Part shown: one piece after another, positions 1 through 64,000 of the stretch
Numbering within the stretch: position 1 is the stretch's first letter
Layout of the letters: each line of letters opens with the position of its first letter
Source of the DNA: Leucoraja erinacea
Lineage: Eukaryota
Assembly (NCBI RefSeq): GCF_028641065.1
Contig: NC_073389.1
Coordinates: 23,498,001-23,562,000 of the forward strand
Direction: 5' to 3'
Length of the DNA stretch: 64,000 nt
The notes under the pieces: model-generated
Seen by the model: only the letters and a program-made list of their open reading frames with translations
The model's database searches: none
Told to the model about the DNA's origin: nothing
Position numbers and translations under genes: made by a program

Positions 1-54
1 TTGTCATTTGTCAAATCAAAGATGAGGAAAACCACAACAAAAAGGAAACTGTCA

Positions 55-255
<201 letters not shown>

Positions 256-678
256 TTAGCAAGATTTCTGCAGTACTTTGACTACCTCGCTTTAATGCCA
301 ACAAGAATATAAAAACTCTTGCACTTTATCTTCCTAAGCTCACACCTGATTTTTTGTTTAAACTGTATGCACTACAAATACTGGAAAGAAAGAAAAAACA
401 TGAAATATGTACTGTGAATGCCTCTACATGCATGCACATGCACACACACACAAACACATGTAGAAAGCAACATACTCATCAGAATGATTATTTATGTAAG
501 AAAGTAAAACCAGCTGACCATGAAATCAGCTGTTGCAACCTAGTTCAATATTTTTTTAAAGTTTTTAGAGAAATTATAACTCAAATGTCCTAATTATTTC
601 TATTCAGAAGAATACACAATCAGATAATTATTCAAACAAAATATGATTTATTTATTCAAAATTTTGAAAAGAGAATCA

Positions 679-852
<174 letters not shown>

Positions 853-879
853 TCATAACAAATCGCAACAAACATGTCA

Positions 880-1323
<444 letters not shown>

Positions 1324-1554
1324 TTAGAAAAGAAAAATAACGTTAGCGATCATTTAAAGATGAAAATACTCATTTTGTGAAAACCTTGCGGATTATTTTT
1401 CTATTCTTAACTCTAAATACTAATTAATTTAATTAAAAGCAGCAAAAAGGAGAATAATGGATGCTAATCAATCTGTTCTAAAGATAGATATATTTGTGCT
1501 TTGAGTGCAGACCTGCCTCTCATTAAAAAAAATAAGATAAACAGACTCATGAAT

Positions 1555-1870
1555 TAGTTTAGTTTGTTTAGTTAAGTTTAGAGATGCAGTGTGAAAGTAG
1601 GCCCTTCGGCCCACCGAGTCCACTCTGACCAACGATCACCCATACACAAGCTCTAAGTTATCCCTACACGTTAGGGGGAATTTACAGAAGGCAATTAATC
1701 ATCAAACCTGCACGTCTTTGGAGTGTGGGAGGAAATTGGAGCACCCAAAAAACCCCATGTGGTCACAGGCAGAACGTACAAACTCCGTACAAACAGTACC
1801 TGTAGTCAGAATCTAACCCGTGTCTCTGACGCTGTAAGCAGCAACTCAACTGCTGCCCCATTGTGCTGGC
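1555..1870 (-). mobile_element. tRNA-derived SINE, HE1/V-SINE-like
   Basis: tRNA-like head, conserved GGAGTTTGTACGTTCT...TTCCTCCCACACTCCAAAGAC core, CR1-like tail ending in (TAAAC)n. Confidence 0.85.
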
Positions 1871-2309
1871 CCTAATACAATCAGCAAAAGGAGCATACAC
1901 AGGTAAAGACACCAACTGGATACGGTGATATGGAATAACATGACTGCTCATTTCAATAGTTATAATGTGTAAATTAGGTGTACATCAAATATGCACAACA
2001 ATCACAATGCATGAAGAACTTGGGTCAACGGATTTAAATCTGGACAGCACACAAACTTCACATCACTCGTTTGGTAGAAAAATGACTACATACAGTCTAC
2101 AGCATTCCAGGTGATGCACCATCAAAGGCCACAAATCCTAACCCTCTACCATACCAAAAATCTAGCCTACCCTGAGAACTGAGAAAGAAGCAAGCAAGGG
2201 CAGCAGGCCGGGAAATGAAGACTCAGAAAATGCTGCAATTAATCTGCAGATCAGGAAATGTGTGACAAGATAAATCAGAGTTGATGTTTCAGGTTGACGA
2301 TCCTTTGTT

Positions 2310-2855
2310 GTTTGATTGATTGATTGAATGATACAGCATAGAAACAGACCTCTCGGCCCACTAAGTCCACACCGACCATCGATCACCTGTTCATACTAGT
2401 TCTATGTTATCCCGCTTTATCATCCACTCCCTACACGTTAAGGGGAATTTACACAAGGTGATGAGAAGGAATTTCTTTAGTCCGAGAGTGGTGAATCTGT
2501 GGAATTATTAGCCAAAGAAGGCTGTGGAGGCCGTCAATGGATATTTTTAAGGCAGATATAGATTTTTGATTAGTACGGGTGTCGGATTATGGGGAGAAGG
2601 CAGGAGAATGGGGTTAGGGGAAAGCGATGCATCAGACATGATTGAATGGTGGAGCAGACTTGATGGGCTGAATGGCCTAATTCTGTTTCCATCACATATG
2701 AGGCCAATTAACCTACAAACCCACACATCTTTGGGATGTGGGAGCAAACCAGAGCACCGGGAGAAATCCCACTCAAAAACCTCAACAGAAACTCCACACG
2801 CCAGCACCCGAGGGTCTCTCCCACTGTGAGGACTGGCTCCAACAGCTGTGCCACA
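2310..2855 (-). mobile_element. HE1-like SINE interrupted by a plus-strand CR1 3' fragment (~2457-2695)
   Basis: SINE tail at 2310-2455 and core at 2700-2855 flank a CR1 3' end (GATGAGAAGGAATTTCTTTAG...GGGCTGAATGGCCTAATTCTG). Confidence 0.75.
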
Positions 2856-3399
2856 CTCTAATTGTGAAAGAGGAGGTAGAGGGTCTCGACCCGAAACGTC
2901 ACCTATTCCTTCTCTCCATAGAAGCTGCCTTACCCGCTGAGTTTCTCCAGCATTTTTGTCTACCCTCTATTTGTGAAAGGTCATTTATCTGAAACATTGA
3001 CTGCGCTTCTACCTCCACATGTGCTACCTCGTACCTGCTGCCCTGAGCATTTCTAATATTTTTTGTTTTCAATTTCAGATTTCCAACACCCAGTTTCATT
3101 TCTTTGCTTTTCAAACAGAAAAGCATTCCCTCCACTCATGCTGCCTGATCTGCTGATCTGTTGGGTTTTGCTGAAGATACCAGCATCTGCAGTCTCTGTT
3201 GTCTGCTTTGCTTAGGTTACCACTGAACCATTGGAGGTGGTCGGCCTGCTGGTGGAACATTGAGTCCAGTGTAACGTCCCGTAGGTAAGTTGGTATCTAT
3301 AGGGATAGTGCAGTAGGACTGAACTTAAATGTAAAATAAGATGAACTGAGGTGGTGGTGGACCAGAGGGATGGGATGGGAGAGGGTTTAAAAGCCAAGT

Positions 3400-3700
3400 A
3401 ATGGGTCAGCGAGGGCAGGAGACGGAGGGTGCGGGTCAGGGACCGGGGGTGCCCAGCAGCTGCAGCCACCAACCCCCGCCCGGCATCGCTCCCGCCCGCA
3501 GGATCTGCCCCCCGGGAGCCCACCCTGACCCGCATGGCCGCTCCTCTCTCCCCCTCCCCGTCCCCTCCTCACCCTCCGCCTTCCACACGGTGACAGTGAC
3601 CAGACCCGGCGTCACTCTCTGCAACTTCCGACCGGCTCCTCCCGCCGCTGGAGAAACGTTCCGCTTCTGGCGCTGTTATGTAAACCTTGACACCAAAGAT
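3400..3700 (-). promoter_or_regulatory. CpG island, probable RIOX2 promoter and non-coding exon 1
   Basis: GC/CpG-rich island in AT-rich DNA about 2.2 kb upstream of the RIOX2 ATG exon. ETS-like CGGAAGT (minus, ~3624-3630) and candidate donor GAGG|GTGAGG at 3573/3572. Confidence 0.7.
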
Positions 3701-4544
3701 GCTAGAGTAGAGGGCCTCCTCTCGTCTCTTTGCTTTACATCCCTCGAGGTCTTAAAAAGAGTCCCGATCCGAAAAGTCACCCATCCCTTTTCTCCAGAGA
3801 TGCTGCCTGACCCGCTAAATTACTCCAGCACTTTGTGTCTGTATTTGGCATAAATCAGCACCTGCAGTTCTTTGTTTCTACACAAAGAAGCTCCTCTAGT
3901 ATCTTTGATGTCCACCACCTCCATCTGGTCTGACGAAGAGTTCAGGTCCGTATCCATGTTCTCCAGAGATGTTGCCTGACCCGCTGAGTTACTCCAGCAT
4001 TTTGTGCCTTTTTTTTTGTAAACCAGCATCTGCAGTTACTTGTATCTCCTTCTTACTGCCCCACTCTCAAATCTCCAGGTATGCTCACTTTGAAGAAGTT
4101 CTCTGACAAGAGACCTTCTCTCACTGCTTCGCTGATTTCTGCAAGATTAATCTGTAGAAGGGACCTGGCCCAAAACATCAACCATCCTTTTTGCTTCAAA
4201 GAAGCTGCCTGGCCCGCTGAGTTACTCCAGCACTTGAGTCCTTCTGCTCGGAGTTAGTTTGGTCATCCATGATTGTCCCAACATTTGACTGAAAGATAAG
4301 CATTGGGTGACTTGCCTACTTACATTAATAATAACAATATAATTATAAGTAAGAGAGGGCAGAAACAAGCCCTACTTCAGCCCACTGTGGCCATCTATAC
4401 TTTTCCCATTTATCAGCACTTGGCCCGTAGCCTTCTGTGATTTGGTTATTCAAGGCCTCATCCAGATACATCTCAGATATGGGAGGTGCCTCCATCACTG
4501 TCCCCAGGCAGTGCATTTCAAGTTCCAGCCACCTTATAGTCAGA

Positions 4545-5150
4545 GTAATAGTGTGGAAACAGGCCCTTCAGTCCAACTCGCCCAACAATGTCCCAGCTAC
4601 CCTAATCCCACTTGCCTATGCTTGGTCCATAACCCTCCAAACCTGTCGTATCCATGTACCTATCCAACTGTTTCTTAAACAATGGGATAGTCCCAGCCTC
4701 AACTATCTCCTCAGGCAGCTTGTTCCATACACCCACCACCCTCTGTGAAAAAGTTACCCCTATGATTCCTATTAAATCTTTTCCCCTTCAACTTGAACCT
4801 ATGTCCTCTGGTCCTCAATTCCCCTACTCTGGGTAAAAGACTGTGCATCTACCCGATCTATTCCTCTCATGATTTTGTAGACTTCTATACAATCTCCCCT
4901 CATCTTCCTATGCTCCATGGAATAGAGACCCAGCCTACTCAACCTCTCCCTATAGCTCACACCCTCTAGTCCTGGCAACATCCAAGTTTGACAATATCTT
5001 TCCTATAACATGGTGCCCAGAACTGAACACAATATTCTAAATGCGGTCTCACCAAAGTCTGATACAACTGCAACATGACCTCCCAACTCTTATACTTAAT
5101 ACTCTGACTGATGAAGGCTAAGGTGCCAAAAGCCTTTTTGACCACCTTCT
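4545..5150 (-). mobile_element. CR1 LINE 3' fragment
   Basis: Translates to MLPGLEGVSYRERLSRLGLYSMEHRKMRGDCIEVYKIMRGIDRV, the CR1 ORF2 C-terminus, followed by 3' UTR. Confidence 0.9.
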
Positions 5151-6144
5151 GGGTGAGTATGTTCTTTCACCTCTATCCCCACTCTAAGCCTGTTCTGAAG
5201 GTGTCTGAAGAGTCCCAACCCAAAACACCTCATCCCTCTGTCATCCAGAGATATTGCCTGACCTGCTGAGTTACGTCCGCTCTTTGTGTACTATGCTAGC
5301 CCTATGCCCTCCAGTTTTAGATGCCTCTCCTATGAGAAAGCTTCATACAATGTAGACCTTTATACCCTTCATAATTTAGCATACCTTGTTAGCAAAAATG
5401 TTTGTCATATGTACTGATAACACCTCAATGGAATTATTACTTGCAGCAGTGCAACAGCCTGTAAATACAATAACACAGATATTATCCCCAAAAATAATTA
5501 ATTAATAAACCATAATACTAGGTAACAACAGTAGTGGAGGAAAAAAAAGCCGTTAGTGTAATATGTCACAATCCAACCACTCTGCTCCAAGGAAAATCCA
5601 GCCTATACAATATCTCCTCATAACTGCAGGAGAGTGTAGTTTTCATTTAATTCATCCATTTATTTTAATCCAAAATAAAGACAATATGCTGCAGATAGAT
5701 GGAAGGCCTTTCAAATCTACTCACTGTAGGATTCCAAAATAGCCATTGAAGATATGTGATTAAACCTACCCTGCACTTCAGTCCAGTTTCATAAATGTAC
5801 ACAATTAAACAAACTTTGCTTAAGATTTTCTGGTTCTGATGCATTTATGTCTGTTTTCATGAACAATTTTCATGAAGAAACTGTATGGGCACCAAAATGT
5901 ATAACCTGCAAGAAAATGGATGAAGAGATGGGAAATGGAATTCTTTAGCGTCTTTTTTTTTTTTTTACAATGAGCTAAATGGCCTCCATAATGCTGGAAA
6001 TGTCCCTTATTTTTATGTCATATTACTCTCGGCCAATTTAGTGCAATTGAAATGTTGGAATCAAATGTTCAGGTTAATGCAAAATCGGTTGCAAGTCAAA
6101 CAACTTCAGGTCGCATCAAGAATGGAACTATTCAGAAATTGATC

Positions 6145-6150
6145 TTTATT
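6145..6150 (-). terminator. Candidate TIPRL polyadenylation signal AATAAA (alternative at 5659-5664)
   Basis: tttatt on the plus strand about 650 nt past the TIPRL stop, in repeat-free AT-rich sequence. Usage not verifiable. Confidence 0.4.
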
Positions 6151-6793
6151 TAAATTACATAGTTTACAGTGTTCCATGGTTTTAGAGATATCCATTATTG
6201 GTTTATAATGACTGGTCATCAACACAAAACCGCACAAATGTAACTTACAGCAGATAACTGACTGTAATGTTGATTTGTGTGGGCAAATGCTGTAATTTAC
6301 TTGTATTAATGGGAAAAGCATGAATGTAAAACAACACGAATGTCGTGGCATAGCTTTATACATATTACAGAACATCATGAATGGTGCAGTTTAAGTTTAC
6401 CGTTTTTGTATACTAATTTTATCCTTAATTACAATGACCAGTTATAAATCCCATTCACCTTTTCAGAGCTCAAATTGATTCAACATTTCACTGGCAAAAG
6501 AAATAGAAACACCAATAAGCCAGCACATTACAAAAAAAAACAAAAAACTGAAAGCTGCACTGCCTACAGTGCTTTAGCCTCTACTGTAAAAAGCCCAAAT
6601 TGTCAATCAAACCATTTAATAAATTCTGCCTTTGATAAATTATCCTTTACAGCTGTTAAAATGGTAGCTGCTGCTTTTGACAAGACAAAATTTACTGCAG
6701 CAGTTCCCCAATATATTGACAGTTACTAAAATAATCAACAGTATTACATTGGCCTATCATTTAAAAATGTTTTCTTCTTCCCTTCGTAGAATA

Positions 6794-6970
6794 TCACGTT
6801 TGTCTTGATTCTCTGTTAGCCTCGTCTGAATTAACACAGATGTGAACGTTTCCCAGCACAGTGCTGTTGTCCACATCCTCAGGGAATTCCAATTTCTCAC
6901 AGGTCAGCTGCTTCAGAGGTAAATACTGTGAGATCTCATTCGGATCAGTGAAAAGATATTGTGGAACATT
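6794..6970 (-). CDS. TIPRL: TIPRL coding exon 7 (last, includes stop)
   Basis: TTTCAG|AAT. Encodes NVPQYLFTDPNEISQYLPLKQLTCEKLEFPE...RQT*, matching the TIPRL/TIP41 C-terminus. Confidence 0.94.
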   Translation of the reverse strand, partial: NVPQYLFTDPNEISQYLPLKQLTCEKLEFPEDVDNSTVLGNVHICVNSDEANRESRQT

Positions 6971-7537
6971 CTGAAACAAAAAATGTATTCAGTGTTTACA
7001 TCTGGAGAGCTATCTACTCTATGGGATGGTAATATTTGAACACGATAATATATTCATGAATCCATTTCAGACTACTTGGATTCATACAGCTACGGGAAAA
7101 AAACATTGCACATTTGAATTCCATACAAAAGGGTTAAGCATTCCTGTGTTGCACGCCATATTTTAGGGTCAATTTCTAATTGGAACTCAATTGATTTTAG
7201 GTCTAAAAGATGTAGAAAGGTTAATAGACCATAAAATATTTAGTAGTTCTTAACTATAAAGCTCTCATTCATCTCCGGCTTAACATCTGCACTTTATGGT
7301 GATCGTTGATCAAAGGTAAATGCTGCATCTTTCTTTTAACAACAAGCAAATGTAAGCTTCGCAGGATTACTACTCAAAGTCAGGGTGCTAACACACATTA
7401 AAATCCCGTAACAACGGCTTTTGAGGTGTATTGCCAAATGTCACAATTCATTACAGATGGCAGAGTAGACTTGATGGGCTGAATGGACTAATTCTGCTCC
7501 TACAGCATGAACAAATCCCAAGTATTTTTAAAGTTAC

Positions 7538-7600
7538 CTGAAGAGCCGATATATAACTTTCCCGCGAACTGTACTCAGAAAGAAGGTAGTTTTTGTCAGC
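7538..7600 (-). CDS. TIPRL: TIPRL coding exon 6
   Basis: 63 nt, CTTAG|GCT...CAG|GTAACT. Encodes ADKNYLLSEYSSRESYISALQ. Confidence 0.92.
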
Positions 7601-9671
7601 CTAAGAAAAAAATACGTTAAATGATCAATATTATTTATTATAAAAAAATACAACTTGAGTTTTCATAACTATTTACATTTTATATTGTGTTATTGCATTT
7701 CTCTCTATAAACTATTACCAAGAGTCTGGTTTATTTTAAAACATCAAAAGACACGGATGATTAAATTAGTGCATTCTGCACAACAGTCTCTACCAGTCTC
7801 TACCAATAGCGTATGCGGAGCATGGCCACAATAATTAGACACCACTGCCTCTTGAAGAACACAGGTTGCTTGCTGATTGCACTGCAGGAGGTTATTGAAA
7901 TTGACAAGCTATTGCCTTGATCGACACTTGTGCAATGATACTCTATTAAACATTGTAACAACCAGCCTTTGGTATTTTTAGCTTGCAGTGACAAAGATAC
8001 ATTTTTAACTGTTACAAAGAACTTTGTATTTGAAAACAACTCGTTGTCTCACAGGGTGACCGCTCCCCCCTCACCATGGTCCGTTATAATGAGGGTTATT
8101 TGAATTTTCTGCTTTTCTGACAGATTTTCTGTATCTGAAATACTTTATTCAGTATTTGGAATTCACCAATAAGTTAGAAATATCCTGACATTTTCAAAAC
8201 TGGAAAATGCTACTTAATATTTTCTTGGAATAATGTAACTAATCTCGAGATAACAAAGGATGAAGACTATTTATCCCACTCTAATGTATCAGCACTGAGC
8301 AAACCTGTATTATTCAACCATTTCAAATTTTTGCAAAAGACATCACACATTTAATTGATTGCACTCTGACCAATGATTTCATGATATTGATAATGGAACA
8401 CAAGATTAAAAACACTGAAGAGGTAAATAAAAAGTGGTCTCTTAAAACTAAAATAGAGTCCTCAAGCTAAGCAATAAAAACACAAAAATATCATGCACCT
8501 CTTGCAAATGATTGATCTTACCCTAACAGCAGATCGGAAAGTAATACAAAATTTGAGCCCAAGTTGATTAAGTGACTGAGGAAAATAGTTTTAACGTCAA
8601 AAAGTAGACAATCATATTTAAATAAAACATTTTATTTCCATTTCTAGTTGTAGCCTTGGTCTAAGCAGGGAAATCATTTTTTTATTATGCACAAGTGGGG
8701 AGGTTTGAGCTTATGCTTATGCTGAGGATGAACAAGTGTGGATTTCATTCTCAAAGGTTTGGGATGACTCTCGTTCTCTCAAACACCAATGTGATAATGA
8801 CCAAGTAATCTGTTATGTTATTATCTCTCTTATCTCAGGAATAGCTTCTCCTCGATTATCAGGCTTCTGAATGGTCCTTCCATATTCAGCTTCCCATTCA
8901 CCTCTACCCCATAGCGAACAATGGACTTTGTCCACTGGTGCGCCACAATGCTGAGAACTCTATTCTGCACTCTGTATCTCCCCCTTTGCTCCTTCTATTG
9001 TACTTGAGTTTGATCGGATTGTATCCATGCATGGTATATCTGATTTATTTGGCTAGTATGCAAAACAAAGCTTTTCACTGCAGTTCAGTACATGTGACAA
9101 TAATAAACCTAAACCTAGTTAAGACACTAGCATAACTTCCCTGGTCTTCTTCAAAATAATACCATGGGACTTTTTTGCATCCAACTAAGTGGAATCAGAG
9201 GCCTTGGAGGTAGCACATCCAGTAATGCAGCATTTTTTTGTTTTTGCATGAGGCTATTTTCATGCATTAGTCCCCAACTCCAAGGTGACAAGTTAGTTGC
9301 AGTTGCTGCGATCATTGGGCAAGACAAAATTAATGTATCGGCAACATATAAACTGGTGTATACGTAGCTGAAAATAGCCAAAGATTCTGGGAAGAGTAGG
9401 AGAAAGTGTACCAAAACAAGTTATGATACTTCTATGGACATTCATGCAGTATAGAGTTGGTGATCATCTGATCAGAATCTAAATTCTTCCTAATAACCAG
9501 TCCAAAAATCACAGAATAATTAAGAATGAATGACAGGTTTGCATTTAAAAACTTAAAATTGCAGTTTAAATGTATTAAGGTAGTTAATGGAGAACTGGTC
9601 AAATGCATAACTATAGTACCATTACAATACTGAAATATGTGGGTGAAACAAAGTTATTTATCCATTCTTAC

Positions 9672-9767
9672 CTCATGATAAACTCTCGTGTCATTTGTCC
9701 GTATGAGTACACCATCAACTCTCAAGAAAAATCTCAGCAGAACGAAGAAACTAGATGGCATAACTCT
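9672..9767 (-). CDS. TIPRL: TIPRL coding exon 5
   Basis: 96 nt, TTCCAG|AGA...GAG|GTAAGA. Encodes [32 protein letters not shown]. Confidence 0.96.
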
Positions 9768-9815
9768 CTGGAAGAGAAAGATTAATTAATCAATCAACTG
9801 TACTACACAGTTGGT

Positions 9816-10115
9816 GGCACAATGGCGCAGGTGGTAGAGTCACTGCCTCACAGCGCAAGAGACTCGGGTATGATCCTGACCTTGGGTGCTGTCTGCGTAG
9901 CGTTTGCACATTCTCCCTGTAACTGCCTGGGTTTCTTCCGGGTGTTCTGCTTTCCTCCCACATCCCAGACATGTGGGTTTGTTGGCGAATTGGCCTCCAT
10001 AAAATAGCCCCTAATGTGCAGGCCGTGGTATCATAGAACAAGTATTGACCCGTGATCGAAGGTTGATGTGGATTTGGTGGACTGAAGCACCTGCTTCCAT
10101 GCTGTATCTCTAAAC
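9816..10115 (+). mobile_element. HE1-like SINE
   Basis: TGGCGCAGGTGG A-box-like and GGTATGATCC B-box-like motifs, conserved core and tail. Confidence 0.85.
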
Positions 10116-10299
10116 ATTGGTCACAATTTCCCCACAATACCATATTAACTAATTCCATATTTCTTTTCTACATTTGAGTAATGAAATATTTGAGTAACCA
10201 GAAAAATCCTCAGAAACTTTGTTTTGTAACAAAGTGAATAAAAGGTATCCACCTCAGCAAAAAAAAAAAAAAATTGTCAGCAGAGAATAAATGGTTGCT

Positions 10300-10620
10300 G
10301 AAACAAGGAACTGCAGATGCTGGTTTACAGAAAGAGATACAAAGTGCTGGAGTAACTCAGCAAACAGGCAGATTTTCTGGAGAACTTGGACAGGTAACTT
10401 TTTGTGCCGGGACCCTTCTTCAGACTGATCTTCGGAGGAGGGGGCCGGGGAGGGAGATAGAAAGCTGGAAGAGAAGAGGGGAAGGACAAAGCATAGCAAA
10501 TGATAGGTGAACACATTTAAGGCGGGGGGAGAGGGAGGGGGGGAAATGGTGGACGAAGGCCAGGGATGAAAAAAAAAAACAGGTGAGACGAAAGAATTGA
10601 AGAGTTCCAAATTGTACGAA
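10300..10620 (-). mobile_element. Penelope terminal-repeat fragment with degenerate hammerhead motif
   Basis: AAGGAACTGCAGATGCTGG...GGAGTAACTCAGC...GACCCTTCTTCAGACTG plus a purine-rich segment, same family as 49970-50150. Confidence 0.7.
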
Positions 10621-11453
10621 AAAGAAACGGTGCTCTTGAACCATAAGGTAAACAACCACAAGGTAAATCTCAATTTTTTTTTTTTTAACTACAGCATAAG
10701 TTGTGTTAACAACCTAGTCTCCTGATTTTCTTTATAAGACTGTCCTTACTTTAAACAGGACTTTAAAAATGTGCTATTCTATTTGGAGTAATCACTGCAA
10801 CTATCATTTTCAATGGGATAAGGACATCTTAACTATTAAATGAATAAATACCATATACAGAAACCTGTCACAAGACAAGTTGACAATGCTGTTGAAAAGC
10901 ATAAGGATTCTTAGCATCATAAATAAAACGCAAAAAACTATCACGCCAAAGGACAATTAAAATTATTAAAAAGCTTCAAGTTTGTTAACACCAAATCCCA
11001 CATGGTTTATGGACCTGATATAAAATAATATCTACCCATGAAGGAACATAAAAATTATTATTGTACTCATTCAAAATTTGTTTGGAGTGTAGTTTTAAGT
11101 AATCCACAAACATATATGGTTAAAAAAGCCAAAGTGCTGGAGTTAACAAGTCTGGCAGCTTCCCTGGAGAACATGGATATATTACATGAATATTTTGGGT
11201 CAAGACCCTTCTTCAGATTGGAGAGCAGCAGGAATCACAGATGGGGAGCAATGAGAAAGTGTCTCACAGAACTCTTAGAGCAAGGAGGAGAATATTTTCA
11301 AAGTGGGCATATCTTGAGTAGATTTTGCAGTGGAGCTGCCAAAATGTAGATATATAGTTCTGGTATTCTTGGCAGAAAAAGCTATAATTCTATTTTCAGC
11401 CTTCCTTGCACAAGGGATGGTTAACAAAGAAACTGTCATGTAATACATCTTAC

Positions 11454-11585
11454 CACTTTTACGCTCAGCATGGAAACACCATGATCATGAAGTTCATCTT
11501 CAAACAACAAAACTTCTTCAAAATACATGATTTGTTCTCTTGTTTTCAATTTCTCCAGATCAATGCGTTCAGTTGTGGGAGTGAC
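11454..11585 (-). CDS. TIPRL: TIPRL coding exon 4
   Basis: 132 nt, TTATAG|GTC...GTG|GTAAGA. Encodes [44 protein letters not shown]. Confidence 0.96.
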
Positions 11586-12189
11586 CTATAAAAAGATGTA
11601 TGTTTTCCATTCAGCCAACTAATGATACAAGGAACTGCAGGTGCTGAAGTCTTATTCTGGAGAAACTCAGCAGGTCAGGCAGACCCAGTCTGAATAAGGA
11701 TTCCAACACAAAACAATGCCTATTCATGTCTTTCAGAGATGCTGCCTGACCCACTGAGTTACTCCAGCACTTGCATTCTACTGAATGATGTTCGATTGTT
11801 TAACATGTTATATGTGTAGCAGCTTTAATTTACAAAACGTTGTAAGTTGCTTCACAAAAAGTAAACATTTTTTTACATCAACCATTTAAGGAGATATTAG
11901 GACAAATGGTCAAAAAGGTGTTCAGAAAGATGGAATGTCTTACAGAAGGAAAGAGGTGGGAGGTAATAACAGTGTTTGGGGACTAGGAAGCTGAAAGTCC
12001 AGGCACCAAGGTACAGATTAAATTCAAGAGGCTTGAATTGTTGAACATAAGCATTTAACATTTGTTTAGAGGAGACAGGCACAAAGGAATATGAAGGTAT
12101 GAATGAGAATTTAAAAAAATGCTAACCAGAAATCAATGCAAGTCACCAATTACATTGTAAATAAGTTAAAAGTACATCAGAAAAGTTAA

Positions 12190-12405
12190 AGAAACAAGGA
12201 ACTGCAGGTGCTGATTTACAAAAGGAGCACAAAAAGCTAGAGTAACTCAACAGGTCAGGCAGCATCTCTGGGGAACATGGATAGGTACCATTTTGGGTCA
12301 GGACCCTTCTTCAGACTAAGAGGGTCATGACTCGAAACGTCACATATCCACGCTCTCCAGAAATATTGCCCGACCCGTTGTTACTCCAGCTCTTTGTGTC
12401 TTCAT
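12190..12405. mobile_element. Palindromic Penelope-derived short element
   Basis: Two inverted arms meeting at ~12310-12320. A similar degraded unit lies at ~11630-11775. Confidence 0.7.
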
Positions 12406-13224
12406 CAGAAAACTTGAGACTGACAACATTTTTACACGAACAAAGGATGCCAGCTAGGTGTGAACTAATCAATTACAGCAGAGGACTGTATGGAGTTTTA
12501 TGTTCTCACATAGGTATGATCACGTGAGTTTGCTCTGGGTGCTCAGGTTTCTTCCCACATGCCAAAGACGTGCAGGTTTGTAGGTTAATTGGCTGCTGTA
12601 AATTATCCCTAGCATGTAGGATAGAACAAGTGAATGAGTGATTGCTGGTCAGTGCGGACTTGGTGGGCTTGTTTGCACGCTGTGTCTCTAAATGAATCTA
12701 AGAAACAAAAGTGTGGCTGAGGATTTCAACACCTGAGGCAAAGAAGAATTTTAAGGGAGAAATTGATAGAAAATAGCAGGATATATGGTCTTAATCTCAT
12801 CTCAGTCAAAAATAACACGAGGCAGTGCACAATTTTGTTTGGTTTCAGACCATTTCCATGCTAAGTCTATAGCTATGAAATGGGGTAGCACTGAGTATCA
12901 AGGTGGATTCTCTTTCCATTATTGTGCTACTGAGGTGGAGCTGAGTATCATGTGGAAAATAATATTGTATTTTTACTGTTAAGGAATAAGATAGTTAAAG
13001 TAGAAATTAGAACTGAAAATGCTAGCAAATCTTAGTATTTTAGGTGGGATTTGTGGAAGGCGAAGCAGAATTAACGTATCATGTTGATAATCTTTCATCA
13101 GAATAGATATATTAACCCTTCACATTAAATGACACTGGTAAAAACTGCTAATTTTATGATTGTGCTCCTCTAACAGGCGAACAGTCTTAAACATAACAAT
13201 GAGATTGAAGTTGACAATTCTTAC

Positions 13225-13321
13225 CTTTAACTTTAAATTATCACCAAGTAATGTTCCTTTATAGCTTGTGGTAAATGTCCAATCGTAAGGTTTAACAACC
13301 TTTGAGTGTTCAGAATCAGCC
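13225..13321 (-). CDS. TIPRL: TIPRL coding exon 3
   Basis: 97 nt, CCTAG|G...AAG|GTAAGA. Encodes [32 protein letters not shown]. Confidence 0.95.
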
Positions 13322-13529
13322 CTAGGATTAAAATATTTATATAGTTTCAAAATAATGCAAACACTTAAATGGTAGCCTAAAAGATACCCCTTTTAAAATT
13401 TTCAGTGATCATAAAGTTCATGGTATAATTTCTTAGTGAAAAACTTATTTATAATGTTAAAATCAAGTATTGAAGTAGTGCTACTTCTAGTAGCTGAAAA
13501 ATATTCCAAAACTCCAAAGGTACATTTCT

Positions 13530-13842
13530 GGTGTTGCAGTGGCGCGGCAGTAGAGCTGCTGCCTCACAGCAACAAAGAGACGGGTTCAATCCCAACTACA
13601 GGTGCAGTCTGCGCGGAGTTTGTACGTTTCCTGTGACCACGTGGGTTTTCTCCGGGTGCTCTGGTTTCCCCCACATTCCAAAAACGTGTAGGTTTGTAGT
13701 TTAATTGGCCTCGGTCAATTTACCATTGTGCGTAGGTCAGGATTCAAAAGTGGTATAACATAGAACTAGCTTATGGATGATTGATGGTTGACATGGACTC
13801 AGTGAGCCGAAAGGTCTGTTTCAACATTGTATCTCTAAACAA
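13530..13842 (+). mobile_element. HE1-like SINE
   Basis: A/B-box-like head (GTGGCGCGGCAG, GGTTCAATCC), conserved core and tail. Confidence 0.85.
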
Positions 13843-13948
13843 AATCCAGTTACATATAATCAAAGTCTGAACAATCATCATCATTAGACTGCAAAAATCA
13901 TAAACATTCCCTTCTGAAGTAAAAGACAAAGTTGAAATATGTCCTCAC

Positions 13949-14128
13949 CTGCTCTCCTGCCATGCATCCGCACATGCCACTTTAACTGTACCATGCCCGT
14001 TATCCACTGTCCTTAAGGCATCTGTTGCATTAAATACAATTCCAAATCCACCAGCATGTTGAACCTTTAAAACATTATCACCAAACAACATCTCTGGCAG
14101 AGAATGCATCTTCATTTCCTCAGCTAAC
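13949..14128 (-). CDS. TIPRL: TIPRL coding exon 2
   Basis: 180 nt, CTACAG|G...AG|GTGAGG. Encodes [59 protein letters not shown]. Confidence 0.96.
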
Positions 14129-14763
14129 CTGTAGGTTGATCATTATGAAAAATTGTATCAGTAAATGCTTTCCTGTAACTTCAACAATATTCACAATAGT
14201 GGGAGATATAGTTTTGCATGAGAATACATTAGAATTTAAAATTCCATGAATTTGGACCAATCTATTTCTCTTTATATGAATTTCATTGACCGGCCAAAAA
14301 GATTTGATCAGAATGATGGTGCGAGTTGTTAATTTGCACTTGATCCTACCATATCCCATTATTTTTCATCTGCAGTGTCCTTAACGAACCACGAATGGTA
14401 AATTTACAAGAAATGGACGAAAGGGTATATTAAGTTTAAGCAACCTGTTAAATTATCAAATTAATTCCAACTTTGGATACTTTCATGACCTGATTAACAA
14501 AGGGCAACATATTGTGTAAAAGGGCAAGTTCAATTGTTCTGGACTTAAATTCAATTTTTAGCACATTCTTGCTCGCATGGAAAAGGCAATAAAAGATAGT
14601 CATTTATTATAGTAGGCAAGTTTATAGATTTCTTGAAAAAATACAAATGATAACGCATTACATTAATCAAAATTTTAATGTGGTGATCCAGTATCACTGA
14701 CATTAAGATACTACGCAAGAGAAAATCTATTCACTTTTTTTAAAAAAGGTACTAATTTCATAC

Positions 14764-14867
14764 TTTTCTATATCTTTCGATTTCATAATATGACTTTTGT
14801 TGGCAGTGAGCTTCCATGGTCCAAAATTAAATTCTTGCTTGCTGTTTTTGAAACTTTGCGTTGTCAT
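14764..14867 (-). CDS. TIPRL: TIPRL coding exon 1 (ATG at 14867; exon probably starts at 14883)
   Basis: 104 nt, [34 protein letters not shown](K), donor AA|GTATGA. Acceptor TTTTATTTCAG 16 nt upstream of the ATG. The seven exons sum to 849 nt = 282 aa plus stop. Confidence 0.94.
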
Positions 14868-15021
14868 ACTGTTCAAATGTTAGCTGAAATAAAATCCACA
14901 GCCTCAATTATGAATTATACTACACGTGTAAAATGATAGAGCTATCAATAAATTATTTACTAATATATATATCCAGTGATTACAGCAATGGACATTGAGG
15001 TAATCCTAGGAAGATTCTTTT

Positions 15022-15733
15022 TTTTATTTTTATAATTTTATTAGAAGTAGTATACATTACAATAATATAAGCCAAGAATAACATGATACATTACTTGTAC
15101 CACTTCATATTTTAAACTTTAAAAAGAAGAAAAGTAAAGAAAGTGAGATAGGATAGCAAGTGTGTGAAAGAGTGATCAAAAAAAGACCCTTAGACACAAA
15201 GAATTCGAAAAAGAGTTAAGAAGTAAGCCATAGGAAAAGAAAAAGAGAAAAAGAAAACAGATGATATATTAAAAGTAAAGAAAAGAGATAAAAGGGATAT
15301 ACCAACTTCGTATTTTTCCTCCCCCCTTACCAGGTCCTGAAATAAATTTATTTTCAGAATTCTGTTGCACCTTATACTTGTAGTAAGTCGATAAATGGAG
15401 ACCAAATCTTTTGGAAATGGTCTGGTTTGCCTGCTAGAAGGAATCTCATATCTTCCAGGTATAGCATTTCGGACATATTTGAAATCCACATATTTATTGT
15501 TGGTGTTGGGGCGATTTTCCAGAATTTAAGTATGAGTTTTTTTCCCATTATTAAACCGTAATTAAGTAAGTTCTTTTGGGATGCAGTTAGCTCAGGGCTG
15601 CCTTACATTGTTCCAAAAATAATCAGTTCTGCATTCGGTATCAGTTTTATTTTAAATAATTTTGTAAAGATTAAAAAAATTTCATCCCAAAATTTTTGGA
15701 TTTTTATACAAAAAACAAAGGAATGCGTTATAG
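15022..15733 (-). mobile_element. 5'-truncated L1 LINE with 16-bp TSD
   Basis: TSD ctaggaagattctttt at 15006-15021 and 15734-15749. Minus strand encodes an L1 ORF2 C-terminus (HSFVFC..FW...GKKLILKFWK..PTPT..W...FQKIWSPF, one stop), then AATAAA and an A-tail. Target site TT/AAAA. Confidence 0.9.
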
Positions 15734-16539
15734 CTAGGAAGATTCTTTTAAGCCAACCAACACAAAAGTTACTTGACCATGTCACCACACTACATGTTGC
15801 ATCCACATGTGCCCATGATAACATTAGCTAGCGTGTAAACAGTGACTCCTTCTGGAGACAGTTGTTCTTCACTCTATGGGCACCCTCCATTTTGTTGTGT
15901 AGTATTAATCTATCAGCAACAGCGAAAGAGTATCCCACCATATCATAGCCCATTGGCAACAGGTCATGGGACCAACCAGACTAAATAGAGCATTGTGGTA
16001 ATAGTACAAAGAGCAGCTAAAACTGAAGTTCCAACCAGATGAAGCTACAAAACAGAGGCACAAGATACTTCATATGTTGGAATCTTCAGCAAACAAAATG
16101 CTGGAGGAACACGGAAGCATCTGCGGAGGGAATAGACAGACAATGTTTTGGTCCGGGACCCTTCTTCAGACTGATAGAATTAAAGGGGAAAAGCTGGAAA
16201 GGAGAAGTAATGACAGAACAAAGCCTAGTAAGAGACAGGTGGATAGAGGTGAGGGAGAGTGATTGGCAGACGGATGGAGGAAGTGATACAGGCTAGGGGT
16301 GAAAAGGAGACAAATGGGTGGCATATAGGGAGTGAGGAGGAAGAATGAAATGTAGGGTGGAAGAAGTCTGAGGGAGCAACAATAGCAATGTTAAATGATG
16401 CACAACCTCACGATCAGATCAATACCCTGTAGCACTGCCACACATTGTCAATGTCGGTGGACAATTAAGCAGCTAAGACGAGGTGATGGCCTAAGTACAT
16501 CCCCTTCTTCAACAATGACAGAGCTCACCATGTGTGTGT

Positions 16540-16900
16540 TAAAGGTGAGGCTGGATCAATTGCAGCAATCTTCAGCCAAGTTAATGAACCATCGAAAGGA
16601 TCTACAGGAGTCGCTGCCTCAAAGCAACAACAGTGCTTCGTGTCCTTTCTCCACTGCAGTGGGAGGGAGCTAGCATCAATGCAGCCAGCATCGTCAGAGA
16701 CCCACACCACCCTGGTCATGTTCTCACACACTCCTGCCATCGAGAAAAATGTATAGATGCCTGAAAACTGTAATTGTAACTGCTTCTTCCCAACAACAGC
16801 CAGGCTATTAAACACTACAATCTCCAAATAGGCATCAAACTCTGTAGACTTGGGGGCATTATCTTTAACTTTGTATTATTATTTATTCATTTATTATACA
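16540..16900 (+). mobile_element. Degenerate Rex1/Babar-like LINE 3' fragment
   Basis: Decayed DPHHPGH..LLPS..YR.LKT...FFP...RLLN motif. A similar tail occurs at ~8830-9115. Confidence 0.55.
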
Positions 16901-16964
16901 TACCTCTAGCCTTTGTCACTTACTCCACCTGTCTGTCAATCACTCTCCCTCGCCTCTATCAACC

Positions 16965-17950
16965 TATCAGTGCTGGGACCCCAGCTATTTACAATATATA
17001 TCAATGATCTGGATGAGGGAATTGAATGCAACATCTCCAAGTTTGCGGATGACACGAAGCTGGGGGGCAGCGTTAGCTGTGAGGAGAATGCTAGGAGGCT
17101 GCAAGGTGACTTGGATAGGTTGGGTGAGTGGGCAAATGTATGGCAGATGCAGTATAATGTGGATAAATGTGAGGTTATCCACTTTGGTGGCAAAAACAGG
17201 AAAGTAGATTATTATCTGAATGGTGGCCGATTAGGAAAAGGGGAGATGCAACGAGACCTGGGTGTCATGGTACACCAGTCATTGAAAGTAGGCATGCAGG
17301 TGCAGCAGGCAGTGAAGAAAGCCAATGGCATGTTAGCATTCATAGCAAAAGGATTTGAGTATAAGAGCAGGGAGGTTCTACTGCAGTTGTCCAGGGTCTT
17401 GGTGAGACCACACCTGGAGTATTGCGTACAGTTTTGGTCTCCTAATATGAGGAAGGACATTCTTGCCATAGAGGGAGTGCAGAGAAGGTTCAGCAGACTG
17501 ATTCCTGGAATGGCAGGACTTTCATATGAAGAAAGACTGGATAGACTCGGCTTGTACACGCTAGAATTTAGAAGATTGAGGGGGGATCTTATAGAAACTT
17601 ACAAGATTCTTAAGGGGTTGGACAGGCTAAATGCAGGAAGATTATTCCCGATGTTGGGGAAGTCCAGAACAAGGGGTCACAGTTTAAAGATAAGAGGGAA
17701 GTCTTTTAGGACCTAGATGAGAAAATCATTTGTTACACAGAGAGTGGTGAATCTGTGGAATTCTCTGCCACAGAAGGTAGTTGAGGCCAGTTCATTGGCT
17801 GGATTTCAGAGGGTTAGATGTGGCCCTTGTGGCTAAAGTGATCAGGAAGGCAGGTGTGGGATATTGATTTGGATGATCAGCCATGAGCCAAGCTCGAAGG
17901 GCCGAATGGTCTACTCCTGCACTTATTTTCTATGTTTCTATGTTTCTATC
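16965..17950 (+). mobile_element. CR1 LINE, 5'-truncated, with about 250 codons of open ORF2
   Basis: SVLGPQLFTIYINDLD...SKFADDTKL RT motif, RPHLEYCVQFWSP, RRLRGDLIETYKIL. 3' end has the (TTTCTATG)n repeat. Confidence 0.95.
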
Positions 17951-20900
17951 ACTTGCCAGGCTTAGTTCTGTCCCTACTTCTCCTTTCCAGTTGCTTATTA
18001 TGAGTCCTACAAGGTATTATGTTGACATATTTGTTGTGCTGCTGCAGGTAAGAATTTATTTGTTCCATTTCAAGACAAGTGACAATAAAACACTCTTGAT
18101 TCAAGTTAACTTCTTTCTGTGATCTTCACCATCACAGAGACCAATTTTCAGCCAATACAATTATCGCTGGGTAATTCAACTTAAATAGCTGAGGGCAAGC
18201 AACAGGTTACATACCAGCGTTGAACACCTTCAGAAGAATTATAAAAACAATTAATCTATGAAATTGTTGAATAGTAAAAATTTCCCATGTTCACAAATAG
18301 CGGGCTAGATAATTATCACCCTATAGATTTGGTGACAATCACCAGTAAAGTGCTGAGATGAGTTCTGACATAGAACAGTGCAGCAGAAGAACAGGCCCTT
18401 CGGCCCACAATGTCTGTGCCAAACTTGATGCCAAGCCCATCACTTATCTGTCTTCCAAAATTCCATATCCCTCCACCGTCTGCATATCCATGTGCCTATG
18501 CAAAAGTATTTCAAATGCCACTAACCTATCTGTTTCTGCCACCTCCCCTGGCAGCGTGTTCCAGGCACTCACCACCCTCTATGTAAAAAAACATGCCCCG
18601 CACACATCTCCTTTAAACTTTGCCCCTTTCACCTTAAAGCTATGACAGGAGAGAATGCCACAGATTTGGTTTTCACTAGAGGATGGATCTTAAGGTTCTT
18701 CCATGATTTTGGTTGGGGAACATTCAGATTGACTTCTATGATACACAGTCCTTTATGCTGAAACCTTGAATATGGACTAGTCCACAGACTCAAAGCAGTC
18801 ATGTATGTCCTCAGATCAGCACTGTATGAATTCCGTGGACCAAATTATCACACTTTAGTGTCTGCTTGTAAACAGGGACTAGAGCACAACCCGATGGTCA
18901 GATTGCAGCAGGGGAGTGTTCAACATCTTTAATGGTCAAGAAATCACCAGTTTTGCTGAACGGTGTCCTCAGGGTACTTTCTTTCAAGGGTATTTGGATC
19001 TTTTTATGTACATTCACTGCAAGCTTCATGTCAGCAGTTGGGATAGATTAAGTGAATTCCAGTAGCAGTAATATGGGGGGAGAACTTCAGTGTTAATTCT
19101 CGGAGGAGCTCACCAGGACTGTTTTGATCAAGCACTATGAGGTGTTGATTAAGACAATTCCTCCATCTCTTACCAATTAAGCTCTCTCTCACCACAATGG
19201 AGAAAGGACACAAAGCACCATTGTTGCTTTTGGCTTCATATGAAAATAAAATTATTATTTTTACATTTTTTGGCAACAAGATGAAACTATTGATTGCAAA
19301 AATGTTAACTAAAGTGCATTGTACCAATCAGCTGTCCAGGTATGTCAGTGAATAATCAGCGGGCGGAAAGGCTCATATGCTCACAGAAGGACTGGGTGAT
19401 TCAAACGGGTTATTCATTGCCATGGAGAGTTCAGCATCTCAGTGGAGGCCTCTAGTGGATTAGAAAGATGTTGTACAATAAGAAAAGTCTTATTAAGTGT
19501 TAGCTCATTGGGCCATCAAAAGACATGCCTCAATAAGCAACTGATCCTTAAATATCACATCAACATCATTGATAAAGGCTTATCAATTTTACTGTATTCA
19601 CTCTTATGCATTGGCAGAACAATCAGTTCTTGTTGATCTTCTTGACTTACCAGGCTCAAGCCCGATGTAAAAAAAATCACGGTGGCACAACAAATAATGG
19701 TGCTGTCTCAGAGCTCCAGCTTTGAATCTGACCTTGTGCTGTTGCCTGTGTGGAGTTTGCACGTTTGCCCCCTGGCCTTACGAGTCTTTGCCGGGTGCTT
19801 GATTTCCTACCAGTCTACAGACATACTGGTAGATTAATGGGCCACTGTAAACTAATCCTTATTGTAATTAATCTATTAGCTAAGTGTGTAAACATACAAG
19901 GAATTTGATTTGCCAACAGTCATACAAAAAAGCAACAAGATACACAACCACATAAAAATTAAACATACACTTAAACAGCCACCACAACGGCGTGTGAGAA
20001 TCCCCAGGGCACACAGCATAAGAAGAGACCTATAGCCATCAGTTCAATGTCTGTGCCACACACACGCTCCTCTGATGTCACCTGTGATCGGCAAATTACA
20101 AAATAATGTAAATTGCAGTTGATGGTTATGAAGGAGATAGTTGCAGGTGATAAGAGGGGAAAGAGTCAGCATGGATGTTATAAACTTTTATACTTCTCTG
20201 CATTTGTAAGAAGTTAGATGCCAGGTAACAACATTGTATTTGTAGTTACTAGATAGATTAAATGTATTTATGAAAGCTTAAAATAAAACCTCAACAGTGG
20301 GACATTAAAACCTTGTTGCAGTCTGGGTCCCAGTTCAATGTTACATGCAAGGAACATGCCTGCAGTTCATTCAAATCCACTTTCTGCATAGGATGTTCCC
20401 AGTCCAGATACCACTGGATTCTTAACATCCAAGTAGTGTCCTCAACAACTGCAACGTTTTTATCCAAATCTTGAATGATTTCAGTTCTACACAAACACTA
20501 TCCCCATCGTATGAACAACATCCTACTTACAATCTGCCTTTTGTTCTCCTCATATACCCTGGTACCATGCTTCCAATTCCTTCATCCACTAAGCCACTGT
20601 GTGTCACACACTCTTCAATTCCCTACACTCTATATTACTTCACATCACATGCTCAATTGTATAATCTTTTGTTCACTGCTTCAATTCTCTGAATTGTTTT
20701 CTTCAATCGTTTTAAAACATCTCATAGAAATAACAAACTTCAGATGCTGATTTACAAAAGAAAACAAAGTGAAGCAGTAACTCAGCGGGTCAGGCAGCAT
20801 CTATGGAGAATATGGATAGGTGACATTTCGGGTCAGGGCTCTTCCTCAGTCTCTCGTTATTCTTTGCTTTTCTTCCTTGTTGTACATTTTCACTACCCTT

Positions 20901-21559
20901 ATCTTTTTGCTCCTCTTTCCCCATCACTCCATTTACTGCCCTCCCATCTTTTGCCCAGTCTTCCCCCTTCCATCAACTCTTCAAAATCTTACCGCATCTC
21001 TCCTCCAACTCATATCCCCTTTCCCCGATTCCCATAATTCCTCCATGACCCCCCAGCACTCCCTCTCACCCACAAAACAAACCCACTCTCCCATCCCAAT
21101 ATCACCACACTCACTCTCTCCTTCACGACACCACCCTTTCTCCCTAACACACAATATGCTCCATCTTATCCCTCTCTCCCCTACTTGACACCCCCATGCT
21201 CCCTCGCATATTGTCCCAGCCACTGCTTGCTCCTTCCTTCCCTGGCAACCGTGCTCCCCCACCATGTCACACCACACTTTCACCCCTAGTTTCAACCCTG
21301 TCGGTACCTTTTCTGAACCTTCATCCTCCCGATTGTTCAATCCTAACACACTCTCCTCTCCGAGTCCATCATCCCCCTCCTGATTGTCTCTTCCTGTGGC
21401 TCCTTCACCTTACTGATACTATCCTCACTCACTCACTCCCCATCCCACATCCATACCCTCACTGCCCCCTCCATCTCCATTTGTCCCCTTCATCCACATC
21501 CGCCTCCTTCCTTCACCCCTCACTGTCCCCTTCATAACCTCACCCTGTTCATCACTTCG

Positions 21560-21880
21560 CCTCCTCCCCCCCGCCCGCTTCAGCCCTCCGCCCGCTTCAT
21601 CCCCTTGACCCTCCGCCCGCCCGCCCGCCCGTCGCCTCCTTCACCCCTCACCGCTCTCCAGCGCTCTCTCTCTGTCTCCCGCCGCGCCGCCGCCGTTACG
21701 TTACTCCCGTGCTCCCTCTGCCCAGGCCACGGAGCCGCCGGCATTGCGGGCCGACATCGCCCGGGAACCCTCCGAACGTTCCGCCCTCTCACACGACAGC
21801 TCCCGGCGGCAGCCAGCACCCCCAACCTCCACGGGAAATAGCCACGTATGATTTAAAACACTTTACCCCTCGGCTCGCTC
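21560..21880 (-). promoter_or_regulatory. CpG island, probable TIPRL promoter and non-coding exon 1
   Basis: Dense CpG island with GC boxes (ccgccc repeats) about 6.8 kb upstream of the ATG exon. Candidate donors GCG|GTGAGG (21652/21651) and GGA|GTAACG (~21705). Confidence 0.7.
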
Positions 21881-23107
21881 CTGTTTCTGACTGAAATTAT
21901 GAAAGACTCGTTGAGTAATTGACTGAGGTCCATCTGCTTAAAGTGTCCGTGGGGCCAGCAACAGAAAAGCAGTAGTTGAGCTCACATCCTAGGGAGGCAA
22001 CACTAGTTGTTGTTATTAGGCCAGGGCTATGATAATGGAGACATATAAAAGGTCATTAATCTAAAACACGAACTGTTTCTCCCCCTACACAGATGCTGCC
22101 AGACTTGCTATGTATATTTCGTGTATTTTCTTTTATTTCAGATTTCCAGGGTCTGTAGTCATTTGCTCTTGGGTTATTAATCTGGAGATATGTTTAAATC
22201 AGTTTATGGCATTCAGTAATTCAAATAACAGGGCTGCCAACACTGGGTGAACGTTGAGAGTGAGAAATTGCGAGGGAGTGCAGCGACCAAGCCCGAGGTA
22301 GGGGGGTCATATGAAGCCAAAATCAAATCTGGCTCTGGTGCTGTAAGGCAGCAACTCTACCGCTGCGCCAACGTGCAACCCCATTAAAAATAAAATTTCT
22401 GTAATATATTTATTATGGTGTCACGTCAATAAAGATGAACACATGATTCTGATTTCTGCCCTTAGTTGGATAAAACACATCTCCAGTCATTGTGTTTTTT
22501 ACATCTATATGGCTGGTTTTCAACCTCTTCAGTCTGAAGGTCTCGGCCGGAAACATCACCCATTCTTTCTCTCCAGAGATGCTGTCTGTCCCGCTGAGTT
22601 ACTCCAGCTTTTTGTGTCTATCTTCAGTTTAAACCAGCACCTGCAGTTCCTCCCTACACTCTTTGTTAAGCGAAATGTCATATTCTCATAATATTATTCA
22701 CCTCAACTAAGTATTTTCTTCCTCTCCGTTGCTGCAGAGAATAAAATCCCAGTTATCAAATATTTCTTCAAAGTGGAAAAAAAAATCCAGCCCTGCCAAC
22801 ATCTTCATAAATCGCCTCTGGATCCTCTACAGAGCAATTGCACCTTTTCTACAATGTGTCATAGTCTTACACCATGGGAACAGGCCCTTCATCCCAACTT
22901 GTCCATGCAGATCAAGATGCCCATTTATCCGCATTTGGCCCATATTCCTTTAAACCTTTCCTGTCCACGTACTTGTCCAAATGTCTTTTAAATGCGTTGT
23001 TTTACATGCCTACTTCCCCAGGCAGCTCGTTCCACATGCCCACCATCCTCTGTGTGAAAATGTTGTCCCTCAGGTTCCTATTAAATCGTTCCTCTCTCAC
23101 TTTAAAC

Positions 23108-24259
23108 CAGGGGTGTCAAACTCATTTTAGGTCACAGGCCGGATAGGGCAAAATACGACATGCGGATCAGTTGTGCACATGCGAACGCACCCTTTCCATT
23201 AATAAACCATTTGAAATCGAAGATTAGCAGACACAAATGTAGACTTAACAAAACAAATTGTAAATGTAAGCTACACAACTGCACCTATTTGTTTTAGCCT
23301 GCTTCCAGCAATCAAACTCAGACAATGAACACAGTTAGCCTTTAATTTTTATTGGTGATTGAAGTGAGGGTGTGTGAAGGTGTGAGGGTGTGTGTGAGGG
23401 AGTGTGAGAGTGTGTGTGATGTGTGTGAGGGTGTGTGTGAGAGTGTGTGTGTGTATCAGTGTGTGTGTGTGTGTCAGTGTGTGTGTGAGGGGGTGTCAGT
23501 ATGTGAGAGTGTGTGTGTGAGTGTTGGTGTGTGAGAGTGTATGTGTGAGGGTGTGTCAGTGTATGTGTGTGTAAGTGTTTGTGAGAGTGTGTGAGGGTGT
23601 GTGAGAATGTATGTGTGAGGGTGTGTAATAGAGTGTGTGAGAGAGTGTGTACCAGGGTGTGTATCAGTGTGTGTCAGGTTGTGTGTATCAGTGTGTGTGT
23701 GTCAGGTTGTGTGTGTCAGTGAAGCGGCGACAACACCCTGAGTGAGCGGACATTCGGAGACTTGGTGATGTCTGGAGAGCATTTCCCTCTTGCCCCCCCC
23801 CCCCCCCCCCCCCCACTCTTCCCCCCTCCCCCCGTGAATGCGGGCGGGCCCAGGTGCTCTGTGTCCAGCTAGGGTCCGGGGGAGGTGAGGGTCAGTGACC
23901 CGGGGGTATGGGGGAGGTGAGGGTCAGTGACCCGGGGGTCGGGCATCGGAGCGGAGCCTTAGCCCGAGATTCATCCCCGCCGCTCAGGAGACGGCACCGA
24001 CGACCCCACTCACCCGGTCCGCTCCTGGCTCCGGGCCGGGGTTAAATCTCCATGTGGTGTGGACAGAGTGGCCGATGGACACAGAGCCGCCGGAGGTGAG
24101 GGTGGGAGGTGTGAGTGGTGCCTCAGGGGTCAGCGCTGGTACCACTGGCATGTCTCACCTATCACACCATCTGCACGGGAATGTGTCGCTTAGTTTTGAG
24201 TCTAATCATCCCAGCGGGCAGGATTGGACCCTTCGCTGGCCGGTAGGTTGACAGCCCTG
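23108..24259. mobile_element. hAT-Charlie-like non-autonomous element inserted in a CR1 fragment
   Basis: TIRs CAGGGGTGTCAAACT and AGGTTGACAGCCCTG, 8-bp TSD ctttaaac/cttgaaac (1 mismatch). CR1 3' sequence at ~22860-23107 resumes at ~24268-24345. Confidence 0.8.
23365..23720. repeat. Degenerate (TG)n microsatellite
   Basis: About 350 bp of GT dinucleotides with GAG/CAG interruptions, inside the hAT element. Confidence 0.9.
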
Positions 24260-26849
24260 CTTGAAACCAATGCCTTGAATCACATATCCCGGGAAAAAGA
24301 CTATACATTCACCTTATGTATTCCCCTCATGGTTTTTACTCACCTCTAAAACAACTTTTGCTTTATTATGAATTTGTGACTTTATTTATTTATTTATTTA
24401 TTTAAAAAAGATTTGAGCGTGAGAAATTCTGTGATCAGCGTGACAGCGTGAGAATTTCATGAAATGCGTGATTCTCACGCTCAATGCGTGGGAGTTGGCA
24501 GCCCTGAAGTAATGAAACAAATATTCATTAAATCAGGACATAAGTAACCATGACTGTGAATTTATAGTTTTTTTTGTGGGAAAAAAATGATGTCATAGGA
24601 ATTCTAATCTTACCTTGTCTACCATTTGATTGACCTCATTATCCTTCTGAAATCGTTGTTCAGGGGATTTGGGATGGAAAAATTGTTGGCAAAGCTACAA
24701 AAAAAATCAAACAATTCATTATCCCATGGATCAATCTAATATTTTCGCTTTCTAGAGAATGGCTGATTCCAGAATGATCTTCCTATACCGTCTGAGCTAC
24801 ATCCTACCATCTACCATACCTACAGATATTGCAAGGGAAAGGTTACAAATCTGGTCCCTCTGAGATTGCAGCTGCTTTAAGCACAGCACAAGGCAATGAG
24901 CATTGAGCAAACCTCACTGTTCAATCTCATTTTATTTCAGGAGACCCTTTAACATTACTGGATGTAAACTTGGAGCAAGTAAATGAGCAGGCATAAATTG
25001 TAGTCCAACTCCAAGAGGTAGTTGCTCATGGACAATATGGCATTTTGATGCATTTACTGGTGAGTATTATTATTGAAATAGATACAGCTGGGTCACGTTA
25101 ATTCCTGTGTTTACTTCTACTGTTCCACATTCAAATTATGCCAGAGAAAATGGAAAATTCTGAGCAAAGAAACTTGGCAAACATCTTGAAAAATAAGGGG
25201 CTTTGTGAGAATATGAAGAAAAAAAATCACAGGCACTTGTGGAATTAATTTTGGTGAGTTGCTAGCTCAGTAATATTCAATCTAATCTAGACAATGCTTC
25301 TGCCATTATCCCTGCTCCCATCTCCCCTGCTGTGGGGTTATATAGTGCCCTCCATAATGTTTGGGACAAAGACTCATCATTTATTTATTTGCCTCTGTAC
25401 TGCACAATTTGAGATTTGTAATAGAAAAAAAATCACATGTGGTTAAAGTGCACATTGTCAGATTTTAATAGAGGCCATTTTTATACATTTTGGTTTCACC
25501 ACGTAGAAATTACAACAGTGTTTACAGTGTTATTTTAGTTCTGAAGAATGGTCCCGACACAAAACTTCACATCCATTTCTTCCAGAGACATTGCCTGACT
25601 CGTTGCATTCCTTCCTAGTTTCTACATATTGAATACCTCAGACTTTCTCTTCACTAGCGGATGTACTTAAGGTTCATCCATGATTTTGGTTGGGGAACAC
25701 TCAGATTGACTTCTTTCTTATGCACAACTTGATGGGCAGATTGTGACAGGCAATATTTTTGGGCCTCTGGTGAGACAGGAGATGTGTTCATAGTACTTTT
25801 GTAAACCAACATCTGCAGTTCCTTATTTCTTAAATGGCTGTATCTGTCCAGTTCATTGAGGAGTGTGCTGCAGGTAATCTATGATCTAGAAACACACAGA
25901 AGTGTACATCTCATTAGAGTGTACATTCATCTCATTAGAGAATGTGTTCTTGCCAGGAAGGCTTTCAACGAGATGCAGAGTGTTCTCAAGGTTCAACCTG
26001 AATAGCTGCTTAACCCATGATTCATATTCTTATAGAAGCTGTTCCCAGGGACAGAAGGTGAAACAAATGTCAACTGCCGCTGGGAACCTTCAATGAAGTG
26101 AAAAACACCCTCTTGTATATCTGAAACTCAAGGTGTTGTTGATGAATGAGTGCTGCAAACTGACATGCTCAAAGGTCCTGGACTATATGCCAAGGGATAT
26201 GCTGAACCTTTGTGTTTCAAGTACTCAATTGGGAAAGACCAAAGTTTATAGCTGCCCTGTCATTGCGCACAAATTAGTTGAACTCTACCAAACTATTAGC
26301 TTTAAGTTGTAAATAAATGATGATGGATGTCATGCTAATGTTAAGTAACAGGCAAAACATAACTCTTGAAAATATTAACTTGAATAGTCTGTATTACATA
26401 TTTTAGATTTTTTTAAATGAGTAAAATATATTTTGAAGGAAAGGCTGGTATGGGTCAATTGTTTGCATATGTTTAGAATAAACCCCATGCTCTCAATGTG
26501 CATCAGTGAAAAAAACAGCTATATGGCTGCACTGACTGCACTATGTCACCATGGCTGGCTCAGATGAGTTGTTGAGGGAATGGAAGGATTGTAACAAGGG
26601 TCTGTTGCTGACAAATGGGTTCAGGTGATTGGGATTGTACAGAGATCTTCCTGTTGATATAAAGGAATTCATGGTCTTGGAGATGCATACAAGATTGCCC
26701 CCTGCACCAATCGGACACAAAAACAAATCTATGAATTCCCAAGCTCTTTGCTTTGAGTTAAGTGGAGACTAAAGAAGGGTCCCAATCCAAAATGTCACCT
26801 AGCCACATTCTCCAGGCCTGCTAAGTCACTCCAGCACTTTAGGCTTTAA

Positions 26850-27105
26850 AATTACAGCGTGGAAACAGGCCAGTTGGCCCACCGAATCTACGCCGACCAG
26901 CAATCACCTGCACGATCCTGCACACTAGGGACAATTTACAATTTACAGAATCCAATTAACTTACAAACCTATATGTCAGTGGAGTGTGGGAGGAAATCAG
27001 ATCACCCGGAGAAAACCCATGCGGTCACGCACTAAAAAACTCTGTATCGAACCCGGGTCTCTGGCGCTGTAAGGCAGCAACTCTACTGCCACGCCACCGT
27101 GCTGC
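26850..27105 (-). mobile_element. HE1-like SINE (another at ~27598-27890)
   Basis: Reverse-complement head GCACGGTGGCGTGGCAGTAGAGTTGCTGCC...GGGTTCGAT, with core and tail. Confidence 0.82.
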
Positions 27106-28164
27106 CCTGTACACCACTCTGCCACCCCATGCATCACTGACTTTGCAACAATTTTTTTGAAAAACAACATTTGCAGTTCCTTGTTTCTACCTATTTGCTT
27201 CTTTGGTGACAAGAAAAAGGAAATAACTAATGAAGTCCTTCAGAGAACACCAGTGGTTCTATTGACTTGTTATTACTTATGCACAACCATGAGGGTTCTA
27301 TTACTTTGTTAATACAGAAATATGCACGGGATGGAACTTTCTGATGCACATTTAATTTCAATGGGTTTTTAAACAAAAAAATCATGATGTGATATTTTAA
27401 AAACCGCTTAGCGGTTTTCCATCCTAGTGCAACAAATTTAGTGCTGTCTACTTGTAAAATATATTCATTAAATATAGAAATTTTGATGCCACAGACTTGG
27501 TGGGCTAATTTGTTTACTTCCAGGCTATATCTCTCTCTGATTGGGATATCAGCCTCCTCACTTTAAATCCTTAAGATCAGGTAATTCTCCTGTGTAAGTT
27601 TAGTTTAGATATACAGTATGAAAACAGGTACTTCAGCCCACCAATCCATGCTGACCATTGATCACCCATTCACATTAGTTCTATGTTATCCCACTTACCC
27701 TACATATTAGGCACAATATACAAAGGCCAGTCAACCTACAAACCTGCCGTTTTTGGGATGTGGGTGGAAACCAGAGCAACCAGATTAAACCCACATGGTC
27801 ACAAAAAACGTGCAAACTTAACCCGAGTTCAGGATCAAACCCAGGTCTCTGGAGTTGTGAGGCAGCAGCTGTACCAGCTGCACCATTGTGCTGTTATATA
27901 TATATTTGTTTTTAATTGCCTCACTTTTTGGTAGGGATGAAAACTATTTTGGGCACTTTTCAAATAAATTATAGATTTCACTCGTGTTCAAACTGGCCTC
28001 AACCACTACAACAGAAACAGATTAATTAGCCTTTCATCTAACATTTTTGGTCTTTGCTACATACATATTTTCTGCCTATTTTTTGCTTAACGATAGGGTA
28101 CATATTTCAAAATGAATTCATCGTGTGTAAAGTGCTTTGGTGGACCCAGAGGATATTCTGTAAA

Positions 28165-28259
28165 GGTGGACAAAAATGCTGGAGAAACTCAGCGGGTGAG
28201 GCAGCATCTATGGAGCGAAGGAAATATGCATCGTTTCGGGTCTAAAACCTTCTTCTGAC
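28165..28259 (-). mobile_element. Solo Penelope terminal-repeat fragment with TSD
   Basis: Flanked by aggatattctgtaaa (28150-28164) and aggatgttctgtaaa (28260-28274). Confidence 0.75.
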
Positions 28260-29078
28260 AGGATGTTCTGTAAATGCAAGTTTTTAACTAAAAACTTTAT
28301 TAGAATATACTGCCAACCTTTAGTAAGAAATACAACAACGTATCTTGTGCTTGATAACTTCTCTTTTTCTTTAATTTAAGAGACTTTCAATGACAATTGG
28401 TATAACATTCACATTATGCACAATACAATGCAGAAGATAGTCCAAGCTGCAACTATGTTCTTTATTTCCAGTATACGTATCTTGAGAAAGTCAACTGTAT
28501 TAGATTCAAAAACAAAACAAAGTTAAATTGATTGTTTCACTTGTCTTCCTCACTGGCACCCACTTGTCCACACGTGACTTTTTTGTGCTTACAGGCCTGT
28601 TTTGCTGCTGAAAGTAAGAATTTCATGGTTCTGTTGTCGGCACATATGACAATTAAACACTCTTGACTTTCATAGAGGCATACGGCATAGAATCGAGTCC
28701 TTCAGACAAACTCATCTATGTCGACCAAGATGCTCCATGTATGCTAGTCCCATTTGCCATAACCCTCCAAACCTTTCCTATCCATGTACCTGTTGAAGTG
28801 TCTTTTAAATGTAAGTTCTATTATTGCTTTAGATCTTTTTAAGAATGTAAGCTTCTAAAAAAAGTTTGTAATATGGCAGCCTTCTAAAAATAACAATATC
28901 TTCTCAGGGGCCAAAAATTAATATAAAGTGAAGCATAGTTTCCTGTATGATGTGAAGTAGCATTAGTTCATGTAACATTCTATGATCAAGAAATGTTGGA
29001 GCAACTTAAAATGGGTACCGCACTTCTAGACCTCCGCATACATTCCAGAAAAAATAAATGTTTGGGAATGATTAAAGT

Positions 29079-29381
29079 TTATGAAAATAAGCACCAGTAA
29101 ATGAAATTAAAAAGAATAAACGCTGAAGGAAATAAAACTCTTGAGTAAGTGTCAATAGCATGATTGTTTTTTATAATAATTTCAACAATGTTACCCTTAA
29201 CTGATTTCCTTTTTCTTAACTGTTGACCGCCTGGATTTCGGCCAGTTGGGTGTTCACTAGCTTCAGTATTTGATACATTTAAGTGAGCTTCACCGTAGTG
29301 TGACAGATCCAGTTGACTGTCATGATAGCAACCATCGAAGGCCATTATTTGCGTCTGATTCAACCTAAAGGAATCTGAAAA
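29079..29381 (-). CDS. GABRR3: GABRR3 last coding exon (intracellular loop, M4, stop)
   Basis: 303 nt, TTTTTCAG|TTT. Encodes FSDSFRLNQTQIMAFDGCYHDS...NNHAIDTYSRVLFPSAFILFNFIYWCLFS*. MAFDGCYHD is characteristic of rho3. Confidence 0.93.
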   Translation of the reverse strand, partial: FSDSFRLNQTQIMAFDGCYHDSQLDLSHYGEAHLNVSNTEASEHPTGRNPGGQQLRKRKSVKGNIVEIIIKNNHAIDTYSRVLFPSAFILFNFIYWCLFS

Positions 29382-30371
29382 CTGAAAAATAATAATTCAT
29401 CTGTGATTCTCACTCAAACCAAGACAACCCAATTGAACCGAGTAATCCTTTTCATAATTGTACGTCTGTTTACCACACTTTATTTGAGTTTAGTTTATTA
29501 TTGTCACGTGTACCAAAGTACAGCAAGAGATTTTATTTGCATGCTATTAAGTCAGAGAAAAGACTACACATATACATGAATACAATCAAGCCGTCCACAA
29601 ACAAAGGATTCAACATTCAGTGTAAGATATAACTTAGAAGTCCGATAAACCCCTATCTAAGATAGATCAAAGGTTTCCATTGAGGTAGGTGGGAGGTCTA
29701 GCTAATGAAAGGACAGGTCAGTTGCTGATATTATATGTATCTTAAGCTCTATAAATTCACTTTAATAAAACCAAATAATTTCAGTTTCATTTAAAATCAC
29801 CTTCTTTCCTCCTTTCCATATAACAGGAAATAAAAAATCTGCTAACGTTATGTCCATTCAACAGAATTCTGACCAGTCATTAGAAATCTCTTAAAAACTG
29901 ATCCTGCTTAGCTGTTGGACAATCTATGTTTCTGTACTTTGTTGATTAATTCACCAAGAGGATGTTTAAATGGTGACAAGTGATCGTTAACATTAATCAA
30001 CTGATTGGACCCAAAATATCTGGATTACACTAGTAAATGCAGGCAATTACATATAAACTTTACAATAGATTTATCCTAATAAATGCTAGCAAATTCAAGG
30101 CTATCATTTGTCGAGTTGCACCGAAACTAGCTATGGGAAATTTGCCGTTTAATTTTGCAATGGCTTAGGCAAGGTGCTGCATCTTTTCGCGCCTTAATTT
30201 GTATGGTGATTTTTAGGCTGCAGAGAAAAAAAGGTTACATAAGGTTAAATTATTTGTGCTAGCTTTAATGTTGAGAAACGCTGGAATAGATACATGATAA
30301 GGGAATAACGTTTAGTGCCAGGTAAAGCCAGCAAAGTCCGGTCAAGGATAGTCCGAGGGACATCAAAGGGT

Positions 30372-31872
30372 TACCATAACCATATAACCATATAACAATT
30401 ACAGCACGGAAACAGGCCATCTCAACCCTTCTATTCCGTGCCGAACACACAATCTTCCCTAGTCCCATATACCTGCGCTCAGACCATAACCCTCCATTCC
30501 CTTCCCATCCATATAACTATCCAATTTATTTTTAATGATGATAAAAACGAACCTGCCTCCACCACCTTCACTGGAAGCTCATTCCACACAGCTACCACTC
30601 TCTGAGTAAAGAAGTTCCCCCTCATGTTACCCCTAAACTTCAGTCCCTTAATTCTCAAGTCATGTCCCCTTGTTTGAATCTTCCCTACTCTCAGTGGGAA
30701 AAGCTTTTCCACGTCAACTCTGTCTATCCCTCTCATCATTTTAAAAACCTCTATCAAGTCCCCCCTTAACCTTCTGCACTCCAAAGAATAAAGCCCTAAC
30801 TTATTCAACCTTTCTCTGTAACTTAGTTGCTGAAACCCAGGCAACATTCTAGTAAATCGCCTCTGTACTCTCTCTATTTTGTTGACATCCTTCCTATAAT
30901 TAGGCGACCAAAATTGTACACCATACTCCAGAATTGGCCTCACCAATGCCTTGTACAATTTTAACAGTACATCCCAACTTCTATACTCAATGCTCTGATT
31001 TATAAAGGCCAGCACACCAAAAGCTTTCTTTACTCCACCATCCGGACACCAAGTGGCGGTCAGTGTTGCCTTCCGGTCATGAGGGGGGCCCCCGGTGGGG
31101 GTCCCTCTACGCAGGGATTCTCCCCCTCTACATTGGGGACCTGGGGTGGAGGGTATTGCACCGAGGAGTTCCCTGCAACCTGTTTCTCTCGCGGTTCACA
31201 GACTCGCCAGCCGCCTGCCACTTTTGCGGGCTGGAAGAGTCTGTGTACCACGTGTACATGGCGTGCGTGAGGCTGCAGCCCCTGTTTGAATATCTAAAGG
31301 GGCTGCTCCTTGCCTTCTGGCTGCATTTTTCACCCACCATCCTCATCTTTGGACACCCTGTGCGTAGGGGAGAGGGTAGGGCTGAAGATGTCCTGGTTGG
31401 GTTGCTCCTGGGCCTGGCCAAGATGGCCATCCGCGAGTCACGGCGCCAGGCGGCGGAGGGCTCTACCCGGGCCAGCTGCCTGCCCCTTTTCCGGGGTTAC
31501 GTCCGTGCCCGGGTGGGATTAGAAAGGGAATACGCCCTGTCTGTGGGCACCCTGGGGGAGTTTCGGGACCGCTGGGCTCCGCAGGGTGTTGAATGTATCC
31601 TCAATAAGGATTGTATCATAATTGTATAATAGTTTATTATGGATATATGTTTGTATTGTATTTATGGTGGTGGGTTCTGGCTTGTTTTATTGTAGTGTAA
31701 ATATTATTTTTTAATAATTGAATAAATTTTTGGGGAAAAAAAAAAAAAAAAAAAAAAAAAGCTTTCTTTACCACCCTATCTACATGAGATTCCACTTTCA
31801 GGGAACTGTGCACAGTTATTCCCAGATCCCTCTGTTCACCTACATTCTTCAATTCCCTACCATTTACCATGT
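30372..31872 (-). mobile_element. CR1 LINE 3' part, split by a Tx1/L1-clade insertion
   Basis: ORF2 VNGRELKNVGEQRDLGITVHSSLKVESHVDRVVKKAF (31761-31870) continues as LAFINQSIEYRSW...RPILEYGVQFWSP (30479-31030). 3' end has (ATATGGTT)n. Confidence 0.93.
31034..31756 (+). mobile_element. 5'-truncated Tx1-like LINE with poly(A) and 15-bp TSD
   Basis: Open ORF 31063-31629 with WRVLH and CCHC knuckle CHFCGLEESVYHVYMAC. AATAAA at 31721, pure A-tail, TSD aaaagctttctttac at 31019-31033 and 31757-31771. Confidence 0.9.
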
Positions 31873-31917
31873 AATTCCTAATGTACGTCCATGTACTGCC
31901 GTAAGTTCAGGTTTTCA

Positions 31918-32210
31918 TGGTGGCAACAATGGTTCAGCGATAGAGTTACTGCCTTACAGTGCCAGACAGCCAAGTTCAATCCAGACCGGGTGCAGTCTGT
32001 ACGGAATTTGTACATTCTCCTCATGACCGCATGGGTTTTCTCCCACATTCCAAAGACATGCGATTTGGTAGGTTTACTGGCCTCTACATTGTCTCTAGTG
32101 TGTAGAATGCAAAACCGGGATTACATAGAAAGAGTGTAGGGGTGATCGTTGATCGGTGCGGAGTCGGTGGGCTGCAGGACCTGTTTCTATGCTGCATGTC
32201 TAAACTAAAC
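31918..32210 (+). mobile_element. HE1-like SINE
   Basis: Head, core and (TAAAC)n tail. Confidence 0.8.
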
Positions 32211-33039
32211 GAAACCAACGGGTTTCTGTGTCGTTTCTGTAATCCCCCCTTGTCCTATATGAATCATTACCTGATTTCTCCTCAAGTTTTGAATTAAATC
32301 CTTCAATGTATCACTGTATTTGTACTTGCAGTGTTGCAGACAGGCATCTTGTGTGGTGCTGGTTTAATCCATTTAAATAGTGATCTTGTGGCATAATATG
32401 AAACCATGTTCTATACAACCTCTATCATCATGAGTTACCAACTAATGCAGAAGCATCTGTGATGCTCCAGCCATCAATGAAGTACCACATTGCCCCATCA
32501 TTATTTAAAGAGTTTGCCTCCCATCACACTATGAAAGGTTCACAGATGCTATAGAAAACTTTATAGCCATTAAGGCAATTGTTTATCTTGAAGCATTCTT
32601 TTAAATGTTTTATACAGCCGTTTGCCATTTGCCAGTACCTGTAGAATCAAACACAATTTCCTTTGTTACTATCATTATACTGTCCCTGGAAGCTTCTCTA
32701 CATTAACTGCTTTTGCAATTCAGACTAATTTGTCCCATGGATCTGCAGCTTGGCACATGGATGGACTGAAAATCAATGTTCGTTTCTTGAACAGAGCAGA
32801 AATTATATTGGAGTGCATTTCCTTGGTGGTGCTCCTCATGGTTTTCTACTATTAATTGAGAAGCATAGTCATGGAACCAGCATAAACACCAGACTAATGT
32901 TTCCTCTCAACTCTATGAGTATTTGACTGGTTGATATTCTTTGCTTCAACATGCGACTGCAGATCTTCTTTTCACCCTTTATCTCCTTTTTTGTTGTTTT
33001 TTCCTCTTTCTGCAGTTGTTTCTTTGTTTGCCCCAGTGA

Positions 33040-33920
33040 TTCCATAAAACATAGGAGCTGAATCAGGCTATTTGGCCCATTAAGTCTGCTCTTCCATTCT
33101 GATCTAATTTTACCTCTCAACCCCGTTCTCCTGCCCTCTCCCCGTAACCTTTGACACCCTGATTAATCAAGAACCTATTAATTGATGCTTTAAAAATACC
33201 CAATGACAACCTCCACAGCTGTCTGTGGCAATGAATTCCACAGATTCGCCGTCCACTGGCTAAAGAAATTCCTCCTCATCTCCATTTCTAAAGGTACTTC
33301 CTTTCATTCTGAGGCTGTGCTCTCTGTTCCGAGACTCTCCTATTACTCTCCACATCCACTCAATCTAGGCCTTTCATTATTCGGTAGGTTTTAATGAGAT
33401 CATCCTTCTAAACTGCAGCAGGTACAAGCTCAGCCATCAAACGCTCCTCAGACTGTACATTAACCCAATCATTCCTGGGATCTGGGATTCTTCCATTTTC
33501 TGCCCAGTGTGTCTGTACTTCACTATCCATGTTTCTATGATGGTATCTTCAATTCTTTCTTTCCCTTTCACTATTTTTTACTGCATTTTATTTTCTCATC
33601 TCATTCAGTGGATGTGTCTCTTGCCCAGAGCTGGTGAATCGAGGACCAGAGGACATAGGTTTAAGGTAAAGAGGAAAATATTTCATAGGAATCTGAGGGG
33701 TAGCTTTTTCACACAAAGGCTGGTGGGTGCATGGAACAAGCTGCCAGAGGAGGTAGTTGAGGCTGGGACTATCCCAATGTTAAAGGAACAAACAGGGACA
33801 TGGATAGGACAGGTTTGGAGGATATGGACCAAATGCAAGCAGGTGGGACAAGCGTAGCTGGGACATGTTGGCTGATGTGAGCAAATTGGACCGAAGGGCC
33901 TGTTTCCGCAATGCATCTCT
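33040..33920. mobile_element. Two CR1 3' fragments (minus ~33040-33480, plus ~33610-33920)
   Basis: ESRTRGHRFKV...FFTQRLVGAWNKLPEEVVEAG motif and CR1 3' UTRs. Confidence 0.8.
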
Positions 33921-34018
33921 CTCTATGCATTTATGTATCTAATCCCTTTTGTGTACCAGCGCTTTACTTGTTGTATTACTATCACTTTATGTTCACCATC
34001 TCTATCTCTGTCCTTGAG

Positions 34019-34320
34019 TGGCACGGTGGCATAGTGGTAGAGTTGCTGCCTTACAGCTTCAGATACCTGGGTTCAATCCTGACGACAGGTGCTGTCTGTA
34101 CGGAGTTTGTACTGTCTCACCGTAGCCGCATGGGTTTTCCCTGGGTGCTCCGGTTTCCTCCCAGACTCCAAAGATGTACAGGTTTTTAGATTAATGACTT
34201 CAGTAAAGATTGTAAATTGTCCCTGGTTTAGGATAGTGCTAGTGTACGGGGTGATCGCTGGTCAGCATGGACTCGGTGGCCCTGAGGCCTGTTTCCTTGC
34301 TGTATCTCTAAACTAAAAGA
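34019..34320 (+). mobile_element. HE1-like SINE, well preserved
   Basis: GGTGGCATAGTGG A box, GGTTCAATCC B box, core, and tail ending CTAAACTAAA. Confidence 0.9.
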
Positions 34321-35192
34321 AACCTAAACTTCTATGTGTCTGGTTCATGGTCATTCTTTTTTTATTCTAGTATATATGGAATACCTAGTATTTTTTTATT
34401 CACTGATTAAGGGCATTGATGCCAACACGGCACTTAACACCCATTCCTAATCACCTTCAGAAAGTTGGTGATAAGCCGCCCAGTTTCAATTCCAGTTTTT
34501 ATGGTGAACATACCTTGAATAAGATTTACACCCACCGATTATAAAGCAACGATAATGCATTTCCAAGTAATTTGGAGAGGTGCCTGTAGATGGTGGTATT
34601 TCCCAGTCAATTGCCTTTGTCATTCTTAAGTGAATGCATTATGCAGTACTCTTATATAGATAATGCACACAACAGCCCTATTGTACGAGAGTGTTGAATT
34701 TCCTGTGTGTTATAGTAAAACTGTAATAATCAGGCTCACTTGGACCTTGCTGATGCCAGACAGGTAGATCTTCCAGACTATTGCATATTTTTCTGATTAA
34801 TAACCAAAATGTATTTTAAAATTCATAGTCATCGACTCAGATAGCGCAAAAACAGGCCCTTCGGTCTAACTCGTCCGTGACGACCAAGATGCCCATCTAT
34901 CCTAGTCCCATTGCCCCTGTTTAGCCCAAACTCGTCTAAACCTTTCCTATCCTTTTACCTGTCCAAATATTCCCTGAATGTTGTTATTATACCTGCCTCA
35001 ACTACTTCATCTAACAGCTTATTCCATATATGTTCCACTCACTGTATGGAAAATGTTGCCCCTCCGGTTCTGATTTAATCTTTTAATTAGGAAATGAAAA
35101 AGGATCTGTTACTAATTGGTGAAATAAACTCTTAAAGAAGCTACTTTTTTTTTTGCATACACGATAATTTAAGTTCAAGTTAATCATCTTAC

Positions 35193-35389
35193 CTTCTCTC
35201 TCTCTTTCATTTTCATCCTTTCTTCAACAGTGGTTATATAATTTACAGCCGCATATTCAATTATAGAAAAGAAAACAAAGAGAAAGCTGACCCAGAGGTA
35301 GATATCCACAGCTTTAACATAGGATACTCGAGGCATAGATGCGTTCACTCCAGTTATAATTGTCGTCATTGTTAGAATAATTGTAATTC
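35193..35389 (-). CDS. GABRR3: GABRR3 coding exon 8 (M2 and M3)
   Basis: 197 nt, TAAG|GA...AAG|GTAAGA. Encodes (G)[65 protein letters not shown]. Confidence 0.96.
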
Positions 35390-36449
35390 CTTACAATGAA
35401 AAAGAAAATACAAAGATTATTGATTGCACCAAGCTGACAGTAATTAAAAGAACTTGGATCTAAACTCTAAGTGCCCTGATACCTCTTTTTAAAAATAATA
35501 ATCCCATTATTTATTTCCCCAATTGCAGTCTAGCTAAATAGTCTATCCCTCCCATCTTTCCCTCTCTCTCTAAATAATGCAATTACAAGTGCCACTTTTT
35601 AATCTGTATGAACCAATCTGGAATTCAGGGAAACCTTGAAAGATGATAGCAATTGCATCTGTTATCTCCATAGCCACTTTCTTCAGATCCAGACAAACTA
35701 TTGCCCTTTAGGCCCATTAACTTCCCCAATGCTGTTTTGTTTTCAAATGCTCCTCACTCACTCTCCAGGTTTGCCATTATTTTCAGGACGTCATTTTCAG
35801 GGTGTCATTTTCCATGAAGTAAGATACTAAATATTTCTCTGTCATTTCCTTGTTCCACAATACAATTTGTCTTGTTTGAGTTTGCGAGGAACCCATATCA
35901 ACTTTAGCTTTTTTAAACGTATCAATGGACGCTCTTGCAGTTTATTTATGTATTTCTTATTAGATTAGCTTCTCTTTCCTTATCAATGCCTTTGTGCATC
36001 CTTGTTGATTTCTGAAATGTTCCCAGTTCACAGGCTTAATCCTTTCTTTAACAACATTTTACTTTGACCTACAAGCTTCGTTAGCTTTGATTCATGGCTG
36101 GACAAGTTTTCATGATCTTTTTGCCTTAAATGGGAGGACATTAGGCTTTGTATTCATTGTTTGAAAGTTATTGCTTGTTTACTGTCATATCTTATGATAT
36201 GAATAAGAATTAAATCACTTTCAAATGTGTAAATACAACTATAATCGTGCTCCAGAAAGAACAATTAACTACCAGATCATCAAATAAAACCCTGACATGA
36301 TTACACAATTTGAGATCCAAACTAGCAAGTTTCCATGTTGGCTTCTCTAAATACCACCATAGGGTAATCACTCCTTTTAAATTAAAGGAGTTCATACCAC
36401 ACACTATTACAGCTCATATGGTTTGTCCAATCTACATGTCATATACAGC

Positions 36450-36732
36450 CACAAAGTGCTGGAGTAGCTCAGCGGGTCGGGCAGCTTCTCTGGAGAAAAA
36501 GAATGGGTGATGTTTTGGGACAGAACCCTTCTTCAGACTGAAAATAGAGGATGGGGAAGAGAAGGGACCCTTTTCCTACCTCCAGTCCCCCCCCCCTACT
36601 TTCAGTCTGAAGAATGGTTCCGAGCTGGAACATAACCCATTCGTTTTCTGCAGAGATGCTGCCTGACCTGCAGAGTTACTCCAGCACTTTGTGCCTATCT
36701 TCAGTATAAACCAGCATCTGCAGTTCCTTCCT
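36450..36732. mobile_element. Palindromic Penelope-derived short element
   Basis: Arms of about 100 bp in inverted orientation around a ~45-bp spacer, each with a degenerate CTGAAGA...GAAAC motif. Confidence 0.8.
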
Positions 36733-37521
36733 GTACATGTTGCTTATAGTCTACTACTTTTGCATGTGCCTTTAATTACCTGATTTACTGACTGCAAATC
36801 CTGCCAATATTGTTTGCCTCTTGCAGTTTCTCAGTTCCATCCAAAGTGATCCTTCTTTTTCTGATCTTTATATCTTTTTTTAAAGAATGTTCTTTTTTTT
36901 TCATTTTCCCTGCTCTGACTTTGATTGGAGATATACTCTGATACTTGTTAACCCTTCCTCAAATTATCATGCCATTTGCAATCTTGAACTATGGCTTTGG
37001 CCATTTCACATTAACTTCCCATCTCAATAACACCTACATATCCTTTCCATTATTTAGTTTTAAAGTCTCAGCTGTAAAATAAATAACGCTGATTCCAACA
37101 CTACTCCAATATAACCTGTCCCAGTAAAAGAGCTTTCTAACTTCCTTCTTCCCCTGTACAGTTGCTTTTGCCCAAGAACTGACGGCCATTTCCCTCATAA
37201 CAATCATTGGGTCAAGCATTCAATTTGCTACTCTCATTTAATTCCCATACCTTTGCTCTATTACCAAACTATGCATATTTCAGGATCTCTAACTAAGCCT
37301 TACCTCCAACTGATTTTTATATTTTCACTTTTGTAATAAACAGGAATAGGAAGTAAAATAGGGACAGCTAAATTGTTCTTCCCAATATCCTTCAGTTAAT
37401 TTTGTTTTCATGGCTGCTATCTGTTAGCAGAGGATATGTTTCTGACCTTGCTGACATTGGCCACATTGGTATCCTTTACCTTGATAAACATAAGAAAAAT
37501 AATGGAAACAAGATAAATTAC

Positions 37522-37674
37522 CCAATGAAACACGCGCTGGGACTGCTCTTCTGTCAATCCAGAAGGAAACCCAAGACAGCATGACCATTAGCATGGTTGG
37601 AAAGTAGGTTTGTAAAAGAAAAAAGAAAATGTGCCTCCTTAGAATGAAATTAATAAACAATCTGTTGTACCAAC
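37522..37674 (-). CDS. GABRR3: GABRR3 coding exon 7 (M1, start of M2)
   Basis: 153 nt, CTCAG|GT...G|GTAATT. Encodes (G)WYNRLFINFILRRHIFFFLLQTYFPTMLMVMLSWVSFWIDRRAVPARVSL. Confidence 0.96.
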
Positions 37675-37897
37675 CTGAGAAGACAAAGAATTACAAAGAA
37701 ATTATGGTAGAATTTGCTTCTCGAACACAATCCTTGTTAATATTGAGCCATAAATGATTTAAAAAACCAGGCTTAAAGGTTTGATTGCTAATAAGAAAAT
37801 GTAATACCACATAATTTTCTGGAACAATTCTATAAAAGATTATATGTGTTGTTACAGTTTTCAGAAAGAAGTTGTAGATCTGAATAATTTTATTTCA

Positions 37898-38125
37898 GCA
37901 AAACACAAATTGCTGGAGGAACTCAGCGGGTCAGGCAGCTTCTGTGGAGAGAATGGATAGGCAACGTTTTTTGTCGGGACCCTTTTTCAGTAGAAGGGTC
38001 GTCTGAAGTAAGGTCCCGACCTGAAACGTCATCTATCCATTCCATCTACAGATGCTGCTGGACTCAAGTTATTCCACCACTTTGTGTTTTGCTCAAAATT
38101 CCAGCACCTGCAGTTCGTTGGGTCC
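37898..38125. mobile_element. Palindromic Penelope-derived short element with TSD
   Basis: Inverted arms flanked by tctgaataattttat (37879-37893) and tctgataattttat (38129-38142). Confidence 0.8.
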
Positions 38126-38775
38126 CTCTCTGATAATTTTATGTTGATTTCTTTGTTTATAACTGCAGAATCACCCAATAATACTGAACTTAATTACTTC
38201 TCCATTGTAATCACTTACATATCTGCCATATCTTTTATTATGTTTCCAGAATATTTGTGATCCTATTTTGATTGCTGTTAGAATGACGATGGTCTACTTT
38301 TTTTTCATAATAGTTTTAACTTTTAGCATTCCTATTTTTAATTTTTAAAGCAAATGTAAAACGAGATGACAAGTATTTCAGAATACGTTAAATATCTGAA
38401 ATCGATTGTAGGAATAATCTGAAGAACATTTCATGTGATAACAAGTGATACAAATGACATGAATTATCGCGATTATTTGAGGAGTCATATAAGGTGAAAA
38501 ATACAGCCAGTCTAGCAGTAATAACATACATGGCTTTTAGAAAGAATACCATAAGCAGAGTTTAAAGAGATTTAATAAGTGGAGGAAAAAAATTATTACA
38601 AAGAGTTGTGACATTCGTACAGTTTTGTAAATAGGTTAATGATTGTTTTAGCCGCAGAGCATTATTCAGGGGATGATAGCTGAATATGTCATTGCCTTGA
38701 GTGAAAGTACAAATAAGATTCCAAAAGCCTATATTCACAAGTATCATAGTGAAAAGGCTTTATTATATCAGGAAA

Positions 38776-39090
38776 GAGCAGCACAGTGGTGTAGCTGGTA
38801 GAGCTGCTGGCTCACAGTGCTAGAGATCTAGGGTCAATCCTGACTTTGGTTGCTGTCTGTGTTAAGTTTGCACGTTCTCTCTGTGACTATGTGGATTTCC
38901 TCCTGGTGCTCCGGTTTCTCCCCACATCCCAAAGATGTGCGGGTATGTAGGTTAATTGGCCTCTGTAAATTTCCCCTAGTGTGCAGGGAGTGGTTGAGAA
39001 AATGGGATAACAGAAGACGTGAATGAGTGACCAATGGTTGGCGTGGACTCATGGGCTGAAGGGCCTGTTTCCATACTGTATCTTTCAATC
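38776..39090 (+). mobile_element. HE1-like SINE
   Basis: Head, core and (TCAA)n tail. Confidence 0.85.
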
Positions 39091-40011
39091 AATTCTATCA
39101 AAATTTGTTTATAACATAAATGAAGATATAACCTAGAAAAACCTAGTATCCCAGCATATTTTACAGCATGCTCTATGTCAAAAACACTAGAAAGTAAGTG
39201 CAAAATAGGCCTCCTGGACACTCAAGCCTGCGCTTCCATTCAATTGAGTCATGGATGATGTGCCCTGAGCCTCAATCTCCTATGTTAATTCCAGATCACT
39301 CATAAATATATATACCTCATCCTTAAACAGTGAATTCCAGTAATTCGCCACCCAGTCCTAATACTTTTTAAATTTTATTTTGTGACTATCTCCCCTCCTT
39401 CGATTTGCCCACTTGTCACAGTCATACAGCATGGAAACAGGCCCATCGGCCCCACTTGCCCATGCCGACCAACATGCCTCATCTACACCAGTCTGCCTGC
39501 ATTTGGTCCATATTCCTCTAAACCTATCCTATTCACGTACCTGTCCAAATGTTTTTTTAATTTCCATTATTGGAAATATCTCAACATTTTCCCCCTTGGA
39601 ATCAAACATGTCATTATATATTCCAAAGAAAATGGAAACACAAGAGACTGCTTATGCTGGAATCTGGAACAAAAGATAAACAACTGGAAAAACTCAGGCA
39701 AAGGTATGGTCACCACCAGATCAAAACCCTACATTTATTCTGAGAGTGTAGAGAGAAGTGTATACAGAAGTGAGAGGGAGGAATAAGAGAAACTAGATTG
39801 TAATAGGTGGAACAATAAGAAAAAAAAGTCAGATGAAGTATATGGAGATAATATACAGTATCATATTGTAACATAATCCGAGCCGCTGGCACTGTGAGGC
39901 AACAATTCTGCTGTTAGCATTGTACCACCCTGCCACTACACCACTCTGTAATAATGGTAGTGATGCAGATTCTGAAGGAATAGTAAATTTGTAATAAAGA
40001 CAGAAGCTCAC

Positions 40012-40152
40012 CAGTACTGCTGTAAAAAGCAAGTCCACTTGAAGCACGGAATTCTTGTATGAAAAACTGAGCAAGTAAAATCTGCTCATCTGTTTTAAGT
40101 GGTTCATTTTCATTCTTCCAGTGAAGCAGAAGATCTTTTTCATTATAGGCAT
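40012..40152 (-). CDS. GABRR3: GABRR3 coding exon 6 (loops B, F, C)
   Basis: 141 nt, GAAG|AT...G|GTGAGC. Encodes (Y)AYNEKDLLLHWKNENEPLKTDEQILLAQFFIQEFRASSGLAFYSST. Confidence 0.94.
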
Positions 40153-40674
40153 CTTCAGGGAAGAAAATGTACAGCTATGATCACACCACAATTATACTGG
40201 GGATTATAATGGCAATACGTCTGCTCCTTCCTTCAACGCACTGAAATAATAGCTAAGGTAACATTATATGGAACCAAAATACTTGACAGATTATCATTTG
40301 TACATAATTAGCAAAGTCCTAATCTATTATAAGTGGCATTCATTAGATCTTAATAAAAGGAGTTCAGGATAGATATTACATTTTGTCATTTATGACTAGA
40401 TACAGCCTTTGAAACGCCAACAATCAGTGAACCTGACAAAAACTGACTAGGTTTTGTGAGATTCATTATAAATGTCATTGTCATTTGGTGCATGGTCTTT
40501 GTAGAACAGTAACCTGGTCTAGGGAGTGGCAGAATTTGGGTCATGCATGGAAATGCCTGTCCTGACTGTCTCAAATAGGTGGCTACATAAAACTAGAACC
40601 CCAAACCTCTATTTCAATATGCTGAAGAAAAGAAAAAAAGCTTGTCAGAATCAGCCAAAATAACAGATACTTAC

Positions 40675-40757
40675 AACTTTCAAGTTCCAATGAGCAGTTC
40701 TGAGTATCAAGAGGAAAGTTGCTAAAATCCATTGAACAAATAGCAGTGACAGTTGTC
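40675..40757 (-). CDS. GABRR3: GABRR3 coding exon 5 (Cys-loop)
   Basis: 83 nt, CTGTAG|G...T|GTAAGT. Encodes TTVTAICSMDFSNFPLDTQNCSLELES with the C-x13-C loop. Confidence 0.96.
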
Positions 40758-40919
40758 CTACAGAAAATATCAATTAATAATAAATAATGCTTTAATTTCA
40801 TAAACACTGAAACAATTTGTAAAATAGACTTGCGGCTATTTGATTGTAAAGTTCAAGATTCATCAATCCTAAAATATCTATCCATTGTAAAATATCTAGC
40901 CAGTTTTGCCTTCTACCGT

Positions 40920-41420
40920 TAGGCCCCATATCTGGGGAAGGATGTGCTGGCATTGGAAAGGGTTCTGAGGAGGTTTATGAGAATGATCCCAGGGATGATT
41001 GGGTTAATGTATGATGAGCATTTGACAGCTCTGGGCCTCCACTCGCTGGAGTTTAGAAGGATGCATGGGGGATGCCATTGAAACTTACTGAATAAAGAAA
41101 GGCCTGGAGACAGTGGATGTGGAGAGGATGTTTCCACTAGTGGGAGGGTCTATGACCAGAGGGCACAGCGTCAGAATAAAAGGATGTACCTTTAGAGAGG
41201 AGATGAGGAGGAATTTCTTTGGGCAGAGGATGGTGAATCTGTTGCGTGTTTTTAAAGCAGAGATTGACAGGTTATTGATTAGTAATGGTGTCAAAGGTTA
41301 TGCGGAGAAGGCAGGAGAATGGGGTTGAGAGGGAAAGATAGAACAGCCTTGATTGAATGGCGGAGTAGACTTGATGGGCTGAATGACCCAATTCTGCTCC
41401 TATAACTTATGAACTTGTGA
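40920..41420 (+). mobile_element. CR1 LINE 3' fragment
   Basis: DVERMFPLVGGSMTRGHSVRIKG...MRRNFF and (AACTTATG)n tail. Confidence 0.85.
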
Positions 41421-41575
41421 GACTACCATTGATGCAATAGAACATCGATTTTCTGTTCTTGACATGACCGAATAAAACAATCATCAGATATTTATGGAAG
41501 GAAAACGTATTAAATATCAATATGAAAAATTTGTCCTCAAAAATACAAATGTATTTTAAATTAACAATATGTTAC

Positions 41576-41799
41576 CTTAGGCTGTAGAGGATGTGGCCAT
41601 CGGGATACACCCTTAGCATGATATTCTCCATAGTGGTGTCATGTATGAAGGATCTTTTAGAGTGAACAAAAAATACATCTGGAACCCAAATTTTCTTGAC
41701 TAATCTTCCATCAAATGTCATACTTCTGTTGTTGGAACTTGGAAAAGCAAGTCTGCCATCTTTCCAGTAATGTCTTAGGTATAAAGTCATCGTAAAGTC
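41576..41799 (-). CDS. GABRR3: GABRR3 coding exon 4
   Basis: 224 nt, CCTTAG|GAC...AG|GTAACA. Encodes DFTMTLYLRHYWKDGRLAF...KKIWVPDVFFVHSKRSFIHDTTMENIMLRVYPDGHILYSL. Confidence 0.97.
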
Positions 41800-42032
41800 C
41801 TAAGGATAAGAACCAAATATAGCCATGTGAATTGTGAATCAATAAAGATGGTTGTTAGAAACAAAGGTTATTAATGCTGATGTAAAGCCATTAACTGGGG
41901 ATGGTGGAATAGTAAACAAGAAAACAGCATTATCAATATCTTAAAAAATACATGAACTCCTCATACTGACTAGACCAAATCAATGCAATTATGTAGAGCT
42001 GTTTTATTGGAAATAACTGAATCTTCGCTTAC

Positions 42033-42100
42033 CATATCAACTTCAGAAATGCTGTCAATGCTTTCAATCTGGACATCTATACCAACTGTTACTGCCGGTC
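42033..42100 (-). CDS. GABRR3: GABRR3 coding exon 3
   Basis: 68 nt, TTTAAG|GA...ATG|GTAAGC. Encodes (G)PAVTVGIDVQIESIDSISEVDM. Confidence 0.95.
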
Positions 42101-42194
42101 CTTAAAAAAAAGCAAATGACAAATGTGTCCAATTTTAACTTTAGTTAATTTTTCCGTTCTTAATGTTTCAAAAATAACTGTTGTCCTGCAGTGT

Positions 42195-42391
42195 AGGAAG
42201 GAACTGCAGATGCTGGTTTATACTGAAGATGGGTACAAAGTGCTGGAGTAACACAGCGTGTCAGGCAGCATCTCTGGAGAAAAAGGATGGGTGACGTTTC
42301 GGGTCGGAATCCTTCAGTCTGCAGAAGGGTGCCGACCCGAAACGTCACCCATCCTTTTTCTGCAGAGGTACTGCCAGCACTTTGTGTTTAT
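42195..42391. mobile_element. Palindromic Penelope-derived short element with perfect 17-bp TSD
   Basis: Direct repeat ctgttgtcctgcagtgt at 42178-42194 and 42392-42408. Arms 42272-42307 and 42332-42367 are reverse complements at 35 of 36 positions. Confidence 0.88.
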
Positions 42392-42764
42392 CTGTTGTCC
42401 TGCAGTGTGTGCCTTATGCATTCTTAATAATCTAAATAAATTGGGGGGTTTTTAATGCAGCTGCGTGAAATCTGAGATAAAAATATTAGAAATATTCAAA
42501 ACATACAACAGGTCAGACAACATAAATATAGAGAATGGAAATTAGAAGAGTATTTGATTAACCTTTCGATTCTGGGTAAAACTGGGAACTGATACTAATT
42601 CTGGCATAAATGTACCAGAAAAAGGGATGAGGAATGAGATATTAGGCCTGGCACAAAGCATGTTCCAAAGAGACTAAGAGCAACTAATCAAGAACAACTA
42701 ATCTCACACCTCATCTGTTTAATAGAATATTTTCTTCATGTGTAAAAAATAAAAGAATATTTAG

Positions 42765-43490
42765 AAACAAAGAACTGCAGAGGCTGGTTTAAACAAAAAG
42801 AGGCAAAGTGCTGGAGTAACTCAGCAGGTCAGGCACCATCTCTGGAGAATATGGATAGGTGACGCATCAGGTTGGGACCCTTCTTCAGACTGATTGTTGG
42901 TGGAAGGGGGAGAAGGCTGGGAGAGCGGAGGGGCAGAACAAATTGAGGCAAGTAGTAGGTAGACACAAGCGAGAGGGGGGATTGATAGGCAGATGGTTGG
43001 AACAAAGGTTAGAGATTAAAGCAGAAGAAGGGGAAAATATTTAATAGGAATCTGAGGGGTAACGTTTTCATACAAAGGATGGTGGGTGTATGGAACAAGC
43101 AGCCAGAGGAGGTAGTTGAGGCTGGGACTATCCCAACATTTAAGAAACAGTTAGACAGGTATATGGATAGGACAGGTTTGGAGGGATGTGGACCAAGTGC
43201 AGGCAGGTAGGACTAGTGTAGCTGGGACATGTTGGCTGCTGTGGGCAATTTGGGCCAATGGGCCTGTTTCCACACTGTATCACTCCATGACTCTATGTGT
43301 TATAGCCTGATTGAAGAGTTGCAAATTGTGAAGCCAGAGGAAGGAATGTAGGGGAAGGGGAGGGTGAAGGGGGAAATAGGTGTTAGTCCAATTGGGGTAC
43401 AAAGTTGAAGGGGGGGGGGAAGGGGCGGGGCGAAGTTGTTAGAGCTTATCTAAATTTGGATAATTCAATGTTCATACCATTGGATTGTAA
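42765..43490. mobile_element. Penelope terminal-repeat fragment interrupted by a CR1 3' end (~43035-43300)
   Basis: Penelope-type arm and purine-rich segment on both sides of a plus-strand CR1 tail. Confidence 0.7.
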
Positions 43491-43919
43491 ATTAAAAAAA
43501 ATATTTGTCAGAGTTGGAATCTTAAAAAAAATTCACAAAAGCGTAAAAAACTAATAAAACCAAACAATTTATATCATATCTATTTTGTGTTTCTCATTTA
43601 TGTTTATTTGCTTGGATTAATAGTACTATGTTGCTATTTATATCACAACTAAAATGCATGGGCATTTATTATCAGAGATTATGAATTGGATTAAATATTA
43701 TTATAACATTGAACGTCTCATGACATAAATTCTTTGGAAAACTATTCTGTTTTAAAACTGAAATAAAATGTTTATTTGGTACATTTAACAACACAGTTTT
43801 GAAGTGTAGACACCTTGCAAAGTAGGAATCAAGACAGCCTATTTGTACAAATGCCCTCACATAAAATAATGTGGTAATTACCAAATGACAGGTTTTCTTT
43901 AAAGTTCCATGGAGGTAAA

Positions 43920-44305
43920 TTATGTTACATTTGTATAAGACATTGGTGAGGCCAAATTTGGAGTATTGTGTTCAGTTTTGGTCACCCAGCTATCGGAAAG
44001 ATGTTGTTATGTTGGAAAGAGTGCTGAGAAGATTTACGAGGTTATTACCAGGAATTGAGGGCCTGAACTACAGGGTTGGGCAAGATAGAACATTATTCCT
44101 TGAAGTGCAGGAGGAGGATGGGTGAGCTGAAAGAGGTGTGTAAGATCATGGGGGGGATAGATAGGGTAGCACAGAGTCATTTACCCAGAGTAGGTGAATC
44201 AAGAGCCAGAGGTCATAGGTTTAAAAGTGAGAGGAGAAAGATTTAATGGGAGCCTGAGAGGCAACTTTATCACATGAAGGGTGGTAGATGTATGGAACGA
44301 ATTGA
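43920..44305 (+). mobile_element. CR1 LINE fragment
   Basis: LYKTLVRPNLEYCVQFWSPSYRKDV motif, frameshifted downstream. Confidence 0.85.
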
Positions 44306-44769
44306 CGGGTGGGGAGGGGTCTAGAAGCAAGAAAAGATAAAGAAAAGATTCATGTATCCACCCCCCCTCCCCCTCCTACAATCAGTATGAAGAAGAATCC
44401 CAACCTGAAACGTCACCTATCCATTTTCTCCAGAGATGCTGCCTGACCTACTGAGTTACTCCAGCATTTTGTGTCTGCCATTTGAGTCAAGTAGATTTGA
44501 GTGCCAAAAGATTTTATTTGTTTAAACCATCTTGCCGATGGCAATATGTACTGTTAGTTGCATTTTTAATGTAAACAATTGCTCTTCTGGGATCCAGAAT
44601 TGTGCAAAATTGTCATTTAAATTGCCCATTCCTGATATTCCATGAGCCATATAAAAGACAGATTGGCAGTTCTGTTTTTCAAAACCCAAGTAAACTAAAA
44701 AATGGAAAGAACCACAATCATACTGTCATAAACTGTAGAACAGAATAGGAAGATTATTAGAAAACCTAC

Positions 44770-44876
44770 CTCCAAATCCAGGTCTCATTGCAAAATCATG
44801 GTCATCTACTCGAAGGAGTTGTTCAGATTTTGTTAAATGAACTTTGGTTGAATCTGATCTTTTGCTCTCTGATCGA
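44770..44876 (-). CDS. GABRR3: GABRR3 coding exon 2
   Basis: 107 nt, CTTTAG|T...G|GTAGGT. Encodes RSESKRSDSTKVHLTKSEQLLRVDDHDFAMRPGFG. Confidence 0.93.
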
Positions 44877-45514
44877 CTAAAGGCAAGTAAAACAAGATTT
44901 TACAACGTTAATTTTAGCGCATCAAACCAACTTACTTTCAAACGCTGGACACAAAATGCTGGAGTAACTCAGTAGGTCAGGCAACATCTGATGGGCTGAA
45001 TGGTCTAATTCTGCTCCTATGTCTTGTGAACATATGAACTTATGAATCTCTGGAGAAAATGGATAGGCAACGTTTCGGGCTGACCTTTCTTCAGAACCGA
45101 AATCAGAAACGTCACCTCTCCATATTCTCAAGTGATGCTGCCTGACCCACACAGTTAGTCCAGCATTTTGTGAATTAAATTCATCAGGATTTTAAAATCA
45201 TGACAAGATGTTACATTTTCCAATAGACTGTGCAAAGAGAAGATCAAAATTGTCAGGGTGTGTGAATGATGTCAGCAACTGATACTGGCAAGAGAGAGTG
45301 GAAGGAATTAAAATGAAACCTTTAATCTGCTGAAACCTCCTGGACCGACACTAGCCCTGTTACCCAGAAGATTTAGATAATACCAATGAAGAAATGCCAC
45401 TGACTAAACTAGAGAGCTTGAGGAATCGAGAGGTATAAGAGAAGAATGTACCAGGGTGTACAAATAGCTGCCCATGGTTTCATTCCTTGAAGCCTGATAT
45501 AATGAATACTCGAA

Positions 45515-45730
45515 CAAACATTGCTGGAGTAACTCAGCAGGTCGGGCAGTATCTGTGGAGCAAATGTAGACAGATGATGTTTCAGGTCAAGATCCTTCTT
45601 CAGATCCAGAAAGGTCCCAACCCTGAAAAGTTACCTGTCCATTCCCTCCACAGATGCTGCCTGACCCATTGATTTCCTCCAGCATTTTGTGTTTTGCTCA
45701 AGATTCCAGCATCTGCAGTTTCTTTTGTCT
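45515..45730. mobile_element. Palindromic Penelope-derived short element (another at ~44945-45172)
   Basis: Inverted arms meeting near 45605. Confidence 0.7.
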
Positions 45731-46035
45731 TTAATAGATACTTGTCTGAAATTAAGGATAACCAAGGAGCATTTGGAATGAAACTGCTCTTTGGTGACTG
45801 TAAATCGAGAACACATTTTACCTCACCTAATTTTCTTGGAAAGAAAGTCAAGCTCTGTCAAATGGGTCAAGAAAGCCAAGCTCTGGCAAGCTGTCAAGGG
45901 TGTATGTATTTCTTCCATCTAGTAGTTTGATTTAGCTTAGAGTTGTATCATGAAAGAATAGTGAGATATATTTACGTGGAGGCAAACTGAAGTAAGGACA
46001 ATGACGTGAAGGATATAAGGCACTACAGTCCAAAG

Positions 46036-46124
46036 AACTAAAAAAGGGTCTCCACCCAAAACATCACCCATTCTCTGGAGATGCTGCCTGTCCCGCTGAG
46101 TTACACCAGCATTTTGTGTCTATT
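46036..46124 (+). mobile_element. Solo Penelope terminal-repeat fragment with 12-bp TSD
   Basis: tacagtccaaag at 46024-46035 and 46125-46136. Confidence 0.78.
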
Positions 46125-46764
46125 TACAGTCCAAAGGATACATCGACTGGGTACTCTTCTGGTGTGAGCAGGATGAAAACTGGACGGACAAGATTCAAAG
46201 CTAATAATAGGCATGCTTAGATTAGATTAGATTAGATAGCAATGCCCCAAACCTATTGTTTGAAATATTTGTCCATGATGATGAAAACAGTTATAGTAAA
46301 GAAGAAAAATCTCATTTTATGGAGAAACAAAAAACTGCAGATTCTAGTTTACAAAAAAAAAAGTTAGATGGTGGTGAAGTAACTCAACGGGTTGGGCAGC
46401 ATCTCTGGAGAACATGGATAGGTGACGTTTCATGCCAGTGGGGCAGAAAGCTGGAAGAGGCGAGGCAGAACAAGGCCTGGTGAGTGATAGGTGGATACAG
46501 GTGAGGGGGCTTTTTGGTAGTCAGATGGTTGGCCCAAGGCCAGAGAGGAAAAGACAAAAGGTGGGAGATGAGGATAGAAGAATTATGAATTGTGAACCCA
46601 AAGGAAGAAATATTGGTGGTAAGGGAAGTGGGAGTGGGAAATGGTTCAGCATCCAGATAGGGCAAAGGGGTGGGGTGGGGGACGGGGGGGGGGGTTGGGG
46701 GACAGGGGGGGGGGGGGGGGGGGGGGGGGGGAGGACAGGGAGGAAGGGAGGGTTGCAGGTGAGA

Positions 46765-47095
46765 TTTAGTTTTAGAGATACAGCGTGGAAACAGGTCCTT
46801 CAGCCCGCCATGTCCACGTCAACCATCGGTCACACATTTACACCAGTTCTATGTTATCCCAATTTTCCATCCGTTCCCTACACACTAGGGGCAATTTACA
46901 GAGGCCAATTAACCTGCAAACCCGCACGTCTTTGGGATGTGGGAGGAAAGCAGAGCACCCGGAAGAAACCCACGTGTTCACAGGCAGAACGTGCAAACTC
47001 CACACAGACTGCACCCTAGGTCAGGATCGAACCTGTGTCTTTGGCGCTGTGAAGCAGTAACTTTACCTCTGCGCCACAATGCCACCACTGTGCCG
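46765..47095 (-). mobile_element. HE1-like SINE (another at ~47975-48285)
   Basis: Full head, core and tail on the minus strand. Confidence 0.85.
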
Positions 47096-48411
47096 TTAGT
47101 TAACAAAAATTGGAGAATTCAATGTTCATACGTGATGTTGTAAACTATCTCATCTTATGTGTTGGTAATAATGATTTCCCACCTAAAACCTATCCTCAGC
47201 CAGTATTCTAAGTCAGTTCATCTTCATGAAATCGCTACAGGAGTTTCCAGATGAGCAGTTTATCGTAGAACAGTCCTTATAGAGTTTCAGATTGCTGTGG
47301 AACAAAAAGCTAAAATCTATCCCCGCCTGAAATAAAATGGCTAAACTGAACTGATGAATCCAATGATGAACGTCATTGTCTTTAATGTTATGAAAAAGTT
47401 CAGGTGGGGACTGCAGATGCTGGAATCCTGAGCTAAACACAAAGTGCCGGTGGAACTCAGCAGGTCAGGCAGCATCTGGGTAGGGAAAGGACAGACAACG
47501 TTTCACATCGGGAGCCTTCTTCAGACTAAAGTCTTTAGAAGGGTCGACATTTTTCCTTTGTTTCGGACTTGTGTTCAGTTGGAGGGATTATATTTAATGA
47601 CAAACATATTGGGTCAGATCACACTGGGCTGGGAATAACACAGAGTGCTGGAGGTACTCAGCAGGTCAAGCAGCATCTTGGGGAGGGAAGGGACAGGTGA
47701 CGTTTCAGGTTGGGAAATGCAAATCTTTAAACGTTTTAAAAGGACACAAAGTGCTGGAGCAACTCAGCAGGACAGGCAGCATCTCTGGAGAACGTGGACA
47801 GGTGATTGTAGGGGGAGGGAGAGGATGAACCTGGCAAAGGAGGGAGGAAGGACAAAGCGTGGCAGGTAATAGGTCGACATTGGTGTGGGGAGGGGGGAGG
47901 AGTTGATAGACAGATTGATGGAATAAAGGCTAGTGATAAGAACAGAAGGTGTGAGAGGTTCAAAGAGTTGTGGACTTTAGTTTAGTTTTGTTTAATTTAG
48001 AGATAGGGCTTGGAAACAGGCCCTTCGGCCCACCCAGTCCTCACCGACCAATGATCGCCCATACACTAGTTCTATCCTACATACTAGAAATAATTTACAG
48101 AAGACAATTAACCTACAAACTTGCACGTCCTCAGAATGTGGGAGGAAAGCCGAGCACCTGGAGAAAACCCAGTGGTCAGAGGGAGAACGTACAAACTCTG
48201 TACAGACAGCACCTGAGGTCAGGATCGAACCTAGGTCTCTGGCACTGGAAGGCAGCAGCCCTACTGCTGCGCCACTGTGCTGCCCAAGTAGTGGATTAAG
48301 AAGCCAGGGGGAGGAAAGTAGCAGAGGGAGGGGATGGGAGAAATAGGTGAGAGTCCAGGTAGGGCACAGAGGAAGGAAGGAAGGGGTGAGAGAGAGAGCG
48401 GGTGGGCTTAC

Positions 48412-48533
48412 CTTTCCTGCTTGACCTCTTGAGCTGCAGGGGGCTGGTGCCGTCTCTTGGCATGATTGGCACTTCCAGTTTCCATCGCAACTGGCAGCAG
48501 GGTAAGGAACATCAGCTCCCAAAACAGCAGCAT
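48412..48533 (-). CDS. GABRR3: GABRR3 coding exon 1 (signal peptide)
   Basis: GCCATG Kozak context, 122 nt, MLLFWELMFLTLLPVAMETGSANHAKRRHQPPAAQEVKQE, donor AG|GTAAGC in phase 2, matching the next exon. All nine exons total 1398 nt = 465 aa plus stop. Confidence 0.85.
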
Positions 48534-49969
48534 GGCGTTTAATGCACACTATCTCCAACGCACACAACCAAGGTAACTCAAGGCGTCATGTCAATGTGAC
48601 CAGATCACCTACGAAATCCATCAGAAAAGTACCTGCCCGTCCGAAGATGAGACACATTTCACCTTCTCTCTTTATGATCCCCAATTCTGGAGTCCACTTT
48701 TAGTCCGGTCGGGGGAGGAAAATTCTTCTTAAAATGCAAAAATAAATTGAACAGCTTTTAGAATTAACTCGCTCTGCTGCCTGACAGGAATTGTCCTTAT
48801 TTTTTTAGGATTCAGGCATGAAGATAATGTCATATTTAAATCCGCGGGACTCCAGCGTCAGGACCCAAGATGATTGCACACAAAATGCATTTCAGAAAAT
48901 GAGGGGAATGGAATGACCTTAATTCGCTTTAATCCTCTTCATCACCATGCAGATACCGTGCCAAAAGGAGTCCAATAACAATGAAATCTAATGAAACTGG
49001 AAAGGAATCACCAGCAAAGCTCGCTCATTCGCTCCTACTCCCCTGGAAACATTACGATACGGAAATATTGTGAATTTGATTAGAACCAACAAATAAATGT
49101 AGCTATGAATTTCCCCTCTCCCCATTTAAAACATAACCGTGCTTCACTGTGAAGAGTTTTATGTTTACGTGAGTAAGCATTTTGTTTGAATCCTATCAGA
49201 AAATAAATGCAAATAACATGTTGCAATAGAAATGATCTTTCTTTTAATAAGCTAACATCTACATCGGTCTATACATTAATTCAGTACATTAATAAGTGCA
49301 CTAAATTAATTAATGTACTAAATTAATAAATGGAATAGACTGGTTAATGCGTACAGTGAATGCAATAACAACACAAACCCCCGTGGTTAAATCCGCAAAT
49401 GGTCTTTTAAAAAAAATAATCTTGACATTTTCAGAATTAAGAAAATCTATGATGATTGGGAGGGGGCTAGCTGGTGACATGGGGATATTGAACAAGGTGA
49501 AAATTCCAACAGGCGACGGAGGAATTGAGACAAACAGATTGAATTCTGCAGATCTTCCCAATCCTTTGGAAAGGAGAATTAATAATAAACAGCTTTTCAC
49601 GCACGCTTGGCGAGGGGGGAAATCGCTCTTTGCAGATTAAGTTGTGGATTGTCATTGGCAAGTCTGCAGAAACCCTTCTGTCCTCGAAATTGCCTGCTCA
49701 AGTGCTCAACAACTTGTCAAAAATACTGGGATATTCCACACAAACTGCTCCAAAAAAGGCAAAGAGTGAGAACCTAGAGAGGCTAAGCCTTTACAAACAA
49801 GCGAGAGAATAGATATAAACCGCATAAACAAGGTAAACGATTGCAAAATAAGTGGGGGGAAACGTGAGAATTGCATTGATTAAAGCAAAGTATAAACACT
49901 GTATAGAAATGGATGTTTAATGTTCACCTGTGTAGGCAAGGAAAGAAACAATGAACAAGAAATAAACAA

Positions 49970-50668
49970 GGTCGACAAAAATGATGGAGAAACTCTGCGG
50001 GTGAGGCAGCATCTATGGAGCGAAGGAAATAGGTGACGTTTCGGGTCGAGACCCTTCTTCAGACTGATGTGGGGGGCGGGAGGAGGAAGGTTGAGACAGT
50101 GGGCTGTGGGAGAGCTGGGAAGGGGAGGGGAAAGAAGGAGAAAGCAGGGACTACCTAAAATTGTAGAAGTCAATGTTCATACCGCTGGGGTGTAAACTAC
50201 ACAAGCGAAATATGAGGTGCTGCACCTCCAATTTACGGTGGGCCTCACTCTGGCCATGGAGGAGGCCCAGGACAGAAAGGTCGGATTCGGAATGGGAGGG
50301 GGAGTTGAAGTGCTGAGCCACCGGGAGATCAGGTTAGTTATTGCGAACCGAGCGAAGGTGTTGGGCGAAGCGATCGCCAAGTCTCCGCTTGGTCTCACTG
50401 ATGTAGAGCAGCTGACACCTAGAGCAGCGGATGTAATAGATGAGGTTGGAGGAGGTGCAGGTGAACCTCTGCCGCACCTAGAAAGACTGCTTAGGTCCTT
50501 GGATGGAGTCAAGGGGGTAGGTAAAGCGACAAGTGTAGCATTTCCTGCGGTTACAAGGGAAAGTACCAGGGGAGGGGGTGGTTTGAGTGAGAAGGGACGA
50601 ATTGACCAGGGAGTTACGGAGGTAGCGGTCTCTGCGGAAAGGTGAAAGGGGAGGAGAAGGGAAGATGT
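49970..50668 (-). mobile_element. Penelope-like retroelement 3' part: GIY-YIG endonuclease remnant plus terminal repeat
   Basis: Minus-strand translation ...PGTFPCNRRKCYTC...RFTCTSSNLIYYIRCSRCQLLYISETKRRLGDRFAQHLRSV...PVAQHFNSPSH...LEVQHLIFRL...PSGMNIDF, with two internal stops and TAG at 50153-50151. Frame not shown in the ORF track. Confidence 0.9.
50032..50065 (-). ncRNA. Minimal type I hammerhead ribozyme motif in the Penelope terminal repeat
   Basis: Minus strand reads AGU-CUGAAGA-A-GGGU(CUCG)ACCC-GAAA-CG-UC-ACC: intact CUGAnGA and GAAA boxes, stem II, GUC cleavage triplet, and palindromic ACGU in place of stem III. Activity untested. Confidence 0.72.
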
Positions 50669-51210
50669 GGCCGGATTTACCTACAGGTTTGGTAGGCTGA
50701 AGCCTAGGACCTCAAAATCTAGGGGGCCTCCGGCCAAGGTGTATAATATTTTTGACACTGTCATAGGCCTTTCGTACATATGCTGTAACAACGCACTGTA
50801 GTCTCTAAACAACTCTTCAGTAATTTTCCTTGCCCTCCATTTCAGAATAATAGTTTTAAGGGCCTGTACCACTGTACGAGGTCATTCAAGAGCTCTCCCA
50901 AGTTTAAAAAAAATCAAACTCATGGTAAGCACGTAGAATGTACGTAGCGGGTACGTCGGAGCTCGGGACGTCTCTTAGCTGCTCGTAACGCTAACGGCAG
51001 ATACTGGGCATGTCCATGAGAGCCCCGAGTACCTACGAGCGGATATTACCGTAAATTCTCCGAGTCTGGGGAAACTCGGGAGAACTCTTGAATTAGCTTG
51101 TACAGTGGGACAGGCCTATTAAGCCGATAACTCGACACTGGCACTGGCTATAAATAAATGTTTTAAAAGGGCAGCTTTCTAGCCCCTTATCTCATTAACC
51201 ACGCTCGACT
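50669..51210 (+). mobile_element. hAT-like element end, copy 1 (interrupted by a MITE)
   Basis: Near-identical to 54567-54830 (GCCGGATTTACCTACAGGTTTGGTAGGCTGAAGCCTAGGAC...). Confidence 0.7.
50859..51118. mobile_element. PIF/Harbinger-like MITE with TTA TSD
   Basis: Imperfect TIR of about 40 bp (GGCCTGTACCACTGTACGAG / CTTGTACAGTGGGACAGGCC). The paralogous empty site at ~54755-54775 reads tagttttaagccgataac. A related partial copy lies at ~51355-51651. Confidence 0.8.
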
Positions 51211-52319
51211 GGTTGTTGTTGTTGGTCGCTCTATTCCAAAGGCCAAGGTGAGATTCCCACAGGTGTTTCCAGCATCAGGGGATCATTCCTGACAGGTAGA
51301 CTTGGCGAACCTTCTTTTACTCACCTTTTTTTTCTCTGTCCAGCTGCTGAGTTAAGAGTACGCACGAGTTAATACAGGAAACTCACGAGTCACTATGGTA
51401 AACTCACGGGCTACTAGGGTATTACAATGAGTTTAAAAGTATCAACATTTTCCTTCAAGAGTATATTTAACTCGTGGAAATCTTTCAACATGTTGAAAAA
51501 TTTTCATGAGTTAATAAGTTTTCAGAGTACCTGCCGTTAGCGTCCACGAGCTCTGACGTCCCGCTACGTTCATTCTACGTGATTACCACGAGTTTGATAT
51601 GTTTTTAACTCGGGATAACTCGTGGGTGGACTCGCACTGTGGGACAGGGGTTTTACATTAAACTGACATTGCACCTGCATTACAAGGTATAATTGGAGAA
51701 TGAAGCCATTGCATTTCATTTGGCGCATTCAATACTCAGGTCGGCCGCAAGCACTTGGATTCATTGGATTAATTTCCCTGCCTTGTAATTGTTTTGCAAA
51801 GTAGTGAACAGTGATGCCTCCCAGCAGGCAGATGATGGCAGCAGGCAGCAGGTAAGCATAAGGCAGATGATGCCTCCCAGCCTCAGTAACCCGGGTTTGA
51901 CCCTGACACCAGGTCCTGTCTGTTTGAAGTTTGCACCATTGCCCTGTGACTGCAATGGGTTTCCCCAGGTGCTCCATCTCCTCCCACGCCCCGAAGACTC
52001 TTAGTCACCTACCTACCTACACAAGATGAAAACACAAGGAACTGCAATAGGCACAAAATGCTCGAGTAACCCAGCGGGTCAGGTAGCATCTCTGCAGAAA
52101 AGAAATAGGTGACATTTCGGGTGGAGACCCTTCTTCGGACTCTGGTGAAAAAGAATAGGTAAAGTCTCGGGTGGAGACCTTCTTGAGACTGAAGAAAAGG
52201 AATATGTGACATTTTGGTCAAGTCCCTTCTTCAGATGCAGATACTGGTTTACACAAAAGGACATAAAATGCTCGAGTAACTCAGCGGGTCAGAAAGGATG
52301 TCTGGAAAACATGGGTAGT

Positions 52320-53200
52320 TCATAAGTTATAGAGCAGAATTAGGCCATTCTGCCCATCGCGTCTACTCCGCCATTCAATCATGGCTGATCTATCTTTCCC
52401 CCTCAACACCCATTCACCTGCCTCTCTCCATATCCCTTGACACCCTTACTAATCAAGAATCTGTCAATCTCTACCTTAACAATATCTATTGACTTGGCCT
52501 CCACAGCTGTCTGTGGCAATGAAATCCATAGATTCACCACCATGCGAATGGGTAACATTTCAGGTTGGGACTCTACTTCAGAACCTAGAAGTAACTAAGT
52601 TGCATCTCCCTGCACATCTAACTAAGTTACATCTAGGGTAGGTATGGTAGACTAAAGAATCACATGGAGAATAAAGGGAACCTGTGAGAAAATAAAATTT
52701 CTGCGTTACAGGTTAGGAAGAGGGGAATGGGATTAATGGGCCAAATGGTCTTTTTCTGTGTTGTAACAAGCGGATGGTGTCTGCTTAGAAGTTTACATGT
52801 TAATGCTCATGTCAGGAGCAGAATTAGGCCATTCGGCCCATTGAGTCTATTCTGCCATTTAATCATGGCTGATCTATCTTTTCCTCTCACCCCATTTTCC
52901 TGCCTTCCCCCCATAACCCTTGGCACCCTTACTTAAGCAAGAATCTGTCAACCTCTTCCTTAAAATTACCCATTGCCTCCACAGCTGTCTGTGGCAAAGA
53001 ATTCCACAGATTCACCACCCTCTGACTAAATAAGGGCATTCGGCCCATCGAGTCTATGCCATTCAATCATGGCGGATCTATCTTTTCCTCTCAACCCCAT
53101 TCTCCTGCCTTCTCCCTATAACCCCTGACACCCTTACAAGTCAAGAATCTGTCAATCCCTGTCTTAAAAATACAGGATGATTTAGTCTCCACAGCCCTGT
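52320..53200 (-). mobile_element. Three CR1 3'-UTR fragments in the same orientation
   Basis: GGCCATTCGGCCCAT...CAATCATGGCTGATCTATC...AAGAATCTGTCAA repeated at ~52320, ~52815 and ~53035. Confidence 0.78.
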
Positions 53201-53627
53201 GGCATGTGGTTTTCCATGTGCTTTAATCGTGTTGACTAATCATTTGTGTGGATCTAAACAAAGGCCTTTTTAGAATCTATTTACACTACTCTGGTTACCC
53301 ATGATCTATTCTGTGGTTGTATCTCATAGAATTACAAAACAGATTAGTGAAGCGTGATTTCCCTTTCATAAATCCACGCTGACTATGTTCATTCCTCCTT
53401 TTTCCTTTCTGTGCGTTCTATTATTACAACCTTGAATATAGATTACCACCACTGACGTTTAGCTAACTGGCCAATGGGCCCTCATTTTCTCTCCTTTCTT
53501 AAATAGTGGCAACACATTAGCTGCAGATTGCATTCCAGAACATTTTGAATTTTGGAATATGATAACATTCATAATCTCTAGAGCCAACTCTTTCAAAGCA
53601 TTGGAAGTGCTTCGATTTTATTGAGGC

Positions 53628-54350
53628 ACAAGGAACTGCAGATGCTTGTTAATGAAAAAGACACAAAGTGCTGGAGTAACTCAGCCGGTCAAGCAGCATT
53701 TCTGGAGAACATGACTAGCTGACTGAAGAAGGGTCCCGAGCCAAAATGACACAGATCCTTTTTCTCCAGAGTAGTCAGGAAAAAGGTCCCGACCTGAAAC
53801 GTCACCCATTCTTTTGCTCCAGAGGTGATGCCTGACCCACTGAGTTACTCCACCACTTTGTGTCCATCTTTGGAATAAACCAGCATCTGCAGTTCCTTAT
53901 TTCTACTGTGAATAGATGACTGTCTGATTGACTGATTGATTGAAAGATACAGCAAGGTAAACAGGCCCTTCGGCCCACCGAATCCATGACGACCATTGAT
54001 CACCCGTTCACACTCATTTTATGTTATCACACTTTCACATCCACTCCCTACACACTCAGGGCAATTTACAGAGGCCAATTAACCTACAAACCTGTACATA
54101 TTTGGGATGTGGGAGGAAACCAGCGCAGCTGTAGGAAACCCACGTATTCACAGGGAGAACATACAAACACCATGCAGATAGCACCCAAGGTCAGGATGGA
54201 ACCCAGGTCTCTGGTGCTGTGAGGCAGTAACTCTACCAGCCATGCCACTGTGCCACCCTTCAGACTGATGAAAGGTCCTGACCTGAAATGTCACCTATTC
54301 ATGTTCTCCAGAGATGATGCTGAGTTACTCCCGCAGTTTGTGACTTTCTT
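53628..54350. mobile_element. Cluster: palindromic Penelope-derived element, minus-strand HE1-like SINE (~53925-54257), solo hammerhead-bearing repeat (~54260-54350)
   Basis: Family motifs as above. 54265-54295 reads CTGATGA-A-AGGT(CCTG)ACCT-GAAA-TG-TC-ACC. Confidence 0.75.
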
Positions 54351-54566
54351 TGATCTCATTAGCTTCTCGTATTATTTTTAAGCAAAACTATCACAAAACT
54401 GCAGATACTCGAAATCTGAAATAAAAGCAGGTGGTGCAAGAGAGTATCAGTAGGTCAGTCAACATCTGTGGAAAGAGAAACAATTCAAGTTTCAGGACCA
54501 GGAACAGTGTAAAGGGAGAAACCAAGTTTGTCTTTCAGTCAGTGCCGGAACCAAGTGTCTTTCAAT

Positions 54567-54830
54567 CAGTGCCGGATTTACCTACAGGTTTGGTAGGCTG
54601 AAGCCTAGGACTTCAATATCTAGGGGGCCTCCGGCCAAGCTGTATAGTTGGAATATTTTTGACTGTCATAGGCCTTTCTTACATATGCTGTCACAACGCA
54701 CTGTAGTCTCTAAACAACCCTTCAGTAACTTTCCTTGCCCTGCTTTTCAGAATAATAGTTTTAAGCCGATAACTCGACACTTGCACTGGCAATAAATAAA
54801 TGTTATTTCATTATCTCATTGGCCACACTC
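54567..54830 (+). mobile_element. hAT-like element end, copy 2
   Basis: Starts CAGTGCCGGATTTAC, a hAT/Tip100-like terminus. No partner TIR found. Confidence 0.6.
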
Positions 54831-55769
54831 AGTTGCACATCGGTGTCAATCTGGTGGCTCCTGGGTCCGGCAAACTTTCACACGTGCTCCAGTAAGCAGT
54901 GATGGAGGGTGCAGGGAACATGTCTGGATACTTGCAGGCTTCAAAAGTCAAAACTCAGGGGTAAGTAGGAAAGTGCAAAGATATTTGAACTAGGAAGTTG
55001 GCAAGGACCAATGCTAGGGGTAGAGCTGATAATCGTAGCTATAAACCTACTGTGTAGTGCTGTGGCTGTCACTGTCAGGTTAGTAGTAAAACAAAGCTTA
55101 TTTGTAGCATCTTTGTTAACGATAGGAAAAAGCTTACTCATTTTGTAAACGGTTTTTGGATACGGATTTGATTCAGATCTGATTCAGATTTTGCAATATA
55201 ATTGTCAATAAGGAACAATTCTTTAAGAAATATTTCCCAAATAGTATACAGAATTTTTTTTTTTAAATCTTCACTCAAGTGGATCCCATTTTGTGAAGAT
55301 TTTCCCCCTTGTTCTCATTGCTTTCAGTAGCAGAGAGAACAAGGGGGAAATTGGTGGAACAATAGGAATAGCTGATAGCATGAGACCAAATGTTGTAACG
55401 TGTCATCTGTTGAATGTGTTGCTCCTGGCATGACTCACCCATGAAAGCAGTGGACTGAGAAGGTGCAACGTTTGCTTACCTCGAGTTTTTTGTAAGCCTT
55501 CACAACCAGCTGAGATTTTTGTTTCTCTTGTCTCTTCCAAAACTCGCCTTAACTGTCAGCCTTAACTAAGCGTCCAGACCCAAAACATCGCCGACCCATT
55601 CCCCCCACAGATGCTGCCTGACCCGCTGAGTTCCACCAGCACTTTGTGTTTTGCTCAAAATTCCAGCATCTGCAGTTGTATGGCTCTTAAAGTGAAAAAT
55701 ATTGGGAAACAGTCAACACCTGATTATTTACAATGCACATTTCAAGAAATGCTTATGATATGCCTGCTT

Positions 55770-56285
55770 TCATAGGTCGGGGCATTGAGTATAAGAGTAG
55801 GAAGTCATGATGCCGCTTTGTAGGATTTTGGTTAGGTAACATTTGGAGTATTGTGTACAGTTCTGGTTGCCCCATTACAGAAAGGATGTGGAGACTTTGC
55901 AAAGGGTGCATAGGAGGTTTCCCAGAACGATGGCTGGATTAAGTGGGTATTAACTACAGGGAGAGTTTTGATAGACTTGGATTATTTTCTCTGTAATGCC
56001 AGAGAGGGTTGTAAAATGATGAGACGTATAGATCGTGTAGACAGTCAGAATCTTGTTCCCAGGATGGAATAATCAAATATAAGGCATAGCTTTCAGATGA
56101 GAGGGGCAATATTTAAAGGAGATGTGCGGAGTAAGTTTTTTACACAATGGGTGGTGAGCTCCTGGAACACACACTGCTGGGGTTGGGGAATGAACCATAT
56201 GCGTTTGTATCATTTAAAATACTTTAAGATAGACATACGAATATGCTGGGAATGGAGGGATTTGGGTTATGTGCAGGTAGATAGG
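55770..56285 (+). mobile_element. Degenerate CR1 LINE fragment
   Basis: Decayed HLEYCVQFWLPHYRKDV and FFTQWVVSSWN motifs. Confidence 0.8.
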
Positions 56286-58415
56286 CAATGGAAGATCGAC
56301 ACAAAATTCAGCGGATCAGGCAGCATCTCTGGAGAAAATAGATTTGGGTTGGAACCCTTCTTTAGACTGAGTGAATGTGCCTATCTTCGGCATAAACCAC
56401 AATCTGCGGTTCCTCCTACACATAGATAAATAACGGCCTGGGAATCATGTTCGGCTCAAACAATGTGGGCTGTGTTCTTGTGCTGTTCTATAAATCCTAA
56501 ATTTGCAGTATCTTTAATGTGGAAATAATCTGTGCAGAGCAGATTCTTCTCCATGTGAAAACATAAGAAGGGAGAGAACAAAATGGTGAATAACCAATGG
56601 CAGTTCCATACTTCCAACAGCAGAGGGTGCTGCCCTACACTCCCGGTGACAGTGAAACCAAACAACCCGCTGGATATTTCAGTTCCCTGAGCCGGATTAA
56701 TCGGCATTCCTTGCATGCCACAGATCAGATCTCAGGAACATGACAGAGTCAAGGTGTGCAGGATGGGAATACGGTGAATCTCTCTCATGGTAATGGGTTT
56801 GTTCAAACCTCCCATTTTATTTCACAAAGCAATGACAAGTCAAGGCAAAGCCATAAGAAGATCAACCTCCAAAGAGCAGTAAGAGTAAAGAGTCTAAATT
56901 AACAGACAATGCTTGGAAACGGATGGCACGATGCATGCAAGGGAAAAACTTGGGAGAAAATTCACTGGAGACCTTTAAACTTTGAACCCCATCTGTGAGT
57001 AATAATCTAAAGTACTCCTGCTGTTTGCAGCGACTGCAAGAGGTATTTGCAGTTATTATTGAAACTGCACATGCACGCAGAATTTGCTTGAATACAAATT
57101 AGACATGTTACAGCAAGCCCCAGGTTGTGGCATATTACCAATGCAAAGTGAATTTATTTCCAATATGACCTGACTCAAACATTTACAACTTATACAAATA
57201 GAGTGCGTGTGCAGGTGTAGCTGTGCAGATGCAATACATTACCAAAACATGTCTTCATACCTGCTTGCAAACAGTACATCTGGAACTAGTGTGATACCTG
57301 CTTGAACTATTGTGATTGGGTAATCGATGGTTGGTGAAGACACAGTGGGCCGAAGGGCCTGTTTCCATGCTATCTCTAAACTAAACTAAGAAGAGAAACA
57401 CGTGGGGGAAGGGACTGCAGGTGTTGATTTAAACCAAAGACAGACACAAAATGCTGGAGTAACTCAGCGGGACAAGCAGCATCTCTGGAGAGAAGGAATG
57501 GGTGACATTTTAGGGTCGAGACTCTTCTCCAGCATTTTGTATCTATCAATAGAGTCTATAGTGTGTGATCAGATGTTGCTTTCTAGATGCAAGACATTAC
57601 CAGATCATGTCTTCATACCTGTTTGCAAACAGTACTGTGGTAATTCAATGAAACTGAAAGATACAGCATGGAAACAGGCCCTTCTGGCCACCAAGTCCAT
57701 GCTGACTATCGGGCAAACATGCACACTATCCCACCTACGCATTCACTCCCTACATACTAGGGGCAATTTACAGGGGCCAATTAACTTAGAGGCCCACACA
57801 TAGTCTTCAGTCTGAAGAAAGGTCTCGACACAAAACGTTACCCATTCCTCCTCTCCAGAGATGCTACCTGTCCCGCTGAGTTACTCCAGCATTTTGTGTC
57901 TATCTAAGGAGGGAAATGCAATGGATTAAGTATCAAATGCTATGACAAAGGTAGTTAAAGTTATGAAAGATTTGTGAAGATTTGAGATAAATCAGAATGA
58001 GACCATAAATATAAGATGATTATTAAAATTTAAGAGAAACTTACTCCTTGTAATAAATGGTTAGAATATGGAATATATACTACAAAAAAGTAGCTGAGGT
58101 AATAAAATAGATGTATTTAAGAAAAGCTTGACTTAAAACCGGGAAAAGAAATAAAAGGACGGTTATGTGATGTAGGCGCAATATGATTAAATGTAAGAAT
58201 GACCTGCATTTATTGATTGACTGATTGAAAAATACGGCATTTGTTTGAAAGATACGGCATGGAAACAGGACCTTCAGCCAACCATCGATCAACCATTCAC
58301 ACTCATTCTATGTTATCCCATTTTCGCAAATGCTCCCTACATTCTAAGGGCAACTAACAGAGACAGCCTGGTCCAGGCACTCACTACCATCTACATAAAA
58401 AACCTGCCTCGTGCA

Positions 58416-59182
58416 TCTATATACTATTAAAACTCTCGTCTTGTTTGTTTGTGGGTGTGCGTGTGCGTGTGTGTGTGTCTGTGATTCATGACCTGAATTA
58501 TGCCAAAACCGGTACACAATAGCACTACAATTTTTGGACCACCTTACTCACCATTGTCCTGTGGTATCAAGTTTTGTTCAGATTTATGTTATATTTTACA
58601 AGTTATTCACATTTTTAATTTTACAATACCCCGCTTTGAAAAAAAATCTTTCATCTGCACTGGTATTTAGGAGCTATGACGTCACAATGGGATCTCATTT
58701 ACATAACCTGCTCGTCAACAGTGTTCCACCCAGTCCAATGAGAGATTTGTTACATTGTTGTAAGGAGAGGGAGCGAGTGGGGGAGGAGAGGAGGAGAAAT
58801 GTTATTTAAACATTGTGTTTAGTGGGGTAGTGCGATAGGGGAGAGGTGAGGAGTGGGGGAGCAGGGAGATAGAGGGAGAGGAGGGGGGTAGGGAGGGGAG
58901 AAGGTTTATAGAGGGAAGGAGTGACTGAGGGTAGGGGAGAGGGAGGGACAGGTGCAGGAGGGAGTGGGGGAGGGGAGGAGGAGAGGGGAAAGAAGAGGGA
59001 GGGTGAAGAGGAGGGGAAGGGAGTGCTGAAGCGTGAGGGGAAATGAGCTGCGCCTGCGCAGTTGGGGGCTATGGGTGAGTGGTAGAATATTGCGTTGAGG
59101 GATCGGGTTGTGTTGGGGGAACGGGTGAGTGGTGGAATATTGCATTGGGGGAACAGGGCCCAACTGGTCCCACTTGGTCTAG
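58416..59182 (+). mobile_element. Non-autonomous Helitron
   Basis: Starts TCTATATA, ends CTAG, imperfect subterminal hairpin GGGCCCAACTGGTCCC, inserted between A and T with no TSD. It splits a CR1 fragment whose uninterrupted form is seen at ~18560-18640. Confidence 0.85.
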
Positions 59183-59954
59183 TCTCCTTTAAACTTTGCC
59201 CTTCTCACCTTAAACCCATGATATGCGTCATTGCAAGGCGATTCTGCACGTCATTTTCTGACCACTCGTTAGTGGCACAACTTAGAGTGACGATATCGAC
59301 TAACCTCTGCTGTACCTTACTGAACTTGAAGAAGGAGCTCTGATTAACTAAAATGAAAATATGAACACTTAAACCGTTTGAAACACCTACAAATAGACTG
59401 TCTGCCTCTTTAAAGTTGTCTCTGTACTGTACACTGACAATGACAATTAAAATTGAATCTGAATCTGAATCTTAAAGATCAGCTGACATGCTTAGGTGGA
59501 ATTGGATGGAATTTGACTGTCACTGGGATGCCAAATAGTCTCGCCTTTCTTTCAGCGTCATAGCAGCCAGTCTGAATCAGCCATTCTGTGTATTGTAGAT
59601 TGCATCACCAATGTGTGGCATTTGATAACTGCTGGTTAGCTTTCTTCGCTGTACTTCCAGCATGTGGACCAGACTTAGGACTTTGGACTTTTCATTTGAA
59701 TATGACGACATTTGTGGGTTGTGCAATAGAATTTCACTGTGCATGTGTGACAACAATAAACCGTTGGACCATTAAACCTATGTCCTCTGGTTCTCGATTC
59801 CCCTGGCCCGGATAAAAGATTGTGAGCATTCACTCCAATCTTTCCCCTTCATAATCTTATGCACCTCCATAAGATCTCCCTCTCTCGGCCTCCTGCGCTT
59901 CGAGGAATGAAGTCCTAGCCTGCCCAACCTCTCCCTGAAGCGCTGGTCTTTATT

Positions 59955-60818
59955 ATAGGTATGTTACAAAACCTACCTGAATCGTCATTGGGAATCTGCC
60001 CTCAGCCATGGCCGCGATTTTGGCGCTGTTTGGAGGGGGCGGGTTTAAAACGCGATTTTTACTAGGCTGTACTAATCGCACATGTTCAGCCTAGTAAATC
60101 ATTAACGAAAAATCGCTGCAAGACCCGGTCGCAAAAGGTATTATTAGTTTTATAGGCCTCGATAATATAGTTCTAATAGTTTAAAATTACTGTTTCATTC
60201 CGCAACCTCTCGCAGCCCCAGGGTTTTATAAAGCAAACAATTAAAGGTATGTACCTTATTTTTACATTAAATGGGGCATATATATAACCCTATATATCAA
60301 GTTATCTATAGCGAGTAGCTCATTTTGGGCTTTTTATATCCCGCAGTATTTTTCTCGGCATTTGAGGGCACTAATCCAGCGCTATGTCAACGTTCTAAAC
60401 CAGCGCGTTCCACATGAACCCACTAGAAAGCCGATTTAAATGGGCATTTATTTACAGCAATTGAACACTAAATTCCTTCCATTTGGCCTATAAATTAATG
60501 TAAATTAGATATAAAAATCATGTTATATTGTGAATTATTTGTGAATAATCTTTGGACATTTAGGCTATTTAAAAATGTTAATCTTTCCTTAAGAAATGGG
60601 CTTTTGACAATCCAAGATCACAGCTTTTTTGTAATGTCCATTGAAAATCAATAGGGAACAAGATGCTAATTTCCGAGTATGAAAATGGTCATAACTTTTT
60701 TAATACTTGAGATATGAAAGTGAATTTGGTGTCAAATTAAACTTATTGTTATGCTTTATCTGATGGGATAAATTGCAGACTTGATTTTTTAAATCTCAAA
60801 ATTTTGTAACATTGCTAT
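59955..60818. mobile_element. Unclassified TIR DNA element immediately upstream of XK
   Basis: Termini ATAGGTATGTTACAAAA and TTTTGTAACATTGCTAT (15 of 17 complementary), flanked by ttatt on both sides. No ORF. Confidence 0.65.
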
Positions 60819-60849
60819 TTATTATTGCCTAATCCATTAACGGATTACA

Positions 60850-61460
60850 TTGAAACATCGGATCCTGGTTTAGACGCAGTGAGGACCAGTGTTGTACATT
60901 GTCCGGGGAGGGCTCCCTTGCTCCCTCTGCTGGAACATCGGCGAATCGATGTATGTGATCGTCGGCGCATCTATCTGCAGACGGGCAGCAAAGAGCATTG
61001 GTGGCCATGGAGACATTCCGTTTCTCCCTCGGCTCTTGAGGCGTTCCTGAACCCTCTTGATTTTTCTCGGGGACGACCGCGTTGAGGATGAAACCACCGG
61101 GAGGGATCTTCGTGTCGGTTTTTCTCTTCGCCGCTGAGATGGTGGCCGCCCTTTACCTGAGCAGCACCTACAAATCCGGCGGGGACAAGATCTGGCAGAT
61201 CCTCACCCTGGTCTTCGCCCTGGTGCCCTCCATCCTGGTCCAGTTCACACTGACCTTCGTCCACCGGGACGTGAGCAGGGACAGGCCACTGGTGCTCCTT
61301 CTTCATCTCCTGCAGCTGGGACCTTTCGTCAGGTAAGGCCTCTCTCTGCACATCAGCCGGAGGAGACCAGCTTGGTGCGGGGTGCGGTAGCAGCGATGTG
61401 ATCCGTGCCAAGCTCCGGGCTCTCTGGGGCGAGGTGCAGTGTATGAAGAGCCGGTGCATG
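60850..61460 (+). promoter_or_regulatory. CpG island over XK promoter and exon 1
   Basis: CpG-rich stretch spanning the XK ATG and first donor. Confidence 0.65.
61088..61332 (+). CDS. XK: XK (Kx antigen, lipid scramblase) exon 1
   Basis: 245 nt from AGGATG to AG|GTAAGG. Encodes [41 protein letters not shown]...[25 protein letters not shown](R), closely matching the XK N-terminus. Confidence 0.93.
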
Positions 61461-61621
61461 CATGGTGTAGGTGCTGCTATCTCTCCTGGTCGATGCATCA
61501 CTGACGTCAATGTTAATGCCAGTGGATGGCAAGCAGCCTGGAGCCAGGATACACAGTCTGTAGAAGGGTCCCGACCCGAAACGAAACCTATCCATATTCT
61601 CCAAAGATGCTGCCTGACCCA

Positions 61622-61775
61622 TATCTCCCTCTATCCCTCTCTATCTCTCTATTTCTCTCTCTCTCTCTCTTTCAATTTATCTCTGTCCCTCTCTCTTCCT
61701 CTCTCTTTCAATTTCCCCCTCTCAATTTCTCTTTCTCTCTCTCTCCCTCTCTCTCTCAGCTGCTCTCTCTCGTCA
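61622..61775. repeat. (CT)n-rich low-complexity tract within a Penelope terminal-repeat copy
   Basis: Pyrimidine tract splitting the repeat at ~61555-61850. Confidence 0.8.
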
Positions 61776-63382
61776 AAGTGCCGAGAGTTATTCCACCACT
61801 TTGTATCCTGTTGTGTAAACCAGCATCTGCAGTTCCTCGTTTCTACACCTCAACTAAAGATGTCAGAAGAGGAAGGATAAAAGGTTCGAAGTTGATGCTT
61901 ACCGCCCGTGAACCCTATTCGCATCACGAATGTACATGTCACATGCAAAGATGTTTGCTGGGGAGGGGGAAGGGGGAAGGGGGGGGGGGGGGGGGGGGGA
62001 TGAGGGGTGTTTCTCGCTTTAGCAGATAACAGGACAGATGGCAGTTATTTCACGGGCAGGATAGACAGGATGGGTGAATTGTGAATGTAACGTCCAGGGC
62101 GAATGATGTCTTTGTGTATCGCGAGGCCACAATGTTCCCGCCCCTGCATTAAATACATGTCTTTGAATTTCACAGACTAATCGGGAGATAAGAACAAAAG
62201 GGTTCACAAATAGATTCTTGAATGTGCATTGAATATCATCAGACACAAATAATACCTTAAAAAGCAACAAAAAGCAGCACTTAACTCCCACATACAAATT
62301 ATTTTCTATTGTTCATTCTCACCATTGAAACCAGCGCAGTGGACCGTAAACCGCAGGTTGAACGGTTATGCACAATCAATGCGGGGGCGAATTCTGCACA
62401 ATGAGTCGGCCCCACCACACCGAAACATTTTGCATTTCACTATCCCCTTGATTTGTTACATTACCGCTAAATATCGGAATTCATTCTATTCTTCCCTCTG
62501 CCAAAGGAGAGGGCACTGTGCCGCCCGTGTTGCAGGAATAATGCTTCAGGGACATAGAGCACCAGTGTCTTTGTCCTAGTTGAAGAATTGGCCGCTAAAC
62601 ATAATCAAATCCAGTCGATATTACCTTGCACCGGTTGAGAAGATGTTTATTATAAATATCTTTATATATTATTAAACAGCAAAATGTATTTATATGACAG
62701 ATCACTGAGAGTGTTTCTGTAAAGGATGAGTTTAATTCGCAAGGAAGCAAAATATTTTGTTATTAGACAGTAAATGTGAAATATCTGTGTTCTGGCAGCA
62801 TCACAGCGCGGGCGTGTATTCCCGCAGCGGCGCCTGTGTGTACGCAGCCACCGCTCTGAGATCACCCAAGTGTATGTAAACGTACAGTTTAATCCCGCTC
62901 ACCGTCGGTTTAATTTCGACCGAACAAGTTAAATCGCCATGAATCCTAAGCAATATTTAATTATTCCCAATGTACGCCATTTTATCGAGGCTGTACATAA
63001 TAAAAGAATGGAGCATCGAACGGTACAGCACAGGAACAGGCCCTATTACCCACAAGGTCTGTACCGAACACGATGCCATTTAAACTAATCTACCCTGCCT
63101 GCACATAATTCATATTCCTCCATGCTTTGTTTATCCATATGCCGATCTAAATAAATCCTTAAATGCCACTAATTTAACTGCTTCCACCATCACCCCTGGC
63201 AGCACGTGCCAGGCACCCACCAATTGTAAAACATTGTCCCACACAAATCATTTAGATTTTGCCCATCTCACCTTAATTATATGGTGAATCTATTTTTCAT
63301 ATTCAAATTGGGGAATAGAATTTGCAGTAAACCGGAGCAATTGGTGACGTTTGGAGTTGAGACTGAAGAAAGGTCTCAACCC

Positions 63383-63550
63383 ATATAACCATATAACATA
63401 TAACCATATAACAATTACAGCACGGAAACAGGCCATCTCGACCCTTCTAGTCCGTGCCGAACACATATTCTCCCCTAGTCCCATACACCTGCGCTCAGAC
63501 CATAACCTTCCATTCCCTTCCCGTCCATATAACTATCCAATTTATTTTTA
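63383..63550 (-). mobile_element. CR1 3' tail inside a Penelope-derived element
   Basis: Near-identical to 30375-30535, with (ATATGGTT)n end. Confidence 0.8.
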
Positions 63551-63783
63551 AAAAGCCGAGTCTGAACAAAGGTCTCAACCCGAAGCATCACCTATTCCTT
63601 TACTGCAGAGATGCTGCCTGACCCGCTGAGTTACTCCAGCATTTTGTATCTACCTTGATATGACAGTAATCAGTGAGCAGTTGTGCCTCCTGAATTCCTA
63701 CTGGTAAGTAGAGCAGACTAGAAATTTGTAGCATGTAACCAACTTAACAAAGGTTTATTGTACTTTCTGTTTAATACTTTCAG

Positions 63784-64000
63784 ATGTCTGGAAGCTTTTT
63801 GCCTCTACCTAAATGTCGGTAAAGTCGAAGAATCTTACGTCAGTATTACCCGAAAGAAACACTTGAAAAAAAGTGGCTCTTCTGAAGAAATTGAAAAAGA
63901 AGTAGGTCAGGCTGAAGGCAAAATGTTCACCCACCGTGCTGCTTTTAACCGGACATCAGTGATTCAGGCCTTCATAGGCTCCGCGCCTCAACTTACTCTT
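63784..64000 (+). CDS. XK: XK exon 2 (truncated by window end)
   Basis: TTTCAG|A, phase 2. Encodes [72 protein letters not shown]. Not in the ORF track. Confidence 0.94.

Follow-up and report, generated by a model that had tools for sequence, protein, structure and literature searches.

Structures resembling the locus analysed here have been described among the EN+ Penelope-like elements (PLEs), in which an inverted, 5'-truncated copy adjoins the element and a tail of 30–40 bp is often present at one end only (PMC8557442). PLEs are also known to exhibit head-to-head inverted pseudo-LTRs (pLTRs) with palindromic junctions and target-site duplications (TSDs) of 8–10 bp, an arrangement that has been read as the outcome of self-priming (PMC3846280), and Penelope from Drosophila shows the same layout together with an internal-type promoter (PMC2377424). 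In an alga, the median length of PLE insertions is 128 bp (PMC9977147). The Neptune clade is defined by a CX2-5CxxC linker preceding the C-terminal GIY-YIG domain, a feature shared with Nematis (PMC8557442). The minimal version of the hammerhead has been defined in PMC4209133, where Schistosoma pairs located on opposite strands about 100–700 bp apart are described as well. The PLE protein from anole is predicted to be a dimer; it cuts the two target strands and extends each of them, initiates reverse transcription at two positions within the RNA by which the tail is delimited, and works without hammerhead cleavage (PMC11167929). How the inverted ends and the one-sided tail are formed is nonetheless stated to be unresolved (PMC8557442, PMC3846280, PMC11167929).

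The focal element was identified in a 64,000-nt stretch of DNA (hereafter the window, in which all positions are counted from the first letter). It comprises an insert of 197 bp (42195–42391) bounded by identical 17-mers at 42178–42194 and 42392–42408, and the claim of the initial annotation that two inverted Penelope terminal repeats are enclosed here by a perfect 17-bp direct repeat was borne out: the repeat matches at 17 of 17 positions, its score was reached by none of 600 random position pairs, and the 17-mer has just these two occurrences within the window. The TSD overlaps the family sequence at both ends, as the last 4 bases of its left copy are also the end of the family tail and the first 2 bases of its right copy continue the family sequence. 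The left arm is a subfamily A pLTR (42195–42315, minus strand in the element sense), which terminates within the hammerhead core and carries the PLE tail of about 36 bp (42191–42226, minus strand) that is missing from the right arm and was delimited from the alignments and from two classes of arm 3' ends. The right arm is a tail-less pLTR of the same subfamily (42316–42391, plus strand) with a 19-bp internal deletion. The arms meet head to head at a self-complementary motif around TCAGT (42312–42325, centre base 42318) and are 90% complementary across 52 nt (42264–42315 versus 42324–42375); the 36-bp core with one mismatch noticed earlier is readable in the arm alignments. The fold predicted for the RNA is a single hairpin (-114 kcal/mol, z -13.9). 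The focal element contains no ORF, and no ORF for a PLE-type reverse transcriptase was found in it or elsewhere in the 64-kb window. It is well supported that the focal element is a single ORF-less insertion made by a PLE and composed of two head-to-head pLTR arms. The earlier identification of the repeats as Penelope ends that carry sequence derived from a hammerhead, and their insertion in a single event accompanied by a long TSD, are upheld. The focal architecture is the published PLE signature in an extreme, ORF-less case.

The search with a profile built from nine window copies identified 59 arm matches (55 at E < 0.001), grouped in 39 clusters that together occupy 4,896 bp (7.7%) of the window. 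This corresponds to approximately one short arm per 1.2 kb, with a quarter of the loci two-armed, and these figures, like every count reported here, refer to one 64-kb window. The arms sort into four broad subfamilies (A, B, C and D), whose final composition was decided by hand from an automatic classifier, which assigned 11689, 12196, 45101 and 45495 poorly, and from a tree of 46 rows and 91 columns, which has 2 starred branches and is weak beyond the broad groups. The parent-type element is represented by a 5'-truncated and broken PLE of subfamily D (49965–50711, minus strand), comprising a C-x4-C-x2-C linker, a GIY-YIG region, a pyrimidine-rich 3' region and then an arm. This arm (49978–50063) possesses an intact minimal hammerhead and runs unbroken into the pyrimidine-rich region and the endonuclease-coding fragment, and because of this continuity with a broken PLE coding fragment the arms are regarded as PLE pLTRs. 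Judged from sequence, the pLTR thus appears joined to a GIY-YIG-coding PLE body in subfamily D, and the same is suggested for the focal arms by homology. The Pfam match of the fragment to GIY-YIG is weak and under the cut-off (E 0.05), and its top matches in the Atlas (0.93–0.94) are chordate clusters with GIY-YIG on 12–20% of members. The order of the linker and the C-terminal GIY-YIG region resembles the Neptune clade (PMC8557442), although this likeness is drawn from a subfamily D fragment without a reverse transcriptase, while the focal element belongs to subfamily A. Several arms are interrupted by later inserts, either other repeats or a CT microsatellite (25540–25830, 26767–27190, 44946–45095 and 61556–61846), and therefore the arm family is older than a part of the local repeat activity.

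Eleven loci were treated as two-armed: the eight named in the initial annotation, two further ones at 56283 and 57405, and one at 2877 that was recognized by eye. Seven siblings had been said to share the focal architecture. Two inverted arms are indeed present at all seven, but their junctions, arm lengths and subfamilies differ. The locus 12190 (12188–12402) belongs to subfamily B, with the tail on the left and a 13-bp TSD, and 37898 (37894–38128) to subfamily C, with the tail on the right, a stuttered junction and a TSD of 14–15 bp. Duplications had been attributed to the other siblings as well, but they are borderline in 36450 (36447–36733, subfamily A, tail right, both arms reaching upstream sequence; p 0.06) and weak in 45515 (45513–45732, C-like, tail right; p 0.15), and the remaining three do not support the claim. 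In 44945 (44946–45172) both arms are tail-less, the left one is split by a later insert and no TSD was found; in 11629 (listed before as 11630; 11624–11776) the left arm is short, deleted and tailed, the right one is longer and tail-less, and the TSD is not significant; and 53628 (53624–53906) is three-armed, with one inverted and two partial tandem arms, subfamily B on the left and A on the right, tails on both outer arms and no TSD. Among the added loci, 56283 (56291–56422) has a right arm consisting of the tail alone, which overlaps the other arm by ~12 model positions, in 57405 (57402–57546) the left arm is tailed and the inverted arm opposite it, 21 bp in length, has no tail, and 2877 (2871–2964) exhibits one long arm, a possible inverted arm of ~10 bp (by eye) and a 15-bp TSD. 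A significant TSD was obtained for 6 of the 27 loci tested, i.e. 4 of 11 two-armed and 2 of 16 others (the difference is not significant, p 0.19), with lengths of 12–17 bp at these loci; the element boundaries had been placed by hand, and an unbiased run returned the identical significant set. The interpretation of 11629 as a chimeric locus was considered and found unsupported.

Reads from three DNA runs (three organisms, one of the runs, X2, possibly being the window's own sample) and from one oligo-dT RNA run, four of 24 listed runs in all, were mapped to a 1.1-kb stretch around the focal element. Between 170,000 and 195,000 contigs per DNA run mapped to it, a figure that indicates great abundance rather than copy number. 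The focal insertion is present in all three organisms, as contigs enter the element from both flanks, with none spanning it, and no empty site was encountered in the three DNA runs. In organism D the flank differs at 20 of 449 bases, and the focal insertion predates the split from this organism. Loose ends of copies from across the genome pile up at 42191, and among 15 of 2,808 joints listed the top opposite-strand joints are also at 42191, which may reflect neighbouring copies. The searches with a degenerate junction pattern returned no matches in viral contigs and none in metagenome contigs. In a search across sequencing runs no RNA run was listed as a carrier, which weighs neither way.

The two-armed loci could be copies of one propagating unit or products of a recurrent event. 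The former was proposed in the initial annotation as a MITE-like family, and finds no support in the comparison of the loci. All 11 junctions differ, the two-armed loci are spread over subfamilies A, B and C, the tail is on the left in some and on the right in others, and arm lengths vary. Single arms outnumber pairs and can carry TSDs of their own, the tree reveals no supported clade of left or right arms (with few columns and weak resolution), and the loose-end consensus shows no palindromic continuation. What a non-autonomous family transposing as a palindromic unit has in its favor is that three contigs from other loci span the focal junction with about 84% identity and 0–6 gap letters, so that similar junctions do recur, and that about six of the 11 junctions are clustered at the 5' boundary, no more than a few bases away from it; such recurrence is explained by a hot spot common to these loci. 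We regard this origin as quite improbable for the palindromes in general, and propagation may concern a minor subset of them. The palindrome probably arises anew at each insertion, if twin priming and fold-back are taken jointly, and the other proposal of the initial annotation, recurrent formation during Penelope reverse transcription, is supported in outline and has already been published for PLEs (PMC3846280, PMC8557442). A simple fold-back that starts from the tailed arm would yield 4 of the 8 one-tailed elements only with extra deletions.

The relationships between the paired arms were also analysed with respect to the suggestion that each palindrome has been copied from a single template. 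In 7 of the 8 pairs that could be typed, the two arms are of the same subfamily (p 0.002), the exception being 53628 (11629, 57405 and 2877 are excluded from this count, as their short arms permit no typing), which is compatible with that suggestion. The private variants invoked in its support give no proof of it: none is common to both arms in the 6 testable pairs, and GAACC, considered private to the two arms at 36450, is also found in 4 other arms. Paired arms share 14 non-consensus letters versus 12.2 expected from same-subfamily pairs (P 0.33). Reciprocal nearest neighbours among the arm pairs compared are limited to the two focal arms, which differ by 8% from each other and by 19% from their subfamily mates; this fits a younger insertion whose arms started identical.

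The analysis of arm termini provides further constraints. The 3' ends of 50 arms fall into two classes, with 20 at model positions 1–8, none at 9–16 and 23 at 17–41, and in the ten longer two-armed loci 20 of 20 outer ends lie within these two zones. Eight of the 11 two-armed loci have a single tailed arm (p 0.11, not significant on its own). In four of the eight one-tailed loci (11629, 42195, 45515 and 56283) the arms are not nested, i.e. the tail-less arm extends further 5' than the tailed one. At the opposite end the boundary is sharp: 43 arms extend as far as position 116, but upstream continuation is seen in just 4 of them (7 if three near-threshold G-rich cases are included), the rest ending within ~15 nt, and the consensus of loose ends beyond the boundary is AT-rich, with no resolved sequence, and is not a palindromic continuation in any of the 4 runs. 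The boundary motif TCAGT is self-complementary; it resembles an initiator and equally a 3' splice site preceded by a pyrimidine tract. Inspection of the window arms by eye revealed no shared spliced first exon upstream of this boundary. In the arms 20734, 26769, 46039, 53722 and 54264 the central T of the motif is replaced by A, as would be expected for the opposite arm of a junction; this form may be left over from joining or may characterize a variant subfamily.

On balance, we lean towards the possibility that the focal two-armed insertion was made by twin priming at the time of insertion rather than copied from a palindromic master. According to this model, a Neptune-type PLE protein supplied by a full element elsewhere would nick both target strands 12–17 bp apart, and each 3' end would prime reverse transcription at one of two internal start sites bracketing the tail. 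Each cDNA would extend just 90–130 nt, to the fixed 5' boundary past the hammerhead, which is probably the 5' end of the RNA with its initiator-like TCAGT. The two cDNA 3' ends could then anneal via the self-complementary motif, with the TSD filled in by repair, while single priming would give rise to the single arms, which are more frequent. Once inserted, the arms would decay neutrally, with the hammerheads as passengers. The model predicts one tail per element, fixed outer ends, arms from the same source and arms that need not be nested, and it is supported by the differing junctions, by the lack of tail-to-tail neighbours among adjacent arms, by the sharp 5' boundary, by the overlap of the focal TSD with family sequence, by the observed outer ends, by the common subfamily of most pairs, by the non-nested half of the one-tailed loci and by the tail-only arm of 56283. 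On the other hand, non-nested arms could also have arisen by subsequent deletion, a frequent event in these elements (19 bp are gone from the focal right arm), significant TSDs are limited to a minority of loci in both groups, and no empty site was found. Moreover, the supporting biochemistry concerns a Poseidon element and not Neptune, the putative transcription start at TCAGT reads as a 3' splice site too, and palindromic junctions are equally predicted by fold-back (PMC3846280). The literature listings, which left subscription papers outside their scope, contained no twin-priming model for PLEs, and the available portion of bioRxiv 10.1101/2025.06.08.657570 does not mention Penelope.

The main rival of twin priming is recurrent fold-back, in which the cDNA or an antisense template primes its own copying at a small inverted repeat, after which trimming of one end by the endonuclease would leave just one side tailed. 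It has the advantage of being the published reading of palindromic head-to-head junctions (PMC3846280), with the tail attributed to endonuclease resolution (PMC8557442), and it is consistent with the near-perfect small palindromes at the junctions of 12190, 36450 and 42195, with pairs drawn mostly from one subfamily, with the half of the one-tailed elements that are nested as predicted, and perhaps with 54264, which may hold a centre-proximal micro-arm (by eye). The non-nested half, the tail-only arm of 56283 and the mixture of subfamilies B and A in 53628 argue against fold-back, and the later in vitro work links the tail to the start sites of reverse transcription (PMC11167929). Since later deletion or trimming could account for the lack of nesting, and deletions are common, we still consider fold-back a plausible, albeit clearly less probable, origin of these elements. 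Two independent insertions, in which a protein that prefers its own pLTR adds a new arm to the 5' end of a pre-existing arm, would accommodate the mixed subfamilies and missing TSD of 53628 and the high density of arms, and a PLE protein may nick its own pLTR (PMC11167929). However, a single TSD encloses both arms in 42195, 12190 and 37898, and among 16 adjacent arm pairs there are 9 head-to-head, 7 tandem and no tail-to-tail neighbours (p 0.004). The predominance of same-subfamily pairs and the mutual relationship of the focal arms, which are each other's closest relatives, also speak against separate insertions, and we find them unlikely.

The hammerhead motif itself is mostly decayed. The arms resemble the minimal type I hammerheads of metazoan PLEs (PMC4209133) in the core, in an extra base before stem II, in the lack of helix III and in the palindromic bases 15.2–16.2. 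They differ in the broken state of both focal cores, in a helix I of just 2 bp in the genomic sequence and in the absence of any match to an Rfam hammerhead. The initial annotation assumed a usable hammerhead on each strand, but neither focal arm retains the combination of an intact CUGANGA and GAAA core, stem II and a cleavage triplet. The left-arm relic (42293–42318, minus strand) has a core 3 nt shorter at the junction and fails the minimal descriptor, while in the right-arm relic (42319–42346, plus strand) a core A, present in most family copies, is replaced by C at 42322; both cores are located inside the stem of the predicted hairpin. Among 45 arms covering the motif 2 pass the minimal descriptor, none of them in a two-armed locus. 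In Rfam there were no matches at gathering scores over the window, and with the limit relaxed to E 10 neither the intact arm nor the focal element was assigned to a hammerhead family; the sub-threshold hairpin matches at that level, including those to miRNAs, were rejected as generic. The cleavage site lies ~30 nt inward of the 5' boundary, and because the copies do not end there, the templates were uncleaved, in agreement with PMC11167929. Immediately before the hammerhead, whose helix I pairs over just 2 bp, the extended arms, including the one at 50064–50150 (minus strand), have a pyrimidine tract terminated by CAG, and by analogy with Drosophila Penelope (PMC4209133) splicing might supply another helix I for such arms.

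The family sequence was detected in 56,747 of 12.9 million RNA reads from the one oligo-dT run (about 5% of which was read). The reads represent both strands about equally, 97% of them continue into unrelated sequence, no pile-up of starts or ends was seen in this sample, and the depth over the focal flanks is 0–1. The family RNA is passenger transcription. The presence of these reads and the strength of the predicted hairpin could speak for retained ribozyme or small-RNA genes, but the rarity of the minimal hammerhead, its absence from two-armed loci, the burial of the focal cores in the stem and the features of the reads make such a function highly improbable, and the two-armed hairpins are not a new functional ribozyme system. 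RNA editing was also considered and rejected, since the A-to-G sites (64 versus 34–40) are accompanied by an increase in most other change types.

In comparison with the EN+ PLEs mentioned at the outset (PMC3846280, PMC8557442, PMC2377424), the elements studied here share the inverted head-to-head arm, the palindromic junction, the one-sided tail of 30–40 bp, the TSD, partial tandems and 5' truncation. They differ in the lack of an ORF between the arms, in the total length of ~200 bp, in the density within the window, in the sharp 5' boundary, and in TSDs of 12–17 bp as opposed to 8–10 bp in the examples from Adineta (PMC3846280). Non-LTR retrozymes (PMC7229834; bioRxiv 10.64898/2026.07.22.740005) are likewise short, non-coding, PLE-related and hammerhead-derived, but they form head-to-tail tandems of intact ribozymes, whereas here single or inverted arms with decayed motifs are dispersed. 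Assignment of the focal element to this class was rejected, as it is inverted and the tandem clusters at 52046–52320 and 3750–4040 hold truncated or broken arms. MITEs are similar in being short and non-coding, with inverted ends and a TSD; the present elements, which are derived from a retroelement, have no fixed ends of terminal inverted repeats, no fixed TSD length and no shared internal sequence. The MITE classification was dismissed on account of the ends made asymmetric by the tail, the TSDs of 12–17 bp and the 11 different junctions. In twin priming of L1, both target nicks prime cDNA synthesis, which places an inverted 5' part inside one TSD. The two L1 arms derive from separate stretches of a single RNA that do not overlap, while the arms found here mostly overlap and have two fixed starts.

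A more speculative interpretation, to which we assign a low probability, is that the real mobile unit is an ORF-less RNA of ~130 nt with its own start at TCAGT, a Penelope-driven equivalent of a SINE that would be among the dominant repeats of these genomes, with twin priming turning about a quarter of its insertions into long hairpins and a minority of the palindromes perhaps being re-copied as units. If so, it would provide a very large natural record of how the inverted ends and tails of Penelope are formed, and a genome-wide source of double-stranded RNA. The high abundance and the sharp 5' boundary make the formation of PLE ends countable, so that twin priming and fold-back become separable in young copies. 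For annotation, it is relevant that these hairpins mimic MITEs and pre-miRNAs and belong under PLE end repeats. No account of such a unit from cartilaginous fish turned up in the literature searched, which comprised neither subscription papers nor Dfam and Repbase.

Several other observations were made in the window. In 57402–57908 a tailed left arm and a full tail-less right arm are most closely related to each other (12% divergence), and a degenerate repeat of ~13 bp (p 0.03) surrounds the pair. Between them lie, besides the short inverted arm, a SINE-like repeat and 79 bp that copy (84%) the host DNA at 57199–57277, and possibly host DNA has been captured between inverted pLTRs, as in PMC3846280. 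The segment 52046–52320 consists of four differently cut-down arms arranged head to tail as a miniature partial tandem. In 3690–3915 a tailed arm (3750–3880) is situated between two related short inverted hairpin-like sequences from outside the PLE family. A separate MITE-like element with 45-bp terminal inverted repeats (87%) occupies 50861–51116, directly upstream of the PLE fragment. Finally, LINE fragments were identified in 16910–17716, 30479–31195 and 31006–31629, with a match to RVT_1 (E 5e-7) and a weak match to zf-RVT (E 0.006); the frame at 30479 resembles the same LINE C-terminus without a Pfam match.

Follow-up and report, generated by a model that had tools for sequence, protein, structure and literature searches.

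Minimal hammerhead ribozymes have been described in the pLTRs of metazoan Penelope-like elements (PLEs) (Cervera and de la Pena 2014, PMC4209133). As presented in that study, these motifs have no helix III, a palindromic sequence at positions 15.2-16.2, a nucleotide between A9 and G10.1 and a G10.1-C11.1 pair, and they occur mostly as single dispersed motifs of truncated elements, with some close pairs on opposite strands. Single motifs were reported not to cleave and dimers to cleave weakly. A C-terminal GIY-YIG endonuclease with a CCHH motif and a CX2-5CxxC linker finger is described as diagnostic of the Neptune/Nematis type (Craig et al. 2021, PMC8557442); the copies of these elements show 5' truncation, inverted 5' copies and, often at one end, a tail of 30-40 nt. 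The element PAc of Anolis, which belongs to the Poseidon clade and has no linker finger, carries a hammerhead in its repeat, and its 3' ends with and without tail were linked to two internal start sites of the reverse transcriptase (RT) on a mainly uncut template (Frangieh et al. 2024, PMC11167929). Finally, animal non-LTR retrozymes are short non-coding hammerhead units related to PLE repeats, defined by tandem, complete motifs in at least two consecutive units and proposed to be non-autonomous PLE derivatives; they are reported in one chondrichthyan genome, and, of nine dimer elements tested in Xenopus, one cleaved (bioRxiv 10.64898/2026.07.22.740005).

The window analysed here is a stretch of 64,000 nucleotides from the skate Leucoraja erinacea. 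Its focal motif displays the four structural characters given in PMC4209133 and, as there, the related units are mostly single and dispersed with some close opposite-strand pairs. Stem I has 2 pairs in the focal copy against 4-5 in Schistosoma and 2 in Drosophila virilis, and the focal stem II has 4. For vertebrates, that study gives about 4,000 and 9,000 as its highest counts per genome, to be compared with 55 mostly decayed units in this single window. The endonuclease end and the 5' truncation of the focal copy resemble those of Neptune/Nematis elements, and the short repeat shares with them the inverted copies and the tail; unlike these elements, the focal copy has no RT and its catalytic residues are substituted. 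With PAc the locus shares the hammerhead in the repeat, the two kinds of 3' end and signs of mainly uncut templates, but cleavage has been demonstrated with protein for PAc, whereas the focal copy is known from its sequence. The units of the window resemble retrozymes in being short and non-coding, although two consecutive complete motifs do not occur in it. Minimal hammerheads of Penelope elements are thus already known, and what is striking here is the density of copies.

No description of this repeat in skates was found in the literature searched. The searchable supplementary files of PMC4209133 (file 1 lay outside the search) yielded no shark or skate terms, and a paper on the whale shark lists Penelope merely as present. 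As subscription journals, Repbase, Dfam and preprint supplements lay outside the search, the repeat may already be catalogued.

The truncated element and its hammerhead motif

Judged by its testable features, the focal copy classifies as a remnant of an EN+ Penelope-like retroelement that bears a Penelope minimal hammerhead (Table 1). Its ends are approximate, the 5' end being taken from tblastn of RT+EN proteins (start at 50675/50666) and the 3' end from the comparison of copies, and no clear target-site duplication was found.

Table 1. Coordinates of the focal element, related units and neighbouring gene in the window.
Feature	Positions	Strand	Remarks
Penelope-like element fragment, 5'-truncated (focal copy)	49959..50677	-	endonuclease end, 3' UTR, minimal hammerhead and post-hammerhead segment; without the optional tail
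GIY-YIG endonuclease frame, decayed	50151..50675	-	CX4CX2C linker finger, CCHH motif, 2 in-frame stops
3' UTR, pyrimidine-rich, from stop to hammerhead	50065..50150	-	resembles stretches upstream of copies 10440, 16188 and 42904
Minimal type-I hammerhead motif	50033..50064	-	2-bp stem I (GU/AC), CUGAAGA, extra A, stem II GGGU/ACCC, CUCG loop, GAAA, palindromic ACGU
Post-hammerhead segment, common to the short repeat	49959..50032	-	3' limit is the putative proximal reverse-transcription start
GABA-A rho-3-like gene, first coding exon	48417..48533	-	neighbour, link without support; 92% identity to residues 1-39 of skate protein P0025
Short unit, subfamily of the focal copy	28163..28259	-	88.7% identity; same clade
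Short unit, subfamily of the focal copy	2880..2964	+	91.9% identity; same clade
Second copy with the strict pattern	54265..54292	+	AUGU for ACGU; first stem I pair broken
Head-to-head inverted pair, one example of 8	42221..42396		tail on a single arm
Short-period tandem of partial units	52043..52320	-	three decayed cores about 50 nt apart

The frame 50675-50151 contains no frameshift besides its two stops, and the glycine of the YIG motif and the conserved glutamate are substituted. With the stops written as X, a comparison with 211 candidate proteins gives 18 matches, the best coming from skates, rays and sharks (57-76% identity); with shark and ray proteins that combine RT and endonuclease the identity is 57-64%. 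When six homologous proteins were compared with Pfam, GIY-YIG was detected in all six (one above the curated cutoff) and RVT_1 in three (all below cutoff); the focal frame alone matches Pfam GIY-YIG with E=0.039, below the cutoff. The residues C74, C77, H96 and H112 of the CCHH motif are invariant in the endonuclease alignment, and the linker finger C31-X4-C36-X2-C39 of P0001 is of the CX2-5CxxC type. An earlier note, made from the letters of the window, had assigned the GIY-YIG remnant to Penelope. The elasmobranch RT+EN homologues and the presence of CX4CX2C and CCHH bear this assignment out, and the upstream frame was indeed found to match Penelope GIY-YIG domains, its homologues carrying the Pfam domain. 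Element homology ends near 50677, before any RT. Since neither a full-length element nor an RT was found in the window, clade and parentage are read from the endonuclease end, whose residues make a truncated element of Neptune type likely.

Several sequences next to the focal copy or related to it were also observed. A repeat present at 50680-50860 and 54581-54804 (91% identity between the two places) adjoins the 5' break of the Penelope fragment. At 50852-51119 lies an element of about 265 nt with terminal inverted repeats, inserted in another repeat and likely a MITE; joints of the empty site, skipping 264-266 nt, are present in all four runs. Faint remnants of the endonuclease end or UTR of older copies (69-79%) lie at 43499-43417, 47147-47101, 46747-46675 and 58995-58926. 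The skate and shark gene models P0002 and P0010 (receptor-transporting protein 3-like) terminate in this Penelope endonuclease sequence, which would come either from an error of gene prediction or from an exonised fusion present in both lineages. The shark gene model P0006 continues in frame past the endonuclease into residues that match the hammerhead region, and this read-through suggests that sharks have the same layout of endonuclease and hammerhead. Three weak matches of 24 residues from a search of viral contigs were set aside, and a scan of the window for bacterial promoters and terminators, irrelevant for this DNA, was empty.

On the minus strand, positions 50062-50035 read CUGAAGA-A-GGGU/CUCG/ACCC-GAAA-CG-UC, a complete minimal type-I hammerhead core that agrees letter for letter with the earlier description. 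C3 is at 50062 and the predicted cut follows C17 at 50035; the extra A precedes stem II and the palindrome stands in for stem III. The motif thus contains CUGANGA...GAAA...UH, the G10.1-C11.1 pair, the inserted nucleotide and the palindromic 15.2-16.2 of the minimal type I. A third pair of stem I is replaced by an A-C mismatch, likewise in most copies of the window. The core lies 88 nt past the endonuclease stop (50153-50151), close to the estimate of about 85 nt made before.

The short repeat and its abundance

A profile built from 32 copies found by blast recovers 55 units in the window, covering 5,050 bases (7.9%), and no match in 10 shuffled windows; blastn with the repeat gives 46 pieces. 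The high density announced by the earlier note is therefore real, but its count of more than 20 recurrences was too low. Only one unit of the 55 keeps a clear endonuclease, faint remnants being found at four other places. In the tree of units, the focal copy groups only with 28277 and 2875 (support 0.99, short branches), to which it is 89-92% identical; the other units show about 70-89% identity, with higher values on short pieces only. The grouping thus places most units of the window in sister subfamilies. Because it is a close sibling of only two of the 54 other units, the focal copy identifies the family of the short repeat and not its parent: the proposed parentage stands as membership of the same element group.

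Among neighbours less than 150 nt apart, we observe 8 head-to-head, 1 tail-to-tail and 9 tandem pairs. Forty-six copies reach the 3' part of the repeat, and an extension of about 35 nt (the tail) is present on 18 of 43 anchored copies, against a background of 71 in 3,000 random stretches. In the 8 inverted pairs, a script assigned the tail to one arm in 5, to both arms in 1 and to none in 2, the one-arm count being 6 by eye. The repeat therefore combines inverted and tandem insertions with an optional tail of 30-40 nt, while the focal copy itself is single and tail-less.

Fifty of the 55 units continue through the predicted cut site, so their templates were presumably uncut, in agreement with the observation that insertion in vitro does not require cleavage (PMC11167929). 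Three units start within about 2 positions of the cut site; they were discounted as signs of cut templates, since two of them look like internal deletions or junctions. The 5' ends are not evenly spread and cluster just upstream of the core, most of them within about 20 nt of C3. At the 5' end of many units, directly before the core, stands a short stretch of core sequence in reverse-complement (54241-54265, 57795, 22516, 42305-42327 and others), and fold-backs at the near-palindrome around stem I and C3 may mark a preferred stop or turn point of the RT. The tandem clusters at 3733-4241, 47425-47806, 52043-52320 and 53713-53875 contain no two consecutive intact cores. In contigs of three related organisms, joints that go back by 38-70 nt through the hammerhead resemble the tandem at 52043-52320. 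Where its cores are intact, a short tandem of this kind is a better candidate for a dimer than the focal copy.

In the related organisms the unit is very abundant, and so is the endonuclease end. In the contigs of all three, the bin of the hammerhead is about five orders of magnitude deeper than the single-copy flank (these values are sums, not copy numbers), and depth drops from 3' to 5' along the element. In organism X3, it falls from 6.5 million over about 2, 1.2 and 0.5 million to about 0.2 million, dipping in the variable UTR; these figures, again, are not copy numbers. Reads and contigs alike show that other places of these genomes very commonly carry a near-identical core.

We consider it very probable that the focal copy is a 5'-truncated EN+ Penelope-like copy, likely of Neptune type, with a complete motif, and that the roughly 55 units are shorter insertions of its own and of sister subfamilies, decaying neutrally. 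Primed at the endonuclease nick, the RT would have two internal start sites for cDNA on the RNA, one about 55-75 nt and the other about 100-110 nt past the cut site, and its templates would mostly be uncut. By analogy with PMC11167929, the proximal start may correspond to the end of the post-hammerhead segment, and the second, farther start would give the optional tail. A usual halt or fold-back of the RT just 5' of the hammerhead would then produce the units of about 100 nt and the head-to-head pairs. The hammerhead itself would likely be selected in the active lineage, where cleavage would take place in dimers of tandem copies, with the element protein, or both.

Less probable, though worth considering, is that the short units propagate themselves as non-autonomous families, SINE-like or as retrozyme monomers, which arose from 3' repeats of Penelope and rely on Penelope proteins for their copying, rather than being single truncations of full elements. 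The single clear endonuclease among 55 units, the 5' ends gathered within about 20 nt upstream of C3, the existence of several subfamilies with their own tails and the proposal that retrozymes, including those of one chondrichthyan, derive from PLEs (bioRxiv 10.64898/2026.07.22.740005) all speak in its favour. However, the upstream flanks of the units are mostly mutually unrelated or short fold-backs, a few of them continuing into the pyrimidine-rich UTR, and regular tandem arrays with intact cores are absent from the window. Moreover, the endonuclease part is about one third as deep as the hammerhead part in the contigs, so longer truncation products are common.

A broader reading would have about a million Penelope hammerhead units per skate genome, of which thousands would be intact, transcribed and cutting host RNAs in trans or with the element protein, the focal copy guarding the upstream region of GABRR3. 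The bias of about 6:1 between RNA strands described below would then reflect cutting or counter-selection. We regard this reading as very improbable; if true, it would represent the densest known seeding of a vertebrate genome with ribozymes.

The neighbouring gene and the possible activity of the focal copy

Thirty-nine of the 55 units span the core. All core letters are kept in 6 of these 39, and core, stem II and CG palindrome are all intact only in the focal copy (1 of 39 in the window); if positions were independent, 4.5 cores and 0.27 complete motifs would be expected to be intact. Letters are kept at 372 of 436 non-CpG core positions (85%), 1,382 of 1,545 tail positions (89%) and 245 of 371 CpG sites (66%), and the CpGs prone to loss sit on G12 and on the palindrome. 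The core is thus kept no better than the tail and intact cores are near expectation, which points to neutral decay. The intactness of the focal copy fits a younger subfamily under such decay. The copy had been singled out as the best candidate for activity; it is the sole fully intact copy in the window, but neutral decay predicts about that number.

With a stem I of two pairs, predicted to form in the monomer with a probability below 0.001 (0.01-0.07 for stem II), the doubt expressed earlier about monomer cleavage is justified. Single-strand folding of the focal copy gave no significant structure (z 0.7-1.2). In a dimer, the double-hammerhead fold is less stable than the best fold by 17.8 kcal/mol; as this gap is 6-27 in relatives, folding does not decide, the models ignoring core and tertiary contacts. 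No adjacent intact partner on the same strand was found. On these predictions, the focal copy, taken alone, is likely silent as a ribozyme.

In a single-cell RNA run (X23; 17.6 million reads, about 1% sampled), 15,648 reads fall on 48380-51500, all on repeats, and 14,882 of them match only in part; their loose ends indicate that most come from a sister subfamily that shares the 40-nt core. In this run, at the same sampling, there were no reads on the 15 bins of unique flank 48380-49954 and the first exon, nor any pile-up of read ends at the predicted cut site. The hammerhead bin (49955-50164) received 2,850 plus and 494 minus reads, about 6:1, and the endonuclease bins range from about 3:1 to 0.4:1. 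This bias is only a lead, with library strand, internal priming on the purine-rich strand or biology as its possible sources.

The neighbouring gene is GABA-rho-3-like: one of its exons matches a skate protein with that annotation at 100% identity over 64 residues. Its coding part lies on the minus strand between the ATG at 48533 and position 29082 and comprises 9 exons, with 91-100% identity once one alignment inflated by a gap is left out. As the earlier note had stated for GABRR3, the focal motif is co-oriented with the gene and 1.5 kb upstream of it, this distance being counted to the ATG. Units inside the gene show no orientation bias (11 sense versus 7 antisense, p=0.48). In organisms X3 and X5, single contigs join the unique flank to about 44 nt of the element, so the focal insertion is common to both; the letters of the core are unreadable in these contigs. 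No such flank-to-element piece was found in the third organism, X11.

It appears very unlikely that the focal copy works as a ribozyme, perhaps a co-opted one, and cleaves transcripts that come from upstream or read through into GABRR3, with another transcript as dimer partner or with help from a protein. Its intact core letters, stem II and palindrome, its co-oriented position 1.5 kb upstream of the gene, the insertion common to two related organisms and the cutting of the Anolis PLE hammerhead once its protein is added (PMC11167929) could be expected of such a ribozyme. Against this stand the short stem I and the low predicted pairing of both stems, the missing adjacent partner, the lack of reads on the flank and first exon and of read ends at the predicted cut position in the single run used, sampled at about 1%, the reports of uncut single motifs and little-cut dimers (PMC4209133) and an intactness that a young, neutrally decaying subfamily accounts for. 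A role of the focal copy in the control of GABRR3, which would be notable if true, has no support so far.

Conservation of the motif and significance

The strict minimal-hammerhead pattern has two matches in the window (50062 minus and 54265 plus), while of 200 dinucleotide shuffles 5 contain one, an average of 0.025. At E<=1, the Rfam scan of the window found no hammerhead among its 5 weak matches; the mir-3718 and mir-1759 matches are inverted junctions of the repeat.

The motif was also sought in 80 metagenome loci, many of them redundant, with a 38-54% identical endonuclease. Of the 69 loci with at least 300 nt downstream, 26 present the strict motif in sense 68-151 nt past the endonuclease, and none has it in antisense in that zone; a relaxed pattern is found over the 80 loci in 59 sense and 9 antisense cases. 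For the covariation analysis, 18 of 21 distinct motifs were aligned (L018, at a contig end, and the decayed L073 and L079 were left out). In this alignment 96% of cells pair, and five of seven pairs change on both sides, including all three of stem I. The covariation score of this alignment is 0.598; shuffles give 0.178, and slid controls do not exceed 0.031. As pairing of stem II was required by the search, the independent evidence comes from stem I, in which the focal U-A and G-C stand where relatives have A-U and C-G. The stems of the window copies alone show no compensatory change; the covariation of stem II proposed as a check is thus absent among these copies but present across families. 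In L044:502-1686, the hammerhead after the endonuclease end is followed by an open frame of 346 codons, possibly a partial tandem with a pLTR and then the next ORF start.

That the likeness to a hammerhead is coincidental is practically negligible as an explanation: the missing Rfam match, a predicted minimum-energy structure other than the hammerhead fold and the absence of covariation within the window are outweighed by the rarity of strict matches in shuffled windows and by distant relatives that have the same motif at the same place with compensatory changes in stem I.

The analysis gives a name to what is apparently among the most common short repeats in skate DNA, the 3' end of a Penelope element with a minimal hammerhead that Rfam misses. 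Its genomic copies lose the ribozyme neutrally, chiefly at the CpGs on G12 and the palindrome. The family constitutes a rich natural dataset on the function of Penelope hammerheads and on where Penelope reverse transcription starts and stops.
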